A stretch of 64,000 nucleotides of DNA from Marine Group III euryarchaeote CG-Epi1 (GTDB taxonomy: Archaea > Thermoplasmatota > Poseidoniia > MGIII > CG-Epi1). The stretch covers positions 3,340 to 67,339 of the forward strand of contig MIZA01000001.1 in NCBI GenBank assembly GCA_001875345.1, in the 5' to 3' direction. The notes under the pieces were generated by a model. It saw only the letters and a program-made list of their open reading frames with translations, had not been told where the DNA came from and made no database searches. Numbering within the stretch: position 1 is the stretch's first letter; each line of letters begins with the position of its first letter. Shown in pieces: positions 1 to 64,000 of the stretch. Both the position numbers and the translations under genes were made by a program.

Positions 1-234
1 ATAACGAGTGATTCCGCTTCTTAGACCTAAAAATATAAACGCACTGCTGAGTTGTATAAAGACTATAGATAATGCTAAAATTCCGTAGTCGCTTGGTCCT
101 AAAAAGCGTGCAAGAATAGATTGATTTATAATTCCCAAAAACTTGCCCACGATAGTCCCAATTAATATAATAGAACTACTCTTTAGAATTAGTGAAATGG
201 AACTTAAGTAATTTTCTGAATTATTAGATTTCAT
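1..234 (-). CDS. Wzx/MOP-family polysaccharide flippase, N-terminal fragment (gene continues past the window edge)
   Basis: Not in the ORF track. Hand translation of the reverse strand from ATG (234..232) gives MKSNNSENYLSSISLILKSSSIILIGTIVGKFLGIINQSILARFLGPSDYGILALSIVFIQLSSAFIFLGLRSGITRY, open to position 1. The hydrophobic N-terminus with ARFLGPxxYG is typical of Wzx-type flippases. Confidence 0.45.
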   Translation of the reverse strand, partial: MKSNNSENYLSSISLILKSSSIILIGTIVGKFLGIINQSILARFLGPSDYGILALSIVFIQLSSAFIFLGLRSGITRY

Positions 235-250
235 TAAACTTATAAATTAT

Positions 251-1225
251 TTAAACAATCTTAAATAGTGATGATGATGAATCGGCACCTTCGGAATTTC
301 TTGGGGTTTTCCAATCTCCGTATAACTCTTCTAGGTAAGATTCTGACAATTTAGGCACCCTAACTCTAACACCATTAAACAAAGTCTTTTTGAATTCACT
401 AAAATATGTAATGGGTACAGAAACATCTTTTGCTTGCTTGAACTGAACTTCACTAATTACGTGATTTATTAAATAATCAAATTTGCTGATAACATGATAA
501 GGTAGTAATGAGAATAGTTTAGTTATTAAATTACGGTAATACTTTAGTAATCCTTCGCCAGGTAAGTTGATATTGCTTTCAAACATTTCATTTTCAAATA
601 TTAATGTAAAACTACTTGAACTGTTAAATTTCCCGGGCCTAAATTTAAATAGTTTGTCAATTAGATGAGATTCAATTTTTTTTGAGGAGTAAGAGGATAA
701 TAAAATATTATAGAGGTTTGTGAAAGAGTAAGTTATATCTGGTACAAAATTACTATTAGATCTCAAATCAATTGGCTTAAAGTGGGAATTATATGAGAGA
801 AGAAATAAAAATTTATCGAATAGAGTACTGTTAGAGATAATACCGAATGGCCTTGATGCCATATTTTCTTTTTTGATATAAGGATGTATGTCGATGACAA
901 AGTGACCAACGGGATTAGCATAGTTATAAATTTTTATATTAGAATATTGCAATTCATTACTAAAATTTTTTGAATCATACAGCTCGACATCTAAACCTTC
1001 ATCCCTAATATAAGGAAGAATATCCAATAACTTAGGAACTTCGTCATTCCAAATACTTATATCAAATTCACCATCCCAGGGTATTATTTCTCTGTCTCTA
1101 ATAGCTCCTAACAATGTTCCATAATCTAACCAATAATTGATATCGTTTTTATCCAGTATCTTAATCAAATTAAAAAAATTAACAAGACCTTTCTTTCTAA
1201 GATTATTCAATGTGTAAGAAACCAT
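251..1225 (-). CDS. LicD-family phosphotransferase (phosphocholine / phospho-substituent transferase family)
   Basis: The N-terminal motif NYWLDYGTLLGAIRDREIIPWDGEFDISI matches the LicD nucleotidyltransferase-fold signature (GTLLGAxR...PWDxDxD). Confidence 0.7.
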   Translation of the reverse strand: MVSYTLNNLRKKGLVNFFNLIKILDKNDINYWLDYGTLLGAIRDREIIPWDGEFDISIWNDEVPKLLDILPYIRDEGLDVELYDSKNFSNELQYSNIKIYNYANPVGHFVIDIHPYIKKENMASRPFGIISNSTLFDKFLFLLSYNSHFKPIDLRSNSNFVPDITYSFTNLYNILLSSYSSKKIESHLIDKLFKFRPGKFNSSSSFTLIFENEMFESNINLPGEGLLKYYRNLITKLFSLLPYHVISKFDYLINHVISEVQFKQAKDVSVPITYFSEFKKTLFNGVRVRVPKLSESYLEELYGDWKTPRNSEGADSSSSLFKIV

Positions 1226-1233
1226 TATTTTAT

Positions 1234-1899
1234 TTACCTAACATTAAGATATTTTTCGGTTATGTGTGCCCAGTTATTAAACTCAATATTAAATATTTCA
1301 AAGTTAATATTATTTTTAATAAGATTGTCTATAACTGAATCGTATAATTTGACGTAGGAGCCGCTTAAATTTTGGCTGTGAGAAAGGTCATCTATAAATA
1401 AATCACACTTAACTTTTTTTAAGAAGTTAACTTTTTGATCTGCTGAATCAACTATATTTATTGAATCATAAACAAAACCATTTGAGTCTAACCAGTCTTT
1501 GGTTATAGAATATGCATACTTTTGCTTACTGTTGATGAGATCATTTTTTAATTTGGGTAATTTAACTGAGAGAAAATTATTAATCTTTAAAACTAATTTT
1601 CCGAAGGAATAGTCATACCATCTTTCGGAAAATAGGCGATAAGATTTACTGCCATTAAAACCTCTTGCTGTCAAAAAATGAATTTCATATTTTTCTGATA
1701 GCCTACTAATGGAATTTATTGCATTAGGAAGGGGTTTATCTTTCATCAGCTCTTTTCTTATAAAGGCTTTCCAATGTATTTGCTCACCTGGAAACTCTGG
1801 AATTGTCCATTTCTTAATACGCTTCCAATGGTCATTGATTGTACTATCTATGTCACAAAAAAGAATTTTCTTATTTACTTTTGTAGGATTTGATATCAT
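1234..1899 (-). CDS. HAD-superfamily phosphatase-like protein (NT5C-like)
   Basis: The DxDxT-type motif ILFCDIDSTIN and the C-terminal DLFIDD fit the family. I prefer the internal Met (MISNPTK, codon 27 of ORF 1234..1977) because the longer form overlaps the upstream gene by more than 100 nt. Confidence 0.45.
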   Translation of the reverse strand: MISNPTKVNKKILFCDIDSTINDHWKRIKKWTIPEFPGEQIHWKAFIRKELMKDKPLPNAINSISRLSEKYEIHFLTARGFNGSKSYRLFSERWYDYSFGKLVLKINNFLSVKLPKLKNDLINSKQKYAYSITKDWLDSNGFVYDSINIVDSADQKVNFLKKVKCDLFIDDLSHSQNLSGSYVKLYDSVIDNLIKNNINFEIFNIEFNNWAHITEKYLNVR

Positions 1900-2743
1900 C
1901 TGAAAAAGATTTGTAAGAATTTGAATCGCAAGAGTAAGTAAATATTTGAAAATTATCCGAACTTGTATTGAGGCCATAAAGCTCGTATTTGTGGGCTATT
2001 TCCATTGGAATTAATGACTTGTTAATCGTAATTACCGGACATAGAATCTCTCCAATCACATTATTTTTACCTACTGAATCTACAATAAGTTCAGAATTTT
2101 TATTGATTTTATTCCTAAGACTTTTAATATCAAAATTGGAAAGTACGTCAACTAAATGAGAGTAAATTGTAATAGGAGGTGTTGTAGGAGTTTGACTTAA
2201 TTTAGAGAAATCTTTGTAGCGTCTTAAATTAAGATACGAAAACACATCAGAGGGTATGAGATTAGCCCAAAAATCTTTCCTTATACCGACAATAGAAAGC
2301 CCAGGCATTGATCCTAATTGCTTATTGCTACAAGTCACAAAAATTTTAGTATTCTTTGGAATAGAATAGTAGGGAAAAGAACTAATGCAATCTACAATAC
2401 ACCCTTCCTTTTCAAATACTGCTGAAATCGAGGTTTCTAGTTGACAGTACATTTCTAGAGGATCAACATTCTCTCCTTTGCCATATAAACTTGAAAAATT
2501 ATTCCATTTATCTTTAAAAACACCGTCTGGACCTATAAGGTTAATATCCCTTAAAACTGAAAAAAATACGCTTTCTATACCTACTGTTCCGCTACCTGGA
2601 ACGAATAGTATGTCATAATTATTCAGCCCGAATATTGTTTTAAATTTTCCTGTTAACGATTCGTAGAGATTAAAAAAATCTTTATCTCTATGAGAAAAAT
2701 CAATTACTGATTGTGTAGCTAAATGTGTGTTAGGACCAAACAT
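1871..2743 (-). CDS. Class-V (PhnW/AGXT-like) PLP aminotransferase, short form
   Basis: ILFVPGSGTVGIESV corresponds to the GSG..xE motif. IVDCISSFPYYSIP...VTCSNKQLGSMPGLSIV corresponds to the PLP-lysine motif (S-x-N/Q-K-x-L...PG). The order of motifs is collinear with 2-aminoethylphosphonate:pyruvate / serine-glyoxylate aminotransferases. Confidence 0.65.
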   Translation of the reverse strand: MFGPNTHLATQSVIDFSHRDKDFFNLYESLTGKFKTIFGLNNYDILFVPGSGTVGIESVFFSVLRDINLIGPDGVFKDKWNNFSSLYGKGENVDPLEMYCQLETSISAVFEKEGCIVDCISSFPYYSIPKNTKIFVTCSNKQLGSMPGLSIVGIRKDFWANLIPSDVFSYLNLRRYKDFSKLSQTPTTPPITIYSHLVDVLSNFDIKSLRNKINKNSELIVDSVGKNNVIGEILCPVITINKSLIPMEIAHKYELYGLNTSSDNFQIFTYSCDSNSYKSFSDDIKSYKSK

Positions 2744-3957
2744 TAATCTTCTAAGTACTCCTTTAAGTTTTTGTAAACTAGATCAAAATGGTTTTCCTTA
2801 TCTAACCAATTCTGGTAATATCTAGGAATCTGTGGCTCAAGTGTTTCTTTTTCATCTAACAGAAATTTTACCAATTGGGGAAATGAAGGGTTGTAGAACG
2901 GCGGTGAGTAATTTCCGTAGCCATTATTTGAATAACCTGCAGCATAAGTTGGCTGAACCTCAAGAAAACAGAGTTTGTTGTTTTTTTGATCTAGAACTAT
3001 GTCTAAACCTTGATGATTCAGACCCAAGAGATGAACAGCTTTACAAATTTCTTTCTCATTTTCAACACATATTCTTTCACATAATTTGTTATAATATAAC
3101 CAAGATTCAGCCTTTTTAGGATTGAATTTACCCATTATAGCAACCCAATCTTCTGGAGAACTAGTCCTAGCATAACCAGATATGACTTTTGAACCTGAGA
3201 CGTGTATCCTAAATGAAACATTTACATTCCTTTCCTTATCTATAGTATCAATTAATTCAACACACATTTTCTTAGGTTCAATACCTCTATTTTCTTCCTT
3301 GAAAATTTGATGGAACTTGTCTAACTTGTCCAAGTAATGCTCTAGTTGGTTATAACCACTGACAACAATTGACTCCATTATAAGATTTCTAAAGAAATTT
3401 CCCAAACTAATTTCACCCTTCTTCAAAGACACGTAATTTTCTTTAATTTCTTCAAACTTAACTAGTTTTTTACGCCTTGAACCTATTAAATAAGAGTGAA
3501 AGCCACTGACTGAATTATTCAAACGCAAAAGAAATGGAAATTTAATCTTACTTTTTACTAAATTTTCATAAAATTCTTTCTTACTTTCAAATGAAAAAAA
3601 ATTGGGACAATTAATCCCATTTTCTTTCCATATTTTGAATGCCTTTTCTTTATTCTGAACGTTAATGAATCCATTAGCTGAATTTGTTAAAAATTTTAGA
3701 TTATTAATTTTTTCATTCTGCTTAAGCATGCCATCATATTCTAATCTATTTGTTAATTCTGAGTCTGGATACCATCTGATATATTCTAAAGAGTCACGAT
3801 TTTCTTTATAGGCTCTTAAAACACTGAAACCATCGTCACATGGAACATCTATTATCTTTCCGAAATATTCCTCGAGCTTAGACCTCTCAAAAATTCTCCA
3901 ATTTTTTTTAGAGCCGTTTCCGGGCCCTCTTGATGCAGAAATTACTTTATATGTCAT
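2743..3957 (-). CDS. ATP-grasp-like ligase with an unassigned N-terminal region
   Basis: FPFLLRLNNSVSGFHSY resembles the ATP-grasp B-loop region. GLDIVLDQKNNKLCFLEVQP resembles the C-terminal Mg-ATP strand (E-x-N replaced by E-V-Q). The start overlaps the stop of the next gene by 1 nt. Confidence 0.45.
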   Translation of the reverse strand: MTYKVISASRGPGNGSKKNWRIFERSKLEEYFGKIIDVPCDDGFSVLRAYKENRDSLEYIRWYPDSELTNRLEYDGMLKQNEKINNLKFLTNSANGFINVQNKEKAFKIWKENGINCPNFFSFESKKEFYENLVKSKIKFPFLLRLNNSVSGFHSYLIGSRRKKLVKFEEIKENYVSLKKGEISLGNFFRNLIMESIVVSGYNQLEHYLDKLDKFHQIFKEENRGIEPKKMCVELIDTIDKERNVNVSFRIHVSGSKVISGYARTSSPEDWVAIMGKFNPKKAESWLYYNKLCERICVENEKEICKAVHLLGLNHQGLDIVLDQKNNKLCFLEVQPTYAAGYSNNGYGNYSPPFYNPSFPQLVKFLLDEKETLEPQIPRYYQNWLDKENHFDLVYKNLKEYLED

Positions 3958-3979
3958 TTAATTGTTTAGATCTAACAGG

Positions 3980-5782
3980 TTAATCTAAACCTCCGTTATA
4001 AAAATATACTTTTTCACCTAAACTATTTGTATAAGTTATGTCTAAAAAATCGTAGTTGTCATATTTATCAGTGTTAAACTGAATTGTAGTATTATCTTTT
4101 GATATTATATCTCTTTGAGTAATAACAAGATATTCAGAATCATAACTTTCGAAGAATGATAAAAAGTATATTTCATTTCTGAATATCGTGCCTAAGTGTT
4201 CTTCGGAAATAGGACTTATTGGATACAATGCTGCAAACAACTTTTGATTTTCGGCTAAAGTTAAAATCAGCTTATCTTCGTGCTCTACTTTATTTAAATG
4301 CTTAATAATGTTTATAGAAACACCTATGTTTTCTTGATAGTCTCTACTCTTTATTGTGTTATCATAATCATTAATACCCATAATTATTGGAGGACTTATT
4401 ACGTAATTAAAAATCATGAATGTTTGTATGAGAATAACTAAAAACGTTACAACAGGAATAGTAATATGACGAAGATTGATGCGACTCAAAAAATTATAGG
4501 AAAAATAAATTGCTGAACCAATAAAAAGAGGTCTAAAAATGTAAAAGGCGCCCATTCTTCTAGAGACAAAATCAAGCCAAATTGAGATTAAATATACCAT
4601 CAAACTAATTAAAAATAATTCTAAGATTAGTCTATAATTTCTACGAATAGACTGATCTCTTATGTAGTAATAGGCCGCAAAAGAAGAGAAAAAAATCAAA
4701 AGACTATATCCATGCTTAGCCAGTATGAGTATGTTGCCAAAATATGAAGCATTACCAATGAAGTAAGGCCCTGAAACAGATGAAAATGAGCTGTTAGATC
4801 CAGAGTATAAAATTGTAATTGAAATCGAAAGTGCAAAAAATGTATAAACAATCCAATATTTGTCAACAAATTTATTTGAAATTATATTCGTATTTATATT
4901 AAATGAAATTACGTAAACTAGGATGTTAAAAGTTACAAATAAAGCGAAATAGAAACTAAAATTTAGACTAATAGAATCAAGAGAACCGGGGATTTTATTA
5001 GCAAATTCTTCACCTATTGCTGTTGAGTTGAAAACGTTGGAATAATGGAATAAGTAAGAACATAGCAAGGCTATTTGGTACGTTAAAGAAACATGTAATG
5101 CATTTGTTTTAACTTTTCTATCGTGATTCGTAAACTGTATAGCTAAAGAAAAAATAATTACAGATGCGAATATCATTAACAAACGATTAGTGTGAGACAA
5201 TGCATGAATTAAACAAAAGAAGAACAATACAAGGATAAACTTATTATTAGAAAAGTTAGTTTTAGAATGCCTGTCTAAAATGAAGATTATTAAGACCATT
5301 TGAGATAATATTAAGATTATGTCTGTATCGGAACCATTAAGGGAGGGGGAAGTAATATTTAGTGCTGGTAAAAAATTGCCCTCATCATTTTTGTAATAAA
5401 CGATACCTAAAGGAAGGGCTGAAAATAATGAGACTAAAATTCCTAATTTTGCGTTAATAAGCTTATTACCGAAGATAAAAATTAGGAGTATGACTAAGAC
5501 AGCACTGAATGCTCTAAATATATACCAAGTAAGAAATGAGTCTTCAAAAAATAAAAGTAAGACGCCAACAAAAATGGAATAACCTGGTGGATAATAAACA
5601 TAAACTTCTGCTAAAGAAAAGGGATCTGAAATTTCTGTGTACAAATTCCCCCTCGAAAAATGTAATAGCCCATCTACACTTGTAAATGTCAAACCATAAT
5701 TAATTAACTCAAAAAATGTATTTTGTAAGGTAACTATGGATATAAGTATAAGTAACAAATAATATTTTGATCGATTAATCAT
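3980..5782 (-). CDS. Large polytopic membrane protein, GT-C (PMT_2/ArnT-like) glycosyltransferase candidate
   Basis: 600 aa with about 14 hydrophobic segments and a soluble tail of about 130 aa. The first loop / early TM pattern VDGLLHFSRG...YYPPGYSIFVGVLLLFF...RAFSAVLVILLIF resembles PMT_2-type GT-C enzymes. Confidence 0.4.
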   Translation of the reverse strand: MINRSKYYLLLILISIVTLQNTFFELINYGLTFTSVDGLLHFSRGNLYTEISDPFSLAEVYVYYPPGYSIFVGVLLLFFEDSFLTWYIFRAFSAVLVILLIFIFGNKLINAKLGILVSLFSALPLGIVYYKNDEGNFLPALNITSPSLNGSDTDIILILSQMVLIIFILDRHSKTNFSNNKFILVLFFFCLIHALSHTNRLLMIFASVIIFSLAIQFTNHDRKVKTNALHVSLTYQIALLCSYLFHYSNVFNSTAIGEEFANKIPGSLDSISLNFSFYFALFVTFNILVYVISFNINTNIISNKFVDKYWIVYTFFALSISITILYSGSNSSFSSVSGPYFIGNASYFGNILILAKHGYSLLIFFSSFAAYYYIRDQSIRRNYRLILELFLISLMVYLISIWLDFVSRRMGAFYIFRPLFIGSAIYFSYNFLSRINLRHITIPVVTFLVILIQTFMIFNYVISPPIIMGINDYDNTIKSRDYQENIGVSINIIKHLNKVEHEDKLILTLAENQKLFAALYPISPISEEHLGTIFRNEIYFLSFFESYDSEYLVITQRDIISKDNTTIQFNTDKYDNYDFLDITYTNSLGEKVYFYNGGLD

Positions 5783-6147
5783 TTTAAACTCAATGTAAGT
5801 GGAACATCTCCCGCATAAATTGTTATGAACACTTTATCGGGAATTACTTCAAAACTTACTGTAATAATCCTGCTTTCGAAAGCATTTAAGATAGTGGTAT
5901 CAGTAATCCATTGTCCATTACTAATCTCTAAATTATATAGACAAGGTATTTGCCTATCAAATAAATTTTTAACTACAAATGTTAAATTGCTAATGTAAGA
6001 AGATTCATCATAGTTAACTTCTTCGATCCAAGCTTCCATTCCTTCATTGCTAGGATTAAAAAATAAATATGAGAAAGAAAAATTATATGATATTAATAAT
6101 ACCAAAGAAAAAAGTATAATGTAAAAAAATTGATTGTCTCTATTCAT
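5779..6147 (-). CDS. Small membrane-anchored hypothetical protein
   Basis: An ORF with one N-terminal TM (FFYIILFSLVLLISY) and a beta-rich tail. The internal Met (MNRDNQ) at 6147 abuts the upstream GT4 stop at 6149. It overlaps the downstream gene by 4 nt. Confidence 0.35.
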   Translation of the reverse strand: MNRDNQFFYIILFSLVLLISYNFSFSYLFFNPSNEGMEAWIEEVNYDESSYISNLTFVVKNLFDRQIPCLYNLEISNGQWITDTTILNAFESRIITVSFEVIPDKVFITIYAGDVPLTLSLK

Positions 6148-6148
6148 A

Positions 6149-7231
6149 TTATTTACTAACCTTAGAAAGAATGGCGCTTGATAATATTTTTTCAAACTTG
6201 GGCGTAATATTTTCCCAATAAAAAGATTTAACCTCTTCTAAGGAATTCACACTTAATGAAGATAATATATCATAAGAATTAGTAACATCTACTATGGCTT
6301 TACTTAATTGAGGGGGACTTTTTTTGTCAACTAGTATTCCACTATGTCCATCGCTTATTATATCTGGTATTCCAGAGCTACGTGTGCCTATCACTGGAGT
6401 ACCAACACTCATAGCTTCTATGATAACATTTGGAAAACCATCGCCAGATACGGAAGGTACTACCAAACATCTAACTTTAGATAAATATTTAAGTACAAGA
6501 CTGGGGTGAATTTCCCCCAAAAAAACTATTTTTTTGCCTCTTGACTGTTTTTCTAGAGTAGGTCGTGCAGGGCCATCTCCTAAAATTATGCAAATTGAGT
6601 CGTGAACTCCACTCATTGCTTTAATTAGGTACCTAATTCCCTTGTCATTTCGCTCAGAATTCTCAGTTAAACGGCCCAGATAAGCGATAATTTTCCTACG
6701 ATTTGTAATTTTTTGATAATCTATACTACTTGGAAAGATTCCATTGGGAACTACTGCTACTTTAGATTTCGGAAAGAGCTTAGAAAAAGTTTCCTTTATA
6801 ATTTCACTTTGAACATGGATTAATCTTGATTTGCTTATAATTAAATTGTTTAATTTACTATACTTAAGATAGTCAATTTCAGCCCTTATTGAAGATATAA
6901 ATGGAATGCCGAAAATTATAGATGCTAACATTGATTTTAAACCCGTATCATAGAGCCCGAAACTGAATAAAACGTCTAACTTTTTCCTCATTAAAAAAAA
7001 ATGATACATAGAAAAGGCTAAAGTACAAAAATATCGTATGAATTTGACATTGGGAGATTTTATTTGAACTAAATCAAAAGGAAATTTTTCATTATTATAA
7101 CTACTATTATATCTAACAAAAACTGTAACCTCATGATTTTCGGAAAGTGAGGTTGCCAATCCTAGTGCTTGCTTTTCAGCTCCCCCAATACGAACTGGAT
7201 GTAATCCACCTACGATCAAACCTATTTTCAT
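6149..7231 (-). CDS. GT4-family glycosyltransferase
   Basis: MKIGLIVGGLHPVRIGGAEKQ is a typical GT-B N-terminus. GDGFPNVIIEAMSVGTPVIGT is the EX7E motif. The start is taken at Met12 of the ORF. Confidence 0.8.
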   Translation of the reverse strand: MKIGLIVGGLHPVRIGGAEKQALGLATSLSENHEVTVFVRYNSSYNNEKFPFDLVQIKSPNVKFIRYFCTLAFSMYHFFLMRKKLDVLFSFGLYDTGLKSMLASIIFGIPFISSIRAEIDYLKYSKLNNLIISKSRLIHVQSEIIKETFSKLFPKSKVAVVPNGIFPSSIDYQKITNRRKIIAYLGRLTENSERNDKGIRYLIKAMSGVHDSICIILGDGPARPTLEKQSRGKKIVFLGEIHPSLVLKYLSKVRCLVVPSVSGDGFPNVIIEAMSVGTPVIGTRSSGIPDIISDGHSGILVDKKSPPQLSKAIVDVTNSYDILSSLSVNSLEEVKSFYWENITPKFEKILSSAILSKVSK

Positions 7232-7236
7232 TTTTG

Positions 7237-8331
7237 TTATATTTCTGACAATATGGTTTGCCAAACCTCAGTTGCAGCCTTATAGGAATATTTTTCTCTA
7301 ACTGTAGAAATGGAATTAGAAGATATCATATCATAATTTTGCTTAGACGAAAGTAGTTTATCAATTGATTCTACAAATAAATCTATATCATTATAATCTG
7401 GAACAATGTAACCGTTGAAATTATTCGTTATTAAATCATTTATATCTCCAACATCGGAAACAACACATGGTAAACCACAACCCATCGCTTCCAGAACGAC
7501 CATTGGAAGGCCTTCCCTTTCAGAACATAAAACTAGAATGCGTGAATTATGATAAAATAATTCTACGTCTTCCCTATACCCTAACATCACAACATTCTTT
7601 TTTATTCCTAAACTAGTAATCAATTTCTTTAACGAATTATATTTTGGACCATCGCCTACTATTCCTGCCTTTATATCTGGATATTTTTTTGCTAACTTGG
7701 AAATCATATGGAGAAATAAATCTTGCCTCTTTATTGGATCTAACCGAGCCACATAAATTAAATCAAAAAACTTATTTTGATTGATTGGAACAAATTTATC
7801 TAAATCCACGGAATCAGGTAATATTTTTATTAACTCTTTAGATATTCCGTTCGCTATTAAATATTCCATTGTTTTTGTGCCTGTAGTTGTTATAGAATCA
7901 AATTTACTTGTTATACTTATTAAAAAATTCTCAAGAGTTGAACTTTGTCGATCAAAGGTTCGGCCTAACCTAAGAAGCTTGAACTCTTCAGGACCAGACA
8001 TCACATTATAATTTACCGGAACGTTAATTATCTTTCCTACAAGCAAAGCTACAAACCCATGAGGCTTAATATAATAAGAAATAATAATGTCAGGTTTATA
8101 CTTTTTTGAGAGTGCTATGCTATAAAAAAATTCAAAGATTATATTCAATATATTAAATCGGAATTTGTTACAAAAATATGTTGTTTTTTCTAAATATGGA
8201 CCTGGATTATGTCTTAAACGAAAAACAAATAAGTTTTCTACTTGAGGTAACATTATAATTGGCTTTAACGAATGCTCAACCGTAAGATCCAACATACTTA
8301 AAAAACAAAAAATATTTAATTTCTTTTCCAC
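7237..8331 (-). CDS. GT4-family glycosyltransferase
   Basis: SEREGLPMVVLEAMGCGLPCVVSDVGD is the EX7E motif in a GT-B layout. Confidence 0.8.
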   Translation of the reverse strand: MEKKLNIFCFLSMLDLTVEHSLKPIIMLPQVENLFVFRLRHNPGPYLEKTTYFCNKFRFNILNIIFEFFYSIALSKKYKPDIIISYYIKPHGFVALLVGKIINVPVNYNVMSGPEEFKLLRLGRTFDRQSSTLENFLISITSKFDSITTTGTKTMEYLIANGISKELIKILPDSVDLDKFVPINQNKFFDLIYVARLDPIKRQDLFLHMISKLAKKYPDIKAGIVGDGPKYNSLKKLITSLGIKKNVVMLGYREDVELFYHNSRILVLCSEREGLPMVVLEAMGCGLPCVVSDVGDINDLITNNFNGYIVPDYNDIDLFVESIDKLLSSKQNYDMISSNSISTVREKYSYKAATEVWQTILSEI

Positions 8332-8879
8332 TCTTCTAATCTCCTAACGTGAAAAAAATCTATCCCACACCTGTAAGCTATAATATTATCTTTCCAACTA
8401 TCTCCAATAACTACTACCTTATCTTTGTCTTTGATATTATTTTTCTTTAATAATGAAAGAAGGCCTTCATTAGAAGGTTTAGGTGTGTTAACATCATCTT
8501 TTGCAATGATATCTAAAAAATATTCACTTATGCCTAGATTATTTAGAATTGCTTTAATGGTACTATTAAGATTATCTGATAATATGTACATTTGCTTATC
8601 TAATCTATAAAATTTTATTACTTTTAACGCATCCTCATTTATTTGATAACTTGCATTCTTTTCAAAACGTTTAATTATGTTGAGATAAACTTCACGCTTA
8701 TCTGGATTGATTCTACTAATCATAAGTGAAATTGGCATCAATCTGTAAAATAAAGGAAACCGAGGGCTTAATATTTCTGAAATTAGTGTGTTTTTCATTG
8801 ACTTCCAATCAACTTTGAGATCTACTATAGTCCCATCAAAATCCCATATCAATATCTTTTTAGATTTAAAATTTATCAT
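8316..8879 (-). CDS. HAD-superfamily hydrolase (phosphoglycolate-phosphatase-like)
   Basis: ILIWDFDGTIVD is HAD motif I (DxDGT). VVVIGDSWKDNIIAYRCG is motif IV. Confidence 0.7.
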   Translation of the reverse strand: MINFKSKKILIWDFDGTIVDLKVDWKSMKNTLISEILSPRFPLFYRLMPISLMISRINPDKREVYLNIIKRFEKNASYQINEDALKVIKFYRLDKQMYILSDNLNSTIKAILNNLGISEYFLDIIAKDDVNTPKPSNEGLLSLLKKNNIKDKDKVVVIGDSWKDNIIAYRCGIDFFHVRRLEEWKRN

Positions 8880-8957
8880 TTTCTTTTTAGTTAGTTAAAA
8901 GATGTAAATAGGTGAAAATAAGGAGTAATGGGAAAGTAAATGCACTGTGTAAGGAGA

Positions 8958-9584
8958 CTATTTGGTTTTAAGATCTCTTCTGTATCCCTCTCTATCACCT
9001 AAAAGATTATTATCTAAGGAACTATGATAAATTATCTCGCCTGTTTGTTTCTTGGCTTCAATAACATCTAAAATAGGCATGGTTTCTAGAAAAAGAGTAT
9101 ATCCATAATTAAGAGCCTTTAGATAAACATCTTCAACTTCTTCGAAATCAGGATAAATTGAAAATCTTACCTGAGATACAATAGGGCCATCATCAATCCC
9201 TGGTGTTATTTCATGAATTGTAACACCATGCTCCTGTCTTTTATCCTTTAAAGCCCAATTTATCGGCCTCATTCCTCTATAAAGTGGCAGAGGTGAATTA
9301 TGAAGATTAAGGATTCTTACGCATTTTTCTATGAAATCATTTTTAACAATTTTGTCATAGAAACAAGAAAAAGCTAAATCTATTTTCTTATCTTTAGGTA
9401 AATCTCTGTAATTCCCACTTTTTACATAATCTATTTGGTTTACTTCACACCAATCTACCAGAGATTCTGTCCAATGGGGCTCAGGAATTACTGGAACAAC
9501 ATATTTTAAGTTCTCATGTTTTTTAAACCATTCACATATTTTTATACATAAATCTCCTTTACCTAAAACTACTACATTTTTCAT
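8958..9584 (-). CDS. Formyltransferase (sugar N-formyltransferase / Fmt N-domain type)
   Basis: LNLHNSPLPLYRGMRPINWAL matches HxSLLPxxRG with the Asn-x-His pair, and GIDDGPIV supplies the catalytic Asp. The protein has only the N-terminal catalytic domain (208 aa). Confidence 0.7.
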   Translation of the reverse strand: MKNVVVLGKGDLCIKICEWFKKHENLKYVVPVIPEPHWTESLVDWCEVNQIDYVKSGNYRDLPKDKKIDLAFSCFYDKIVKNDFIEKCVRILNLHNSPLPLYRGMRPINWALKDKRQEHGVTIHEITPGIDDGPIVSQVRFSIYPDFEEVEDVYLKALNYGYTLFLETMPILDVIEAKKQTGEIIYHSSLDNNLLGDREGYRRDLKTK

Positions 9585-9630
9585 ATTAATTTACCACATA
9601 TTTATTACTTAAATCTTACTATAAAGGCTA

Positions 9631-10560
9631 TTAGTTAGTTTGACATTTATCTAATGCTTCACTCACTATTTTCACGATTCTGTTACCAACTTTTCCACGT
9701 GCCGGATGCTCAAAATTTGAATCAAGTATGTAATTTACAAAACCTTGGAGTTCGTCTCTGATTGTATTATTTTCTACAACATTTAGCTTAGTAATTTCAC
9801 CTGAATTATTTACCATGTTGATTTTTTGACCAACTGCATCAACAATTAAACTTGCTTTAGAACCGACTACGGTAAGTTCCCTAACTTTAGGTGGAGTCAA
9901 CCAAGAAACCTCAATCTGAAAAATAATATCTCCATAGAAACCTGACAAAAAGGCTACTTCAGGATAAATAGTCTCCCTGTATGAGGCTCCTGTACTACTG
10001 ACAATATTAATATCTCCATCTATAATATAATCTAAAATATCAAAAGGATGCAATGCTAAATCAAGGATGACATCTCTGTCATCAAATAATCTTTCCATAT
10101 TAGTCCACTGAAATTTAACTAAATGGATATCACCAATTTCCCCTCTTTCTATTATTTGCTTAACTTTCCTTATTGCATTATTAAACCTAAATATATGTCC
10201 TACTACTAATTTTACGTTATTATCGTTAGCATATTTAACTGTTTTTTCAGCTTCTTCGACGGATGTAGAAAGAGGTTTCTCAACCAGTACGGGGATTCCC
10301 TTTTCCATTAATTTCTTAGCCACTTTGGAATGAGAATTATTAGGTGTGCAAATAGAAGCTCCGAAAAGTTCAATATCTGATTCTAATAGCTTATCTAAGG
10401 TTGAAAATGAAATGATTCCTTTCTCATTCATTCTCTCTAATGTATCTCTATTTTCATCAACTGCAACTACGGAAATACCAAGACTTAGGTATTCACTTAT
10501 GTGCTTAGAGCCCCAAAAACCACAACCTATCACTGCAATATACTTATCTTTAGGTATCAT
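9631..10560 (-). CDS. Gfo/Idh/MocA-family NAD(P) sugar oxidoreductase
   Basis: IAVIGCGFWGSKH is the Rossmann motif. VLVEKPLS is the EKP motif typical of this family (WbpB-like nucleotide-sugar 3-dehydrogenases). Confidence 0.8.
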   Translation of the reverse strand: MIPKDKYIAVIGCGFWGSKHISEYLSLGISVVAVDENRDTLERMNEKGIISFSTLDKLLESDIELFGASICTPNNSHSKVAKKLMEKGIPVLVEKPLSTSVEEAEKTVKYANDNNVKLVVGHIFRFNNAIRKVKQIIERGEIGDIHLVKFQWTNMERLFDDRDVILDLALHPFDILDYIIDGDINIVSSTGASYRETIYPEVAFLSGFYGDIIFQIEVSWLTPPKVRELTVVGSKASLIVDAVGQKINMVNNSGEITKLNVVENNTIRDELQGFVNYILDSNFEHPARGKVGNRIVKIVSEALDKCQTN

Positions 10561-10561
10561 A

Positions 10562-11731
10562 CTAATCTCCCATAATCTCTTTAATTGAATTTACCACATA
10601 ATCAACCTGATCATTTGTCATTTCAAAAAATATAGGTAATGATATACAATTTAAAGATAAGGATAATGTATTTTTCATTGCCTTCTGCTCTTTTTCGTCA
10701 AAATTGGTAATTTCTGAATTAAATAATTCAGAACCATCGTACAGATACCATTCAAATCTTTGATATATTGGCTGACGATGCATTGGAATAGGGTAATGAA
10801 ACGATGTTCCTATATCATAATCTTTTAATTTTTGATGTAAAAGGGTATTACTAATCTTTGACGATTGTTTAACTTTAACAACAAATAAATGTGGGCCGTG
10901 GACTAATTCTCCCCACCATTTAGGAAGTGTGAAATATTCTAAATTAGATAAGCCAAATAAGTATAATTGAGATATTTGATGACGTCTTTCATTGAATTTG
11001 TCTAACATTTCTAATTGTTGCAACCCAACTGAGGCTTCGAAACAACTCATTCGACTAGGACGGCCAAAATCAATATGCTCATATGGATTTCCACCAGGTA
11101 ATCTTCCATCATGACGTAAACATAGTATTTTTTGATAAATGTCTTCACGATTAGTAGTTACCATACCTCCATCTCCACAAACCGTCATGTTTTTAGTAGG
11201 GTAAAAAGAAAATATACTAGCATCACCCATATTACCTACACTTTTCCCTTCAATTTTAGCCCCATGAGCCTGAGCGCAATCCTCTACCAAAAATAAACTA
11301 TGTTCGTCACAATATTTCTTTAATTTATCTAAATCACAAGGAGTGGAATACAAATGAACACAAACCATCCCTTTTATTCCCAATTCTTGCGGATTAGGCG
11401 GCAATTTTGAAATGTCTAGTAAATATTTCTCATTTATATCAACAAAAACTGGGACCATACCTGCAGATATTATTGCATTTGAAGTGGCAACATAACTCAT
11501 TCCCGGACACAATACTAAATCTCCTTTTTTCCCTAATGCTAGAAAGGAAAATGTTAAGGCATCTGTGCCTGATGCTAAGGAAATTCCTCTTTTGGCTTCA
11601 TGTCTGCCTGCAAATTTCTCTTCAAACTCCTTAACTGTTTTTCCCTGTAAAACTGGCTCAGACAATGCCTTAAGTGATGCTTTTGTGAGCATTTTTTCTG
11701 TAAAATAAGGCCATGCAAATGGTACTTTCAT
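10562..11731 (-). CDS. DegT/DnrJ/EryC1/StrS-family nucleotide-sugar aminotransferase
   Basis: DASIFSFYPTKNMTVCGDGGMV contains the PLP lysine, and VEDCAQAHGA is also typical. Length is 389 aa. Confidence 0.85.
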   Translation of the reverse strand: MKVPFAWPYFTEKMLTKASLKALSEPVLQGKTVKEFEEKFAGRHEAKRGISLASGTDALTFSFLALGKKGDLVLCPGMSYVATSNAIISAGMVPVFVDINEKYLLDISKLPPNPQELGIKGMVCVHLYSTPCDLDKLKKYCDEHSLFLVEDCAQAHGAKIEGKSVGNMGDASIFSFYPTKNMTVCGDGGMVTTNREDIYQKILCLRHDGRLPGGNPYEHIDFGRPSRMSCFEASVGLQQLEMLDKFNERRHQISQLYLFGLSNLEYFTLPKWWGELVHGPHLFVVKVKQSSKISNTLLHQKLKDYDIGTSFHYPIPMHRQPIYQRFEWYLYDGSELFNSEITNFDEKEQKAMKNTLSLSLNCISLPIFFEMTNDQVDYVVNSIKEIMGD

Positions 11732-11741
11732 AATAATTTAC

Positions 11742-12782
11742 CTAATTACTTTTATAGATACTAGCATTTATTAGTTCGTATAACTTATCATTCAAATCTA
11801 CTTCTCTGTAAGACGAATAATTTTCTAAATTATTTGTTGATAACGAGCCGGTACCTTTAAATCTTTCTAAAATCCAATTTCTAGCTTCATCGATATTATC
11901 TGTACATTTTATAAGATCCTTGCGAGAAAGCTCGGAAAAATTTCCTAATGTACTAGGATTAGCCCACGAATTTATACAAATTGATGGAGTACCTAAAAGA
12001 GCTGATTCAGTAGTCATGGTTGGGGATTCTCCTACATAAATTGAACAATAATGTAAAAGATCATGAATTTCCGTTCCGCTCAAATTTACTTCATATTTTG
12101 ATAGGGAAGGAGGTAACTTCGATTCTGAACTAATAAATATACGGAAATGTGAAGAAAAAAAATCTACAAATTCGAGTTTCTCGGAAAAAGTCATGCTAGA
12201 ACCTGCATCATCATGTATTGCATTCCATGATACAAACCTAATGAACATACATTTATCATTTTTATTAATTTTTAAATCTTTCAGAATTTGAGGATTTGGG
12301 GAAAAATATTTAGGATGTAAATAGAAATTTTCTAGAAAGGAACTAAACCTAACATGTTTTTTGCCAAAATTCTTGAGAAACCAATCGGGCGTAACTACCT
12401 TAGTGCATAACGGTATAGTCACTGCGTGGATCAAATCAACACATTCCGTATCTTCAACTATAATGTAAGGTTTGTCTACAATCTTACTTACAAAACCAAA
12501 ATAAACTACTGCTTGTCCTAAAAAAATATCTGGCTTAAATACTTTTACAAAAAATAATGTTGAAAAAAATAATACAAATAAATTAATTATTTTTTTAATA
12601 AATGTTGATTGATTTGAGCCCATGATTTTATAATCTATATTTAAATTATCTAAAAGTTCATTGGAAATGTCTTTTGAAACTGATAATATTTTAACTTCAT
12701 GGCCATCTAAAATTAAAGTTCTAATCAGATTTTTAAATATAAATACCTGTTTAGGATGGTTAATTGATACTAAAACTCTCAA
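11742..12782 (-). CDS. DUF354-family protein (archaeal GT-B-like, function unknown)
   Basis: The N-terminus MRVLVSINHPKQVFIFKNLIRTLILDGHEVKILSVSKD follows the DUF354 pattern (I.I.hP..vhfFk..I..L...GHeV). Confidence 0.55.
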   Translation of the reverse strand: MRVLVSINHPKQVFIFKNLIRTLILDGHEVKILSVSKDISNELLDNLNIDYKIMGSNQSTFIKKIINLFVLFFSTLFFVKVFKPDIFLGQAVVYFGFVSKIVDKPYIIVEDTECVDLIHAVTIPLCTKVVTPDWFLKNFGKKHVRFSSFLENFYLHPKYFSPNPQILKDLKINKNDKCMFIRFVSWNAIHDDAGSSMTFSEKLEFVDFFSSHFRIFISSESKLPPSLSKYEVNLSGTEIHDLLHYCSIYVGESPTMTTESALLGTPSICINSWANPSTLGNFSELSRKDLIKCTDNIDEARNWILERFKGTGSLSTNNLENYSSYREVDLNDKLYELINASIYKSN

Positions 12783-13408
12783 ATTATATTTATCTCTTTA
12801 ATTACTTTCTGAAGAACTGATTCTTTGTCATTGGTACTTGTATCTATAATTAATCCTGAATGAGCCTTTGAATAGGATATATATTCCTCCCTCTCATATT
12901 TTAATTCTGAAAGACTGTACAAATAAGGATCTCCTCGTTTTATTTGTCGAATTACAGATATCTTTTCTGGGACGTCAAAGACTAAAATTTTGTCCGTTTT
13001 GAAGGAAGTCCACAACTTTTTGAACCAAACATTATTATAATTTAAAGCTCGAAATTTTATTTGTGTTGAACAAATAAATCTATCAAAAATTATGATATGA
13101 TTATCATCTTTCGGAAATTTGCTAATATAAAAAAAAACGTTATCTATAAAAGCAATTATTGGTTTTAATATGGAAGATAAAGAAAAATAATTTTTTTGCC
13201 TATAAGGAACATCCATCGATTTACGGCCTCTATCAATACTTTTTCCGAAGAAGGTCTTCAACTCATGTGCAAACAACCAATGATGAAATGGAACTATTGT
13301 TACTTTAAAGTTTAATTTCTCAAGATATTCTTTTAAAGATTTGGATAAAGTGCTCTTTCCTGAACCATCGATACCTAGCAATGATATTGTTCTAACTTTA
13401 GAGCTCAT
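12779..13408 (-). CDS. P-loop kinase, thymidylate-kinase-like
   Basis: The Walker A motif LLGIDGSGKSTL is of the Tmk-type GxDGxGK[ST]T form. Both ends overlap neighbours by 4 nt. Confidence 0.5.
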   Translation of the reverse strand: MSSKVRTISLLGIDGSGKSTLSKSLKEYLEKLNFKVTIVPFHHWLFAHELKTFFGKSIDRGRKSMDVPYRQKNYFSLSSILKPIIAFIDNVFFYISKFPKDDNHIIIFDRFICSTQIKFRALNYNNVWFKKLWTSFKTDKILVFDVPEKISVIRQIKRGDPYLYSLSELKYEREEYISYSKAHSGLIIDTSTNDKESVLQKVIKEINII

Positions 13409-14481
13409 TTAGATTTTATTAAGTTGTTAATAGCCATAGGTAAGTCTTCTGAAAAGTGCATAGGCTCAATTAAAACGTAATTGTTTATCTTATCTATGTT
13501 CTCTTTCAAAATTGAATTGACTGTAGGCCAAATTAATTCGGTTCTTTTGAGATCATGCGAATATAAATAAACATTAATAATATCTATAAAAGAATTATAA
13601 GGTATTCCGGAAAGTGCATGGGTTGGACAGCTACTTATTTCTTCTAATTCATTAATTAAACCAAAATTGACCATCGCTTTTTTAGATGCAGGAGAAATAG
13701 TAACTGTTTTTTGATTCATTTCTCTTTTAAGATAAAAAAGATTTTCTAATTCATATGACTGCGAAGATAATCTTAGATTATTGTGCCTATTTAGCAACAG
13801 ATGTAATATTAATTTTAATCTTTGAATTTTGTTTTTAGCTTTCTCAAATCCCCAAAAATCTTTCTTGTACGAAAATGATTGATAATTAAATGGGTAAGGA
13901 TAGCATTTCCCTTTACCAATAATGACATTTTCTTCCCCAAGAAAACCATAACCATAATCATTCATCATTTTTATTGCTAATGTAGTTTTATAAACTCCCG
14001 CTTCACCCATAAAAATACTAGCTTTATTGCCATCACTAACTGCAGAGGAATGCATTAGCAAATATCCTTTTTTTAGTAGAGATATGAATAATAATGAACG
14101 CATGAATATATTTTGTGAAGCGAAAATTGGAAATAGTGAACGGAAACCTGAATATTTGACAAAATATTTCACTTCAATCGATTGCCTTGTTAAATTTCTT
14201 ATTTCAACTTTCCAGGAATAACCAGTCTGCTTTTTCTGATAGAATATATAATCTTTCTTAACATAAAACTCTCTATTTACTAACTTACAATCTTCTAAGG
14301 AGGGGTGGAATTCTCCAATTCTTATAGACAAATCAACATTTTCTAATGGAACTTCGGATTTGAAAAATGAATACTCATATTCTACGTCATGAAATAAACC
14401 TACATTACATTTTTCTACTCTAATATTAAGTAAATTATGTATATTGTAATAATCAATCATAAATTTAATTTTCTCAAACAT
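13405..14481 (-). CDS. HPr-kinase-C-terminal-like protein with a degenerate P-loop
   Basis: LMHSSAVSDGNKASIFMGEAGVYKTTLAIKMMNDYGYGFLGEENVII parallels the HprK-related-kinase core (lHAsav..g.a.ll.G.sGsGKSTla..l...G...lsDD). The second Gly of the P-loop is replaced (GVYKTT). An alternative start is Met8 (14460). Confidence 0.4.
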   Translation of the reverse strand: MFEKIKFMIDYYNIHNLLNIRVEKCNVGLFHDVEYEYSFFKSEVPLENVDLSIRIGEFHPSLEDCKLVNREFYVKKDYIFYQKKQTGYSWKVEIRNLTRQSIEVKYFVKYSGFRSLFPIFASQNIFMRSLLFISLLKKGYLLMHSSAVSDGNKASIFMGEAGVYKTTLAIKMMNDYGYGFLGEENVIIGKGKCYPYPFNYQSFSYKKDFWGFEKAKNKIQRLKLILHLLLNRHNNLRLSSQSYELENLFYLKREMNQKTVTISPASKKAMVNFGLINELEEISSCPTHALSGIPYNSFIDIINVYLYSHDLKRTELIWPTVNSILKENIDKINNYVLIEPMHFSEDLPMAINNLIKSK

Positions 14482-15596
14482 TCAATGTAATACAAAAAAA
14501 TAGGCCTAAAATCTTGAAATGATTCTAAATCAAATCTTGTATCTTTAAATGATAAATAAGATTTTAAAAATCTCAGTTTATCATTATTATAACGAAAATG
14601 GGCTAAGAAAGAAATTATATCTAAAGCTAAAAATCTAGTTTTAATTCCTAAAGCTACTTCTTTTTTAAAATTTAAGGATTTATTCTGAGAAATTAAATAA
14701 AGCCAGTAAGGAAAATTTAATCCTGATGCTATCGGTTGATACATAGACCCCCAAAATCGGGGATTAACTTCAATTAGATATGGTTCATTTGTTTGATTAT
14801 CAAGTTTAAATTCTAACATTGCGATGCCGTGCCACCCTATATAATCCATTAACTTCTTACTTATCTTTTCTGCTTTCTTATTTCTAAGGCTGACTCTAAA
14901 TGTACTAGGCCCTCCACTTGGTGGATTTTCTCTTAAACGAAGATGAGATAGGAAAGCTTGCATTTTACCATTTGAATACAAAACAGAAGTACCTAATCCC
15001 TTTCCTTCAATATATTCCTGAACAATTGGATAATTCTCAATTTTTAAATTATGTTTTTTAATTGTTGATTCAAAATTATGATGTAGCTCCTCATAATTAT
15101 TTGCATAAGAAAGTCCCTTATTTCCTTGACCTTCCTGGATTTTTATGACAAGGGGAAATTTTAAATCTAAATTTTTTAAATCTCCTAAATTCTTAGGAAA
15201 TATAGTTTTTGGAGTACGCAAGTTAAGTTTAGTAGCTATCTGATTTAATGAACGTTTATTATCTACTAATGAAAATTTTTTATAATCTACTAAAGGAATG
15301 CTTACAACTTCTTCTAAGATTTTTTTATTCTTTGATATTATTTTGGTCTCTCTTGAATGCAAAGGCATTAAAACTTTAATATTATTGTTTTTGATTATTG
15401 AAATTAAATCATTAATAAATTTTACAGGCTCAGCCAGTGGATCTGAATATACTACATGGCCTGAAGAATATTTAGAATAACTAGCAGGAGTATTTTTCTT
15501 ATGACTTGAAGTTATAAAATTTATTCCTTGTGTGCCTAGGGCTCTAGCTGCAACTATTCCTTTAGCACTTTCAGTTCCTGTAAGCAAAACTTCCAT
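14457..15596 (-). CDS. ATP-grasp carboxylate-amine ligase (COG3919-like)
   Basis: FPLVIKIQEGQGNKGLSY and YLIEVNPRFWGS are classic ATP-grasp motifs. Confidence 0.7.
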   Translation of the reverse strand: MEVLLTGTESAKGIVAARALGTQGINFITSSHKKNTPASYSKYSSGHVVYSDPLAEPVKFINDLISIIKNNNIKVLMPLHSRETKIISKNKKILEEVVSIPLVDYKKFSLVDNKRSLNQIATKLNLRTPKTIFPKNLGDLKNLDLKFPLVIKIQEGQGNKGLSYANNYEELHHNFESTIKKHNLKIENYPIVQEYIEGKGLGTSVLYSNGKMQAFLSHLRLRENPPSGGPSTFRVSLRNKKAEKISKKLMDYIGWHGIAMLEFKLDNQTNEPYLIEVNPRFWGSMYQPIASGLNFPYWLYLISQNKSLNFKKEVALGIKTRFLALDIISFLAHFRYNNDKLRFLKSYLSFKDTRFDLESFQDFRPIFLYYIECLRKLNL

Positions 15597-15626
15597 GATA
15601 GTATTTTTTAGTTTTTACTGGAAAGA

Positions 15627-16397
15627 CTAGCCGTGTTTTCTAAGTAAATATCGTTTACCTATATTTTTAATATTTTGAGAAAGTAATTCAAATGTCCAAC
15701 CAAAAAAACCATTATGCCATCTTTGAGGATGAGTATTAATTGAAACATCACTATTTATGGAATTTAAAGCATATATTAATTCGGATGTACTTTTAACTAA
15801 AATCTTTGATTTTTTGGATTGCACTTTATCTCTTACATTGTAAGCAGCTCCATTCCAACTCCTACCTGTGTCTGTAAAATAATGTACTTTATCATAATTA
15901 ATAGAAAGAAACGCTTCACCTTGAATTTCGTAATCTTCAAAATTATAATTATCCCATAAGTCTAAATCATTCCACTTTGACAATGGTGAACCATGCATGC
16001 ATATAGTGTCAATATGAACTATTTGTCTAAATTTAGATAATTCAAATTTAAATTTATCAATTGCTTCAGGCATTTTACCATTACATTTTGCTAAAACCTC
16101 ATAATGATAACCGATCTCATGACCGATACTAGATATCTCCTTAATAATTTCCTCATTAAAAACGCCATCAATGTATCTAAAATAATAGGTAGAATTAAAA
16201 CCCAAACTTTTTTCTAATTTAGCCATTGCCAAAGCTCTTTCAGGTCTTAAATCTACATCATGTCTCATTATTATTTTTTTACCTTCCTCTTGAATTGATG
16301 AAGATAAATAGTCATTAACCCGAGACATCTGAAAACCACCCTTCATAAGAGAAATGCAAAGTTTACGATAAATATCTAATGTAAAGTCTCTACCCAT
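15627..16397 (-). CDS. Polysaccharide-deacetylase-like (divergent CE4-type) protein
   Basis: IIMRHDVDLRPE and IGHEIGYHYE resemble the metal-binding Asp and His motifs of distant CE4 deacetylases. The start is taken at Met21 (MGRDF), leaving 5 nt to the upstream stop. Confidence 0.45.
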   Translation of the reverse strand: MGRDFTLDIYRKLCISLMKGGFQMSRVNDYLSSSIQEEGKKIIMRHDVDLRPERALAMAKLEKSLGFNSTYYFRYIDGVFNEEIIKEISSIGHEIGYHYEVLAKCNGKMPEAIDKFKFELSKFRQIVHIDTICMHGSPLSKWNDLDLWDNYNFEDYEIQGEAFLSINYDKVHYFTDTGRSWNGAAYNVRDKVQSKKSKILVKSTSELIYALNSINSDVSINTHPQRWHNGFFGWTFELLSQNIKNIGKRYLLRKHG

Positions 16398-16402
16398 TCT
16401 AA

Positions 16403-17449
16403 TTAATAAAAAATTATAACACCTGATAAACAGAAAAAGAATGAAACAAAATAGCAAATTATGACCGATTGCTTTTCATTTAATCTAAAATAATAATTTG
16501 GAATCCATTTTAATGTCAGCTTGTTTGGAACCTTAATTGTACCATCTGATCTTAAAGTCGCAAATTTCTTATGATTACCGTCTGCTTGTAAATATTTATC
16601 TGGATCTTTCCGCATTAAATATAACCAAATTAACCAAAGAATAAAATTAAAGGTATGAGGTAACAATATGAAGAATCCAAACCACCAATACTCTTGTAAT
16701 ACTATGATACTCCCAATAATTGATCCAAATAGTAAAGAGCCTACATTACCTTCAAAAACTTTTGACGGATATTTATTGAAAAGCCAGAACGCTAAAAAGG
16801 AACCTATGAACGAGCTTGCTGGCAGCACTCCCTCTATTTTGCCGTCTATGTTGGATTTAATCAAAAGAGTCAATATGATAATAATAGATAGGCCTGACTG
16901 CAATCCGTTATAACCTGAATGCATGTTTACCAAATTTGACACAACCATAATGTAAACTGGAATAACTATAATTCTAAACAAATCATTCCATAAGATATCT
17001 GAGTAAAAAGTATCCATTAAATCAAAATTTCCAAATATAGGAATCCAGATAGTATTAGCATTTACAAAAGAAATTAGCGGAAAACCAAAAGCAATGGGAA
17101 GAACTACCTTAAGTTTTCGGCCTATGTCAACCAAATCATCAATTAAGCCGTACAGTGCATAAACTGAGACCACCAAGAGAAAAGCAAAATTGCTCTCGTT
17201 TAAATCCATTATTCCTTGGTTAGAATCTAAAAATAATCCCATAATTCTGTTGAAAAAAGGTAAAGTTGATAGTGAAATAAAAGATGTAAATAACAGGACC
17301 ATCCCTGCATTAGTAGGTACATTTGGCGTATTTACTTTGTACATATCCTTAGCTACTTGATTACTTTCAGTCAATTTTCTAATCGTATGAGGTAAAACAT
17401 ACAAAGTACCAAAAAATGATACTAAAAATAATATGGCGAATGAATACAT
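16403..17449 (-). CDS. AglH/Alg7-type polyprenyl(dolichyl)-phosphate HexNAc-1-phosphate transferase
   Basis: A polytopic protein with LIDDLVDIGRKLK and VNMHSGYNGLQSG, the signatures of MraY/WecA/AglH-family phosphoglycosyl transferases. Confidence 0.8.
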   Translation of the reverse strand: MYSFAILFLVSFFGTLYVLPHTIRKLTESNQVAKDMYKVNTPNVPTNAGMVLLFTSFISLSTLPFFNRIMGLFLDSNQGIMDLNESNFAFLLVVSVYALYGLIDDLVDIGRKLKVVLPIAFGFPLISFVNANTIWIPIFGNFDLMDTFYSDILWNDLFRIIVIPVYIMVVSNLVNMHSGYNGLQSGLSIIIILTLLIKSNIDGKIEGVLPASSFIGSFLAFWLFNKYPSKVFEGNVGSLLFGSIIGSIIVLQEYWWFGFFILLPHTFNFILWLIWLYLMRKDPDKYLQADGNHKKFATLRSDGTIKVPNKLTLKWIPNYYFRLNEKQSVIICYFVSFFFCLSGVIIFY

Positions 17450-17458
17450 TTCTCTTTC

Positions 17459-18367
17459 CTATTGTGAATTTTCTTTATACCAGTCTAAAAAATTTTTTGC
17501 ACCTTCTTTAAAATCAACTAAAGGCTCCCAGTCGAGTAACTTTTTACTTTTGTCATTAGAAACAACTTTTCCCGCATAATCTCCAGGGCGCGCTTCAACA
17601 TAGTTTATTTCAACATCTCCATTGAATAGTTCATTAACTGTGTCGGCTACTTCCTTTACAGAAATATTTCTTGGGCCTTCTAAATTAATAACTTGATTTT
17701 TAGCATCAGGAGAAAGGGCTGCCACGTTACCATATGCTATATCTTCAACATATATAAATTTACGATGAGCTGAGCCATCTCCTTGAATTGTAAGAGGCTT
17801 ACCTTCCATTGCCAATCTAACAAAAATTGGAAGAACTGTTCCACCTCTCGCTCTTGGGCCATAAGGAATACCATATCTCAAGATAGTAAAATCTTGATGA
17901 TAGAGATTACTGTAACTTTGAATTAAGGTTTCAGCTGCCACTTTTGATGCCGTATATATGTGCTCTTTATTTGTGATATTAAGTGGAGTAGATTCATCAA
18001 CCACCTCAACATCGCTTAAACCATATGTCCATACAGTACTTGCAAAAAGAAAACGTTCTATTTCATTTTTAACACAGGCTTCCAATACATTAGCTACTCC
18101 TAATACATTTACTTCGATTGTTTTTACAGGATTCTTATAACAATCATTGACATCAGCCATAGCCGCCAAAAGATAAATTGCATCATAACCACCATCTAAT
18201 GTAACCAAGGTATTTTCCAGATCTGTAATGTCTATAACTTTGTAACCTACATCATTTCTTTGAGGCTTAACTCCGTCTAAAACTGTTACATTATGGCCTG
18301 CGTCAAACAATTTATCAACAACATGAGAACCAATAAATCCAGAACCTCCAATTACGCCTACATTCAT
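17459..18367 (-). CDS. NAD-dependent nucleotide-sugar epimerase/dehydratase (extended SDR)
   Basis: VIGGSGFIGSHV is the GxxGxxG motif. YTASKVAAE is the YxxxK motif. Confidence 0.8.
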   Translation of the reverse strand: MNVGVIGGSGFIGSHVVDKLFDAGHNVTVLDGVKPQRNDVGYKVIDITDLENTLVTLDGGYDAIYLLAAMADVNDCYKNPVKTIEVNVLGVANVLEACVKNEIERFLFASTVWTYGLSDVEVVDESTPLNITNKEHIYTASKVAAETLIQSYSNLYHQDFTILRYGIPYGPRARGGTVLPIFVRLAMEGKPLTIQGDGSAHRKFIYVEDIAYGNVAALSPDAKNQVINLEGPRNISVKEVADTVNELFNGDVEINYVEARPGDYAGKVVSNDKSKKLLDWEPLVDFKEGAKNFLDWYKENSQ

Positions 18368-19368
18368 TTTTTAACCTCTAATTCAGGATGATAGTACAAT
18401 GGAACGCACCAGTGATTACTAACAATCCAATCCGTATTAGGTAAATCAATTTCATGGCCCATTATTTTATGACAAGATTCGTCGTAAACCTTTCCGGTTG
18501 ACTTTTCTAACTTATCGAAAACTATATACTTGTAATAACCTGATTTCATTCCGTCAGGGAAGATAATTCGGTTGCTGTGCTTTGAATCAAGGAAATTCTC
18601 GGCATAACTATTTTTCCAGTCCACAATTTCAGACATTCTTCTAGTTTGAACTACACCTAGAGCTGCGGTAAACTCACTCATTCTGTAGTTAAGGCCCTCA
18701 ACATCGTATTCAAATTTACCGTAGTTTCGGAACTTATAACAATAATCAAGTAATTCTTTGTGCTTTGATACTAATATTCCTCCTTCCCCTGTAGATATTG
18801 TTTTTGTGGCATACATTGAATAAACTCCTGCATCTCCCCAAGTACCTGGTTTTTTACCATTCCATTCGGCACCATGAGCATGAGCACAGTCCTCAATTAA
18901 CCAAATTTTATTTTCCTTGCAATACGATGAAATTTTTTCAATGTCAAAAGAAATATGGCCGCCGATGTGTACTACCCAAACTGCTTTAGGACTATGCTTT
19001 TCTGCTTTAACCCTGAAATCTTCAAATGACATACAAAGATCTTCACGATTTGAATCTACAAACTCAACATGCCCACCAGCGTTGATAACAGACAACGGTG
19101 TGGCCATAAATGTATTGGATGGACATAAAACAGTTTCATTCTTTACATCAATATAATTCAGTACTGCCATGGCTCCACCTGCCCAACTTGAAAAAGCAAC
19201 ACTGTCCTCATCATTCCATTCACTCCAAAGTGATTCGAATTCTTTTGTGTAAATCCCTTCAGACCATTGCTGTGTGCTAAAAATTTTATCCCACATTTGA
19301 TGAAGCTTTTCTTTATCTCTATGGTCGAAACCAATAGTAAACTGGCTAACTTTTTCTTCTATTGACAT
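18364..19368 (-). CDS. DegT-family nucleotide-sugar aminotransferase
   Basis: DAGVYSMYATKTISTGEGGILV contains the PLP lysine, and IEDCAHAHGA is also typical. Confidence 0.75.
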   Translation of the reverse strand: MSIEEKVSQFTIGFDHRDKEKLHQMWDKIFSTQQWSEGIYTKEFESLWSEWNDEDSVAFSSWAGGAMAVLNYIDVKNETVLCPSNTFMATPLSVINAGGHVEFVDSNREDLCMSFEDFRVKAEKHSPKAVWVVHIGGHISFDIEKISSYCKENKIWLIEDCAHAHGAEWNGKKPGTWGDAGVYSMYATKTISTGEGGILVSKHKELLDYCYKFRNYGKFEYDVEGLNYRMSEFTAALGVVQTRRMSEIVDWKNSYAENFLDSKHSNRIIFPDGMKSGYYKYIVFDKLEKSTGKVYDESCHKIMGHEIDLPNTDWIVSNHWCVPLYYHPELEVKK

Positions 19369-19380
19369 TGTTTTTTTCCT

Positions 19381-20361
19381 CTATGTTTTTATTACCTTCT
19401 TATTCATAAGCGATTCGAGAGCGTGTGCTGATATTCGAACAACTTCTAAAGCTTCTTCTCCAGTTACTAATGGGGTTTTATTACTAACTGTGGATTGTAA
19501 AAAATCTGCCAATTCTAGCTTTAGTGGCTCCTCCTGGTTTATTGGAACTTTTATAGTCTCCAATTGTAGATTTGATGAGTAAAGATTAGATTTATTTACA
19601 TTAATGTATTTTGACTTAAATAATTCTATACTCTGACTCTGATAATCAAGCTCAATATAATGCGTTGATGTTGTGATTTCTAACTTTCGAACTTTATTTG
19701 GAGTCAACCAATTAGTTTCACAAATAGATATCAATCCAGAATCGTATGAAAGGCACAAGTTAATGTGGTCCTCGTGAGGTGCCCTCTTCTTGCCCCCTAA
19801 TGCATATACTGAGTTTACTTTAGAATTAGATAGGTAATTAGATATATCTATATCATGTATGCACAAATCAAACAGTACTCCTACATCAGTTATTCTTTCA
19901 GGGAAATTCGATACTCTTTTAGATGTTAGAGTAATTATCTCGCCCCATTTACCTCCATCAATAGCCTTTTTAGCATAATTCACAACCGGATTGTGTCTTT
20001 CTACATGACCTACTGCAAGTGTTAAATCTGTTTTGGCTGCCAGTTTAACTATTTCAGAAGCTTCCTCTATACTATTTGAGAGGGGCTTTTCTACTAGGAC
20101 ATGAACTCCAGAGAGTAGAACTTTTTTTGCAATTTGGAGATGTAATGACGTAGGAACTGCAATACTTACTGCATCTACATCTAACAACAAATCCTCAAAG
20201 TTTTTATGCCATTTGACTCCAAATCTATTAGCTACCTTTTTCCCTTGGCCCTCGTTTAGATCGGCTACCCCTACTAAATTAGAGATTTCACTGTAAACTC
20301 GTGCGTGATTTTGACCCATAGAACCTGTGCCTATAACTCCAGTTCGGATGTTTTTCATCAA
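19381..20361 (-). CDS. Gfo/Idh/MocA-family NAD(P) sugar oxidoreductase
   Basis: GVIGTGSMGQNH is the Rossmann motif, and VLVEKPLS is the EKP motif. Confidence 0.8.
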   Translation of the reverse strand: MMKNIRTGVIGTGSMGQNHARVYSEISNLVGVADLNEGQGKKVANRFGVKWHKNFEDLLLDVDAVSIAVPTSLHLQIAKKVLLSGVHVLVEKPLSNSIEEASEIVKLAAKTDLTLAVGHVERHNPVVNYAKKAIDGGKWGEIITLTSKRVSNFPERITDVGVLFDLCIHDIDISNYLSNSKVNSVYALGGKKRAPHEDHINLCLSYDSGLISICETNWLTPNKVRKLEITTSTHYIELDYQSQSIELFKSKYINVNKSNLYSSNLQLETIKVPINQEEPLKLELADFLQSTVSNKTPLVTGEEALEVVRISAHALESLMNKKVIKT

Positions 20362-20401
20362 GTACCCTTTTTAAGCATAATATTAAAATATTTTCTACCT
20401 G

Positions 20402-21268
20402 CTATTTAACTTTAATTACTGCAAATATTGACCCTAAAAAATTTATTCTAAAAAAAGATATTAAGGAATTCCAAGAATTTATTAACCTCTGACTTCTAAA
20501 TGGACCTAAGCTCATCCTGTAACTAAAATGCTCTATGTCAAAACCTAAATCTATTAATTCATTATTAAGATTATTAGGGGAAAAACCATATTCATCGTTT
20601 GGAATACCTCTAAATTTCTTAAGCTTAACTGTATTAATAAACTTAGTCTTCATAGAATTGGGAAGGAGAAGTAATATTTTACCACCAGGTTTAGTGACAC
20701 GATTCATTTCTAACAAAATTTTCTTACGTGTATTTTGAGCATGCTTATTTCCATAAAAATTTTCAGGTAATGAATCTATGCAGAAACTCAAACTAAATTC
20801 ATTGTCAGCAAAAGGTAAATTTGCTCCATTTGCGTGAATTCCAAACTTAGTTCTGTGCTTATCAATGGCTTCTCTCAACATATGCTTAGATATGTCAAGA
20901 GGGAAAAAAACTAAATCACTATCCAGCCTTTTTTCCCAATACATGGTTCCACAACCTACTGAAAGTACTGGGCCATCTGTACCTTGCTCATTAATAATTT
21001 TTTTAAAAAATGCAAATTGATTTGTCTTTTTATTTTCTTTTATTCCCTCATATCTTCTACCCTTATCGAACGAGACAGCTTTTTCTTTATCGTATATTTC
21101 ATGTTTGTCAACAATTATTTCATCTCCTTTAGCGATAAAGTCGTATACCCCTCTGTTGCAGTCTACTAATATTTCTTTGTCAAATTCTAAGTCTTTGTTT
21201 GCTAAAAAATGTGAATAATTAAAACTTTTAGTTTTGCCTGTTGAAGGATGCTGGATTTGTATTTGCAT
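20402..21268 (-). CDS. Class I SAM-dependent methyltransferase
   Basis: VLSVGCGTMYWE is motif I. LPFADNEFS and KPGGKILLL are post-I/II motifs. Confidence 0.65.
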   Translation of the reverse strand: MQIQIQHPSTGKTKSFNYSHFLANKDLEFDKEILVDCNRGVYDFIAKGDEIIVDKHEIYDKEKAVSFDKGRRYEGIKENKKTNQFAFFKKIINEQGTDGPVLSVGCGTMYWEKRLDSDLVFFPLDISKHMLREAIDKHRTKFGIHANGANLPFADNEFSLSFCIDSLPENFYGNKHAQNTRKKILLEMNRVTKPGGKILLLLPNSMKTKFINTVKLKKFRGIPNDEYGFSPNNLNNELIDLGFDIEHFSYRMSLGPFRSQRLINSWNSLISFFRINFLGSIFAVIKVK

Positions 21269-21272
21269 ATTT

Positions 21273-22196
21273 TTATTTTTGCTTAAACCAATCTATAGTC
21301 TTATTTATGCCCTCTTCGAGCGAAACTTTAGGTTCCCAATTTAAGAATTCTTTAGCTAAACTTATATCTGGACAACGTTTCTTTGGATCATCTTCTGGTA
21401 AATCCTTGAAGACAATCTCAGAACTGGAATTAGTTTTTTTCTTAATTATTTCTGCAAATTTAATCATAGAATATTCGTCAGGGTTGCCTAGATTAACTGG
21501 ACCTCTAAAGTCGGAATTTAATAATTTTATGAGGCCATCTACAAGGTCATCAACGAAACAAAAGCTACTTGTTTGAGAGCCATTCCCATAAACTGTGATT
21601 GGTTTTCCTCTTAATGCCTGAACAATAAAATTGCTCACAACCCTTCCATCTTTAGGATCCATGAATGGCCCATATGTATTAAAAATTCTAGCTATATGTA
21701 CCTTAACATTATTATAGCTTTCATAAGCAACACATAGAGCTTCGGCAACTCGCTTTCCCTCATCGTAACAAGCCCGTGGCCCAATAGGATTTACATTGCC
21801 TAGATATGATTCCTTTTGAGGATGCTCAGAGGGATCACCGTATATTTCTGATGTAGATGCCTGCAAAATAGGTACATTGAGTCTAGAAGCCATGCCCAAT
21901 ACATTATACATTGCGAGAGTTCCCATTTTCAGAGTTCTAATTGGATTATACTGGTAATGAACTGGGGAAGCTGGACAAGCTAGATTGAATATTGCATCTA
22001 TTTTGTCTGGGAAAAAAGGCTTTGTGAGGTCGTGGTTAAAAAATTCAAAACGTTCGTGAACATCTAATTCTGTAATATTTTCACGATTTCCAGTGCTTAA
22101 ATCATCTAGACAAGCTACCGAATGGCCTTCTGTTAAAAGCTTCCGACAAAGTGTAGATCCGATGAAGCCGGCGCCTCCAGTTACCAAGTATCTCAT
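21273..22196 (-). CDS. UDP-glucuronate decarboxylase (UDP-xylose synthase)
   Basis: MRYLVTGGAGFIGSTL, YDEGKRVAEAL, RIFNTYGPFM..DGRVVSNFI and GSQTSSFCFVDDLV form a near-canonical UXS motif set. Confidence 0.85.
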   Translation of the reverse strand: MRYLVTGGAGFIGSTLCRKLLTEGHSVACLDDLSTGNRENITELDVHERFEFFNHDLTKPFFPDKIDAIFNLACPASPVHYQYNPIRTLKMGTLAMYNVLGMASRLNVPILQASTSEIYGDPSEHPQKESYLGNVNPIGPRACYDEGKRVAEALCVAYESYNNVKVHIARIFNTYGPFMDPKDGRVVSNFIVQALRGKPITVYGNGSQTSSFCFVDDLVDGLIKLLNSDFRGPVNLGNPDEYSMIKFAEIIKKKTNSSSEIVFKDLPEDDPKKRCPDISLAKEFLNWEPKVSLEEGINKTIDWFKQK

Positions 22197-23038
22197 AATT
22201 TATTCATTACCCCTTTTAAGACTAGTGAAAATTCTGATTCGATGGACAACTCTAAATGGGACTGAAACCAATCCTTCATAGTTCCAATGTCGTATCTTTT
22301 ACCATTGAATATCCAAGAATAAAGGAGTTGAGTGTTTGCCAGTGATTTCATGGCATCTGTTAACTGGATCTCGCCATCAGCACCGTCTCTTGTTAACTTC
22401 AAGTATTCAAATATATCGGATGTAAAAACATATCTTCCTTGAATACCTAATAGTGAGGGAGCGTCATTTGGTTCAGGTTTTTCAACTAGGTCTTTTACCA
22501 ACATTATTCCTTTCCCAACTTCTTTTCCTAAAACAACCCCATACCTTTTCGTTTCCTCTAAACTTATTTCTTCTACTGAAAAAATATTAGCCTCATTCTC
22601 ATAAAACAGATTAACTAAACCTTTTGTGCAATTAGGATTTCCAGTACATATTGTATCTCCTAGCAAAACTGCAAAGGAATCATTACCTACAAAATCTTCA
22701 GCACAAAGAATCGCATGCCCTAGGCCCTTCTGCTCTTCTTGTACTATAAATTCTAAGTTAGCTATCTCATTAATCTTTCTTATTTCTTTAAGCTCTTCAG
22801 TTTTCCCAGCTTTTTCCAGTACTTTTTCTAACTTCTCCATTGGCTTAAAATGATGCTCTATTGCTTGTTTATGATCACCAGTTATTATTGCAATATCTGT
22901 AATTCCAGCATCTACAGCTTCCTCTACTACCCACTGAATTGTAGGCTTGTTGACTACAGGCAACATTTCTTTTGGTTGTGCTTTAGTTAGAGGTAGAAAT
23001 CTCGTACCAAAACCTGCTGCTGGAATGACTGCTTTCAT
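22193..23038 (-). CDS. galU: UTP--glucose-1-phosphate uridylyltransferase
   Basis: KAVIPAAGFGTRFLPLTKAQPKEMLPVVNKPTIQWVVEEA is the canonical GalU N-terminus. Confidence 0.85.
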   Translation of the reverse strand: MKAVIPAAGFGTRFLPLTKAQPKEMLPVVNKPTIQWVVEEAVDAGITDIAIITGDHKQAIEHHFKPMEKLEKVLEKAGKTEELKEIRKINEIANLEFIVQEEQKGLGHAILCAEDFVGNDSFAVLLGDTICTGNPNCTKGLVNLFYENEANIFSVEEISLEETKRYGVVLGKEVGKGIMLVKDLVEKPEPNDAPSLLGIQGRYVFTSDIFEYLKLTRDGADGEIQLTDAMKSLANTQLLYSWIFNGKRYDIGTMKDWFQSHLELSIESEFSLVLKGVMNKL

Positions 23039-23193
23039 TGATAATTTTAAGAAAATAAAGCGCTTACGCTCCTTGCACTACCTCTCCCTGTCACCCTTCG
23101 ACTTCCTAGTCAAAGTCCATTCGGGGTAACGCAAATACGTCTCTGCTCGTTGCAGCTAGCTTTATCCACTAGGATTTACGACTTGTATTCTCC

Positions 23194-23201
23194 TATATAT
23201 A
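23194..23201. promoter_or_regulatory. Palindromic TATATATA element; candidate promoter for a minus-strand leader or ncRNA in front of galU
   Basis: Sequence cctatatatact. The A/T tract closest to galU (ctttattttc, 23051-23060) is only 14 nt from the ATG, too close for a leaderless promoter. The galU transcript therefore probably starts near 23171, downstream of this element. Confidence 0.3.
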
Positions 23202-23263
23202 CTACACGGTTTTTAGACCGTGGAATATTACTAGGCGCGAATGCTTAAGAATACTCCGTTAGC

Positions 23264-23271
23264 TATATGAA
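23264..23271 (+). promoter_or_regulatory. TATA box for korA (near-leaderless)
   Basis: tatatgaa ends 28 nt before the korA ATG at 23300. No Shine-Dalgarno-like sequence lies between them. Confidence 0.4.
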
Positions 23272-23299
23272 TATCCGTATCAAATGATACGTCTAAATA

Positions 23300-25087
23300 A
23301 TGGAAAAAATTGTAAACGATTTTACGATAAATATCGCTACCGCAAATGGTACTGGCTCTCAGAGCGCTAATTTGATTTTACTAAATGCTTTATTCAGGAT
23401 GGGGACTCACGCTTCTGGAAAAAATTTATTCCCTTCTAATATTGCTGGGCTGCCAACTTGGTACATCGTAAGAGTAAGCGATTATGGGTATCAAGCACCG
23501 GGTGACAATACACATATTCAAGTAGTAATGAACATAGATACTTGGAGTGAAGATATAGAAAAACTTGCTCCTGGAACTGTTTTAATTCATAATACTGACG
23601 TGAAAGCTCCAGTAAATCGAGATGACCTAATTGTCTACCCAGTACCAATGACTTCAATGGCTCGTAAAATTAATCCTAAATTATCTAAGATGGTGGCCAA
23701 TATGATTTATGTTGGAATAATGGCTGAAATGCTAGAAATACCGCAAGATATTTTGGAAGAAGCGATATCAAAACAGTTCGGTGGAAAAGAAAAAGCCATT
23801 GAAATTAATTCACAAGCTTCTATATCTGGAAGAGAATATTTCAAAAGTGAATTAGAAAAGAAGGACCATTTTTATGTTGAGAAAAGAGAAAAAGATGAAA
23901 ATAGATTCTTGATCGATGGAAATGAAGCTGTAGCTTTAGGGTGTATATATGGCGGGATTAACATGTTATCTTGGTATCCAATTACGCCTTCATCTTCTCT
24001 AGCTGAAGGAATTGACAAATATATTCCAAAATTAAGATTAGATAAAGACGGAAAATCAACATGTGCAGTAATACAGGCCGAAGACGAGTTGGCTGCAGTT
24101 GGTATGGTGCTCGGTGCAGGTTGGGCAGGTGCAAGAGGGATGACTTGTACAAGTGGCCCTGGAATATCATTAATGTCTGAATTAATTGGTCTTGCTTATT
24201 ATGCAGAAATACCTAGTGTGATTTGGGACGTTACAAGAGTAGGACCCTCTACTGGACTTCCAACAAGAACCCAACAAGGAGACATATCTATGCTCTATGA
24301 AGCCAGCCATGGAGATACACAACATATTGTTCTAATTCCTGGTAATGTAGATGAATGTTTTGAATTTGGATGGAAAGCATTTGACTATGCTGAAAAATAT
24401 CAAACTATGGTATTTGGATTTACTGATTTAGATCTTGGAATGAATTTATGGGCCTCAAATGGATTTGAATATCCAGACAAGCCAATGAATAGGGGAAAAG
24501 TTCTTCGTACTCAAGAAGAACTCGAAAAAATTGAGAATTATGGACGATATCGTGATGTTGATGGTGATGGAATTCCTTACAGAACATTACCTGGAAGTGG
24601 ATTAGAACCTATTGTTTCAAGGGGAACTGGCAGAGATGAAGACGGAGTTTATTCTGAGAAAGCATCAGTATACCGAACTAATATGGATCGGCTAAAGAAA
24701 AAAATTGAAGGATCAAGAACTGATTTACCTCAGCCAGTATTCAGAGAGGAAGAAGAACAAGATCTCGGAATAATTTACTATGGATCAATGGAGAATACCA
24801 TACAAGAAATAGATGATATTCTCGAATCTACTGGAATGAAAGTTTCACAATGTAGAGTAAGAGCTCTACCTCTTTCTCCTGAAGTTGATGAGTTTGTGAG
24901 GAGACACAAAAAAATTATTGTTTTAGAAGTTAATAGAGATGGGCAAATGTATGGCATTTTAAGAAAAGAAATAGCTACAGAATTAGTACCAAAGCTCTAC
25001 TCTGTTGCATTCAGTGATGGTTTGCCACCAAAAGCTGTAGAATATGCTGAAGCAATAATAGGCACATTGGAGTCATTCGAAATTTAA
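23300..25087 (+). CDS. korA: 2-oxoacid:ferredoxin oxidoreductase, fused gamma-alpha subunit
   Basis: The N-terminal gamma-like domain is INIATANGTGSQSANLIL. The alpha domain is GNEAVALGCIYGG...YPITPSS. Length is 595 aa. Confidence 0.85.
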   Translation: MEKIVNDFTINIATANGTGSQSANLILLNALFRMGTHASGKNLFPSNIAGLPTWYIVRVSDYGYQAPGDNTHIQVVMNIDTWSEDIEKLAPGTVLIHNTDVKAPVNRDDLIVYPVPMTSMARKINPKLSKMVANMIYVGIMAEMLEIPQDILEEAISKQFGGKEKAIEINSQASISGREYFKSELEKKDHFYVEKREKDENRFLIDGNEAVALGCIYGGINMLSWYPITPSSSLAEGIDKYIPKLRLDKDGKSTCAVIQAEDELAAVGMVLGAGWAGARGMTCTSGPGISLMSELIGLAYYAEIPSVIWDVTRVGPSTGLPTRTQQGDISMLYEASHGDTQHIVLIPGNVDECFEFGWKAFDYAEKYQTMVFGFTDLDLGMNLWASNGFEYPDKPMNRGKVLRTQEELEKIENYGRYRDVDGDGIPYRTLPGSGLEPIVSRGTGRDEDGVYSEKASVYRTNMDRLKKKIEGSRTDLPQPVFREEEEQDLGIIYYGSMENTIQEIDDILESTGMKVSQCRVRALPLSPEVDEFVRRHKKIIVLEVNRDGQMYGILRKEIATELVPKLYSVAFSDGLPPKAVEYAEAIIGTLESFEI

Positions 25088-25089
25088 AT

Positions 25090-26115
25090 ATGGCAAAAGT
25101 CAACAAACTCGATTTAGCGCTAGACGAATACAAAGGTGGTAAGTCCACTCTATGCCCAGGTTGTGGCCATGATGCAATATCCAGCGTAATTATGAAAGCT
25201 GCATGGGAGAATTCCATAACTCCTGACGGTATAGCTAAAATGTCTGGAATAGGGTGTTCAAGTAAAACCCCTGCGTATTTCTTAAGGCAAAGTCACGGAT
25301 TCAATACTGCACACGGAAGGATGCCTTCTGTAACTACTGGAGCTAATATGGCAAATAAAGATTTAAATTTTCTTGCAGTTTCTGGAGATGGAGATACTGC
25401 TAGTATAGGTATAGGTCAATTTATTCACGCTATAAGAAGAAATCTAAACATGCTTTATATTGTGGAAAATAATGGTGTTTATGGCCTTACCAAAGGGCAA
25501 TATTCAGCTACAGCTGAGGAAGGTTCACAGAAGAGGAAAAGTGTTCCAAATGAATTAAAACAAATTGACCTTTGCGCTATGGCTATCAATTTAGGATGCT
25601 CATTTGTTGCACGTTCATTCTCAGGTTCTAGAAAGCAACTAACTGCATTAATTCGCGCTGGAATGTCACACCGAGGAATGGCTGTGATTGATGTAATTTC
25701 TCCGTGTGTAACGTTCAACAACAATGAAGAATCTTACAAATCATTGCAATATGTTAAGAATAATAATGAAGAGCTTCATGGCTTAGACTATATTCCACAT
25801 TTTAATCCAATAGAAGAAGTGGAAATTCCATCTGGAGGATATAAAGAAGTTAAATTACATGATGGTTCTTATCTTAGATTAGAGACAATTAGCGAGGAAC
25901 ATGATGTTGGTGACAGGATGATGGCGTTGGATGCAATTCATAATGCTGATGTTAAGGACAAACACGTTACCGGATTGCTATACTTCCAAGAGGGTATTCC
26001 AACACTAGATGAAACTGAAAATTTAGTAGATACGCCTCTAGCTGAATTATCTGAAGATATGCTAAGGCCATCGAAAGAAACTTTAGATGATTTATTGACT
26101 GGTTTTAGGGCTTGA
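25090..26115 (+). CDS. korB: 2-oxoacid:ferredoxin oxidoreductase, beta (TPP-binding) subunit
   Basis: LCPGCGHD and the AVSGDGDTASIGIGQF TPP motif. The gene starts 2 nt after the korA stop. Confidence 0.85.
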   Translation: MAKVNKLDLALDEYKGGKSTLCPGCGHDAISSVIMKAAWENSITPDGIAKMSGIGCSSKTPAYFLRQSHGFNTAHGRMPSVTTGANMANKDLNFLAVSGDGDTASIGIGQFIHAIRRNLNMLYIVENNGVYGLTKGQYSATAEEGSQKRKSVPNELKQIDLCAMAINLGCSFVARSFSGSRKQLTALIRAGMSHRGMAVIDVISPCVTFNNNEESYKSLQYVKNNNEELHGLDYIPHFNPIEEVEIPSGGYKEVKLHDGSYLRLETISEEHDVGDRMMALDAIHNADVKDKHVTGLLYFQEGIPTLDETENLVDTPLAELSEDMLRPSKETLDDLLTGFRA

Positions 26116-26850
26116 TTTCATTTCAACTGTAGACAATAATAAACCCAGCATAATCAGAATACTGGAAACGATTAGTCTAGTAGTAATTTCATCTCTTCCT
26201 AATGCAACTGATATGGTACCCGCAACTACTGGTTGTAAATAAATAAATAAAGCAACTTTTGAAGAATCTACATATTCCATTGCGTAATAATTCAAAGAGT
26301 ATGTTATTACTGTAGCAAAAAATATAGAGTAAAAAGCGGCAAAATAAATCCACCAAGAAAGATTTAACCAAGATTCCCAATTATTATAGATACCATATAC
26401 TGCAACAGGAATAAGAAGTAGAGCTCCGATAGACATAACCAATACAGACAAACCCAACGAACTATGTTTCTCAATCATAGATTTAGATAAAACTAAAAAA
26501 AGTCCAAAACATGTAAAATTAATAAATATAAATACATCACCTACAAATAAATCACTGCTAATATCTAGTTTATCAATCTCCATTAAAATTAGAGCTCCTG
26601 ACATTGCGACAACTAACGATAAAGACTTGTAACGATTCAAGCCTTCACGGCCTAATATCCAAGCAAAAAGGAATGTAATAACTGGAATCATACAACTAAT
26701 TAATGAGGCATGGGCTGGTGTTGTTAGTTCTAAACCCTTGGTAAAAAAAGCTGTATTTAGTACAATTCCCAATAAAGATAATAATATTAAAAAATACCAC
26801 TCGTTCCCTTTTGGAAAATTATTAATTTTCTTGCTGTATAACGAATACAT
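26092..26850 (-). CDS. EamA/DMT-family transporter (annotated start probably too short; see finding)
   Basis: Polytopic with repeated EamA-like halves. The in-frame upstream sequence (to 27009) encodes two further typical TM helices, IYGSLLLVQIIFGFHYL and WTAIRILFAGFIM, but contains no ATG, GTG or TTG. Confidence 0.65.
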   Translation of the reverse strand: MYSLYSKKINNFPKGNEWYFLILLSLLGIVLNTAFFTKGLELTTPAHASLISCMIPVITFLFAWILGREGLNRYKSLSLVVAMSGALILMEIDKLDISSDLFVGDVFIFINFTCFGLFLVLSKSMIEKHSSLGLSVLVMSIGALLLIPVAVYGIYNNWESWLNLSWWIYFAAFYSIFFATVITYSLNYYAMEYVDSSKVALFIYLQPVVAGTISVALGRDEITTRLIVSSILIMLGLLLSTVEMKSSPKTSQ

Positions 26851-27001
26851 TATGAATCCAGCAAAAAGAATTCTAATTGCAGTCCATTCAAAAGGATCTA
26901 CTTCTTCAACAATTATTGATGTTGTTAAATAATGAAAACCAAATATAATTTGGACTAATAGTAAGGAACCATAAATCTTCGTTTTAGAAGGCGCTGGTAT
27001 A

Positions 27002-27745
27002 TTACCACCTCAGCTTTTTCAAATATTCAGAGTAAGGTTCTCTATCACCATACATCATGATAAAAGACCCCATAAACCAACCTGCTGCAGATGTAAATCT
27101 AAAAGCTGAATCAAAACCATCTAGGTAATAAGGAACCATAACCATCAAACCTACTCCAATTAAAAAACCTGCAATCCAAGCAAAGGCTAGGCTATCTTTT
27201 CTGATATAATCAATAAACAGAAATAGATAAAACTGTGAAAATGTGAAAATCGCAAAGGCTGTTGCTATGAATAATTCCAAGGTTTCTGAACTATTTGAAT
27301 CAAAATATGGTGAGAGAATTATGAAAGTTCCAAGAACCATTCCGAAACCTGGAAAAGCCTCTACCAAAACTTTAGTTGAAGGCTTTATCAAAGCATTATC
27401 TGATGACTGCCATTTATTTAACACACGAACAAAAATCAATGGAGATATAAATCTAAATATTAACGTGAATAAAGCTAATGGCCAAAGAAGATGAGGTGAG
27501 GTAGAAGCAAAATAAATTGCCCATAGAGCTATCAAAAAAGCAATACTCAAAAGCAGAAGAATACCTCCAATAAGTAAATCATTAGATTGCTTTTCTGTAG
27601 CCTTTTGAAATATAAGAAGAAAAATTGGATAAGTTAGAATAACTATTCCTAAAAATAAAATAAAAAATGCTGCTACATCTATTTCATTCACACATTGTAT
27701 TGTTGAAGCTATATTATGAAATGAACGGCGAGAGCTAAATGCCAA
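27002..27745 (-). CDS. Seven-TM membrane protein, function unknown
   Basis: 247 aa with seven hydrophobic segments by eye. I recognise no motif. Confidence 0.4.
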   Translation of the reverse strand: MAFSSRRSFHNIASTIQCVNEIDVAAFFILFLGIVILTYPIFLLIFQKATEKQSNDLLIGGILLLLSIAFLIALWAIYFASTSPHLLWPLALFTLIFRFISPLIFVRVLNKWQSSDNALIKPSTKVLVEAFPGFGMVLGTFIILSPYFDSNSSETLELFIATAFAIFTFSQFYLFLFIDYIRKDSLAFAWIAGFLIGVGLMVMVPYYLDGFDSAFRFTSAAGWFMGSFIMMYGDREPYSEYLKKLRW

Positions 27746-27777
27746 AAATATTAAATATCGGGCAAAGTCGGCAAACT

Positions 27778-27936
27778 ATGGCAGAATTCTTCTGTGATAT
27801 TGAAATTCTTCGTAATGAAGGCGAATTTGAAGCTCGCGTAGAGGGTCTAACTCCAAACGTAATGTCTCTTAAGAGTGATAATTTAGAAGAATTATTAGAA
27901 CAATTAACTATTGAACTTGAGGATAAACTGAACTAA
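27778..27936 (+). CDS. Small HicB/UPF0150-like protein (tentative)
   Basis: MAEFFCDIEILRNEGEFEARVEGLTPNVMSLKSDNLEELLEQLTIELEDKLN follows the pattern of HicB-N/UPF0150 domains (beta-beta ... G ... EEal..l.eai). The start is taken at the second Met. The 3' end overlaps the convergent gene by 4 nt. Confidence 0.25.
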   Translation: MAEFFCDIEILRNEGEFEARVEGLTPNVMSLKSDNLEELLEQLTIELEDKLN

Positions 27937-28859
27937 TCCGTTGCTAAATAAGCTGATAACCATTTTGTACAATAGTTCAAACGTGCATTTGTAAATCTGT
28001 CATCTTCTTTTAAATCTGCAATATAATCTTGGAAACCGGAAAATTCGAAGGTAAGTACTTTGGAAATAAAATTAAACATAACTACCATAGAGGAATCCAC
28101 AATACAGCACATGTCACTCAAATATTCTTTGGAAAGTTGAGGGACAACCATTGATTCGCTAATTACTGCTTTTTGATCATCATTACCAAAATATTTCTTT
28201 AATCTAGAAATGTCATGTGTTTTCTCTTCAGAATGAGCATATCCTGATAACTTGTTATATCTAGAATAGTTTCTAAAATTCGGATAACTCTCTTCAGGGT
28301 AAGTTAACTCCCAAGAAATTAATTCCTTTAGTAAGTCACTAAAACTTAATTCTTGCTTAAGGCCTGATATCATACTTAAAAATTGAACATTATCTAATAT
28401 TTTATCACGATTTGCCCTGTAATTTTTTAATTGATCAACCAGCTCACCATAACTATCAAGGACTGCTGAAGAAAGTTTAACTTTCCATAATCCGGACTCA
28501 TGCTGCGAAAGTGCTAACTGATTAAGAAAAACCCCTCTCATATGGCATTCAATGAAGCTTCTTAGTAACGAATATGCTATGTTGTAATTGCCACAAAATG
28601 ATTGAAAGATAGAATTTGTAAGTATTTTTTGGGACTCTAAATGATGATGGTTGAAGGCTCCAAGTAAAGTAGCTGATTGATCTTGTTTACTAGCATCTTC
28701 TTCATAGGCAATTATTTCTAAATAAATGGAATTATAGAGCGAAAAAGCATCTAGTCCTCTTGTAAAATTATCTATAGATAGTTGCTTTTCAAGATCAATA
28801 TCAGGTGTCGAACTTTGAATGATTGAGCTGGCTATACTCTTGTAAATTTCTTTAGACAT
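27933..28859 (-). CDS. Hypothetical alpha-helical protein (one Rx5H, HEPN-like motif; unassigned)
   Basis: A 308-aa ORF that directly abuts the upstream methyltransferase stop (28860/28859). It contains LLRSFIECHMRG. I recognise no family. Confidence 0.4.
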   Translation of the reverse strand: MSKEIYKSIASSIIQSSTPDIDLEKQLSIDNFTRGLDAFSLYNSIYLEIIAYEEDASKQDQSATLLGAFNHHHLESQKILTNSIFQSFCGNYNIAYSLLRSFIECHMRGVFLNQLALSQHESGLWKVKLSSAVLDSYGELVDQLKNYRANRDKILDNVQFLSMISGLKQELSFSDLLKELISWELTYPEESYPNFRNYSRYNKLSGYAHSEEKTHDISRLKKYFGNDDQKAVISESMVVPQLSKEYLSDMCCIVDSSMVVMFNFISKVLTFEFSGFQDYIADLKEDDRFTNARLNYCTKWLSAYLATD

Positions 28860-29471
28860 TTATTTTGTACCTGTTATCGACAGTGTACCTGCCCAGTCAT
28901 TAGAATTTGCTCTCCAAGAAAATATGTTTTTGTAGTCAGATTTTGCAAAGAAATCTAACCACTCCTCTTCCTTAAACATGTGCATGCGAGTTCCAACTTT
29001 TTCTTGCCAGTCATGGCATTCATCATTTTCAAAATAATGATCGATACCCATTATGAAACGGCCCTTTGGATTAAGCATATTTTTTATCCTCTCAATAACT
29101 ATTAAGGGATTTTCCAAGTAATACAAAACTTCCATAGAAAAAATTAAATCAAACTTTTTATCCGATTTAAAACTATTAAGGTCATCTAGATAATATACAG
29201 CTTCACTTTTCCTATTTTTCGCGTTTAAAATCATATTTTCAGCACCGTCAACCCCAATCGAAAGAGAGCAATTATCTTTTTTAGAAATCTGATCTGCCAC
29301 CCAGCCATTACCGCAACCAAAGTCTAAAAATGTAAAATAATTGCTTTCCGCTTTTAAACGAGACAATGCATAATCAAGAATTTCGGAAACTGATGCTGCA
29401 TGTGAAATTTCCATTCCTTTATCTTTTCCCAAAGTAGCCCATTCGTCAAAGACTTTTGTAGGATGCTGCAT
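28860..29471 (-). CDS. Class I SAM-dependent methyltransferase
   Basis: FLDFGCGNGWVA is motif I. FDLIFSMEVLYYLENP and LNPKGRFIMG are also typical. Confidence 0.7.
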   Translation of the reverse strand: MQHPTKVFDEWATLGKDKGMEISHAASVSEILDYALSRLKAESNYFTFLDFGCGNGWVADQISKKDNCSLSIGVDGAENMILNAKNRKSEAVYYLDDLNSFKSDKKFDLIFSMEVLYYLENPLIVIERIKNMLNPKGRFIMGIDHYFENDECHDWQEKVGTRMHMFKEEEWLDFFAKSDYKNIFSWRANSNDWAGTLSITGTK

Positions 29472-29568
29472 ATATTTTCAATCAATATACTCTATTTTAG
29501 CTTTAACATTGAAATTTAGGTTTAGGCACTAATTTATATCTATAATATACCACACCGCATGGTAAAAT

Positions 29569-30057
29569 ATGTCTAAAGATATTAGAGCTTATGCCGTAAA
29601 ACAAGATGTTGTAGACTATAATGCAGAAAATTTAGTTATGCTACAAGCCCAATTAATTAACAAAGACTATGTCGGTAAAGTTATGGTTGAAAAAGTGTCA
29701 AAAGACGCTGGAGGCTACGCTGCCGGAAAATATTACATTCCCGGAGTTGCCTTAAATTTTGGTGAACATCCTGTTGAAGCCGGACACCGAATTCTTACTG
29801 AGGAGTTGGAAGTAGAAGATAGAGAAATAAAATATGTATCTACACAATCTCACTGGAATGACGAAAAGAAGCACTGGTATGTTTTATTCATCTTTGAAAC
29901 TGTAGATCCATTCACTGAAGAGGAAATGAAAAATGCATGTGAAGGAATTGATGAATTGGTCTACCTAGATTTAGAAGATGCAACTATCGAGAATTCAACA
30001 CAGGGACTTATGGACATAAGAGAAGCCATGAGAAATCCTGGAAAAACTTACATTTAA
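29569..30057 (+). CDS. Nudix-fold-like protein with a degenerate Nudix box
   Basis: GEHPVEAGHRILTEELEV aligns to GEx4AAxREx2EExG, but with REx2EE changed to RIx2EE and the final G changed to E. Confidence 0.35.
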   Translation: MSKDIRAYAVKQDVVDYNAENLVMLQAQLINKDYVGKVMVEKVSKDAGGYAAGKYYIPGVALNFGEHPVEAGHRILTEELEVEDREIKYVSTQSHWNDEKKHWYVLFIFETVDPFTEEEMKNACEGIDELVYLDLEDATIENSTQGLMDIREAMRNPGKTYI

Positions 30058-30097
30058 ATTAAGGAAAACTATTAAAGTATGTGGTTAGGCCACATCT

Positions 30098-30529
30098 GTG
30101 GCAAAAACAACCATCGGCTGGAGAGAAAGGGTAATATTGTTGGATTTCGATAAAAGCGTAATTAAAGCTAAAATGGACACCGGCGCAAGGACTTCTTCTT
30201 TACATGCTACTCACATATCTGAGAGCGATGATTCAGGGAAAAAATATGTTACATTCAGACTTAAGAATATTGGTAATAATACTAAATACAAATTTTTCAA
30301 AAGTGAACTGAAAGAATGGAGAATTGTACGAAATTCTGGCGGGGACGAAGAATACCGACCAGTCATTAACACAAAAGTGAAAATTGGTAACAAGACAATG
30401 AATATTGAAATAACTTTAACCCAAAGATCGAGGATGAGCTACGATATGCTTATTGGAAGAACTGCACTTAGAAAGAAATTCTTGATAGATTCAGGAAAAT
30501 CATATTCAACAAAATTGGTGAAAAAATGA
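30098..30529 (+). CDS. RimK-associated retropepsin-like protease (ATP-dependent zinc protease family, DUF785)
   Basis: GTG start. [14 protein letters not shown] is the DTGA aspartic-protease motif, and DMLIGRTAL lies near the C-terminus. The gene overlaps rimK by 4 nt. Confidence 0.7.
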
Positions 30530-31401
30530 AAATTTTAGTTTTATCCAGAAACAAAAACCTTTATTCTACCAGAAGAATTATTCACTCAGCTGAAAAGTTA
30601 GGTCATGAAGTTCGTGTTGTAGATTACTTACGATGTTATATGAATATCACGTCTAAAAAACCTACAGTAATATTCCGAGGAGAAAAGCTAGAGAACTATG
30701 ATGCTGTAATATCTAGGATTGGAGCCAGTTATACTTTCTATGGAGCTGCAGTTGTTAGACAATTTGAAATGGCTGGCTTATTCACTATAAATCGTTCTGA
30801 GGCTATCACAAGATCAAGAGATAAACTGAGATCACTTCAAATCTTGGCTAGAGAAGGCATAGGGTTGCCAGTTACTGGCTTTGCTAATCATACTGCAGAT
30901 ATAGACGGTATGATAGATACTGTGGAAGGAATTCCTCTTGTTATCAAATTATTAGAAGGAACACAAGGAAAAGGCGTTGTTTTAGCCGAGACAAAAAAAG
31001 CAGCTAGCAGTGTTCTAAGTGCATTTAGACAGTTAAAAGCCAATATTCTCGTTCAAGAATTCATCAAAGAAGCTGATGGTAAAGATATCAGAGCTCTGGT
31101 AATCGGAAATGAGGTTGTAGGAGCTATGGAGAGAACTGCTCCTGAAGGCGATTTTAGAGCTAATTTGCATCTTGGAGGCGACGGAAGAGAAGTTATTCTC
31201 TCTGATGAAGAAAAAAATATCGCAATTAAAGCCGCTAAGACATTAGGCTTAGGAATAGCTGGTGTAGACTTAATAAGATCCAACAGAGGATTGCTAGTTA
31301 TTGAAGTCAACTCATCTCCTGGGCTCGAAGGTATTGAAGCTGCTACAAGCAAGGATATCGCTTCGAAAATGATAAATTATATAGAATCAAAAATTAATTG
31401 A
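30526..31401 (+). CDS. rimK: RimK-family alpha-L-glutamate ligase (ATP-grasp)
   Basis: [44 protein letters not shown] and [14 protein letters not shown] are canonical RimK motifs. Confidence 0.85.
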
Positions 31402-31406
31402 AAGCT

Positions 31407-32879
31407 CTAAAGTGTTAATACTCCGCCTAGTGGCATAGAATTCAATTCTTGTAAATCCCCTCTAAGTGTTGGACCATCGGTAATTGTAGCAAAAATCCCT
31501 ATTTCGCCCGCATCATTATTTGCTAGACTAAACCAAGGACGGCCATATTGATCAACTGCCATGTCAAGAAAATCACCGAGCCCACCGCATCTTTCGTACC
31601 CGCATCCCTCTGGATATGCATTACTGCTGTCTATTGGGTCTTCTGGCAGATTAACTTGTACTGTTGTAAAAAGTGGAACCTCTGAAAAAGCATCAGTTGA
31701 TATTGTCATATATCCATTCCATGTTTGATTTCCTGTATCTCCCACATATCCAAATGCCACTCTTCCATCCGAACCTGCTGTTACTACTGGAAAACCTGTT
31801 CCTACGAGGCCAATCGGAGGTGCAATCATCATAGCTTCACTCCAAGAACCTCCATTATCTCTAGAATATGCATAATATGGCATATTATCACTACCCATCC
31901 ACATAGCATGGACATTGTTATTATCATCAATTGCTACTTGAGCTTCTTCAAAATTCCAAGTATCTGCAGTTCCTGATTTTTCTGTAGGTAATGGATGCTC
32001 AGTCCAAGTAAATCCTCCGTCGGTACTCCTGTAAATTGAATAACCACTTCCATTACAACCTACATTTCCTCTGTAAAAATTACCATTATCTGCGCCTTCG
32101 ATGTGTGCACTTAAACCTCCACTATTGCAGTCAAGAGGTGCACCTGGGACTTCAGGACTCCAGGTTAAGCCGCCATCAAAACTTGTTGAACAAAGTGGTG
32201 CTGCCCAATTTCCATTAACACAGAATACCCATGTAGTTGGGTGAGCTAATGCAGGGTAAGGTGATGAACCTATAGTTTGGTGATCTTGAACTGAGTATGA
32301 GGTTGCAAAAGTCGGTGGAGACCACGAAGAACCATCATTATCTGACCATTCTACTGTCATTCCAGCTAGAGCATGCATATCAAATTTCATTATTCTATCT
32401 GTCCATTTATCAACATAAACATAAGGGTCATTGCTATTGGGTACTGGAGATATAGGGTCGTAAGTATTAGCGCAAGAATAATCCGACAAACTTGTCATTT
32501 CTATGAGTCCAGAACATTGAACAATTGCAGTTGAACCTGCAGGGCCGTTTCCATAGCTGGACATATACAAATTATCACTTGATGTTATTCCCATCGTTGG
32601 CTCAAATGTAGTTAATCCAATACCGTAATAACTTCCTTGAGTCCAAAAAGGCACATTATTCCCAACTAAGCTTGGAGTTACGTTCAATTGTTCAACTGCA
32701 GATTGATCTAATGCATTAACACCCCCAGAATAATGATACCAAGTAGTTTCAGGAATTGGTCTTTCAAAATCAAAGATACTAGGCTCTTCAAGAATAACTC
32801 TATTATCTTCTGGAGCTAAACAACCTGTAAGAGGCAAATTTAACATGAATGCTAAAATGACATACGATAATACGCGCAC
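31407..32879 (-). CDS. Secreted BNR-repeat (sialidase/exo-alpha-sialidase-like beta-propeller) lipoprotein
   Basis: GTG start and a signal peptide with the lipobox LTGC. There are four Asp-box repeats (SxDxGxTW-like): SDNDGSSWS, SFDGGLTWS, STDGGFTWT and SRDNGGSWS. Confidence 0.7.
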   Translation of the reverse strand: MRVLSYVILAFMLNLPLTGCLAPEDNRVILEEPSIFDFERPIPETTWYHYSGGVNALDQSAVEQLNVTPSLVGNNVPFWTQGSYYGIGLTTFEPTMGITSSDNLYMSSYGNGPAGSTAIVQCSGLIEMTSLSDYSCANTYDPISPVPNSNDPYVYVDKWTDRIMKFDMHALAGMTVEWSDNDGSSWSPPTFATSYSVQDHQTIGSSPYPALAHPTTWVFCVNGNWAAPLCSTSFDGGLTWSPEVPGAPLDCNSGGLSAHIEGADNGNFYRGNVGCNGSGYSIYRSTDGGFTWTEHPLPTEKSGTADTWNFEEAQVAIDDNNNVHAMWMGSDNMPYYAYSRDNGGSWSEAMMIAPPIGLVGTGFPVVTAGSDGRVAFGYVGDTGNQTWNGYMTISTDAFSEVPLFTTVQVNLPEDPIDSSNAYPEGCGYERCGGLGDFLDMAVDQYGRPWFSLANNDAGEIGIFATITDGPTLRGDLQELNSMPLGGVLTL

Positions 32880-32900
32880 AATTCAAATTACGTTAGGTGT

Positions 32901-32910
32901 TATTTAAAAG
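32901..32910 (-). promoter_or_regulatory. TATA box for the BNR-repeat gene (leaderless)
   Basis: The minus strand reads cttttaaata and ends 22 nt upstream of the GTG at 32879. Confidence 0.35.
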
Positions 32911-32919
32911 ATTGTTGAA

Positions 32920-32980
32920 AAATGCCTCGGGGTGGAATGAGGGAAATGAATGTAGACTCTCTCCGACAGCCGAGGCATTT
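32920..32980 (-). terminator. 11-bp perfect inverted repeat followed by a T-run; probable terminator of the peptidase gene
   Basis: AAATGCCTCGG (32920-32930) pairs with CCGAGGCATTT (32970-32980) across a 39-nt loop. On the minus strand the stem runs into TTTTT. Confidence 0.35.
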
Positions 32981-33018
32981 GTTAACTTGTGAGGTGAAAT
33001 ATAATACTATGCTTTTTA

Positions 33019-34764
33019 CTAAGTTTCCCACCAAGGTGGAACCTCAAACCAGCGCTCATCATTTGCGGATCTATCTATCAAAGGTAGGGACAAAGGCTGC
33101 TCAGCTTCTATTAATGTAACTCCGGCAGAAGCGCATGTAGATGGTAGATAGTCTTCGCCTGCATCACTAATTTCTAATTGAATTGTGTGGCCTTCAGGAA
33201 TCACTACGTCCATTGGATTGAACTCCATCTTCATTGTGTAACTTGAAAATGGAGTTACAGATTTAGCCTCATAGCCGCCATCTCTGTACCTTAAATCCAT
33301 CGTAGCGTGACCCAATCTTAATCCAGAAGTTCCATCGGACATTGTGACAAATAGTTGCCCACCGTTACAAGAATTAGCCCTTACTTGAGCATGAAAAGTA
33401 GGTAAACCTGAGATATGCATTTCTGATTCAAGTGGCTGACTTGACAATGTTATTGATGATGAAGAAGATACAGTTCCGAGATTTCCCCAAGTAGAAACAT
33501 CATGTAAATCCCAATTAACATCAACTGAAGGCCAAGTTTCTTCAACATGCCATTCACCATCATTCCTTTGTATTTGAACTTGTGATTGAGGCTCAGGACC
33601 AATTCCCTTAAGATAATAATTAAACCAATTATATAGCTCAATAGACCAATCCATTCTAGTTACTTTTGGAAAAGCCTCTGCTCCGTATCCACTACTCATA
33701 TTTTCATGAACGTTCGGCTGATCTGGATAATTATGGCCCCATTGACCCATTATTCCTTTTACATTAAGTCCCTTATTTCTAAGCATTTGGTAAGTAGGAA
33801 AAGCATGATATGGATCTACATTCCAATCCTGCAAACCCCAAACAATGTAGACACTTCCATTGTAGTTATCAAGAACGTCCTGAAGGTGATAACGCTCTTC
33901 CCAATAATCATTCCATTGATCACCACCGTATTCAGCGAGAGCATAAGTTGTCCAAGGACTAGCTGGACCTATTGCATCGTCAGAACACATTCTCATATCA
34001 TCTGTTGATGCACCTGCAGTAGCGCCTTCGTATAATGCATCGTAGAGCATTGCTCGTGATTCACTTGAACCATTCCTGTAGAACATTTCTCTAACACCGA
34101 TTGAACCTGAGATGGGGACAATTGTCTTCAAATGCGGTGACGGATTTTGAGCTGCTTCCCAATTTGTTGTCCCAGCATATGATTTTCCCATTAAGCCTAC
34201 ATTACCATTAGACCAAGGCTGTTTTCCCAGCCAATCAACTGCAGCTTGTATCCCTATTTGCTCACCTAATCCTTTGACATCCTGACAATGGGTAGATTTA
34301 CCTGAACCAAATGTAGATATTTGAGCCAATGCATATCCATGAGGAACAAATTCTTCGAGAACCCATTGACCTATTCCTAAATCGGGGATAGTGTTAGGAT
34401 TTGAACCTGCAAACTCATAGTATGGGTGAATAGTTGCTATTACTGGAACTAGTGTTCCAGGTGGAACGTCTGGCATCCATAAAGCTACGTGCATCAAAGG
34501 GTCTTCAGGATAACCGGCATCCCTTTCTTCAATAGGTAAATCGACTTCAACAAAATATTCTGAAGGTCCTGTCCAATTATAAACTCCTTTTTCAGGAAGA
34601 GTCGAACGCCAAGATGAAAAATCTAAATCCATTAAGTATCTCTTTTCCAAAGGAACTTCCCACCACTCGTAGCCTGAAATATCATTATCGTCTAGCTCAG
34701 AAGAATTTAAGCACCCAGATGCTAAAAAAATGAAAGAAATTAATAGCGCTTGAGCTTTTTGCAT
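33019..34764 (-). CDS. Secreted CocE/NonD / X-Pro dipeptidyl-peptidase (S15) family hydrolase
   Basis: A signal peptide with the lipobox ASGC, the nucleophile elbow GLMGKSYAGTT, and a large C-terminal beta domain. Confidence 0.7.
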   Translation of the reverse strand: MQKAQALLISFIFLASGCLNSSELDDNDISGYEWWEVPLEKRYLMDLDFSSWRSTLPEKGVYNWTGPSEYFVEVDLPIEERDAGYPEDPLMHVALWMPDVPPGTLVPVIATIHPYYEFAGSNPNTIPDLGIGQWVLEEFVPHGYALAQISTFGSGKSTHCQDVKGLGEQIGIQAAVDWLGKQPWSNGNVGLMGKSYAGTTNWEAAQNPSPHLKTIVPISGSIGVREMFYRNGSSESRAMLYDALYEGATAGASTDDMRMCSDDAIGPASPWTTYALAEYGGDQWNDYWEERYHLQDVLDNYNGSVYIVWGLQDWNVDPYHAFPTYQMLRNKGLNVKGIMGQWGHNYPDQPNVHENMSSGYGAEAFPKVTRMDWSIELYNWFNYYLKGIGPEPQSQVQIQRNDGEWHVEETWPSVDVNWDLHDVSTWGNLGTVSSSSSITLSSQPLESEMHISGLPTFHAQVRANSCNGGQLFVTMSDGTSGLRLGHATMDLRYRDGGYEAKSVTPFSSYTMKMEFNPMDVVIPEGHTIQLEISDAGEDYLPSTCASAGVTLIEAEQPLSLPLIDRSANDERWFEVPPWWET

Positions 34765-34783
34765 TAATATCCAATGGATATGC

Positions 34784-34795
34784 TTAATTATATTT
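34784..34795. promoter_or_regulatory. Shared central TATA element of a divergent leaderless gene pair
   Basis: ttaattatattt lies midway between the divergent start codons at 34764 (-) and 34818 (+), 20-23 nt from each. Confidence 0.35.
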
Positions 34796-34817
34796 CTCCC
34801 ACTATAGTTTAGTATTA

Positions 34818-35999
34818 ATGTTAGGTGGTTTTTACAAAAGAAATTTGCTTAATTTTTTAGAAAAAATTAAGTATGGAACTATTACAATTAACGATGATTT
34901 TTCAAAGACTTTTGGATCTGGAGAACCCAAAGTAACTATCGAGATAGTCTCACCAAGATTCTACAGAAGAACTGTACTAGGCGGCGACTTAGGATTCGCG
35001 GAATCTTATGCAAAGAGTGAATGGTTTACGGATAATTTGACCGATTTAATCACAATATTGATACTCAACAAAGATAACTTATCTGGATTGGATGTTAGAT
35101 GGAGCTTTTTGACAAAGATGCTTGCCAGGATTGGACATTGGAGAAGAAAAAATACTCTATCTGGAAGCAAAAGAAATATTCAAGAGCATTATGATTTAAG
35201 TAATGAAATGTTTACAACCTTTTTGGACGAAACAATGACATACTCATGTGGCTTTTTTGAAAAAGAGAGCGATTCACTTCACCAATCTCAATTAAATAAA
35301 ATTGACAAAATATTAGATAAAGCAGATATAAAAGAAGGACAGCATATACTTGAAATCGGATCTGGATGGGGTGCCTTAGCACGACGGGCGGTTGAAAAAA
35401 AAGGTTGTAAAGTAACTACAATAACTTTATCGGAAAGACAATATGAATATGTGAAAAGTATGATAGAAAAAGAAGACTTAAAGGATCATATTGATATACA
35501 ATTAATTGATTTCAGAAATATTAAAGGGAAATATGACCGCGTTGTCTCGGTTGAAATGATAGAGGCGATTGGCTTTGATTTATTTAATCCATATTTTGAA
35601 CGAATTGAAAAATTAATGAAACCAAATGGAACTGCTGTAATTCAGGCTATAACTTACCCAGATGAAAATTATGACACCTATAGAAAAGGCTGTGACTTCA
35701 TTCAGAAATTTATATTTCCCGGTAGCTTACTGCCCTCAGTAGGAGCCATGGAAAATTCTATCAATTTAACAGGACTAAAAGTTGATAACATAGAGAGAAT
35801 AGGTAGTCATTATGCTACCACTTTAAACATATGGAATAAAAATTTTAATGAAAATATAGACCGGATAAAAGATATGGGGTTTGACCAATATTTCATAAAT
35901 TTATGGAACTATTACTTTAGCTATTGTGAAGCTGGTTTCGCAAATAACACTATAGATGACGTCCAATTAGTAATCAAAGGAGGAATTGCAAATGCTTGA
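34818..35999 (+). CDS. cfa: Cyclopropane-fatty-acyl-phospholipid-synthase-family SAM methylase
   Basis: LGFAESYAKSEWFTDNL, HYDLSNEMFTTFLDETMTYSCGFF and ILEIGSGWGALA are canonical CFA-synthase (CMAS) motifs. Confidence 0.8.
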   Translation: MLGGFYKRNLLNFLEKIKYGTITINDDFSKTFGSGEPKVTIEIVSPRFYRRTVLGGDLGFAESYAKSEWFTDNLTDLITILILNKDNLSGLDVRWSFLTKMLARIGHWRRKNTLSGSKRNIQEHYDLSNEMFTTFLDETMTYSCGFFEKESDSLHQSQLNKIDKILDKADIKEGQHILEIGSGWGALARRAVEKKGCKVTTITLSERQYEYVKSMIEKEDLKDHIDIQLIDFRNIKGKYDRVVSVEMIEAIGFDLFNPYFERIEKLMKPNGTAVIQAITYPDENYDTYRKGCDFIQKFIFPGSLLPSVGAMENSINLTGLKVDNIERIGSHYATTLNIWNKNFNENIDRIKDMGFDQYFINLWNYYFSYCEAGFANNTIDDVQLVIKGGIANA

Positions 36000-36885
36000 A
36001 GCATACGAGAATAGATTACCTGGTGAAAAACTTTCATTACTTGTCAGTTTACCATTTATCTCAGTACATGTGGGCGCTCTGTTTGCTCTCACAATTTCAC
36101 CCTCTCCGTTTGCCCTTTTCATGGTTTTTTTGATGTATTTTATTCGAATGTTTGGAATAACTGCAGGTTTTCATCGGTTTTTTTCTCATAAGACTTTCAA
36201 AACTAGTCGTGCATTTCAATTTATTTTAGCTTACTTGGCTACTTCATCTGCACAAATGGGGCCTATCTGGTGGGCATCTCATCACAGGCATCATCACAAA
36301 TATACTGATGAAATCGAAGATCCGCATACGCCAACAATCAAAGGATTTTTTTGGGCTCACGTGGGATGGATAATGTCGCCTTCTAATGTCCCTACTAAAG
36401 AAGAATACGTCGGAGACCTGAAGAGATTCCCGGAACTTAAATTTTTAGATAAATATCATTACATCGCTCCATTTAGTATGGCTGTATTCTTGTTTGCATT
36501 AGGCGACTACATGGCAATACACTATAGTCAATACAATACAAACGGAATGGAATTATTAATGTGGGGATTTTTTGTTAGTACTGTAATTCTTTACCATGCT
36601 ACATTTACAGTTAATTCGGTTTGTCATGTTTTTGGATACAGGACTTATGATACAAAGGATGGAAGTGTCAATAATTGGATGGTTGCAATCTTAACTTTAG
36701 GAGAAGGATGGCATAATAATCATCACGCATTTCCGAACTCAGAGAGGCAAGGTCATAAATGGTACCAAATTGATATTTGTCATTATATTTTGTGGTCTTT
36801 ATCAAAAATAGGAATTGTCTGGGACATTCGCGATGTACCTGAAGACTCGATTATAGAAAAGCGCTACGGTTCAAATGTGGTTTAA
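35992..36885 (+). CDS. Membrane acyl-CoA/acyl-lipid delta-9 desaturase
   Basis: Three His boxes: HRFFSH, HHRHHH and HNNHH. I prefer ATG 35992 because it is preceded by aaaggagga (a GGAGG Shine-Dalgarno-like sequence about 8 nt upstream). The ORF track starts at TTG 35986. Confidence 0.85.
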   Translation: MLEAYENRLPGEKLSLLVSLPFISVHVGALFALTISPSPFALFMVFLMYFIRMFGITAGFHRFFSHKTFKTSRAFQFILAYLATSSAQMGPIWWASHHRHHHKYTDEIEDPHTPTIKGFFWAHVGWIMSPSNVPTKEEYVGDLKRFPELKFLDKYHYIAPFSMAVFLFALGDYMAIHYSQYNTNGMELLMWGFFVSTVILYHATFTVNSVCHVFGYRTYDTKDGSVNNWMVAILTLGEGWHNNHHAFPNSERQGHKWYQIDICHYILWSLSKIGIVWDIRDVPEDSIIEKRYGSNVV

Positions 36886-37900
36886 CCCACTCCTTGCAAG
36901 GGGATTAATCCCTGACTGGATTTTGAGAAGAGGCGTTAGAAGTCAGGGTAAAGAGCGACTAAATATGATGAACAAAGTTGATTCAACTAAAGAATATTCT
37001 AAGTTCATAAATGAGGCAAGTACTGGTAGCATCGCAGTGAATACTGATGATGCTAATAATCAGCATTATGAAGTTGATTCTGAATTTTTTAAATATTGCT
37101 TAGGTAAAAACCTGAAATATAGTTGCTGTTTTTGGGATGACAATACATTGGATTTAGATACTGCAGAAGATAATATGCTAGAAATTTACTCTGAGCGTGC
37201 TGAAATTACAGATGGTATGAATATTCTAGATATTGGATGTGGCTGGGGATCTCTTAGTCTATTCTTAGCACAAAAATATCCAAAATCTGAGATTACTGGC
37301 GTTTCTAATTCTTCCTCACAAAAAATATTTATTGATTCAGTAGCATCGAAAAGAAATATTTCTAATCTGAAAATAATAACTAGAGATATAAATGATTTTA
37401 GAACGCAAGAAAAATACGATAGAATTTTATCAATTGAAATGTTTGAGCATACCAAAAATACTAAAAAACTAATGAACTTGATCAATGATTGGTTAAATCC
37501 AAACGGGCTCTTTTTCATGCATGTTTTTGCGCATAAAGAAAATCCGTATTATTTCGACAGAGATCAAAATAATGCATGGATGGCAAAGTATTTTTTCACA
37601 GGAGGGATGATGCCAAATCATAATTTATTTAAAGATTTGAAATCAAATTTAGAATATCAGAAATCTTGGATGTTATCTGGAGATCACTATGAAAAAACAT
37701 CAAATGCATGGTTAAATAATATGGATCAAAACAAAAGAGAAATACTATCATTATTTGAAAGAAGCAATAGTAGTACTATGGCAAAAAGAAAATTCCATTT
37801 TTGGAGACTATTTTACATTGCTTGCGCAGAAATTTTTGGTTATGAAGATGGCAATGAATGGGTTGTCTCTCACCATTTATTCAAAAAGAGTGCAAAATGA
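36875..37900 (+). CDS. Second Cfa-like SAM-dependent methyltransferase
   Basis: HYEVDSEFFKYCLGKNLKYSCCFW and ILDIGCGWGSLSL. This is the CMAS fold with a different N-terminus. Confidence 0.7.
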   Translation: MWFNPLLARGLIPDWILRRGVRSQGKERLNMMNKVDSTKEYSKFINEASTGSIAVNTDDANNQHYEVDSEFFKYCLGKNLKYSCCFWDDNTLDLDTAEDNMLEIYSERAEITDGMNILDIGCGWGSLSLFLAQKYPKSEITGVSNSSSQKIFIDSVASKRNISNLKIITRDINDFRTQEKYDRILSIEMFEHTKNTKKLMNLINDWLNPNGLFFMHVFAHKENPYYFDRDQNNAWMAKYFFTGGMMPNHNLFKDLKSNLEYQKSWMLSGDHYEKTSNAWLNNMDQNKREILSLFERSNSSTMAKRKFHFWRLFYIACAEIFGYEDGNEWVVSHHLFKKSAK

Positions 37901-39150
37901 ATATTGGAATTATAGGTGCAGGAGTTGCAGGATTAACTGCTGCACATTTGCTTTCCGAAAAACATAATGTTACATTAATTGAAAAGCAAAAAAGGATAGG
38001 AGGCCATACAAATACCATAACTGTGGAAGAAAATGGTGAAAAAATTGGAGTTGATACTGGATTTATCGTTTTAAACGATAAAAACTATACGAATTTCAAG
38101 AAACTATTAAAAAAATTAGATGTTAAGGTAAGAAATACAGACATGTCATTTAGCTATTATGACGAAAATGATGGTTTTAATTATGCTGGAACTGGTATTT
38201 CAGGTTATTTTTCACAAAAAAGTAACTTATTTAGTCCAAAACACTATCGTTTTTTATTAAACGTTAAAAAATATTCAAAAAAAGCTGCGGCTGATGTCGC
38301 CAACAATTCCCTTAAAGATGAAAGTTTAGGAGAATATTTATCAAGAAATGATTTTCCAAAAGATATTATTGATAAATTTATGGTCCCGATGGGTGCTGCT
38401 GTTTGGTCTGGATCAAGAAAAGAAATCGCTAATTTTCCCGTAAAAATGTTTCTTAAATTTTTTGATAATCATGGAATCTTAGATCTAAATAATGCGCCTC
38501 AATGGCATACTGTCCTTGGTGGAAGCTATACCTATGTTCAAAAAATACTAGATGATTTTAGTGGCGAGATTATTAAGGGAAATGGTGTTAAAACAGTAGT
38601 TCGTAAGGAAGAGGGCGTGCTAGTTTCTCTAGACAATGGAGAAAAATTATCTTTTGATAAAGTAGTATGCGCATCTCACGCAGACCAAACTTATCGTATG
38701 ATAAAAGATATGACTGAACAAGAAGTGAAAATATTACAGCCTTGGGAATATTCAAAGAATAAAACTATATTGCACACTGACGTCTCAATTATGCCGCCTT
38801 CTAAATCTGCATGGGCTTGTTGGAATTATGTTAAAAATCGAAACAGTGAGGACCAAGATGATGTATCAGTCACCTATTACATGAACCGACTTCAAGGCTT
38901 AAACACTAAAAACGATTATCTTGTAACTCTCAATCCTAATAGAGATATACCCAAAAATAAAATAATCTATGAAACTGAGTATACACATCCAAAATATACT
39001 CACCAATCACTATCTACTCAAGAAGATATAATAAAGATAAACGGTTCAAATAATTTGTACTTTTGCGGCAGCTATTGCAGATATGGATTTCACGAGGATG
39101 CAGTGCTTTCCGCCGTAAGAGTTGCAGAAAAATTAGGCTGTGTATTGTGA
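37897..39150 (+). CDS. FAD-dependent oxidoreductase (COG2907 / amine-oxidase / phytoene-desaturase-like)
   Basis: MNIGIIGAGVAGLTAAHLL is the GxGxxG motif, and the C-terminus is FCGSYCRYGFHEDA. The start is taken at Met14 (ATGA overlap with the preceding stop). Confidence 0.75.
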   Translation: MNIGIIGAGVAGLTAAHLLSEKHNVTLIEKQKRIGGHTNTITVEENGEKIGVDTGFIVLNDKNYTNFKKLLKKLDVKVRNTDMSFSYYDENDGFNYAGTGISGYFSQKSNLFSPKHYRFLLNVKKYSKKAAADVANNSLKDESLGEYLSRNDFPKDIIDKFMVPMGAAVWSGSRKEIANFPVKMFLKFFDNHGILDLNNAPQWHTVLGGSYTYVQKILDDFSGEIIKGNGVKTVVRKEEGVLVSLDNGEKLSFDKVVCASHADQTYRMIKDMTEQEVKILQPWEYSKNKTILHTDVSIMPPSKSAWACWNYVKNRNSEDQDDVSVTYYMNRLQGLNTKNDYLVTLNPNRDIPKNKIIYETEYTHPKYTHQSLSTQEDIIKINGSNNLYFCGSYCRYGFHEDAVLSAVRVAEKLGCVL

Positions 39151-39998
39151 ATCTTAAATCTAGAATATATGAAGGTGCGATAACTCATGCGAGAACAAAA
39201 CCTGTAAAACATAACTTTTCTTTCCCAATCTATACTTTTGTAATAGACTTAGATGAACTGGATTTATTAGACAAGGAAATAAGGTTTTTTGGATATAACA
39301 GAGGATCTGTATTTACTTTGTACGATTCCGACCACTTAGGATCTGGTGACGGAAGCATAAAGCAAAAGCTAAAGAAATGGTTAATCAAATTTGGACACAA
39401 AGAAAAATATTCTACAGTAAAAATGATAACTACATTAAGAGTCTTTAAGCATACATTTAATCCTGTAATATTTTACTACTGCTTAGATTCTGAAAATAAT
39501 ATTGTTTATCACGTCGCTGAAGTTCACAATACTTTTGGTGAAGGTCATCTATATATCCTGAATAAAGGAAGAAAATCTAAAGTTGGAACTGAGTACTTAG
39601 TCCCGAAAGAATTTCACGTTTCACCCTTTAATAAAGTCGAAGGCGATTATAACTTCCATTTTTCTAAATTAAAAGAAAAACTTGATGTAAGAATAAATGT
39701 TTCAAAAGATAAAGAAAATTTTTTCTATGCAAGAATATCTGGGAATAGTAAAAAAATAACTAAATATAATTTAATCAAACTGGTCATGAGATACCCTATT
39801 CGCACACTAATGATTATTCCCAAGATATTAGCTGAAGCTGCAAAATTATATTATGTTAAAAATATGGAGATAATAGACAAGCCTGAGCCTTCTTCGAAAA
39901 AAACATATAATGCAACGTATCCTGCTTACATTAGTGATTTTCAGACCTCGGATGACGCCGATGGAATAGGAAGATGGTTTTTTAGTAAAATATATTAA
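39147..39998 (+). CDS. DUF1365-family protein
   Basis: SRIYEGAITHARTKPVKHNFSFPIYTFVIDLDELD matches the DUF1365 N-terminal signature. GTG at 39147 overlaps TGA at 39148-39150. Confidence 0.65.
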   Translation: MNLKSRIYEGAITHARTKPVKHNFSFPIYTFVIDLDELDLLDKEIRFFGYNRGSVFTLYDSDHLGSGDGSIKQKLKKWLIKFGHKEKYSTVKMITTLRVFKHTFNPVIFYYCLDSENNIVYHVAEVHNTFGEGHLYILNKGRKSKVGTEYLVPKEFHVSPFNKVEGDYNFHFSKLKEKLDVRINVSKDKENFFYARISGNSKKITKYNLIKLVMRYPIRTLMIIPKILAEAAKLYYVKNMEIIDKPEPSSKKTYNATYPAYISDFQTSDDADGIGRWFFSKIY

Positions 39999-41231
39999 TT
40001 ACAACTTCTTCAAACTAAGTTTAGTTTTTGTTTCTTCATCCATATACTCTAAAATTGATAATTTATGCTCTGGAGATAAATCATCTGATTTCAACAACGA
40101 TTTAAGTCTAAATGCAGACATTTCTTGAATTTGAGACCATAATTCTAGCTCTTTAAGTGTAGTTTCTAACTCATATCTTCTTAAATCTTTCTTTTCGGGC
40201 ATTTTAAAATTCGAATCTTCTCTAAATGTTACTTTGTAATCCTTGCCACTTATTGAATTGTGGCCCGATTCTTTAGAATAATTAACTAATTTATTTTCAA
40301 GAGTGTCAAGCATTGCATCCATATCTGAAATTAATTCTTTCTTTTTGTCCTTAAGTTCTACTAATTTATCAACTGTCTCTGATGCTTCAACTGAAGTCAT
40401 CGTTGATGTGTCAATGAAAGGATTTGAAGTTTCACCTGAATTTGTGTGCCTTAATCTTAATGCGATCAAATCTTCCATTTCTTTTGGTAAAGAATCTACT
40501 TCATATCTCAAATAAGAATTACCAGGATTATCAGGATGAAGCCAAACCAAAAACATGTTGCTAACTTTTTTACCATAATTTTTTTCTAAAATCCATTTGT
40601 AAGTGTTTAATTGCAATGAATATTTCCAAAAATTAGCGTCTGGTAGATGGGAAATACAGTCTACAATTGCAGAGGCCCATCTATTCTCTTTGACCACTTT
40701 TTTTGATCTTTTCCAGTCATAAATTTGCAAAGTACCATCTGGATTTTCAAAAAGCATATCTACTGATCCTGCAAGCCGGAGCTCTCTATCCCAAATCATC
40801 CATTCCGTTCTATATGGAATTAGCTTTCTCTCTAATGAATCATTAAATTCTTTAAAATATTTCCACTCGAGACTCCCATCGTCTTCAACATCCATTTCAT
40901 TATAAAAACATTCAATGTTGTAATGCATTTTAGTACCTGCATCTGAAGCTACAATACCATCATTTTTCCACTTCATTTTTATTTCTTCTCTAGTCATTCC
41001 GAAATAAGGACTATTAGGCCAGCGAGGAGAAGCCATCATCTTGGTTATGACTGAGTCAGAATCAAATTTAGGAAAATGTGTACTATTCCAAGATGTAACA
41101 GACATATAGTCTGAATCTCCATCTATTGTGTATATGTGAGGACCTTCTTCAAATGAGATATGAGAATCTCTCTCATGGGCATTTTTTTTAGCTAAAAAGA
41201 TTGGTTCTTCCACTGAAATTAAGTAATACAA
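39999..41231 (-). CDS. PD-(D/E)XK nuclease (MGME1 / viral-exonuclease-like) with a C-terminal coiled-coil extension
   Basis: AGTKMHYNIE is the GTxxH motif. The nuclease core reads RTEW...AGSVDMLFENPDGTLQIYDWKRSKK (D...D-x-K). The last 130 aa or so are charged heptad-like sequence. The start is uncertain: TTG 41231 or GTG 41213. Confidence 0.55.
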   Translation of the reverse strand: MYYLISVEEPIFLAKKNAHERDSHISFEEGPHIYTIDGDSDYMSVTSWNSTHFPKFDSDSVITKMMASPRWPNSPYFGMTREEIKMKWKNDGIVASDAGTKMHYNIECFYNEMDVEDDGSLEWKYFKEFNDSLERKLIPYRTEWMIWDRELRLAGSVDMLFENPDGTLQIYDWKRSKKVVKENRWASAIVDCISHLPDANFWKYSLQLNTYKWILEKNYGKKVSNMFLVWLHPDNPGNSYLRYEVDSLPKEMEDLIALRLRHTNSGETSNPFIDTSTMTSVEASETVDKLVELKDKKKELISDMDAMLDTLENKLVNYSKESGHNSISGKDYKVTFREDSNFKMPEKKDLRRYELETTLKELELWSQIQEMSAFRLKSLLKSDDLSPEHKLSILEYMDEETKTKLSLKKL

Positions 41232-41288
41232 TCATATACTTAAAAATATAGAAGCAAAGAAGTATTAAACTCCGACCTTTGAGAAAGT

Positions 41289-41534
41289 ATGGAACTAACA
41301 ACACTTGAAGACTATGTTAGGCGTGAAGTATTCAAAACAGATAAAGAATTATTTGACTTTTGCCCTTCCTGTGACGAGACTGGAAATACAATAAGGGCCC
41401 TTATGGAAGGATTATTTATACAAGCAAAAAAACTTCAGAAAGAACGTGATGATATTTTGAAAGTTAATCGTTCTATTGCAAAGAGTATAACTGAATTGAA
41501 AAGTGTCGTAGAGAATATAGGAAATCTAACTTAG
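41289..41534 (+). CDS. Small hypothetical coiled-coil protein with a single CxxC
   Basis: An 81-aa ORF, divergent from the nuclease. It contains FCPSCDETG followed by a helical tail. No family is recognised. Confidence 0.3.
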   Translation: MELTTLEDYVRREVFKTDKELFDFCPSCDETGNTIRALMEGLFIQAKKLQKERDDILKVNRSIAKSITELKSVVENIGNLT

Positions 41535-41583
41535 CTGTAGGCATTAGATAATTCATTTATTATACCATATTCTACAGTTAATC

Positions 41584-42234
41584 ATGGAAAAGTTAGTAGC
41601 TCTGTCTGGAGTCGTAAAATCGTACGGTACCACCAGCGTACTCACAGGAATTGATCTGGACATTGCAAAAGGCGAATTGATTGTTTTACTCGGCCCTTCC
41701 GGAAGCGGAAAAACAACACTTTTGAATTTGATTGCAGGGATAGATACTGCGAATAGTGGCGAAATATTGGTACTTGGAAAAAATCTGTCTGAGATGACTG
41801 ATTTGGAATTAACTGAATACAGAAGAGATTCAGTAGGATATATATTCCAATTTTATAATTTATTACCAAACCTAACAGTTATGGAAAATGCTTCATTAGG
41901 ATTAGAACTAAAAGGAGAAGAATTGGACTATGCAAAAATAATTTTAGAGAAGGTAGGTCTTGAGGATAAATCACAGCGTTTTCCAGCCCAACTTTCTGGT
42001 GGAGAACAGCAACGAGTTGCGATAGCAAGAGCTATGGCAAAAACCCCAGCACTTATTGTAGCCGATGAACCGACTGGAAATCTAGATAAAAATAATTCAC
42101 AATCTGTAAGAAATCTTTTCAAAGAAATATCGAATGATGCAACTATTATTATTGCAACACATGACAACGATTATCTTGAAATTGCAGACAAGGCTTATGA
42201 GTTAAATGAAGGGAAACTAATTAAAATTAAATGA
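41584..42234 (+). CDS. ABC transporter ATP-binding protein (MacB/LolD type)
   Basis: GPSGSGKTT is Walker [15 protein letters not shown] is the signature motif, and [12 protein letters not shown] is Walker B. Confidence 0.9.
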
Positions 42235-44678
42235 GCATCATATTCAAAAAATTTCAACGAGATCTATACTCTGAATTACCAAAAATCGCAGTCTCCATTA
42301 TTATTATTTCAATGGGAATTGGAGGATTTATTACATTCTTTCAGGTTTCAGACAACATCAAAGAAACTGTAGACTCGCAATATGACGAAATGAATCTAGG
42401 AGATTCATGGATAAATTTACAACCAATACCAATACCTACTCCTGAGGAATTGATTGAGTATAGCAAGCAAAATGATGATAATAGTATCAATGAAATTTTA
42501 CCTCAAATAGACGTAATGCAGCCCAGACTGCATCTTTATGGTAAATCTGAAGGTGAAAATGGACCTATAATTATTGAAATCTTAGGGCTACCTGATGAGC
42601 AAAAAATAAACAAATTGAGAATTACTGAAGGTGGAAATTTAGCGACTAATGCCGAGTCTGGAAATATTCCTGTTGTAGTTGAATCGAGGTTTGAAAAATA
42701 TCACGGTTATGGATTAGGTGATACCTTTAATCTAAGTATTGTTAAAATCGATCAAGAAGCGATTGAGTTTGAAACCATAAATGTAACTGTAGAAGTTGTT
42801 GGAGTCGCAGTATCTGCTGAATATTTCCTTATCACTGGAAATCAGGGTGTTTTTGTACCTAGGCAATCGACAATTGGAGTAATGTTTGTAAATTTACCAA
42901 TATTGCAAAATGTAACTGGATTCGACGGAATGATTAATCAAGTTAGTATCAAATCAGACAGTAACGTTGATGAATTATTTAGTGGAACTCCTCTAGAAAA
43001 TGTAATTATTTCTTCATATGAAAAGGAAAATATGGAATCTTATATGATTCTAAATAATGATCAAAAAGGTGTCAAACAGGTAACACCAAAACTTGCTGGT
43101 ATTTGGCTAATAATTGCAGGTTGCACAATCTCTCTAAACCTGTACAGAATAATACAATCTCAGAAGAAACAAATAGGCGTAATGAGAGCTGCTGGAATGA
43201 CATCTAATGAAGTTATGTCTTTCTATACCTGGTATGGAATCTTCATTGGTGCTATCGGTTCTATAGGCGGAATTATTGCTGGATTTGGAATTTCTGTCTA
43301 TATAACGTACCAATATTCTTTAGCTACCGAAATACCTGGAATCGTTTATGGTTTATCTCCAAGATTAGTACTATTTGGAATTGCTTTGAGTATGATATCA
43401 AGTTTAGTATTCATAATTTTGCCAGTTAGAAAAGCTGCTAACATTGCAATAACTGATTCTATGTCTCCAGATATTCCTAGTTTTAAAGATTCAAAGATTA
43501 CGGAAATAAGCTCGAAACTATCATTATCTTTAAGATTGGCATTTAGAAACTTTTCAAGGAACAGAACAAGAACCATGCTAACTACTGTTGGCCTTTCCCT
43601 TGCCTTAGTAACGCCGTTTGCATTGGGCGTTATACTATCAAGTACAGAAAATGCGGTGGAAACTAGCTTTGATCTTCCAGGCTGGGATGGAACTGCAGTT
43701 TTCGACTCATTCCAAGAACAAAATGTGACAATTGACGAATTGGAAAGTAGAGATTACATTAGTAGCGCAGACCCTGTTTTATCTTGGGAAATTGGAGCAT
43801 TTAATGAACGTATTGTTGTAATTGGATCTAACTATGGCAATGTTTTTAGTTTACCAACTGAAAATGAATTTAATCAATTTACAACTAATAACGAAATAAT
43901 TATAGATTCTTTGTTTGCTATGAGGAACGATTTAGAGGTAAATGATATTTTTGAAGCTTCGTTATTAGGCCAAAAAAAGAACTTAACAGTAGCTGCTATT
44001 CACACACAGATTCTTGGTGGAGGTTTCATGAGCCTTGAAGGTCTACAGATATGGCTACACGAGTGGGAAGATGAGATAAAATCTTTAGCTGTTAACTCTT
44101 CAGTTCTTAACGAAACCGAAATTGAAAAATTACCTGACTTGCCAATGAATCCAATTAGTGGAGTATATCTAACTGGAGATGCTACAAGACTAAACAACGA
44201 ATCTCCTGACTACATGGTTGCAGTTATTGCTAAAGATGACCTAAAAGGTCAGGTTGATAAGTTAATGGAACTGTTTACATTTTTTATCAATTTATATTAT
44301 GGTTTAGCAGCTGTAATGGCATTTTTAATTATTGCTAACACTGCTACAATAAATATGCTGGAAAGAGAAAGGGAGATGGCAACACTAAAGACCTTAGGAA
44401 CTAGTGACGTTATTCTGAGTAAGGCCACATCAGCCGAGAATTTTGTGATGGGAACTATCGCAGGAGTTACAGGAATTATAATAGGTTACCCTATAGCTGT
44501 ATGGTTGTTACAAACATTTACGTATGAGATTTACTATGTTCCAACTTATTTTCCAAGCGGATTACCTATTGTAATGATTGTATGTGTTATTCTCTTAAGT
44601 GTATCTGCAACAATTCCCTCATGGATTAGGTTAAGAAATATGAACCTTGGAAATTTGGTCCGGTCCATAGAAAGATGA
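42231..44678 (+). CDS. ABC transporter permease with duplicated FtsX/MacB-type domains
   Basis: 815 aa with two 4-TM FtsX-like blocks, each preceded by a large extracytoplasmic domain. The gene overlaps the ATPase gene by 4 nt. Confidence 0.8.
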   Translation: MSIIFKKFQRDLYSELPKIAVSIIIISMGIGGFITFFQVSDNIKETVDSQYDEMNLGDSWINLQPIPIPTPEELIEYSKQNDDNSINEILPQIDVMQPRLHLYGKSEGENGPIIIEILGLPDEQKINKLRITEGGNLATNAESGNIPVVVESRFEKYHGYGLGDTFNLSIVKIDQEAIEFETINVTVEVVGVAVSAEYFLITGNQGVFVPRQSTIGVMFVNLPILQNVTGFDGMINQVSIKSDSNVDELFSGTPLENVIISSYEKENMESYMILNNDQKGVKQVTPKLAGIWLIIAGCTISLNLYRIIQSQKKQIGVMRAAGMTSNEVMSFYTWYGIFIGAIGSIGGIIAGFGISVYITYQYSLATEIPGIVYGLSPRLVLFGIALSMISSLVFIILPVRKAANIAITDSMSPDIPSFKDSKITEISSKLSLSLRLAFRNFSRNRTRTMLTTVGLSLALVTPFALGVILSSTENAVETSFDLPGWDGTAVFDSFQEQNVTIDELESRDYISSADPVLSWEIGAFNERIVVIGSNYGNVFSLPTENEFNQFTTNNEIIIDSLFAMRNDLEVNDIFEASLLGQKKNLTVAAIHTQILGGGFMSLEGLQIWLHEWEDEIKSLAVNSSVLNETEIEKLPDLPMNPISGVYLTGDATRLNNESPDYMVAVIAKDDLKGQVDKLMELFTFFINLYYGLAAVMAFLIIANTATINMLEREREMATLKTLGTSDVILSKATSAENFVMGTIAGVTGIIIGYPIAVWLLQTFTYEIYYVPTYFPSGLPIVMIVCVILLSVSATIPSWIRLRNMNLGNLVRSIER

Positions 44679-44773
44679 TTTTTAGTATATAAATGTTTTA
44701 AAAAATACTAAATTTTAATCTTCCTTTAAATATCTGTCAGTAATTATTTAAACTATTTTGTCAAAGGCACAAT

Positions 44774-47425
44774 ATGGAACAACTAGATGTCCTTGCTAAA
44801 CAAGTAAATCGTAACCCTTCTGTAGTAATTGGAGCTATAATGATTGTAACTGCAATCATGTTTACTATTTTAGTCACAGCACCTGAGGCTGGAGACCCAA
44901 GTCAGTCTGGATTCATACCTGAAAATGAAGTTGTTGACGCTATGACCGATATTGGTGAAAAGTTCAGTACTGAATACTCCGTTGTAACGCTAATAAAATC
45001 TGATGATGTAATATCCTCATCAACATTTGTCGATATATTAGAACTTCAGATAGCATTCACTGAGGACGAAGATATTTCTAACAGTTTAACCGACCAGCAA
45101 ACAAAGGCAAACAGTATTATTTCCTTACCAAACTCATTAGCTTCACAATTCAATGTCAGTAGTGCTAATTTATCTGAATTAAAATCTCTTTACGAGGGCA
45201 AAAGTGATCAGGAAATTAAATCTGCACTACAAAATGCAATTGAAGACCCTTATGCAGGAGCTGCAATTATCCCATTACTTGGAGAATTTGATGAAAACTC
45301 TACAACTGCCAAATCTACAATAATTACGCTGAAGCTGGACAACAGTAACCGTGAAGGTGAAAACTCAGTTCAAGCTCTAGAAAGAGTTGCTAAGGTAGAA
45401 AACGTAATGGGCACTATTTCAATGGACTATCGTGAAAACGTATTCACTGGAACAAGTGCATATTCTCTAGGTCAAGGCGCAATGGATGCTGAAATTAACT
45501 CTCAATTTGAAGAAGATATTGGAAGCAGACTAATGCCATTTGTTTTAGGTTTCATATTACTAGTATTATATTTAACTTTCAGATCTAGAATTGATATGCT
45601 ACTGACTCTGGTAGCTCTATTCATTTCCATAATTTGGACCTTTGCTTTTGGAGTTATACTTGATTTTGAACCTAGTTTTTTCTTAACTATAATACCTATA
45701 CTTTTGATTGGATTAGGCGTAGATTATGGAATCCACCTTACTATGAGATACAGAGAAGGTGTTGTTGAAAATGGTGATATTGACAAGGCCAATAAGACTG
45801 CAATTATTTCTGTTGGTTCTGCTTTATTATTTGCTACAATTACAACCATGATTGGTTTCTTTTCAAATCTATCCTCTGAAATAGTACCAATAAAAGAATT
45901 TGGTATACAAACTGGATTAGGTATTTTATCTGCATTTATTATCTTTGTAACTTTCCTTCCTGCCTGTAGAATAGTTATTGATAGGTACTACGAAAGCAAA
46001 GGTAAAAATGTTCTTTCTCAAACAAATATTGATATTATTAAAGCTAAAAAAATGGGGAGCGAAAGTGATGCAATATCCGATAAATTTATGAGTATTGGAT
46101 CTATTTTGGCTCTGAAGTATCCTGAAAAAACACTTGCATTTTTTGTAGTTTTAACACTTATTGCAGGGTATGGTGGAAGCCAAATTTCATCTGAATTCAA
46201 TGCTGAAGACTTCTTGCCGCAAGAAGTAGAAGTTGTAAAACAATTTAACTACTACCAAGATAATTTTGGAGCTTCGGCTGGTGAAGTATCATTCATTTAC
46301 ATTAGTGGCGAAAATTTAGCTACTAATCAAGTTTTCCAAGCTATTGATAATACGCAAGAACAACTTTTGATCGATGATACTTATGTTTCTGGGGATCCAA
46401 ATAACATCTTTTCAGCGTTAAATGGTATGAGAAATCTAGCTTCAAGTGAATCTGGATATTTCTATAATGCAACTTTTGCTGAAATGTTTAATTCAAAAGA
46501 TACAGACAATGATGGAGTACCAGATACCGATGCAGATGTAAAGGAATTATTAGATTGGGTATTCGTAGGAGAAGGTGTAAATCAACCTTCCATGATTAAA
46601 AATTTCATTTATTACGATGAAGAGACTGGAGAATATACTGTTTCGTACATAATGCTTACAACCAAATCTAAGAATGTATTTTATGTTGAGGTAAGTGATG
46701 AATTAAATAAAGACATTAAACCTCTTGAGGATATAGAAACTAGTAGTAAAATTAAGGTAGTTGCTACTGGGCAACCTCCAATATTTGTTGTAGTTATGGA
46801 CACAATAACTGCAACTATGATTCAATCGATTTTGTACACTATTGCATTGTCATCTTTAGTTTTGACAGCAGTTTTCTGGTTTAACGATGGTCAACCTCTA
46901 CTAGGCATTCTAACCATTATTCCAGTTTTATTAGTTCTTACATGGATTTTGGGAACAATGGTAGTTATTGGATATACTCTTAATGTAATGACTACGCTTA
47001 TTGGGGCTTTAACTATTGGCTTGGGTGTTACTTATGCAATACATATTTCACATAGATTCATAGAAGAGTTAGAAGAACACCATTCCTTAGAAAAGGCAGT
47101 CAATAATACTGTGAAAAATACTGGTTTCTCACTATTTGGTGCTGCAATGACTACTGTTTTATCTTTCGGAGTTTTATCCCAATCGATATTAGTTCCAATG
47201 CAGCAATTCGGTACAATTACTGCTTTAACAATTTTGTTTTCATTCTTGTCTTCTGTTTGGGTTCTACCAAGTATTTTAGTTCTCTGGGCTAGACAAGCTG
47301 GATTAACTGAGCATTCTAATGAACATGAAAATAAGATTCCGGAGCCAAAAGAAAAGCTCGAAAACGATGATATTGAACCAAAGGTAAAAATGGCTACAAC
47401 TGATGACGAGTCAGAAGAAGAATAA
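44774..47425 (+). CDS. RND-superfamily MMPL/HAE3-type exporter
   Basis: Two 6-TM halves carry GLGVDYGIHLTMRYREG and GLGVTYAIHISHRFIEE. The C-terminus is acidic. Confidence 0.75.
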   Translation: MEQLDVLAKQVNRNPSVVIGAIMIVTAIMFTILVTAPEAGDPSQSGFIPENEVVDAMTDIGEKFSTEYSVVTLIKSDDVISSSTFVDILELQIAFTEDEDISNSLTDQQTKANSIISLPNSLASQFNVSSANLSELKSLYEGKSDQEIKSALQNAIEDPYAGAAIIPLLGEFDENSTTAKSTIITLKLDNSNREGENSVQALERVAKVENVMGTISMDYRENVFTGTSAYSLGQGAMDAEINSQFEEDIGSRLMPFVLGFILLVLYLTFRSRIDMLLTLVALFISIIWTFAFGVILDFEPSFFLTIIPILLIGLGVDYGIHLTMRYREGVVENGDIDKANKTAIISVGSALLFATITTMIGFFSNLSSEIVPIKEFGIQTGLGILSAFIIFVTFLPACRIVIDRYYESKGKNVLSQTNIDIIKAKKMGSESDAISDKFMSIGSILALKYPEKTLAFFVVLTLIAGYGGSQISSEFNAEDFLPQEVEVVKQFNYYQDNFGASAGEVSFIYISGENLATNQVFQAIDNTQEQLLIDDTYVSGDPNNIFSALNGMRNLASSESGYFYNATFAEMFNSKDTDNDGVPDTDADVKELLDWVFVGEGVNQPSMIKNFIYYDEETGEYTVSYIMLTTKSKNVFYVEVSDELNKDIKPLEDIETSSKIKVVATGQPPIFVVVMDTITATMIQSILYTIALSSLVLTAVFWFNDGQPLLGILTIIPVLLVLTWILGTMVVIGYTLNVMTTLIGALTIGLGVTYAIHISHRFIEELEEHHSLEKAVNNTVKNTGFSLFGAAMTTVLSFGVLSQSILVPMQQFGTITALTILFSFLSSVWVLPSILVLWARQAGLTEHSNEHENKIPEPKEKLENDDIEPKVKMATTDDESEEE

Positions 47426-47426
47426 A

Positions 47427-48140
47427 TTAGAATTTACTAATTAACTCTAGTACAAGTCTTTCACAAGAATTGAGATCACTATCGTTAGACGATCTCAAAA
47501 CTATAGTAGCACCGTAAACTCCATCTCTAGAGAAGGGATAACTACCGACAGACACATTTGAAAATTGCTCTTGAATTATAGTTAATTCTTCTGCAAAAAA
47601 ACTTTCTCCAACCATAATATCATGTGATCTAGAGTTAACTACATCTCCAGCCTCAAGATAATCATACATTCCCTCTAACATTCCTTGCATTATTTTTGGA
47701 ATACCTGCCATAACAAAAACATTACCTATCTTGTAACCAGGTGCCTTAGTAACTGGACTGTAAATTAATTCACCTCCCACTGGAATACGAAGCATCTTGA
47801 GTAGTGGTTCCGTTAATTCCTTGCCGTCAAGAAATTCCTTCATCTTTTCTAATGCATCATCATCAATTTTAGCTTCAACGCCAAATGCCTTAGCAACACA
47901 TTCTGTTGTAATGTCATCATGTGTTGGACCTATACCTCCAGTTGTGAAGACATAATCATATTTTTTTCTTAAGGAATTTAATGCACCAATAATAGCCCCC
48001 TCGTCGTCTAAAACAACTCTAACCTCAGATAAAGAAATACCTAATTTACCTAGCCACTTAGCCAAATATGCTAAATTTTTATCTTCTGTACGTCCTGAAA
48101 GAATTTCATCTCCAATTATAATCAAAGATGCTTGTTTCAC
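47427..48140 (-). CDS. CinA-N / MoCF-biosynthesis-domain protein
   Basis: ASLIIIGDEILSGRTEDKN and TTGGIGPTHDDIT are MoaB/Mog/CinA-type motifs. Confidence 0.7.
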   Translation of the reverse strand: MKQASLIIIGDEILSGRTEDKNLAYLAKWLGKLGISLSEVRVVLDDEGAIIGALNSLRKKYDYVFTTGGIGPTHDDITTECVAKAFGVEAKIDDDALEKMKEFLDGKELTEPLLKMLRIPVGGELIYSPVTKAPGYKIGNVFVMAGIPKIMQGMLEGMYDYLEAGDVVNSRSHDIMVGESFFAEELTIIQEQFSNVSVGSYPFSRDGVYGATIVLRSSNDSDLNSCERLVLELISKF

Positions 48141-48970
48141 AATTTTTCCAATTCTTCAATTCTCTTTTCCATTGGAGGGTGTGTTGAGAACATGTTGATG
48201 AAAAATTCTCCACCTCTTAATGGATTTACAATGCACATTGCTGCATTACTTGGCGAACCGCAATCCAATGGCGCTCTAATATTTCCCCTTTCTAATTTCT
48301 TCAATGCGCTAATCAAAGCCCATGGTTTGTTAGTCAATTTAGCTGCAGTCGCATCAGCGTGGTATTCTCTTGAACGAGATACTGCCATCTGAAGTAAAAA
48401 TGCGGCCAAGGGTGCAGTTATGGCTACTAGAATCATAATCCCTGGGTGAACATTTCGGTTTCGTCCACCGAACATACTGTTCCACCACATCATTCTAGCT
48501 GCAAAAGATATGAACCCTGCAATTGTAGCTGCAACACACATAACTAATGTATCTCTATTTTTTACATGAGCCATTTCATGAGCCATTACACCTTCTAACT
48601 CATTGTCATCAAGAACTGACATTATCCCTGTGGTAGCCGCAACAACTGCATTTTTAGGATTTCTACCTGTTGCAAACGCATTAGGTGTAGCTGAAGGAAC
48701 AATTGCTACTCTTGGCATCGGCAAACCGTTTAAATCTGATATTTTTTTAACAATGCCAAAAAGCCTTGGATTATCGTTTCTTTCAATTACTTTAGCCCCA
48801 TATGCTCTCAAAACAATAGAATCACTGAAAAAATATGAAAATAAATTAATTGCAATTGCTATTATTGAGAAAATAACTATGCCGTAAGATGAGCCTGCTG
48901 CAATAAATCCTACTATCATCATTAGCAACGTTAGCAGAAAGTATAAACCAAATAGACGTAAAAATGCCAT
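48137..48970 (-). CDS. htpX: M48-family membrane protease HtpX
   Basis: HEMAHVKNRD is the HExxH motif. There are four TM segments and the C-terminus reads FSTHPPMEKRI. Confidence 0.85.
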   Translation of the reverse strand: MAFLRLFGLYFLLTLLMMIVGFIAAGSSYGIVIFSIIAIAINLFSYFFSDSIVLRAYGAKVIERNDNPRLFGIVKKISDLNGLPMPRVAIVPSATPNAFATGRNPKNAVVAATTGIMSVLDDNELEGVMAHEMAHVKNRDTLVMCVAATIAGFISFAARMMWWNSMFGGRNRNVHPGIMILVAITAPLAAFLLQMAVSRSREYHADATAAKLTNKPWALISALKKLERGNIRAPLDCGSPSNAAMCIVNPLRGGEFFINMFSTHPPMEKRIEELEKL

Positions 48971-49004
48971 GTATTACGATTTTAACCCCATAAATAAAAT
49001 TTAT

Positions 49005-49721
49005 TCAGTCTACGTAGTGCTCGTATTCTTGATTTTCAAGCATCAGTATGGCTTTCTTTTCAACTTCTGAATCATATCTGAAAACTGGATTAGGGCTTTC
49101 ACCTTGAGGCATTCGTAGGTCATCTAATTTATTATCTGAAAAAGCTCTAACAGCTTCCACCATTAAATTTGAAGCCACGACTGAAGTTTTGTAGCATAAA
49201 TCATGATAATCATCTCCTCTTTTAACTTCTATTTCTCTCTTCCCAACTAAATCTCCTGCATCAATGTCTGTAGAGCAGAAATGACAACTGCTACCTATTT
49301 TTATTCCTTCATGAACGCTCCAAGCTGGAGATGCTGAACCTCTGCACTCAGGCAACAATCCTGGATGTGAGTTTAAGACACCGCCTTTGTTTCCACCGTA
49401 TTCCAATATTTTACCTCTAATTATTCTAGTACCGCCGAATACAATCAAGTCTGGATCAACATTTTCAATGTGCTCCATGCAATGCTCATCATTGTGAATT
49501 GGCACCTGCACAAAGGGAATATTATGCTTTTCAATTTGTGATTTCATAGTTGGAGCTAGTGGATTGGAGCCAAGTCTAAATTCAAACTTTTCCCTCTCTG
49601 TATTCCCACCATCTGATTTCTCCTCAATGATTAAAGAAGGAACAAAGCCTGAATCTATTAACTGGCAAAGCATTTCTCTGCCCCAAGGATGTTCAGTGAT
49701 AGAAAAAAATACAAATTTCAT
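49005..49721 (-). CDS. Formyltransferase-fold protein (Formyl_trans_N-like)
   Basis: VLNSHPGLLPECRGSASPAW matches N-x-H-P-x-LLP-x-x-RG, and DIDAGDLV supplies the catalytic Asp. There is no Fmt C-terminal domain. Confidence 0.6.
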   Translation of the reverse strand: MKFVFFSITEHPWGREMLCQLIDSGFVPSLIIEEKSDGGNTEREKFEFRLGSNPLAPTMKSQIEKHNIPFVQVPIHNDEHCMEHIENVDPDLIVFGGTRIIRGKILEYGGNKGGVLNSHPGLLPECRGSASPAWSVHEGIKIGSSCHFCSTDIDAGDLVGKREIEVKRGDDYHDLCYKTSVVASNLMVEAVRAFSDNKLDDLRMPQGESPNPVFRYDSEVEKKAILMLENQEYEHYVD

Positions 49722-50089
49722 TTTTGTGCAACCACCTTAAATTCTACTGAAATGGGAGTAGGTAAAGAGCCTACTTCAATGGTAGTTCTAGTAACTTCAA
49801 ATCCATCAAGATATTCTGCATAAATTTGATTAAACCTTGAAAAATCATCTTTCATATTCGTTAAAAAAACCATTATATCTACTACGTTTGACATAGACAA
49901 ATTAGCGGCTTCCAAAATAGCTTTTACATTACTAAAAACTGCATGTGTTTGGTCTTCGATTCCCGCTGGAATTTCGTCAGTCTCAGGATGTCTTGGACCC
50001 ACTCCAGATAGAAACACCAAATCGCCAGCTTCTTTAGCGTGAACATATTTTCCCACTGGTTTTGCTGCTTTGTCAGTATTAATCGCCAT
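49718..50089 (-). CDS. RidA/YjgF-family (2-aminomuconate-deaminase-like) protein
   Basis: GDLVFLSGVGPR...IEDQTHAVFSNVKAILEAA...VVDIMVFLTNM...RTTIEVGSLP is the canonical RidA pattern. Confidence 0.8.
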   Translation of the reverse strand: MAINTDKAAKPVGKYVHAKEAGDLVFLSGVGPRHPETDEIPAGIEDQTHAVFSNVKAILEAANLSMSNVVDIMVFLTNMKDDFSRFNQIYAEYLDGFEVTRTTIEVGSLPTPISVEFKVVAQK

Positions 50090-51038
50090 CTCTTTCCTCT
50101 AATGGGCCCATTCCAGGTTGATCATAGAAATCTAAAACTTCCCTATCTCCTTTATAGAATTCAGGATCATCTTCATCATACTCGAGATCTCCTGCAGTAT
50201 CTTCTGCTGGGGTTAATGTTACAACTGCTGCACCTGTTCCACAGATGGGCTCATAAGCTAAAACATTCCCATCGTATAAATTATTTTGACCCATAATAGA
50301 AGCCATAATCCAAAATGGTTTAAAACTTACAACTTTTGGAACTCTTGCTTCGTTATGGAATTGTCTAGATAACTGAGAAACATCTTCTAACCTTCCTTTT
50401 TCTAAATATTCAAGGAATTTTGAATTCCATTCATGATCTTTGAGTGAATGAATTCTATCTTCCTTAGGGTCTATCTCTACAGTATGCAACCTATTTGACA
50501 AAGCTGAAACAACAACTACTGCAGCTTTTTTGCCACTAGCATCAATAGCATCTCGTACTGATTTGCCTAAAACTATACTCTCTGCCCGATTTGCATACAT
50601 ATTACTTGATACAATTATGGCAGGTAATTTATTTTCTGGATTTAATAATTTGAGAGCTACAATTGAGCCAGTATCTATTGGAAATCCATAATAAGAAACT
50701 GTACGGGCATGTAAACCACGCTCTTTACACTTAGTTACAGCTAATTCTGCAAATTCCGGATCCATGCGAAATTTATAATCTATACTGCCCAAGTCATGGA
50801 ATTCTTCGTCAACATAGGTCCATTCAGGTTCAGGATATGCTTGAATTTGGTGACCTAAAATTGAAGGCCAAAAAGTACTGTATAGTACTAAAATTTCAGC
50901 CCCACTTTCTTCAAGTTCTACTCTAGCTTTTTCATAAGCATCACGAACTCTTTGCCATCCTTCATTTTTTTCAGGACAAAGAAGTGGATGAGGCAGGCCT
51001 GGAACTAAAATTCCTTTACAGACGTTATCATCTCTCAT
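50079..51038 (-). CDS. Class III (LigB-type) extradiol dioxygenase subunit, AmnA/AmnB-like
   Basis: The N-terminal GILVPGLPHPLL resembles the LigB-family aPHpP start. It is a paralogue of the upstream gene, which it overlaps by 4 nt. Confidence 0.55.
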   Translation of the reverse strand: MRDDNVCKGILVPGLPHPLLCPEKNEGWQRVRDAYEKARVELEESGAEILVLYSTFWPSILGHQIQAYPEPEWTYVDEEFHDLGSIDYKFRMDPEFAELAVTKCKERGLHARTVSYYGFPIDTGSIVALKLLNPENKLPAIIVSSNMYANRAESIVLGKSVRDAIDASGKKAAVVVVSALSNRLHTVEIDPKEDRIHSLKDHEWNSKFLEYLEKGRLEDVSQLSRQFHNEARVPKVVSFKPFWIMASIMGQNNLYDGNVLAYEPICGTGAAVVTLTPAEDTAGDLEYDEDDPEFYKGDREVLDFYDQPGMGPLEERDGD

Positions 51039-51928
51039 ATCTTGGCCTTTTTAGGATCCCAACCGATTATTGCATTGCCAGTGCCAATTACAGTTCCATA
51101 AGCATGTACTGTAGCCTTGTAATCTGGAAAATCTAATGCACTCATTAACCAAGTCAAACAACCCGCTTCAGTTTCCGCTACAGTTTGCTCAGTGAAATCA
51201 GGCATCAAATCAATTAATTCTTTAGTTTTACCTTCTTTCATTAGATTTATCATTTTCATATCCCAAAGATATTGATTATGATTAGTTATATGCTCCTTAC
51301 TCATGTCTTCAGGAATTTCAGGCTCTGTGGTAAAATGTCGATGAGATAATGAATTACTTGAAAGTAGTAAGGCTTTCTTACCTGAAGCTTCAACGGCTCT
51401 TCGGGTTGCTTTCCCTAATTTTATCATATTAGCTTGCATTAATTCTGAATTAAAATAGAATTTCGAACGATTTGATGAAATGCAAACTATTGGTTTATCC
51501 CACTTCGGATTGACTAAATGACCGCTGGTTATAGTACCGTAATCTATTCTAAAATCTGGATTTTCCATCATCTTCACTAATAGGCCTTCTTCTGCGGCAC
51601 TGTCGTGAATGGCCTTAGACAATTCAACATCTACAGTTAAGTCATAATTATATCTAAATATGTTTGGAAATATAGGATCTACTGATAGTGATTTGAATTT
51701 CTCAACTCCTAGGAAATGAGTACCTACAAATGTCGCCCAGTGGGGTGTGTGAATTATTATAACATCGTAATCTTTTTCAGATAAACTATCTCTTAATCTT
51801 TCATATCCCCAACGAAGTTCTTCCCATCCACCTTCTGCGGTAGCTTCGTTTTGAGGTGGGTTCTCTGCATAAACAAGGTGCGGAGGATGTGGTGCTAGGG
51901 CTCCCATTACAATTTCCCCTTTAGACAT
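51035..51928 (-). CDS. Class III (LigB-type) extradiol dioxygenase subunit, AmnB-like
   Basis: GALAPHPPHLV and IIIHTPHW are LigB-family metal-site motifs. Length is about 300 aa. Confidence 0.6.
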   Translation of the reverse strand: MSKGEIVMGALAPHPPHLVYAENPPQNEATAEGGWEELRWGYERLRDSLSEKDYDVIIIHTPHWATFVGTHFLGVEKFKSLSVDPIFPNIFRYNYDLTVDVELSKAIHDSAAEEGLLVKMMENPDFRIDYGTITSGHLVNPKWDKPIVCISSNRSKFYFNSELMQANMIKLGKATRRAVEASGKKALLLSSNSLSHRHFTTEPEIPEDMSKEHITNHNQYLWDMKMINLMKEGKTKELIDLMPDFTEQTVAETEAGCLTWLMSALDFPDYKATVHAYGTVIGTGNAIIGWDPKKAKI

Positions 51929-51964
51929 GTTTCTACAATTAAACCCAGTTATAAGACAATTAGC

Positions 51965-52933
51965 TTAGTTGATATTGAACAAAAACCAACGTAATATTTG
52001 CTTTTCTAGCCAATAGGATGTATCTCTGGAAACAAAAGCTACATGTCCGCCTTTTTCTGTTGTAAAAAAATTTAGAAAAGGGGAAGATAATTCCTTATCG
52101 GAAGGAAAGCAATCTGGAGGCGATAGTGGATCATCAAGACTATTTAACATGAAAGTGGGGTGATCTATTTCTGTCAAATGTTTTGCTGAGCTAATTTCTT
52201 CATAGAAACTTGAGGCGTCAGGAAAATTAAAATATGGTGCTGTTATTTTCTCATCTAATTCATACAATGTCTTAGATTCAAAGAAAGCATCGTAATCTAC
52301 TTCATCGGGAAATTTTGCTTTCTTAAGTTTATATTTCTCTATAAGTGAGGATACAAAAGATTGCTCATACACTCTTGAAAAACCCTTTGCCATAGCTGTA
52401 ACTCCGGGTTCAATTCTATAATTACCTGAAATTAATGCTGAAGCTAATATTCTTGGCAGATTAGATTTAGGCCTTGAAATGCAATTAGCTAAAATATTAG
52501 CTCCAAAACTATAGCCCACTAAAAAAATAGGCCGATTTTGGTCCTGGTTGCGTACGTACCATATTAATTGTTCTAAATCTTCAGTTTTTCCTGCATTATA
52601 TGTGTAAAATGTATCATTAATAACTCCGGAGCAAGAACGATAATTAATTGCATAGCCGCTCCAACCTAATCTTTGAATTATAGTCATTAATCTAGTAATG
52701 TGAGTTGAGTTTGAGCTCCCTTCAAAACCATGACACGCTATTACTGCTGGACCTTTACCATCAACAATATCAACATCGAAAAAATCGTTATCTGGAGTTT
52801 TCAGCCTTTTTCTACGATAATTTATCTTCTCTCCTTTAAGAAAAATACCCGCATAGATTGATTGCGCATGTGGGTTTCTTAGATGATACGGTAGGCGAAA
52901 TGAAGATAGTTTAAAATTTGCTTTTGATATCAT
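51965..52933 (-). CDS. Alpha/beta hydrolase (YheT/ABHD3-like)
   Basis: VIACHGFEGSSNSTHI and the nucleophile elbow LVGYSFGAN. Confidence 0.65.
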   Translation of the reverse strand: MISKANFKLSSFRLPYHLRNPHAQSIYAGIFLKGEKINYRRKRLKTPDNDFFDVDIVDGKGPAVIACHGFEGSSNSTHITRLMTIIQRLGWSGYAINYRSCSGVINDTFYTYNAGKTEDLEQLIWYVRNQDQNRPIFLVGYSFGANILANCISRPKSNLPRILASALISGNYRIEPGVTAMAKGFSRVYEQSFVSSLIEKYKLKKAKFPDEVDYDAFFESKTLYELDEKITAPYFNFPDASSFYEEISSAKHLTEIDHPTFMLNSLDDPLSPPDCFPSDKELSSPFLNFFTTEKGGHVAFVSRDTSYWLEKQILRWFLFNIN

Positions 52934-52946
52934 TTCTGTAAATTAT

Positions 52947-54380
52947 TTACTCTTTGACACAAATATTTACAGGCTGTGAGAAAAAACTTAGGCTCCAACG
53001 TCCTCCTTCTGTTCCAACACCACTATCCTTTACACCACCGAACGGAACTCGTAAATCTCGATGAAGCCAAGTATTGACCCAAACCATCCCTGTTTCGATC
53101 TTTTCAGCTAATTCTTTTCCTCTTGTAGAATCTGAAGTCCAGACCGAACCTGCTAGCCCGTAATCTGTACAATTTGCCATTTCAATAGCTTCATCATCTG
53201 TTTTAAATTGGTGCAGAGTAACAACGGGGCCAAATATTTCCTCATTAGAAGTTCTACTCTGATAATCAAGATTTGATACTACTGTTGGTTCCAAAAAGGC
53301 CCCTTTATCAAATGGAGAATCTAAATTCGGTATTTTTCCTCCACACAATATTTCTCCGCCCTCTCTTTGGGCTAGATGAATGTAAGATTCCACTTTGTCT
53401 CTATGAGAAAAAGATACTAAAGCACCTAAATCGGAATCGTCTGATGAGGGGTCTCCCACTTTCATGCTCTTAATGTAAGTTACAAATTTTTCTACAAATT
53501 CGTCCCAAATTTTATGTGAAATTAGAATTCGACTACCACATAAGCAAACTTGGCCTTGATTAAGAAAACCCGATCTTGCAATTTCCGGAATAGCTCTATC
53601 AATGTTTACATCATCTAAAACAATTGTTGCATTCTTACCACCCAACTCTAAACTTAATTTTTTGAACATAGGGGCTGCTGTTTCAGCAACTTTCTTACCT
53701 GTAATTGTTCCTCCTGTAAAAGAAATCAAATTAACTTTCGGATGTGATACTATTGTTTGACCGGCTTCATGTCCTAAACCATGAACTATGTTAACAACAC
53801 CCTGCGGCAAGCCTATTTCGTGTATAACTTCTGCAAGAAGATTTGCCGTTAACGGCGTAAGTTCAGAAGGTTTTGCGACTACTGTATTGCCCATAACAAT
53901 CGCGGGTGCTATTTTCCACGATAGAAGATATAAGGGAAGATTCCAAGGAGTTATCAAACCTGCCACTCCCACAGGTTTGTAAATTACGTGATTAGTTGCA
54001 TCATCCATCTCAAACGTTTCACCAACAAAGTCTTTACTGAATTCTGCAAAAAAACGGAAATTGGCAACAGACCTTGATGCATCCACCGCCCTTGCAAGCT
54101 TAATTGGTTTTCCAGTATCTAATGACTCTAGTTTAGCAATCTCTTCTGCACGTGATTCTAATGCATCTGCTATCTTTCCTAGCCAAACTCTTCTATCTTC
54201 TAAATTCAAATTACTCCAATATTCGCGAGCATTGTCTGCAGCCAATACTGCTTTTTGGACATCATCTGGTTTCGAACGTGGAATATTGGCTATAATTTTC
54301 CCTGTAGCTGGATTAATATCTTCAATAGTTTCTTCAGTGCTTACAAAATTACCATTTACGTAATTTTGAACCTTAATCAT
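52947..54380 (-). CDS. NAD-dependent aldehyde dehydrogenase (2-amino/2-hydroxymuconate-semialdehyde dehydrogenase-like)
   Basis: LELGGKNA contains the catalytic Glu, GQVCLCGSRILI contains the catalytic Cys, and EEIFGPV is also typical. Length is 477 aa. Confidence 0.8.
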   Translation of the reverse strand: MIKVQNYVNGNFVSTEETIEDINPATGKIIANIPRSKPDDVQKAVLAADNAREYWSNLNLEDRRVWLGKIADALESRAEEIAKLESLDTGKPIKLARAVDASRSVANFRFFAEFSKDFVGETFEMDDATNHVIYKPVGVAGLITPWNLPLYLLSWKIAPAIVMGNTVVAKPSELTPLTANLLAEVIHEIGLPQGVVNIVHGLGHEAGQTIVSHPKVNLISFTGGTITGKKVAETAAPMFKKLSLELGGKNATIVLDDVNIDRAIPEIARSGFLNQGQVCLCGSRILISHKIWDEFVEKFVTYIKSMKVGDPSSDDSDLGALVSFSHRDKVESYIHLAQREGGEILCGGKIPNLDSPFDKGAFLEPTVVSNLDYQSRTSNEEIFGPVVTLHQFKTDDEAIEMANCTDYGLAGSVWTSDSTRGKELAEKIETGMVWVNTWLHRDLRVPFGGVKDSGVGTEGGRWSLSFFSQPVNICVKE

Positions 54381-55477
54381 TCTGTACTCTTATAGTCTTC
54401 AGGATTGAAATACCAGCGATCATTATCTGGATCCCATTCATCCCAAGTTGGAATGTCCTTTAACTTTTCTAAATATTTTTTAGGTACGACACCCGGGACT
54501 AGGAATGCTTTTTGTCTTCTGAGAGGGTAAGGATTTCTTAATTCCATGCCTAAAACACCCAAAATTCCTCTTGCAACATACCATGTAGCTTGTGGATTCC
54601 AACCGTGTGCAATTTTTACAACAACACCCAATCCTTCGGGATAATCATCATGAATTATAGATAAGCCAAGAAGTCCGTCTGCACCTTCTTTTGCGATTAC
54701 ATTACCCTTGCATGTTTTAATTATTGTAGTATCTAGTCTGTTAAACCCTCCGACTAAATCTGGATTTGTAACCATTGCTTCCCATATCCAATTTTCATCT
54801 TTCTCTTTAGCTAAACCAGCATAACATGCAGCCAATTCGTTTACAGTATTTGACAAAGTAGGAAATCCATCCCCATCACGCGCAATTCTCTGAGGATTCC
54901 AATCTTTACCCAAAAAGTGTCTTATCTCTTCTAAAAAAGCAAAGAAAAATGGATGGCTAGGTAAGGTGTAACCTGCTCTATTCCAACCTTTCCTTCTACA
55001 ACCCAAAAGAATAGCGGCATGTTGACCTGATGAGTTAGAATACCAGCGTCTTGCTCTTCGTACTTGTCTGCCAAATTGAACTAACGGCAAATCTAAAGGT
55101 GTCTGCATTAATCCCCAATCCGATTGTGGAAGTAGCGACTGTGCAGCTTTAACATGCTCAGAAGTTCCATTGTGACTCGCTACTGATATTGCTTTTTGAT
55201 CCCAATTTAAATCAGATAATTCTTCACTAAAAACCTTTAACATTAATGGCTTCATCATAGAACGGCCATAACAGAGAACATTTCCACCAAAACTATGAAT
55301 GTTTTTGCCTCCACTATACCAGGCAACTGCTCCATGTATTGTTGTCTCGCTAACTCCGTTTCTCCTGTAATCAACTAAAGGTTCCCATTCTACGTCTCTT
55401 CCTGTAGGAATATCTCCTTCAGTGTCTCCTAAAGGACTACTTGGGTACAACTCTTTGATATCTGTAGGGTGACTCAT
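54377..55477 (-). CDS. Asparaginase-II-family (Rhizobium AnsA-type) amidohydrolase-like protein
   Basis: RSMMKPLMLKV and SVASHNGTSEHVKAAQSLL parallel the RSaaKPlQA / aSHsGe..H motifs of that family. Confidence 0.45.
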   Translation of the reverse strand: MSHPTDIKELYPSSPLGDTEGDIPTGRDVEWEPLVDYRRNGVSETTIHGAVAWYSGGKNIHSFGGNVLCYGRSMMKPLMLKVFSEELSDLNWDQKAISVASHNGTSEHVKAAQSLLPQSDWGLMQTPLDLPLVQFGRQVRRARRWYSNSSGQHAAILLGCRRKGWNRAGYTLPSHPFFFAFLEEIRHFLGKDWNPQRIARDGDGFPTLSNTVNELAACYAGLAKEKDENWIWEAMVTNPDLVGGFNRLDTTIIKTCKGNVIAKEGADGLLGLSIIHDDYPEGLGVVVKIAHGWNPQATWYVARGILGVLGMELRNPYPLRRQKAFLVPGVVPKKYLEKLKDIPTWDEWDPDNDRWYFNPEDYKSTE

Positions 55478-56715
55478 TTTGTTAATTCCTCAACACGAGG
55501 TACAACCTTCTTCATGAAAGCTTCCATGTTTCTTATTACTCTAGGGCTGTCATGATTAAAAAAATCAAACCAAGTCATTATGCAATCGTCAGAGTGGAAG
55601 CGTTCTGCTATTTGTTGTGCGACCTGTTCTACATTTCCAATTACAGAATTATCTGCCGCCTTTGATACCTTGTTAGGGTCAATTGTTCCTTCTAATGCAC
55701 CCCAATATGAACTCAATGAATTTTCAGCTTCTTGCTTAGCGGCCTCGGTCTTTTCAGTTTCAGATAAATTTGGCTCATCGTTGACAAATATCATCAACGT
55801 TCTAGGCATATAATTTCGCTTCCAATTTCCGCCATTGGAATTATAATGATTAGCCATTCTATCATGTGTTGCTTCAATTACTTCAGGCGGAGTAATTGAT
55901 AAATTGAAAACTTTAACTGGGCTAATTTTGTTAACTTCTTTTTGTAAATTGCCGTCATGAGAGCCCAGTATCAAATCTAGTAACTCTCTATTCCAAGACT
56001 GTGGAATATTCTTGACATCCTCAAAGACATATCTATTTGGAATAGGTATTTCATTAGGAAATTCTGAAATGGAATCTCGCTTCATTAATGCTTCTTGTAC
56101 TCGTACCCAATCATCGTCGCTACGAAAATTAGACCTTGTCAGAATTGTTTTTCTTATATCTTTACTATTGACTATTTCACCATTAAGTAATTTTAAGAAA
56201 ATTTCAGAAGCTTCAGCAAATATCTGACCTCTCAAAGCAGGCCAAGCAGCTTCCTCAACGATATCTCTTGGAACAATACCATATGGTCTAGCCATAAACT
56301 CAAACCTACCTGCTGAAAAGCCTATTCTCAATTTCCTTTTTTCATCTTTATTGAGTCCATGTAATGCTAAAAAAGCTCCAACCCTCTCAGCAATTCCTAC
56401 AGGACCTCCATGAGTTAAAAGGCTCATTACTGCAGAACCTACATGAATATTATTAGTTCTAGCAAACATTAAATGTGCCAATTGAAAGAAATCTGTACAA
56501 AGACCAACTTCTCCTTGCCAATGTGGAACTACGGGCTGCTTATTGGCTTTCTGAACTTCTGTCGATAAATGGGCCTGAGCAACCCAAGCGGTACCAAAGC
56601 CTAACTGATCTGCCGATTCTAATTGCTCAAAAAAATTCGAATACATCGTATCTTCATCAGGAGTTTCTCCGTCTACAGGAGTCTGCGAAATTGAAAGAAA
56701 TATGTCAAAATCCAT
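55474..56715 (-). CDS. Luciferase-like (LLM-class) flavin-dependent oxidoreductase
   Basis: The N-terminal MDFDIFLSISQTP...ADQLGFGTAWVAQAHLS is typical of LLM TIM-barrel monooxygenases. Length is 413 aa. Confidence 0.55.
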   Translation of the reverse strand: MDFDIFLSISQTPVDGETPDEDTMYSNFFEQLESADQLGFGTAWVAQAHLSTEVQKANKQPVVPHWQGEVGLCTDFFQLAHLMFARTNNIHVGSAVMSLLTHGGPVGIAERVGAFLALHGLNKDEKRKLRIGFSAGRFEFMARPYGIVPRDIVEEAAWPALRGQIFAEASEIFLKLLNGEIVNSKDIRKTILTRSNFRSDDDWVRVQEALMKRDSISEFPNEIPIPNRYVFEDVKNIPQSWNRELLDLILGSHDGNLQKEVNKISPVKVFNLSITPPEVIEATHDRMANHYNSNGGNWKRNYMPRTLMIFVNDEPNLSETEKTEAAKQEAENSLSSYWGALEGTIDPNKVSKAADNSVIGNVEQVAQQIAERFHSDDCIMTWFDFFNHDSPRVIRNMEAFMKKVVPRVEELTK

Positions 56716-57452
56716 TATATTGAACCTGTCCTTCCACCATCTACTGGAATACTGGTTCCTCTCACAAAACTAGCCGCAGGAGATGAAAGAAAGGCAACTA
56801 CTTGGCCCAATTCGGAAGGTGATGCGAGACGCCCTTCTGGAACTGTGCTTAACCAAGAATTTTCTACTTCTTCTTCGCTTATTCCCTTCTGCTTTGAAAG
56901 TGTTTCTTTTAATTCTGTTAGTCTTTCAGTATCTGTGAAGCCCGGTAATACATTGTTGATAGTAATTTGTGGAGGTAATTCTTTGGACATTGTTTTAGAC
57001 CAAGAAGCCATAGCGCCCCTAATGGTATTACTGACTCCTAAGCCAGGAATAGGTTCCTTAACTGAAGTAGAAATAATATTAACTATTCTTCCATAATTTA
57101 ATGATTTCATGCCTTCAAAAAGTAATTGAACTAAAGTCTGTGAAGCTAAGACATGTCTAAGAAAGGCCTTTTCAAAATCATACGGCTGAGCGCTAATAAG
57201 CGGACCCGACGGAGGACCTCCTGAATTATTTACCAAAATGTGAAACGGACCATTAGCCTCAATTTCCTCAGTGACTAAGGATTTTAAGGAATCCAAATCT
57301 TCGAGATCGCAAGAAATATTGCCAGATCCAGAGGCGCTTCTAGATAGAATTACCACATCCGCCCCATTCTCTCTGAGTGCATTTACAGTAGCTTTTCCAA
57401 TACCACTTGTACCTCCACAAACTAGTGCTCTTTTACCTTTTAAGTCAATCAA
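56715..57452 (-). CDS. Short-chain dehydrogenase/reductase
   Basis: TTG start. LVCGGTSGIGKAT is the TGxxxGxG motif and NNSGG is also present. Length is 245 aa. Confidence 0.8.
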   Translation of the reverse strand: MIDLKGKRALVCGGTSGIGKATVNALRENGADVVILSRSASGSGNISCDLEDLDSLKSLVTEEIEANGPFHILVNNSGGPPSGPLISAQPYDFEKAFLRHVLASQTLVQLLFEGMKSLNYGRIVNIISTSVKEPIPGLGVSNTIRGAMASWSKTMSKELPPQITINNVLPGFTDTERLTELKETLSKQKGISEEEVENSWLSTVPEGRLASPSELGQVVAFLSSPAASFVRGTSIPVDGGRTGSI

Positions 57453-58385
57453 TTATTCACCTCGAAACTCGTAAAACTCTTTATTTTTGAGTGTTGGTAA
57501 TGCATCTTTTTTAATTAAAATACTTCGAACTGCCCACAAATCAACAAAGACTCTGTATTTAGTTGTCATATCTAGATAATCAACACCTGATGAACCGCCG
57601 GTACCAATCCGTCTTCCTATCATACGCTCAACCATTCTTGCATGTGAAGTACGCCAAAGAATCATAGCTTGCTCTAATTCAATTAAAGTCGAAATTAACT
57701 TACGAGGCCAAGACAAAAGAGGAAGCTCACGGTATGACTCAATGAATACCAAACCGGCTCGTCTTCTACGTAATGATTTATCTTCATCAAAAAAGCTAAC
57801 TACTTCTTCGTTTGTATCTGGATATAATTTCTTGTGGGCTGACAAGTAATCACTAATAAACTTGTCTACTTGTTTTTCATCTCCTTCTGAGGCGTAAACT
57901 GATCCTTGTATGGGAGTTCTCTCAAGCCAGTCGCATGTCGCATCATACAATGATTTGCCACTTTCAGGTTTTCCAACCAATTTACCATCAATCCACTTTG
58001 AACCCATCAAAGCTTCCATTTCTCTCATTTGAAAAGATTCAAAACCTGAGGCTGTACCTAATTCATCTCTAAAATTGAGGAAATCTTGAGGTTCTAAGGT
58101 CTCCATAACACGCCATTGCTGAGACATAAGTTTGAATGTCTCAATCACTCTTTCCATATGATGTACGGCCTGAGGTAGTTTTGTTTCCTCAACGTAATCT
58201 GATGATAAAATATCACTTGTACATTTCAACTCATTTATTACTAATTTAAACCATAACTCAAAATTTTGATGAACTAGAATAAAATGCAATTCATCATTAC
58301 TAATTTTACGAGTTTCTCCCTCGACACCAGTCTGCAATTTGAGCAATTCCTCTAATCTCAGATATTCTGAATATGTTGGAGACAT
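57453..58385 (-). CDS. kynA: Tryptophan 2,3-dioxygenase
   Basis: YSEYLRLEELLKLQ...NDELHFILVHQNFELWFKLVINEL is the conserved TDO N-terminal signature. Confidence 0.8.
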   Translation of the reverse strand: MSPTYSEYLRLEELLKLQTGVEGETRKISNDELHFILVHQNFELWFKLVINELKCTSDILSSDYVEETKLPQAVHHMERVIETFKLMSQQWRVMETLEPQDFLNFRDELGTASGFESFQMREMEALMGSKWIDGKLVGKPESGKSLYDATCDWLERTPIQGSVYASEGDEKQVDKFISDYLSAHKKLYPDTNEEVVSFFDEDKSLRRRRAGLVFIESYRELPLLSWPRKLISTLIELEQAMILWRTSHARMVERMIGRRIGTGGSSGVDYLDMTTKYRVFVDLWAVRSILIKKDALPTLKNKEFYEFRGE

Positions 58386-58402
58386 TAATGCCCAATAAGG
58401 AT

Positions 58403-58416
58403 TGTATATTATATCG
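58403..58416. promoter_or_regulatory. Shared central TATA element of a divergent leaderless pair (kynA / esterase)
   Basis: tgtatattatatcg is centred about 24-25 nt from both start codons, 58385 (-) and 58434 (+). Confidence 0.35.
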
Positions 58417-58433
58417 ACTGCGTTTGGGGTACT

Positions 58434-58922
58434 ATGTTAATCTGGGCGCACGGATTGTGGGGCAGTCCGAATGGAAGTAAGGTTACAGCTATAAGAGAAA
58501 GCGGAATTAAAGTCAATTCACCTGATTTTAATAATATGGAATTAGATGAAAGAGTGGATATACTAAATGAGCTTGTTTCTAAAGAAGAAGTTGTACTTGC
58601 AGGATCAAGTTACGGTGGTTTAGCATGTGCATTGGTTGCTCAACAACAACCTAAACAAGTAAAGGGTATGTTGCTTCTGGCTCCAGCTTTGCATTTGCCT
58701 GAAGCTCCTAATAATGCTCCTGAAAATTTAGTTGCACCAAAGGATTTACCAATTACCATAATACATTCCACTACTGATGAAATAGTACCAATTAGTGCAA
58801 GTCAGAATTATGTGGACCGCTCTGAAAATAAAATTAACTTAATTGAAGTGGAAGATTCCCACGTGCTGGAAAACTCCATTGAGCTTATAATCTCTGAAAC
58901 TAATAAATTACTTAATCGCTGA
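58434..58922 (+). CDS. Minimal alpha/beta-fold serine esterase (YqiA-like)
   Basis: A Ser-Asp-His triad is visible: LAGSSYGG, STTDEIVP and EDSHVL. Length is 162 aa. Confidence 0.5.
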   Translation: MLIWAHGLWGSPNGSKVTAIRESGIKVNSPDFNNMELDERVDILNELVSKEEVVLAGSSYGGLACALVAQQQPKQVKGMLLLAPALHLPEAPNNAPENLVAPKDLPITIIHSTTDEIVPISASQNYVDRSENKINLIEVEDSHVLENSIELIISETNKLLNR

Positions 58923-58933
58923 AATACTTTACT

Positions 58934-61507
58934 TTACTGACTGGATTCTTCTTCAGGAGGTGCTTCTCCTTCACCCTCTTCAGTTGAGCCTGAATCTTCA
59001 GAATCTTCCTTTTCAGATGATTCCTCTTCTATTTCTTCATAGTAATAATATGGTTCGTAGACTGGTTTATTATTTGAAGGCAACTCTGTGAAACCTGTTT
59101 TCTCCATAGTTGCTACATTGTGTGCTGTAACTGCTTTTTCACTAATTGCGTAAATGTAATCTCCTCCGCCCATGAATATGCTTCGCTTGATATCTGGACT
59201 ATCCCATGAATATCTTGAACCGTAGTATGAAGAATGATCTATGTTTTCACTATATATCTCTAAAGATTTACCTGGTGTGGCATTAATTAACATTAACTTA
59301 GAAATATACTCGTATCCATAATAATGGTACGTCTTGCCATCTTCTTCTACCGTATCTTGATACCATCGACTAGTGGACATTGGAATGGCTAATAATCCAT
59401 CATCTTCCCAATATTGGAAAGCTTTATGCTCGTAAGTAGCTTCACTATGTGAATAGGACCACCCATTTTCCCCATTTGGTGCTGGGTTTAGCTTTAAGGA
59501 GCTTTCAAGAATTGGATTTGAAAAATCACTAACATCAAAGAATGATATCTGAGTAACTCCCCAATCTAATCCATCATCATCACCAGCGATTCCTATTGTA
59601 AGAAGATGTGTGTCTCCTACCGGATGTATGTATGTAGATACTCCTGGAACTTTTAATTCTCCAATTACTCTAGGATTAGTTGGTTCACTTAAATCAATGG
59701 TCCATAATGGATCAATATTTCTGAATGTTACAATGTATGCTTTATCTCCAACAAATCTTGCTGACCAAATACTCTCATCTGGTGCAATATCTCCTACTTT
59801 TCCTATTACTTCGTATTCTGTTTTATCTGCATTTAATCCTAAAACAAATACATGACTTAACATTGGTTCTGGATTATCCATCCACCATCTTCCCCACTGC
59901 CCTGTTGTAGAACAAACTCGAATATTTCCATCATGCTCAGACAAAGAAAACTGATCTTGAATTGTACCATTTATTCTTCCACTAGCAATGTAATCTGTTT
60001 GACCAGGATTAGATATATCAAAAACATGAAGGTTTGTCATTTCTTGATAATTTGATTCTTCTTCTCCCCAAAACCACCACGAACTCTGGGAAGCTTCAGC
60101 CATTATCATTACATCTCCTGAAGCATAAACTGTAGCCCAATTACTCAATATGTGATCTGCATTGAAACTAAAATTTTCTTCTAATAAATCAAGAGTCATA
60201 ATTGAAGTAATGCCTTGACCTGTACTATCTGATGCTGTAGCAAAATTTTGACAATTGCCATCTCCAGATTCAGTATACTTGTGTATTGTAATATTATCTC
60301 CTGATTTTTCATAGATGCGAGGTAAAAGATCATCTAAAGGAGTTTGATCAATAACCTTATCGTTGTATTCAATTGTTTCATTCATTACTTCCATCCAAAT
60401 TTGTTCTCTCTTAGAGCTATCCCAATCAAGCTCCCAATATGTTCGATAATCTGAAAAATCTAACCATGTCTTTAATCCATCGATTTCCATCCAACCATAT
60501 GAGACCATGCGAACTGTACCTCCAGATTCACGTGCTGTCTGATAGTCTCCTTCAATGTATAATTCCTTAGAAATCTGTGGTGAACTTCTATTAGTTAAAT
60601 CTAAAACTGTTAATTTGGTGAATGACGTGGTCCTATAATAATGGCCGTAGTCATAATCCATAATAATCTCTTCAGATTCTTTAGAACTGTCAATAGAAAT
60701 TGGTGCTTTTCTTTCCTTCTTAACAACATCATCAAGAGGATGTTTTTCTTCATAATAACCATAAATTTGAACGTTAGAATAAACGACTGCTTTCTCATCA
60801 ACTAAAAGCATCTCAGTTGGACGTCCTTCTATAGATATATTTGATAAATAAGATATATTACCTACTTCCGGAATATCAAGAATATGTAATTTACCTGAAG
60901 GATATCTACCATAATCTGAATAACCTTTGTTAATCATGTAAACAAAAGAACCATCCGTTTTAACAAAATCAGCCTCGTCCACTCCTTGTTCTTGATTATT
61001 GGTTCCTGAAAAATCCACTCCCTGCTCACTTCCCGGTGAATTTTTAGGAGAACCTCCTGAGGAAGGTGCTGAATCTGCTGCTGAAGTTGCACCATCCATT
61101 TCCATAACTGCATCATCTACAAACATTATATCGTCTTCAATCCAACCTCCACCATAATAGTAAGAATTAGTACCAAGAGTAACACGCATTTCTTCTTTCA
61201 AGTGCCCTTTCAAATCCATTTCGAGAAAACCACAAGTATCATAAGAAGACAAAGTAGGTGACGAACGTGATCTATCTGATAATATATTCTCAAGATAACT
61301 GGATTGTGAGGAAGTCAAACCATTTGGTGTAAAACTTTCTTCATCCTCAGGAGTATATGATGCAAGTGCTAAAGTTAGAATGACAACTGCAAATACAGCA
61401 AACACACCAGAAGGAATTCCCCCAAAAGGTTCTGGAATTGGGGCACTAGAACCTGATAAAACCTTAGGCTTATTCAACGCTTTTCCAAAAACTTCTATTT
61501 TATCCAT
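58934..61507 (-). CDS. Membrane-anchored beta-propeller-domain (PF09826-like) surface protein with an acidic tail
   Basis: An N-terminal TM (VFAVFAVVILTLALA), then TNNQEQGVDEADFVKTDGSFVYMI (the Beta_propel signature). The C-terminus is EEIEEESSEKEDSEDSGSTEEGEGE. The start is taken at MDKIEV. Confidence 0.6.
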   Translation of the reverse strand: MDKIEVFGKALNKPKVLSGSSAPIPEPFGGIPSGVFAVFAVVILTLALASYTPEDEESFTPNGLTSSQSSYLENILSDRSRSSPTLSSYDTCGFLEMDLKGHLKEEMRVTLGTNSYYYGGGWIEDDIMFVDDAVMEMDGATSAADSAPSSGGSPKNSPGSEQGVDFSGTNNQEQGVDEADFVKTDGSFVYMINKGYSDYGRYPSGKLHILDIPEVGNISYLSNISIEGRPTEMLLVDEKAVVYSNVQIYGYYEEKHPLDDVVKKERKAPISIDSSKESEEIIMDYDYGHYYRTTSFTKLTVLDLTNRSSPQISKELYIEGDYQTARESGGTVRMVSYGWMEIDGLKTWLDFSDYRTYWELDWDSSKREQIWMEVMNETIEYNDKVIDQTPLDDLLPRIYEKSGDNITIHKYTESGDGNCQNFATASDSTGQGITSIMTLDLLEENFSFNADHILSNWATVYASGDVMIMAEASQSSWWFWGEEESNYQEMTNLHVFDISNPGQTDYIASGRINGTIQDQFSLSEHDGNIRVCSTTGQWGRWWMDNPEPMLSHVFVLGLNADKTEYEVIGKVGDIAPDESIWSARFVGDKAYIVTFRNIDPLWTIDLSEPTNPRVIGELKVPGVSTYIHPVGDTHLLTIGIAGDDDGLDWGVTQISFFDVSDFSNPILESSLKLNPAPNGENGWSYSHSEATYEHKAFQYWEDDGLLAIPMSTSRWYQDTVEEDGKTYHYYGYEYISKLMLINATPGKSLEIYSENIDHSSYYGSRYSWDSPDIKRSIFMGGGDYIYAISEKAVTAHNVATMEKTGFTELPSNNKPVYEPYYYYEEIEEESSEKEDSEDSGSTEEGEGEAPPEEESSQ

Positions 61508-61688
61508 CCAAAAAAATACCCTTACCTTTATTTCCATCATCCTTGGAATATGATTCTAATTTTTCGAGACACCTTTTACATGTTACGTGAATTCTGTTTG
61601 CACTTCTCAATTGCTTTAGTTCTCCAGTAGTCAAAGGCCAACCACAGAGGGTCTTGTCTTCAGTACCAAGCATGTGTCTTCTTCTCAT
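61500..61688 (-). CDS. Small Cys/His-containing protein (possible zinc-ribbon-like), hypothetical
   Basis: MRRRHMLGTEDKTLCGWP...RIHVTCKRCLEKL. It has its own TATA box 22 nt upstream, and its stop overlaps the downstream start by 8 nt. Confidence 0.3.
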   Translation of the reverse strand: MRRRHMLGTEDKTLCGWPLTTGELKQLRSANRIHVTCKRCLEKLESYSKDDGNKGKGIFLDG

Positions 61689-61709
61689 AAAAATTACTTT
61701 TGTTAAAAG

Positions 61710-61717
61710 TATATAAA
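61710..61717 (-). promoter_or_regulatory. TATA box for the small Cys/His ORF (leaderless)
   Basis: The minus strand reads ttttatatac, and the box ends 22 nt before the ATG at 61688. Confidence 0.4.
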
Positions 61718-61738
61718 AGAATGCCAAAAAAATTTGGA

Positions 61739-62146
61739 CTATTCTTTTAATTCTATTGTAAATAATCTTAGCAGTGTCAAAATAGATTCCTCAAGAACCT
61801 TATTATCTTGAGAAATAGCTTGTGAAAAATCAATACCTGATGCCAATTTCTCAATTAATTCCTGTGTTATTACTGTCTCTTTAAGATATTTATATATATT
61901 TTTATCCGAAAATATCTGCTGAGCCGAATACAAGGAATCTATCTTAATTAATTGACCATTATCAACTAATTTATCAATATGGTAATCAACTAATTGTGAT
62001 GAGATATCTGCTACATCTGCTATTTTCCTCTTGGATGCAGGTTTACCTATCTTTATTGCAGCAAATAAGATTCGAAACAATTTGTCGGAGTCCTCAAAAT
62101 TATGTTTTAGACGTACATTTATTTCCGACATTATGTCATTAGCCAA
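61739..62146 (-). CDS. Winged-helix transcriptional regulator
   Basis: KPASKRKIADVADISSQLVDYHIDKLVDNGQLIKI shows an HTH-plus-wing pattern. Length is 135 aa. Confidence 0.5.
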   Translation of the reverse strand: MANDIMSEINVRLKHNFEDSDKLFRILFAAIKIGKPASKRKIADVADISSQLVDYHIDKLVDNGQLIKIDSLYSAQQIFSDKNIYKYLKETVITQELIEKLASGIDFSQAISQDNKVLEESILTLLRLFTIELKE

Positions 62147-62188
62147 ACTTGACCATATAAGTTATTGCCAAAGAAATTTGGCATTTAA

Positions 62189-63199
62189 TTAATCAAAATC
62201 GATCAATACTTTTCCTATATTTTTCCTATCTTGGATATAATGATGCGCATCAGAAGCTTGCTCTTTTGAAAATACTTTATCAACGTGAGGATTAATTTTA
62301 CCTTCATCAATCCAACTTAATAAATCATCTTTGGCCTTCTCTAAATGATCTAGATTTTTCCAACGTCCTAAATGGATTCCAAAAACTCCCCTGTTACTCG
62401 ACATCATTTTCAAAGGATCAAACTTAGGGAATGTCAACCAAGATTTCAAGCGAGCCCATTGACTTTTACGCTTAGTAGGTGCCATGTCGGAAATTCCAAA
62501 TGAACAAACACGACCTCCTGAACCCAAACATCTGTAAGACTGCATTAAGTGCTCTCCACCTATTGGATCTAAAACTAAATCAACTCCTTGGCCCTCAGTC
62601 CAATCCATTATCTCAGCCAAAAAATTATCCTTATCTATAGGAAGGACTCCATTATCTGAAATAAAATCATGCTTATTCGGAGAACAAGTTCCAAATATAT
62701 TCTTAGCTCCTGCAATTTTTGCTAATTCTGTAGCTGCAAGGCCAACACCTCCTGCAGCTCCATGAATCAGAATAGATTCTCCATGCTGTAAAGCTCCAGG
62801 ATGAATAACCATCAAGTATGATGTAAAATATACTGCTGGAAACGCTGCTGCAACCTCAAACGTAATCTCATCTGGAATTTTAAAAACTGTGGCTGCTTTA
62901 GAAATAGTGTGAGTTGAATAACCACCGCTACCGCCTGAACCTACTACTCTATCTCCAACTTTAAAATTTTTAACATCAGGGCCTACTTCGTGAACTGTTC
63001 CTGAAACTTCCATACCTGGTGTAAATGGAGGTTTAGGTGCTCCTGGATAAAGACCCATACGTGCGAGAATATCTGCAAAATTAATACCAGCCTTAGAAAC
63101 TCTTATACAAATTTCTCCAGAACCCGGAGAAGGTGTTGGGAGTTCCTGAAGCTCCATACAATCTGGATCTCCATGCCTTGTAACTATTATTGATTCCAT
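62189..63199 (-). CDS. Medium-chain (zinc-type) quinone oxidoreductase, VAT-1-like
   Basis: GINFADILARMGLYPGAPKPPFTPGMEVSGTV and IHGAAGGVGLAA. Confidence 0.8.
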   Translation of the reverse strand: MESIIVTRHGDPDCMELQELPTPSPGSGEICIRVSKAGINFADILARMGLYPGAPKPPFTPGMEVSGTVHEVGPDVKNFKVGDRVVGSGGSGGYSTHTISKAATVFKIPDEITFEVAAAFPAVYFTSYLMVIHPGALQHGESILIHGAAGGVGLAATELAKIAGAKNIFGTCSPNKHDFISDNGVLPIDKDNFLAEIMDWTEGQGVDLVLDPIGGEHLMQSYRCLGSGGRVCSFGISDMAPTKRKSQWARLKSWLTFPKFDPLKMMSSNRGVFGIHLGRWKNLDHLEKAKDDLLSWIDEGKINPHVDKVFSKEQASDAHHYIQDRKNIGKVLIDFD

Positions 63200-63999
63200 T
63201 AATCCTCATCATAATAATAATCTAATCCTAGATGGGTGATAATTGTTTCTCCCATTAGATGTCTAAGTGTATTTTCTAACTTTACTTTTTGAGAGAATAA
63301 ATCATGTATTGGATATAAATCTGGTTTACACATTGGTGACTTAAAATAAAACGAGAGCCACTCTTGAATTCCATGTAAGCCTGATCTTTTTGCAAAGTCT
63401 AGAAATAATGCTAAATCTAGAACAATTGGTGCTGCCAAAATTGAATCTCTGCAAAGAAAATCAACCTTAATCTGCATAGGGTATCCCAGCCATCCCTTGA
63501 TGTCTATGTTATCCCAACCTTCTTTGTTATCACCTCTCGGTGGATAATAATTAATTCTAACTTTGTGATATAAATCTCCGTACAATTCAGGATTCTTTTC
63601 AGGCTCTAATATTTGCTCAAGAACTCCTAACTTGGATACCTCTTTCGTTTTAAACGATTCGGGATCATCTAACACTTCTCCATCTCTATTACCTAAAATA
63701 TTTGTCGAGAACCAGCCATCAATGCCTATTTCTCTTGCCTTAAAGCCCGGTGCAAGAATCGTTTTCATTAATGTCTGACCTGTTTTGAAATCTTTACCTG
63801 CAATAGGAACACCTTCTTTCACTGATAATTCAAACATTGCTGGAAAATCTACAGACAAATTAGGTGCTCCATTTGCATAGGGAACTCCTTCTTTAATGGC
63901 TGAGTAAGCATACAATATTGAAGGCGCGATTGATTTATCATTTGAATCTAAAGCTTTTTCAAATTCTGAAAGATTACTGTAAATTTTATCAGAAGGATC
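63199..63999 (-). CDS. myo-Inositol-1-phosphate synthase, C-terminal part (N-terminus beyond the window)
   Basis: APSILYAYSAIKEGVPYANGAPN...GWFSTNILGNRDG. My hand translation shows the frame stays open upstream of the track's TTG start to the window end. Confidence 0.8.
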   Translation of the reverse strand, partial: DPSDKIYSNLSEFEKALDSNDKSIAPSILYAYSAIKEGVPYANGAPNLSVDFPAMFELSVKEGVPIAGKDFKTGQTLMKTILAPGFKAREIGIDGWFSTNILGNRDGEVLDDPESFKTKEVSKLGVLEQILEPEKNPELYGDLYHKVRINYYPPRGDNKEGWDNIDIKGWLGYPMQIKVDFLCRDSILAAPIVLDLALFLDFAKRSGLHGIQEWLSFYFKSPMCKPDLYPIHDLFSQKVKLENTLRHLMGETIITHLGLDYYYDED

Positions 64000-64000
64000 T

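Follow-up and report, generated by a model that had tools for sequence, protein, structure and literature searches.

A five-gene operon of Marine Group III archaea, probably acquired from bacteria, with predicted homologues of the methylated furan fatty acid enzymes

Four bacterial enzymes of furan fatty acid synthesis have been described, all of which use phospholipid-bound acyl chains as substrates: UfaM (RSP2144/RPA2569), UfaD (RSP1091/RPA2571), the DUF1365 protein UfaO (RSP1090/RPA2570) and FufM (RPA0924) (Lemke et al. 2020, PMC7380195). These roles agree with the original prediction. In Rhodobacter (Cereibacter) sphaeroides, the FAD oxidoreductase gene ufaD is followed directly by the DUF1365 gene ufaO. 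This operon is divergent from rpoE-chrR, goes on with the MFS transporter gene RSP1089 and two other genes, and includes neither a methylase nor a desaturase; ufaM is unlinked, and the substrate, cis-vaccenate, is produced without a desaturase. In Rhodopseudomonas palustris a Cfa-family methylase gene, identified as ufaM by genetics (PMC7380195), is linked to the pair (RPA2571-RPA2570-RPA2569, ufaD-ufaO-ufaM). The fufM gene of this organism is unlinked, directly after RPA0923, and its product turns the monomethyl furan acid into the dimethyl form. A cluster-linked Cfa-like gene of Halomonas yields 11-methyl-octadec-12-enoate when expressed in E. coli (PMC12089945). Outside bacteria, the same four enzyme classes are found in plants as AtUFAMD1 (a FAD-Cfa fusion, AT3G23510), AtUFAO1 (DUF1365, AT1G30130) and LIME1/AtFUFM1 (AT4G33110), which are lipid-droplet proteins of putative function with 26-38% identity to the bacterial enzymes (PMC10940516).

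The 64-kb stretch of DNA analysed here (the window) comes from an uncultured surface-ocean archaeon in an epipelagic branch of Marine Group III (MGIII; Thermoplasmatota, Poseidoniia), and neither from MGII nor from a generic archaeon. Its operon at 34818-39998 (Table 1) appears, on balance, to have been acquired from bacteria and to encode a complete set of homologues of the enzymes that would turn saturated acyl chains into methylated furan fatty acids. The locus shares four enzyme classes with R. palustris, and differs in gene order and in having a desaturase gene. Its proteins are about as distant from the bacterial enzymes as those of the plant set, from which the locus differs in host, in the linkage of its genes and in encoding the FAD and Cfa domains separately.

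Table 1. Features of the operon in window coordinates
Feature	Position	Strand	Description
Possible archaeal TATA-like box TTAATTATAT	34784..34793	+	Centre ~29 nt upstream of first ATG; tentative reading from the sequence
Methylase 1 gene	34818..35999	+	393 aa; Cfa-family SAM-dependent methyltransferase; predicted UfaM-type olefin methylase
Desaturase gene	35992..36885	+	297 aa; SCD-family membrane di-iron acyl desaturase; predicted cis-monoene supplier
Methylase 2 gene	36875..37900	+	341 aa; coclaurine-N-methyltransferase-like CMAS family; predicted FufM-type second methylase
FAD-dependent oxidoreductase gene	37897..39150	+	417 aa; UfaD homologue; predicted O2-dependent desaturase giving a conjugated methyl-diene
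DUF1365 gene	39147..39998	+	283 aa, GTG start; UfaO homologue; predicted O2-dependent furan-ring-forming enzyme

The five genes had been predicted to be co-directional with overlapping ends, and this holds at all four junctions. The desaturase ATG (35992) lies 5 nt ahead of the methylase 1 TGA (35997-35999), and the desaturase and methylase 2 genes overlap by 11 nt (ATG 36875, TAA 36883-36885). The next two junctions are ATGA at 37897-37900 and GTGA at 39147-39150, the latter leaving the FAD and DUF1365 genes translationally coupled. Independent gene callers chose the same internal starts, ATG 37897 and GTG 39147, on six other contigs. A GGAGG motif stands 8 nt upstream of the desaturase ATG. 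On inspection of the sequence no Shine-Dalgarno motif was seen before the methylase 1 gene, which together with the TATA-like box would fit a leaderless transcript. A scan for sigma-70 promoters gave no excess over shuffled sequences (28 found, 27.3 expected). The protein families originally proposed are borne out by Pfam profile matches (CMAS twice, FA_desaturase, Amino_oxidase/NAD_binding_8 and DUF1365), and these E-values and the recurrence of the block in eight or more species lie far beyond chance.

For comparison with UfaD and UfaO we used the authentic R. sphaeroides locus, in which rpoE-chrR lies beside RSP1091-RSP1090, verified by exact match to 11 published primers. The FAD and DUF1365 products are full-length homologues of the two proteins, with the same Pfam architecture. 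Over 415 aa the FAD protein and UfaD share 34% identity (E = 4e-90, 271 bits); LkcE, the top match among solved structures, reaches only 127 bits. Identity to the FAD proteins of bacterial clusters is 36-44%. It carries GAGVAG at residues 7-12 (DNA 37915-37932), and a member of its 90% cluster is labelled COG2907/K06954 by Tara. The DUF1365 protein matches the whole of PF07103 (1.5e-70, 237.9 bits; 242.8 bits for UfaO itself) and shares 28% identity with UfaO across 243 aa (E = 4e-30). Like UfaO, it retains all family-invariant residues (H14, R16, D62, R98, E125, N128, T129, Y136, K154, VSPF158-161 and Y168). Its placement with UfaO is correct at the level of one single family, but in the tree the archaeal protein, which has an extra ~30 aa at its C terminus, falls in a subclade other than that of alphaproteobacterial UfaO. 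On these comparisons the two products are predicted to be UfaD-type and UfaO-type enzymes.

Methylase 1 matches the CMAS profile PF02353 (4e-86) and resembles CFA synthases (E. coli Cfa, 6bqc; L. acidophilus, 5z9o) in fold family, length, the SAM motif EIGSGWG and the conserved active-site Glu and Tyr. Unlike these enzymes, it and all cluster-linked homologues have Gln in place of a His conserved in three solved CFA synthases, and EMxEA in place of GMFEH: methylase 1 reads VEMIEA (245-250) and IQAIT (275-279), at sites occupied in solved CFA synthases by VGMFEH and an [IL]H motif (LIHGI or LLHTI). Its scores fall short of the NCBIfam equivalog thresholds for CFA synthase (260 bits where 600 are required, and 241 where 400 are). 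Cluster-linked Cfa-like proteins share 34-43% identity with methylase 1, and E. coli Cfa shares 29%. In the tree methylase 1 groups with the cluster-linked proteins of Pseudoalteromonas, Acinetobacter and Acidobacteria (100% bootstrap), with E. coli Cfa placed separately. In at least 33 records, the best plasmid homologues of methylase 1 are separated from the FAD gene by 0.3-1.2 kb.

Methylase 2 had been described as a second Cfa-like methylase. It does belong to the CMAS family (PF02353, 1e-40) but is of the coclaurine-N-methyltransferase (CNMT) type, matching Coptis CNMT (6gkv) at 1.7e-69 and E. coli CFA synthase at 1.7e-28. It is 38-42% identical to bacterial genes adjoining FAD-DUF1365-Cfa clusters, with which it forms a clade (100% bootstrap). 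Methylases 1 and 2 share 26.6% identity; the published values are 26% for FufM and UfaM (PMC7380195) and 37.9% for FufM and Arabidopsis AT4G33110 (PMC10940516). The two methylases belong to the two subfamilies that were expected. On the basis of subfamily, synteny and published identities, we predict that methylase 1 is a UfaM-type olefin methylase and methylase 2 a FufM-type second methylase. DUF1295, which precedes the methylase 2-like gene in every bacterial cluster inspected, is absent at the archaeal cluster, as are lipocalin, SDR and sigmaE/ChrR regulator genes, and these absences count against the furan reading.

The desaturase (FA_desaturase, 2.5e-22) has the three His boxes HRFFSH (61-66; DNA 36172-36189), HRHHH (98-102; 36283-36297) and HNNHH (241-245; 36712-36726). 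Its best solved relative is mouse SCD1 (6e-36; human SCD1, 1.4e-35), and it is 47-49% identical to desaturases embedded in Acidobacteria and Acinetobacter clusters.

These clusters show that the gene set, desaturase included, is not peculiar to the archaeon. Plasmid pYH12207-1 of Acinetobacter piscicola carries all five families in one co-directional operon (lipocalin, acyl-CoA desaturase, FAD oxidoreductase, DUF1365, Cfa-family, DUF1295 and class I SAM methyltransferase). Identity to the window is 47% for the desaturase, 34% for the FAD protein, 28% for DUF1365, 37% for the Cfa-family protein and 42% for methylase 2. The operon differs in being bacterial and plasmid-borne, in its gene order and in its extra lipocalin and DUF1295 genes. 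A metagenome-assembled Acidobacteria genome has a cluster of DUF1295, FAD, DUF1365, CMAS and FA_desaturase genes, with photolyase and DUF523/DUF1722 genes close by, and provides the nearest non-archaeal relative of four of the five proteins (DUF1365, Cfa, FAD and desaturase; 43-49% identity). Its proteins form the sister group of the archaeal clade in the DUF1365 (66% bootstrap) and Cfa (68% bootstrap) trees, and its DUF1365 protein has the C-terminal extension common to the archaeal ones. Both loci keep the blocks [FAD-DUF1365] and [Cfa-desaturase], but the Acidobacteria cluster has them in the opposite order, lacks the CNMT-like methylase and includes DUF1295. The presence of all five families in one Acinetobacter operon and of four in the nearest outgroup argues that the set is bacterial in origin and was gained by horizontal transfer.

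The furan-pathway interpretation of the cluster is, overall, supported by these comparisons. In the proposed route, the SCD-type desaturase would give a cis-monoene, nominally delta-9. Methylase 1 would then use SAM to place a methyl group on an olefinic carbon with a shift of the double bond, yielding a trans methyl-alkene that the FAD enzyme and O2 would convert to a conjugated methyl-diene. The DUF1365 protein would insert one O atom from O2, closing the furan ring, and methylase 2 would add the second ring methyl. Starting from 16:1 delta-9, the products would be of the 7M5/7D5 type, and prior elongation to 18:1 delta-11 would lead to 9M5/9D5. We infer that the product is a mono- or dimethyl furan fatty acid; likewise, the lineage may be a marine source of such acids. 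The catalytic steps, their regiochemistry and the lipid carrier are predicted, and the likely role would be to scavenge singlet oxygen and radicals in the membranes of cells living in sunlit water.

An alternative that we regard as rather unlikely is a fatty-acyl tailoring operon with a different end product. Methylase 1 would be a cyclopropane (or methylene or methyl-branch) synthase, the FAD and DUF1365 proteins would produce a cyclopropene, conjugated diene or other oxidised derivative, and methylase 2 would methylate some other substrate. Among solved structures, CFA synthases come closest to methylase 1 (2.4e-55), itself a full-length CMAS protein, and plant FAD-Cfa fusions of this family make cyclopropane fatty acids. 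Moreover, the characterised UfaO/UfaD pairs are only two, both alphaproteobacterial, and the archaeal proteins, which share only 28-34% identity with characterised UfaO and UfaD, lie in another subclade. Against a non-furan product, methylase 1 has the low equivalog scores and altered motifs noted above and falls in the tree with cluster-linked genes; for two of these, UfaM activity has been demonstrated. The coupled and selected UfaD-UfaO pair, in addition, has no known role beyond the diene-to-furan steps. Less probable still is action on substrates other than the cell's own membrane acyl chains, either scavenged exogenous fatty acids bound for degradation or unsaturated isoprenoids of archaeal ether lipids, in which case the operon would be uninformative about acyl membrane lipids in MGIII. 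MGII and MGIII are described as fatty-acid and lipid degraders with beta-oxidation genes, an acyl-CoA-binding-domain protein is encoded near the cluster in a single-cell genome, and plsC, plsY, gpsA and fab genes were not found among the Pfam-scanned ORFs of the window, a scan that took in all but five of the ORFs of 150 aa or more. However, the four bacterial enzymes work on phospholipid-bound chains, and SCD-family desaturases, to judge from the SCD1 match and established knowledge, use acyl-CoA or acyl lipids and not isoprenoids. Building a methylated furan is also biosynthetic and no part of beta-oxidation.

It is very improbable that the contig is bacterial and misbinned, or that the cluster is a decaying recent transfer, so that the archaeal aspect falls away. 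One DUF1365 protein with 86% identity is labelled 'Pelagibacterales bacterium', the window has no rRNA gene, tRNA gene or exclusively archaeal marker, and the nearest outgroups are bacterial for all five genes. On the other side, seven GTDB species representatives labelled archaeal or MGIII, from independent studies, carry all five genes in an identical order, with flanking genes 82-99% identical to those of the window in most of them; one, the single-cell genome AH-321-L02, carries the cluster on a 61-kb contig. The cluster matches its surroundings in G+C (32-36%). All ORFs are intact, and dN/dS values of 0.014-0.086, similar to those of flanking genes, place all five genes under strong purifying selection. 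The assignment of the contig to an archaeon is thereby upheld.

With the furan fatty acid reading preferred, the operon bears on the question of archaeal membrane lipids, and suggests that MGIII archaea carry and tailor bacterial-style fatty-acyl lipids. MGII and MGIII are without G1P dehydrogenase; G3P dehydrogenase, putative fatty-acid synthesis genes and PlsC are present in MGII.

The operon was originally described as five co-directional genes with overlapping ends, and all four junctions are confirmed by reading the sequence. The desaturase ATG at 35992 lies just ahead of the methylase 1 TGA, the desaturase and methylase 2 genes overlap by 11 nt (36875-36885), and the two remaining junctions are an ATGA at 37897-37900 (methylase 2 and FAD protein) and a GTGA at 39147-39150 (FAD protein and DUF1365 protein). 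Other pipelines made identical calls for the five genes on six further contigs. The family proposed for each product is likewise matched by Pfam, in which CMAS is the family of Cfa-type methylases, while none of the five proteins reaches an NCBIfam equivalog cut-off.

Genes of the operon, with positions in the window and best Pfam matches
Gene	Position	Strand	Length	Pfam match or motif
Methylase 1	34818-35999	+	393 aa	CMAS, 4e-86
Desaturase	35992-36885	+	297 aa	FA_desaturase, 2.5e-22
Methylase 2	36875-37900	+	341 aa	CMAS, 1e-40
FAD protein (UfaD homologue)	37897-39150	+	417 aa	Amino_oxidase/NAD_binding_8; GxGxxG motif
DUF1365 protein (UfaO homologue)	39147-39998	+	283 aa	DUF1365, full-length match, 1.5e-70

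Comparison with proteins of solved structure assigns the desaturase to the SCD1 type of stearoyl-CoA desaturase (SCD), with mouse SCD1 matching at 6e-36 over residues 22-289. This ~300-aa protein carries histidine boxes of the form HxxxxH, HxxHH and HxxHH at residues 61-66, 98-102 and 241-245, respectively. Delta-9 regioselectivity is typical of the SCD-type family. The best solved relatives of methylase 1 are CFA synthases (2.4e-55) and that of the FAD protein is the amine oxidase LkcE (9e-36, 127 bits); no relative of the DUF1365 protein was found among solved structures.

In the published furan fatty acid pathway, UfaM methylates cis-vaccenate on phospholipids to give 11-methyl-12-trans-18:1, UfaD (RSP1091/RPA2571), which has an NAD/FAD-binding domain, forms the 10,12-diene with O2, and UfaO (RSP1090/RPA2570), a DUF1365 protein, closes the furan ring, taking the ring oxygen from O2 (PMC7380195). 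A second methyl group is added by FufM (RPA0924), which is just 26% identical to UfaM (PMC7380195).

The R. sphaeroides ufaD-ufaO locus (RSP1091-RSP1090), our reference for both proteins, was located by searching metagenome contigs for an exact match to a published 25-nt primer (PMC7380195 supplement). The one match, L023, has 70% G+C and comes from a 3.0-Mb contig, and 11 published primers match L023 exactly and at the expected places. At this locus, rpoE-chrR is divergent from genes for a 430-aa FAD protein and a 249-aa DUF1365 protein (750 bp, as published) and from a third gene of 1206 bp. We identify L023 as the ufaD-ufaO locus because of the primer matches together with the gene layout and gene sizes. 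The third gene, RSP1089, was considered as a Cfa homologue and rejected, as Pfam identifies its product as an MFS transporter.

The window FAD protein is 34% identical to UfaD over 415 of its 417 aa (E 4e-90, 271 bits), and the DUF1365 protein is 28% identical to UfaO over 243 aa (E 4e-30). UfaD itself shares 37-47% identity with proteobacterial homologues encoded in sigmaE/ChrR-linked operons, and UfaO shares 28-43% with the same group. Against PF07103 the DUF1365 protein scores 237.9 bits, versus 242.8 for UfaO, and it keeps every residue that is invariant in an alignment of eight sequences including R. sphaeroides UfaO. The invariant set in a 39-sequence alignment of DUF1365 database homologues largely overlaps this one. 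Adjacency of ufaD and ufaO is also common to both genomes, with a GTGA overlap in the window and a 10-nt spacer in R. sphaeroides, and a FAD gene is directly followed by a DUF1365 gene in five other bacterial loci: L007, L008, an Acidobacteria MAG cluster (L009), an Acinetobacter piscicola plasmid (L021) and Cupriavidus (L022).

In a neighbor-joining (NJ) tree of 45 DUF1365 proteins, the archaeal proteins form one clade with 100% NJ bootstrap. This clade is sister to the Acidobacteria sequence (66%), and the support is 99% with one more metagenomic sequence included. UfaO falls in a different subclade, and the gammaproteobacterial sigmaE-linked proteins are still more distant. The archaeal DUF1365 protein therefore lies within the single family that holds UfaO, outside the small characterized subclade. 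Thus the original prediction of UfaD-like and UfaO-like proteins stands insofar as both are full-length homologues, but not as regards membership of the DUF1365 protein in the UfaO subclade itself.

A confident AlphaFold model of the DUF1365 protein (pLDDT 88.5, pTM 0.88) is mostly beta, with two C-terminal helices. A Foldseek search of the PDB with this model returned no significant neighbor (best E 0.07, TM below 0.25) and thus no pointer to the mechanism, and on the strength of the model the UfaO fold appears to be structurally uncharacterized. Archaeal and acidobacterial DUF1365 proteins have in common a C-terminal extension, TY[ND]ATYP.Y[IV]S[DE]F... (window 39900-39998; L009 8700-8843), that UfaO and the other proteobacterial homologues lack and that forms a low-confidence part of the model.

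Methylase 1 shares 34-43% identity with the products of Cfa-like genes located 3' of DUF1365 in bacterial clusters, compared with 29% for E. coli Cfa. The cluster-linked Cfa-like gene is UfaM in R. palustris (PMC7380195), and expression of Halomonas ufaM in E. coli yields 11-methyl-octadec-12-enoate, whereas canonical cfa yields cyclopropane acids (PMC12089945). A Halomonas ufaM proxy was sought among plasmids and none was found. In an NJ tree, methylase 1 groups with cluster-linked proteins from Pseudoalteromonas, Acinetobacter and Acidobacteria at 100% bootstrap, apart from E. coli Cfa. In at least 33 records, its best plasmid homologues are encoded 0.3-1.2 kb from a FAD gene, with one DUF1365 gene in between. 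The protein also falls under the NCBIfam cut-offs for CFA synthases (260 versus 600 for NF053839 and 241 versus 400 for NF008686).

Two motifs separate methylase 1 from the solved enzymes 5z9o, 7qos and 6bqc: it has IQAIT where these carry an [IL]H motif (LIHGI / LLHTI), and VEMIEA where these carry VGMFEH. The pair SxEMxEAxG and [IV]Q..T is present in all seven cluster-linked proteins, including methylase 1 (window 35550-35567 and 35640-35654), as opposed to SVGMFEHVG and [IL]H in E. coli Cfa and two other solved CFA synthases. The active-site histidine of the [IL]H motif is presumably a ligand of the bicarbonate required for ring closure in CFA synthases, and for this reason the change from His to Gln would fit a methylase whose reaction ends in an alkene and not in a cyclopropane. 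EMxEA plus Gln could be a signature that separates UfaM-type methylases from cyclopropane synthases.

Methylase 2 is of a different kind. Among solved structures it matches plant coclaurine-type N-methyltransferases at 1.7e-69, versus 1.7e-28 for a CFA synthase, and it is 38-42% identical to the products of bacterial genes beside FAD-DUF1365 clusters. Plasmid tblastn places its relatives within 1-3 kb of a FAD gene in many Rhizobiaceae replicons. In Acinetobacter a relative belongs to the operon itself, and in Cupriavidus one adjoins the cluster. A protein homologue search gave at least 120 matches, all those listed being archaeal with identities of at least 71%, and so supplied no outgroup. 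The Arabidopsis protein AT4G33110 is one that we take to be like coclaurine-N-methyltransferase (CNMT). FufM was reported to be 37.9% identical to AT4G33110 in an Arabidopsis study (PMC10940516), and R. palustris fufM lies directly 3' of RPA0923 (PMC7380195 supplement). In each bacterial cluster examined, those of Rhizobium (L020), Acinetobacter and Cupriavidus among them, the CNMT-like methylase gene is directly 3' of a DUF1295 gene, which encodes a steroid-reductase-like membrane protein.

The FAD/DUF1365/Cfa trio, described in the original prediction as a conserved bacterial cluster, is indeed seen in bacterial clusters, and ufaD, ufaO and ufaM are consecutive genes in Halomonas (PMC12089945). 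All five window families are present in a single operon on Acinetobacter piscicola plasmid pYH12207-1, which encodes, in this order, a lipocalin, an acyl-CoA desaturase, a FAD oxidoreductase, and DUF1365, Cfa-family, DUF1295 and SAM methyltransferase proteins. The Acidobacteria MAG cluster carries DUF1295, FAD, DUF1365, CMAS and desaturase genes, with photolyase and DUF523/DUF1722 genes nearby, and four window proteins have their closest non-archaeal relatives there (43-49% identity). The archaeal operon arranges blocks found in bacterial clusters in another order, [Cfa-desaturase]-methylase 2-[FAD-DUF1365]. DUF1295, which recurs in those clusters, is absent from the archaeal operon.

The list of DUF1365 homologues has an identity gap between 75% (the archaeal clade) and 43%, and thus fits a single acquisition by one lineage. 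The gene set is bacterial and all parts of the operon are orthologous to a known bacterial module; the novelty lies in the archaeal host and in the consequences for the lipids of that host. In bacteria, the module extends beyond the four published enzymes. The pathway often moves together with a desaturase, DUF1295 and a CNMT-like methylase, which should aid in annotating many bacterial genomes. Genes for lipocalin, chalcone-isomerase-like, DUF2878 and SDR proteins also recur around the FAD-DUF1365-Cfa core in the Rhizobium, Acinetobacter and Cupriavidus loci.

The archaeal host that had been proposed is borne out by a scan of GTDB genomes, one for each species, in which the operon was found in seven species-representative loci, all titled archaeal (among them ‘uncultured marine group III euryarchaeote isolate AH-321-L02’, ‘MGIII-CG-Epi1’ and ‘A2.5-MGIII-7’). 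AH-321-L02 is a single-cell genome with the operon on a 61-kb contig, and the marine group III genome name resolves to Archaea, Thermoplasmatota in NCBI. The five genes have the same order at every archaeal locus that spans the region. Five of the representative loci (L013, L014, L016, L018 and L019) and a related contig (L011) share the flanks of the window at 82-99% identity, with an S15 peptidase gene upstream and PD-(D/E)XK, ABC, FtsX and MMPL genes downstream, and the operon has other flanks in L015 and in the single-cell genome (L017). The G+C content of the cluster is that of its surroundings.

Each of the five proteins has a 90% cluster of 183-298 members, drawn from Tara and other ocean metagenomes, with members named as Poseidoniales, Poseidoniia or Thermoplasmatota archaeon. 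A single DUF1365 protein, P0113, is 86% identical to that of the window and was deposited as ‘MAG: Pelagibacterales bacterium’; because the context is archaeal everywhere else, this record is probably a mis-binned MGIII contig. Rfam and tRNA scans detected no rRNA or tRNA in the window itself, and across the window and ten related loci they gave nothing useful for host assignment. The dimeric GlyRS gene that adjoins the cluster in the single-cell genome is compatible with archaea and not exclusive to them. Ferrochelatase and GNAT genes also flank the cluster there, and two genes downstream lies one whose product joins an acyl-CoA-binding domain (ACBP) to a SnoaL-like domain (L017 12044-12826, − strand).

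In at least eight MGIII species the operon has stayed intact and is under strong purifying selection. Values of dN/dS for all five genes are 0.014-0.086 relative to the species of L018, the only comparison quoted for the operon, as synonymous sites are saturated relative to the more distant L011 and L017. Flanking genes give about 0.045 relative to L011.

The best reading of these data is a self-contained route with all steps encoded in the operon. The desaturase would produce a cis-monoene, to which methylase 1, as a UfaM-type enzyme, would add a methyl group; the UfaD homologue would then form the diene, the UfaO homologue would close the furan ring, and methylase 2, as a FufM-type enzyme, would add the second methyl group. 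The predicted regiochemistry would be 7M5/7D5 from 16:1 delta-9, or 9M5/9D5 after elongation. The main rival explanation is an acyl-chain modification that ends before a furan is reached, or in a product other than a furan. No acyl-lipid synthesis genes were found among the ORFs of the window scanned with Pfam.

For the complete furan route, a photoprotective role is plausible because the bacterial clusters belong to regulons that respond to singlet oxygen (sigmaE/ChrR, photolyase) and some of the archaeal carriers bear the epipelagic label ‘CG-Epi’ (CG-Epi5, CG-Epi1). It is possible, although we lean somewhat against it, that epipelagic MGIII have membranes with ester-linked desaturated acyl chains, part of which are converted to mono- and dimethyl furan fatty acids as a shield against singlet oxygen (light stress). 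If this is true, it would make MGIII the first Archaea with a furan-lipid pathway, provide direct genetic evidence for Poseidoniia crossing the ‘lipid divide’, and reveal a planktonic origin, so far unrecognized, for the furan fatty acids that build up in marine food webs.

MGII and MGIII are without glycerol-1-phosphate dehydrogenase, the enzyme for the archaeal glycerol-1-phosphate backbone, known archaeal polar lipids went undetected in MGII-dominated water, and a bacterial-like or mixed membrane has been proposed for both groups from few genes (PMC6461757, PMC6962369). By analogy with the bacterial enzymes, whose sole known substrates are unsaturated acyl chains on phospholipids, the operon provides independent and testable evidence of fatty-acyl lipids in MGIII. 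Methylated furan acids or their methyl-diene precursors would be a concrete biomarker to seek in MGIII-rich water. The distribution of DUF1365 was given by the authors of the pathway study as Bacteria and Eukarya (PMC7380195), and the operon extends UfaO/DUF1365 to Archaea. Our literature search found no paper tying furan fatty acids, UfaO or DUF1365 to archaea.

Control of the operon differs from that of its R. sphaeroides counterpart. There the pathway is under the sigmaE/ChrR singlet-oxygen regulon, and rpoE-chrR adjoins the cluster in L023 and in the other bacterial loci L007, L008 and L020, whereas no sigma or anti-sigma gene is present in the window or at any archaeal locus. The archaeal operon must therefore be regulated in another way, and no evident regulator was seen. 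A possible A/T-rich TATA-like box lies ~29 nt upstream of the first ATG and there is no Shine-Dalgarno motif, a combination that would fit a leaderless archaeal transcript. The archaeon has no sigma factors, and a scan for sigma-70 promoters and terminators gave no excess over shuffles.

Elsewhere in the window, positions 1-23038 (− strand) carry nucleotide-sugar and glycan genes at low G+C (28-34%) and look like a cell-surface glycosylation island. This island encodes LicD, GT1/GT4 glycosyltransferases, two DegT aminotransferases, two GFO/IDH/MocA oxidoreductases, epimerases/dehydratases, a nucleotidyl transferase and an ATP-grasp protein. Positions 50079-58385 (− strand) look like a block for aromatic or tryptophan catabolism, with two LigB-type extradiol dioxygenase subunits, an alpha/beta hydrolase, an aldehyde dehydrogenase, asparaginase II, a luciferase-like monooxygenase, an SDR and tryptophan 2,3-dioxygenase. 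Closer to the operon, positions 41584-47425 (+ strand) encode a MacB-type ABC ATPase, an FtsX-family permease (815 aa) and an MMPL/Patched-type RND transporter (883 aa). These three genes lie 3' of the cluster in most archaeal loci, and a link to putative lipid export is possible.

Follow-up and report, generated by a model that had tools for sequence, protein, structure and literature searches.

The stretch of DNA analysed here (the window) comprises 64,000 nucleotides of contig MIZA01000001.1 from the Marine Group III (MGIII) euryarchaeote CG-Epi1 and carries, at positions 49005-58385, ten closely packed minus-strand genes, as determined from the open reading frame (ORF) list and direct reading of the junctions (Table 1). 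Pfam and NCBIfam gave the gene order as tryptophan 2,3-dioxygenase (TDO), short-chain dehydrogenase/reductase (SDR), luciferase-like flavin monooxygenase (LLM), Asparaginase_II (AsnII), aldehyde dehydrogenase (ALDH), YheT-like hydrolase, two LigB-type subunits, RidA, and Formyl_trans_N. The TAA stop codon of TDO directly abuts the TTG start of SDR (gap 0), SDR and LLM share 1 nt at 56715 (TAATG), and 4-nt ATGA overlaps occur at 55474-55477, 54377-54380, 51035-51038, and 49718-49721; AmnA and RidA overlap by 11 nt, and the genes at the two remaining junctions are separated by +13 and +36 nt. Every junction coordinate in a first-pass annotation, made from the sequence alone, was reproduced by the ORF list and direct reading, and its gene order and family calls were all upheld by Pfam, NCBIfam HMM, and PDB searches. 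The TATA-like element lies upstream of TDO inside the divergent spacer, and a T-rich stretch was read directly 3' of the last gene.

Table 1. Genes and candidate promoter of the ten-gene operon, with window coordinates and principal support
Feature	Coordinates	Strand	Support
Tryptophan 2,3-dioxygenase (haem), TDO, first gene	57453..58385	-	Pfam PF03301, 194.9 bits, full length
Non-canonical short-chain dehydrogenase/reductase, SDR	56715..57452	-	Pfam adh_short_C2, 109 bits
Luciferase-like (LLM) flavin monooxygenase	55474..56715	-	Pfam Bac_luciferase, 30.8 bits, N-terminal 112 aa only
Class-3 (Rhizobium etli-type) asparaginase homologue, AsnII	54377..55477	-	Pfam PF06089, 144.9 bits
2-Aminomuconate-6-semialdehyde dehydrogenase (AmnC/AMSDH type), ALDH	52947..54380	-	Best PDB matches AMSDH, 472 bits
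YheT/ABHD-like alpha/beta hydrolase	51965..52933	-	NCBIfam PRK10985, 180 bits, below cutoff
2-Aminophenol 1,6-dioxygenase beta (catalytic) subunit, AmnB	51035..51928	-	380 bits vs CnbCb, full length
2-Aminophenol 1,6-dioxygenase alpha subunit, AmnA	50079..51038	-	155, 144, and 129 bits vs CnbCa/AmnA alpha subunits
RidA-subfamily enamine/imine deaminase	49718..50089	-	TIGR00004, 112.8 bits (cutoff 106.25)
Formyltransferase-fold protein	49005..49721	-	Pfam Formyl_trans_N, 47.4 bits
Divergent intergenic spacer, candidate archaeal promoter of the operon	58386..58433	.	48 nt, TATA-like ATATAATATA, direct reading

Identity of the encoded proteins

The best PDB matches of TDO were the insect and human enzymes (136-153 bits), and conserved in its alignment are the distal His (VHQNFELWF), the FQMR Arg, the proximal His (WRTSHARMVERMIG), and GTGGSSG; its NCBIfam score lies far under the cutoff of the bacterial TDO equivalog (153.6 vs 390.7 bits). 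AmnB also aligned over its full length with the AmnB structure (372 bits) and 7TXY_B (339 bits), retained the Fe ligands His13, His62, and Glu251, and was ~60% identical to enzymes acting on 2-aminophenol and chloro-aminophenol. The LigB pair sided with AmnAB/CnbC rather than with the protocatechuate or gallate dioxygenases, the grouping that the first-pass annotation had named as contrary to its reading; judged by sequence, the pair is a genuine AmnAB, with specificity for 2-aminophenol over 3-hydroxykynurenine or 3-hydroxyanthranilate assumed from the ~60% identity. The ALDH retains equivalents of the substrate-binding Arg120 and Arg464 and of the catalytic Cys302 and Glu268, and its best NCBIfam match was 2-hydroxymuconic semialdehyde dehydrogenase (544 bits, below cutoff). 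RidA is proposed to be a 2-aminomuconate deaminase; the enzyme of that function in Pseudomonas sp. AP-3 is a RidA subfamily member (PMC6742747).

The closest PDB entries to the SDR were uncharacterised SDRs (5VA8, APE0912-type), and its catalytic Tyr-x3-Lys is replaced by Ser141-x3-Arg145, a substitution conserved in 43 orthologues. Of the Amn-containing clusters, 28/29 archaeal and 35/44 bacterial ones have the gene, which is missing both from LLM-AsnII modules without Amn genes and from a sister cluster (L090) that has 4-oxalocrotonate decarboxylase (4-OD) and hydratase genes instead. From this pattern the SDR appears, with some uncertainty, to be a lower-pathway reductase rather than part of the missing middle steps.

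The AF2 model of the LLM protein (pLDDT 85.8) matched FMN-dependent LLM oxygenases of the PDB in Foldseek with TM scores of 0.5-0.64 at 12-17% identity, among them luciferase, SsuD, RutA, and the type II Baeyer-Villiger monooxygenase (BVMO) 3,6-DKCMO, and these matches fail to separate Baeyer-Villiger chemistry from hydroxylation. With only 317 representatives at 50% clustering among 1.84 billion proteins, the LLM belongs, on homology grounds, to a small, distinct, new flavin monooxygenase family. In AsnII, the equivalents of Arg47/Ser48/Lys51, Ser80, Asp187, and Lys263 of the Rhizobium etli enzyme ReAV are invariant, including that of Arg47, which in ReAV anchors the alpha-carboxylate of L-Asn. 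The catalytic set Ser48/Lys51/Ser80/Lys263 is retained while the Zn/leaving-group triad is altered, Cys/Lys/Cys having become Ser/Gln/Asp in the window protein and Cys/Glu/Cys in most orthologues. AsnII is probably not an asparaginase, and this residue pattern leads us to propose a beta-aspartyl aryl ester/anilide hydrolase that would free L-aspartate and 2-aminophenol (or 2-formamidophenol).

Distribution and synteny

All ten genes recur in unchanged order, between the same flanking genes, in the MGIII genome CG-Epi3 (L001; 79-97% amino-acid identity), and a seven-gene core, SDR-LLM-AsnII-ALDH-AmnB-AmnA-RidA, is shared by at least 589 species genomes of MGII archaea, Myxococcota, Planctomycetota, Bdellovibrionota, and proteobacteria. 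Core synteny was kept in 80/80 fetched loci from the two domains of life where the contig was long enough; together with the ten-gene order kept in CG-Epi3, this places the grouping far beyond chance. The co-occurrence in related marine archaea that had been put forward as a check was thus observed, for all ten genes in CG-Epi3 and for the core in MGII. The cluster is not confined to archaea, and marine bacteria carry it at least as commonly. MGII versions have an amino-acid permease at the end of the cluster and are interrupted by inserted membrane-protein genes.

The order in bacterial orthologous clusters is TDO-SDR-LLM-AsnII-ALDH-AmnB-AmnA-RidA-KynB, with TDO upstream and the kynurenine formamidase KynB (TIGR03035, 194.5 bits, full length) downstream, whereas archaea have the formyltransferase-fold gene instead of KynB. 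KynB was found in 20/28 bacterial clusters and 1/18 archaeal clusters, the formyltransferase-fold gene in 24/25 MGII clusters and 0/37 bacterial clusters. The best PDB match of the formyltransferase-fold protein was Met-tRNA formyltransferase (55.6 bits), and 23 sequences share its Asn117/His119/Asp154 triad without exception; we propose it as the archaeal counterpart of bacterial KynB, acting as a putative deformylase or formyl-to-folate transferase, although the mutual exclusivity matches the archaea/bacteria split exactly and could therefore be a product of lineage history and not of functional replacement. The window and CG-Epi3 alone carry the YheT-like hydrolase (0/26 MGII and 0/35 bacterial loci), which is regarded as an MGIII-specific accessory gene outside the core, possibly a formamidase or esterase.

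LLM and AsnII stood side by side in 31/31 archaeal and 36/43 bacterial loci, and the adjacency persists at 31-35% LLM identity (tblastn; 34-38% in the phmmer table) in contexts without Amn genes. AsnII::KynB fusions form ~90 protein clusters; the fusion adjoins both LLM and TDO in L086, LLM in L090, and TDO in L089, with the second partner 2-5 kb off in the latter two loci, and KynB::RidA fusions also exist. In L090, LLM-AsnII::KynB comes immediately after a complete amn-type operon (AmnB-AmnA-RidA-ALDH-hydratase-4-OD), and TDO is close by. This context supports LLM and AsnII as one module that would carry the missing middle steps, and because LLM-AsnII(-KynB)-TDO modules occur without nearby Amn genes, the pair is predicted to make a finished product alone.

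Proposed route from tryptophan through 2-aminophenol

No kynureninase, kynurenine 3-monooxygenase (KMO), cupin 3-hydroxyanthranilate dioxygenase (3-HAO), or ACMS decarboxylase (ACMSD) was found within the ten-gene operon, in 20 further window ORFs chosen by size, or among the annotated recurrent neighbour families of the 80 orthologous loci; the HMM search thus agrees with the earlier statement that the operon lacks these enzymes. The non-canonical passage from tryptophan to aminomuconate suggested at that stage is strengthened by the bacterial clusters bracketed by TDO and KynB and by the AsnII::KynB and KynB::RidA fusions. The set of genes placed in the missing middle has narrowed, with LLM and AsnII (the amidohydrolase) kept, the SDR transferred to the lower pathway, and the YheT-like hydrolase set aside as non-core. 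We judge the chance to be slightly better than even that the operon degrades L-tryptophan to 2-aminomuconate and beyond via 2-aminophenol, bypassing KMO, kynureninase, 3-HAO, and ACMSD.

TDO, whose family is clear, would open the indole ring to give N-formylkynurenine, and the link to kynurenine comes from the presence of TDO and KynB in bacterial orthologous clusters. TDO adjoins the cluster in just 2/22 MGII and 15/36 bacterial loci, so that many genomes must have the gene for the entry step at another place, unless kynurenine itself is the incoming substrate. A pathway of the same kind with TDO optional and a substrate other than free L-tryptophan (imported kynurenine, substituted tryptophan, or another 2-aminoaryl ketone) would suit this patchy adjacency, the low equivalog score of the MGIII TDO, and the possible occurrence of kynurenine and related compounds in marine dissolved organic matter, yet it is improbable given that TDO retains the residues binding the L-Trp carboxylate and ammonium, that many bacteria have the operon flanked by TDO and KynB, and that TDO lies beside or near AsnII::KynB fusions.

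In the route from free L-tryptophan that we favour, the formyl group would be removed by KynB in bacteria and by the formyltransferase-fold protein in archaea, possibly also by the YheT-like hydrolase in MGIII, either before the LLM step or after AsnII hydrolysis. The LLM, a proposed kynurenine or N-formylkynurenine Baeyer-Villiger monooxygenase, would then insert an oxygen atom into the bond that joins the side-chain carbonyl to the aromatic ring, with aryl migration, yielding the 2-aminophenyl (or 2-formamidophenyl) ester of the L-aspartate beta-carboxyl; the free-amine ester would rearrange to N4-(2-hydroxyphenyl)-asparagine. Such chemistry fits the LLM fold, which is common to FMN-dependent oxygenases including type II BVMOs. 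No flavin reductase gene was found in the cluster. AsnII would hydrolyse the beta-aspartyl compound to L-aspartate and 2-aminophenol, and the beta-aspartyl aryl ester was the one simple oxidation product of kynurenine that we could identify as suited both to an asparaginase-like hydrolase and to release of an AmnAB substrate.

The same gene content would equally serve a scheme in which the LLM, though not homologous to KMO, takes its place as kynurenine 3-hydroxylase, AmnAB cleaves 3-hydroxykynurenine (or 3-hydroxyanthranilate after a hydrolytic step), and AsnII trims the amide or side chain later; both compounds are o-aminophenols, LLM-family enzymes can hydroxylate, and the Foldseek matches do not discriminate. 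We nevertheless think this scheme unlikely: AmnB resembles enzymes for 2-aminophenol and chloro-aminophenol at the identity given above, neither the operon nor the annotated recurrent neighbours contained an ACMS decarboxylase to handle a carboxylated product, LLM-AsnII(-KynB)-TDO modules occur without nearby Amn genes, and AsnII keeps the residue that binds the alpha-carboxylate of an Asn/Asp-like acyl group. We also know of no precedent for kynureninase-type C-C cleavage by a beta-lactamase-fold serine hydrolase.

Following Baeyer-Villiger oxidation and AsnII hydrolysis, the strong family assignments suggest that AmnAB would cleave 2-aminophenol to 2-aminomuconate semialdehyde, the AMSDH-type ALDH would oxidise this to 2-aminomuconate, and RidA would deaminate the latter to 4-oxalocrotonate. 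The SDR may act reductively next, for example towards 2-oxoadipate, and might in that role replace the 4-oxalocrotonate decarboxylase/hydratase pair of the sister cluster L090. It is very unlikely that separate functions are merely juxtaposed here, with TDO and a deformylase making kynurenine for another purpose, amn degrading environmental aminophenols, and LLM, AsnII, and SDR serving to convert some unrelated compound, for instance an asparagine derivative or a sulfonate: the rarity of TDO adjacency in MGII, the split MGII clusters, and two loci (L014, L022) with LLM-ALDH-KynB and neither AsnII nor AmnAB nearby are in keeping with it, but synteny of the core extends over two domains and, within bacteria, at least five phyla, both kinds of KynB fusion exist, the LLM of distant relatives adjoins TDO and PrnB-type haem enzymes, and the window junctions are translationally coupled. 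We found no published description of a kynurenine-to-2-aminophenol shortcut, and the operon would represent an undescribed tryptophan catabolism in which the textbook enzymes give way to a monooxygenase from a new flavin-dependent family and to an asparaginase-like hydrolase.

Comparison with known systems

The two-subunit LigB-type AmnAB, 2-aminomuconate-semialdehyde dehydrogenase, and RidA-type deaminase are common to the window operon and to the 2-aminophenol meta-cleavage pathway of the amn (Pseudomonas sp. AP-3) and cnb/nbz (chloronitrobenzene and nitrobenzene degraders) systems, of which the sister cluster L090 retains the 4-oxalocrotonate decarboxylase and hydratase. In those systems 2-aminophenol comes from nitroaromatic or aniline xenobiotics, whereas tryptophan is the proposed source here; instead of decarboxylase, hydratase, aldolase, and acetaldehyde dehydrogenase, the window operon has the non-canonical SDR, and the hosts of the cluster are uncultured marine archaea and bacteria. 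One bacterial kynurenine pathway runs through kynA-kynB-kynU to anthranilate, and Colabroy and Begley reportedly described in 2005 the full bacterial 3-hydroxyanthranilate route to 2-aminomuconate. Shared with these pathways are TDO entry, KynB (in bacteria), and convergence on 2-aminomuconate semialdehyde, 2-aminomuconate, and deamination; the window operon differs in having the LLM monooxygenase and class-3 asparaginase homologue in the middle position, and by the proposed route the side chain would leave as aspartate, not alanine, with no quinolinate/NAD branch point formed.

AsnII shares its Pfam family (145 bits) with ReAV/ReAIV of Rhizobium etli and keeps the Arg47, Ser48-Lys51, and Ser80-Lys263 equivalents, but not the ReAV Zn site Cys135/Lys138/Cys189. 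It also differs in that its gene follows that of the LLM and that the protein is often fused to kynurenine formamidase. The Rut pyrimidine pathway uses a similar set of families (RutA LLM, RutB amidohydrolase, RutC RidA-family, RutD alpha/beta hydrolase), and RutA is among the Foldseek matches of the LLM; the window operon differs in its amidohydrolase family, in being without the RutF reductase, in its aromatic ring-cleavage context, and in a RidA that scores higher as generic RidA (112.8 bits) than as RutC (47 bits). The 2,5-/3,6-diketocamphane monooxygenases have the TIM-barrel LLM fold of the window protein (4UWM, 5AEC, TM ~0.57, Foldseek) at only 12% identity, with luciferases, SsuD, and RutA matching equally or better, and the LLM is a possible member of the type II BVMO subgroup. 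Diketocamphane monooxygenases need a flavin reductase encoded away from the oxygenase gene.

The 4-hydroxyacetophenone pathway, encoded by the hap genes of Pseudomonas fluorescens ACB, follows the same logic as that proposed here, an aryl ketone being converted to a Baeyer-Villiger aryl ester and then by hydrolysis to a phenol, with ring cleavage by a two-subunit dioxygenase and oxidation by a semialdehyde dehydrogenase to follow in both. The hap oxygenase, HAPMO, is a type I BVMO with a single FAD/NADPH component, and the hap esterase is an ordinary one, whereas the window operon would rely on an LLM-type oxygenase and an asparaginase-II-family hydrolase and would release an amino acid as the acyl product.

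Operon architecture and the enzymes at its two ends

The run of ten consecutive minus-strand ORFs described in the first-pass annotation was reproduced at the same coordinates in our ORF list, and every family named there was upheld by Pfam and NCBIfam. Direct reading of the sequence placed the TAA stop of the tryptophan 2,3-dioxygenase gene (TDO) against the TTG start of the SDR gene, with a 1-nt overlap (TAATG) between SDR and the luciferase-like flavin monooxygenase (LLM). ATGA 4-nt overlaps form four further junctions, AmnA and RidA overlap by 11 nt, and the two other gene pairs are separated by 13 and 36 nt. Between TDO and the divergently transcribed gene of a small hydrolase lies a 48-nt spacer carrying a ATATAATATA element; 3' of the last operon gene there is a T-rich stretch. 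Scans of the window for tRNA genes and Rfam families gave no matches.

Features of the window, with the profile matched by each operon product (AsnII, homologue of class-3, Rhizobium etli-type asparaginases; ABH, YheT-like hydrolase; FT, formyltransferase-fold protein)
Feature	Position (strand)	Profile or description	Score
Ten-gene operon	49005-58385 (-)	TDO, SDR, LLM, AsnII, ALDH, ABH, AmnB, AmnA, RidA, FT	
TDO		Trp_dioxygenase	195 bits
SDR		adh_short_C2	109 bits
LLM	55474-56715 (-)	Bac_luciferase, at the N-terminus only	31 bits
AsnII	54377-55477 (-)	Asparaginase_II	145 bits
ALDH		Aldedh	559 bits
ABH		PRK10985	180 bits
AmnB	51035-51928 (-)	LigB	90 bits
AmnA	50079-51038 (-)	LigB	70 bits
RidA		TIGR00004	113 bits, above cutoff
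FT	49005-49721 (-)	Formyl_trans_N	47 bits
Small hydrolase	58434-58922 (+)	alpha/beta hydrolase, 162 aa, truncated-looking	
Beta_propel protein	58934-61540 (-)	868 aa, acidic C-terminal tail	
2-Oxoacid:ferredoxin oxidoreductase	23300-26115	two subunits, POR/POR_N + TPP_enzyme_C	
Co-directional gene run	251-23038 (-)	GC 28-32%	
Second Formyl_trans_N gene	8958-9584	within the co-directional run	
CMAS-like genes	34818-39150	two methyltransferases adjoining a flavin amine oxidase	

TDO matched PF03301 over profile positions 16-346, that is, at full length (194.9 bits; cutoff 34.9), and alignment to a solved insect TDO indicated that the distal and proximal His, the substrate-carboxylate Arg and the GTGGSSG loop are kept. 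The protein missed the bacterial equivalog TIGR03036 (153.6 bits vs a cutoff of 390.7) and lay nearer to eukaryote-type enzymes, scoring 153 bits to the best solved insect enzyme vs ~106 bits for Xanthomonas TDO. At the other end of the route, two adjacent paralogous LigB-type subunits are encoded, the beta subunit being nearest to solved AmnB/CnbCb. AmnB matched the beta subunits of solved 2-amino-5-chlorophenol/2-aminophenol 1,6-dioxygenases at full length with ~60% identity (380, 372 and 339 bits) and conserves the Fe(II) ligands His13, His62 and Glu251 in alignment to 3VSG_B, while AmnA matched the alpha subunits at 155, 144 and 129 bits. Since both products match solved 2-aminophenol dioxygenase subunits, and neither protocatechuate nor gallate dioxygenases occurred among their PDB matches, the original assignment of the pair to AmnAB stands, and it is a predicted 2-aminophenol 1,6-dioxygenase.

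The nearest solved relatives of the semialdehyde dehydrogenase (ALDH) were 2-aminomuconate-6-semialdehyde dehydrogenases (4NPI and 4I1W; 472 bits), and the alignment retained equivalents of Cys302, Glu268, Arg120 and Arg464, which in the P. fluorescens enzyme we take to be catalytic (Cys302/Glu268) and carboxylate-binding (Arg120/Arg464). RidA passed the curated cutoff of TIGR00004 (112.8 bits vs 106.25), and its gene fits the pathway because Pseudomonas sp. AP-3 has a RidA-subfamily protein as its 2-aminomuconate deaminase (PMC6742747). As the first-pass annotation had claimed, profile searches with Pfam found kynureninase, kynurenine 3-monooxygenase (KMO), cupin 3-HAO and ACMSD nowhere among the ten operon products. 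Neither these four enzymes nor lower meta-cleavage enzymes were found by Pfam in 20 other window ORFs picked by size or among the recurrent neighbour families annotated across 80 loci, and the window held no cyclase-family gene for kynurenine formamidase (KynB).

Elsewhere in the window, the long co-directional gene run resembles a cluster for cell-surface glycans or nucleotide sugars (LicD, two DegT/DnrJ aminotransferases, the second Formyl_trans_N protein, a HAD hydrolase, DUF354, a GT4 glycosyltransferase and a GFO/IDH/MocA oxidoreductase), and its GC contrast with the rest of the window (35-39%) suggests a variable genomic island. The CMAS (cyclopropane-fatty-acyl-phospholipid-synthase-like) genes are unexpected in an archaeal host with isoprenoid lipids.

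The LLM-AsnII pair

LLM exceeded the Bac_luciferase cutoff through its N-terminus only (30.8 vs 27.9 bits), and its AF2 model (pLDDT 85.8) has the TIM-barrel LLM fold: 85 PDB matches were obtained at E<=0.001, and all 50 listed were LLM-fold proteins. Luciferases, SsuD, RutA, RslO1 and the type II Baeyer-Villiger enzyme 3,6-diketocamphane monooxygenase were matched with TM scores of 0.5-0.64 at 12-17% identity; the diketocamphane monooxygenases 4UWM and 5AEC gave TM ~0.57 at 12% identity, with luciferase, SsuD and RutA matching no worse. In one relative, a giant protein of 1501 aa (P0126), an LLM-family domain at the N-terminus precedes domains of a class-I glutamine amidotransferase and an ApbE flavin transferase, a fusion that hints at the use of FMN by LLM, possibly with covalent attachment in some lineages.

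In the R. etli class 3 L-asparaginase (ReAV), Arg47 anchors L-Asn by its alpha-carboxylate, Ser48 acts as the nucleophile, Lys51, Ser80 and Lys263 are essential, and the Zn bound by Cys135, Lys138 and Cys189 may aid substrate recognition (PMC12292245). The AsnII counterparts of the first five residues, the Pattern II set (R72, S73, K76, S101 and K263) were invariant in the window protein and 12 orthologues, and the metal triad was altered relative to ReAV, reading Cys/Glu/Cys in most orthologues. Retention of the five catalytic/aspartyl residues together with a changed metal triad argues that the acyl (aspartyl) side of the active site is conserved and the leaving-group side is different. AsnII of the window and its orthologue in a Bdellovibrionales MAG (L055) share a coupled swap of the triad to Ser/Gln/Asp, which suggests that a metal-free variant arose or was transferred together.

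An Asparaginase_II gene still follows LLM in its distant relatives (31-35% identity by tblastn, 34-38% by phmmer), in contexts without Amn genes. At one such locus (L086), the gene downstream of LLM encodes a continuous 530-aa fusion of AsnII (residues 6-318) with KynB (residues 317-522; 42% identity to bacterial KynB), and TDO adjoins it. AsnII::KynB fusions (PF06089 + PF04199) make up ~90 protein clusters with 39-51% mutual identity, several of them annotated solely as arylformamidase or asparaginase, and are a family rather than an artefact. KynB::RidA fusions occur too (P0365 and P0367), and locus L091 carries a separate AsnII gene in addition. The L090 locus has the order AmnB-AmnA-RidA-ALDH-(2-oxopent-4-enoate hydratase-like)-(4-oxalocrotonate decarboxylase-like)-LLM-AsnII::KynB with TDO nearby, and in a Bdellovibrionaceae genome (L089) two FAA_hydrolase genes and LLM lie a few kb from AsnII::KynB-TDO. 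Taken together, these contexts, fusions and three loci show a gene organization that places TDO, KynB, LLM and AsnII in one predicted pathway, the product of which would enter the amn-type 2-aminophenol pathway.

The genomic context of another LLM relative, P0129 (37.7% identity, tblastn), was uninformative. At the L088 locus (GCA_053747735.1, 1-12400), a 46%-identical relative adjoins a PrnB-family haem enzyme in a neighbourhood with TrpA/TrpB, TDO, two BMC shell proteins, an ornithine-cyclodeaminase-like gene and a LysE exporter, and this locus may serve a different pathway from tryptophan in which a member of the same LLM family takes part.

Distribution and accessory genes

The LLM family is small and distinct: clustering of 1.84 billion proteins at 50% leaves only 317 representatives of it, and metagenomes contain >5000 clusters at 90% identity; an alignment scan covering one genome per species found LLM in at least 589 species genomes. 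Near-identical relatives are assigned in their annotations to Candidatus Poseidoniia and to Marine Group III (MGIII), and MGIII CG-Epi3 carries the same ten genes with the same order and flanking genes at 79-97% identity. The best 80 loci came from MGII archaea (Thalassarchaeaceae, Poseidoniales), Myxococcota, Planctomycetota, Bdellovibrionales and assorted proteobacterial MAGs. The check on gene-order co-occurrence proposed in the first-pass annotation was thus borne out by the CG-Epi3 locus and by a conserved core, SDR-LLM-AsnII-ALDH-AmnB-AmnA-RidA, that recurs in MGII and bacterial loci. Three spurious antisense ORF families (f5, f14 and f20), produced by crude ORF calling in high-GC loci, were left out.

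Occurrence of cluster genes after mapping of the ten window proteins onto the 80 best loci (denominators, loci long enough to show the gene)
Gene	Archaea (MGII etc.)	Bacteria
AsnII	31/31	36/43
ALDH	28/28	37/39
SDR	28/29	35/44
AmnB	20/26	27/37
RidA	19/21	21/31
KynB	1/18	20/28
FT	24/25	0/37
Adjacent TDO	2/22	15/36
YheT-like hydrolase	0/26	0/35

In bacterial loci TDO stands directly upstream of SDR, and a gene of ~208 aa after RidA encodes the cyclase-family arylformamidase KynB (Pfam, 68 bits), which matched TIGR03035 at full length with 194.5 bits, below the cutoff of 223. MGII clusters end with an amino-acid permease gene. Across L003-L082, the similarity of the window proteins to orthologues from Myxococcota, Planctomycetota and Bdellovibrionota was on a par with that to MGII sequences (median AsnII identity 70.5% and 66.3%, respectively), which indicates a probable transfer of the whole cluster between domains. 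Some contigs were binned as Rickettsiales, Enterobacterales or Paceibacteria, probably through mis-binning, and some bacterial loci (L067 and L076) carry a CDO_I cysteine-dioxygenase-like cupin (~197 aa) and the conserved families f43 and f44 upstream of TDO.

Archaeal clusters have FT in place of KynB. The FT catalytic triad Asn117/His119/Asp154 was invariant in 23 sequences, and the fmt and PurN equivalog cutoffs were not reached; we propose that FT strips the formyl group, either hydrolysing it off or passing it to tetrahydrofolate. Because the exchange of FT for KynB coincides with the archaea/bacteria split, we regard it as suggestive only. The YheT-like hydrolase is an MGIII-only addition. 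The small divergent hydrolase and the Beta_propel gene are both kept beside the operon in CG-Epi3, and the former might contribute to the pathway.

The SDR matched Pfam SDR models and has Ser141 and Arg145 in place of the catalytic Tyr-x3-Lys, a substitution conserved in 43 orthologues and resembling a group of uncharacterised SDRs. It accompanies Amn-containing clusters, whereas neither the minimal LLM-AsnII modules nor L090, which has a 4-oxalocrotonate decarboxylase and a hydratase, include it, a pattern that points to a probable role in the lower pathway, for example the reduction of 4-oxalocrotonate or 2-aminomuconate towards 2-oxoadipate. A metazoan 2-aminomuconate reductase of a different protein family, recently reported (bioRxiv 10.64898/2026.06.05.730449), provides a precedent for a reductive fate of 2-aminomuconate. 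The same pattern led us to drop, as the leading idea, the SDR as flavin reductase for LLM: no SDR occurs in the Amn-less modules or in L090, and a supply of reduced flavin by the SDR is unlikely. If the SDR branch makes 2-oxoadipate, the 2-oxoacid:ferredoxin oxidoreductase of the window might oxidise it, which is pure speculation.

Proposed chemistry and comparison with a known pathway

We consider it highly probable that the operon converts tryptophan or kynurenine to 2-aminomuconate via an o-aminophenol made by LLM and AsnII. The specific Baeyer-Villiger/aspartate mechanism is a more tentative proposal, with at best nearly even chances of being correct. LLM would oxygenate the aryl ketone of kynurenine or N-formylkynurenine in a Baeyer-Villiger reaction, and aryl migration would give the beta-(2-aminophenyl) ester of L-aspartate. 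Where the o-amino group is free, this ester would rearrange to N4-(2-hydroxyphenyl)-asparagine, and AsnII would hydrolyse the beta-aspartyl product to L-aspartate and 2-aminophenol, the substrate of AmnAB. Were LLM to act on N-formylkynurenine and the formyl group to leave last, the AsnII::KynB fusion would link consecutive steps; either order is possible.

Oxygenation with aryl migration appears to be the simplest scheme that meets all constraints. Alkyl migration would instead lead through O-anthraniloyl-serine to anthranilate, which is not a substrate of AmnAB, and the acyl group would not be aspartyl. A Rut-like pathway was dismissed, as RidA is not of the RutC type and the amidohydrolase belongs to a different family.

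Tryptophan catabolism is considered well mapped. Full-text searches found no published description of the cluster or the reaction within the searchable literature, and we know of no description of the LLM-AsnII gene combination or its reaction. Our joint reading, which we advance with reserve as possible but somewhat doubtful in its entirety, is a widespread, unrecognised marine tryptophan route in which LLM, a new FMN-dependent family acting by Baeyer-Villiger oxygenation, and AsnII, a re-purposed class-3 asparaginase, yield L-aspartate and 2-aminophenol, FT replaces kynurenine formamidase in archaea, possibly passing the formyl group to folate, and the Tyr-less SDR opens a reductive lower branch that takes the place of 4-oxalocrotonate decarboxylase/hydratase. 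If true, two enzymes (LLM and AsnII) would stand in for four (KMO, kynureninase, 3-HAO and ACMSD), and conversion of kynurenine to 2-aminophenol and aspartate would add two enzyme activities and a new branch to tryptophan catabolism. It would also assign a function to an orphan LLM family and to one subgroup of the class-3 asparaginases, a family that is poorly understood, and would account for AmnAB-type genes, usually read as xenobiotic-degradation genes, being common in pristine seawater. The cluster would represent cross-domain transfer of an entire pathway. Its hosts (MGII, MGIII and marine Myxococcota, Planctomycetota and Bdellovibrionota) rank with the most numerous heterotrophs of the sea that are uncultured, and given these numbers and the abundance of the genes, the route would bear on oceanic recycling of aromatic amino-acid N and C. 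The logic of the proposed LLM-AsnII-AmnAB-ALDH sequence parallels that of the 4-hydroxyacetophenone pathway, in which a Baeyer-Villiger monooxygenase, an esterase, a two-subunit ring-cleavage dioxygenase and a semialdehyde dehydrogenase take part.
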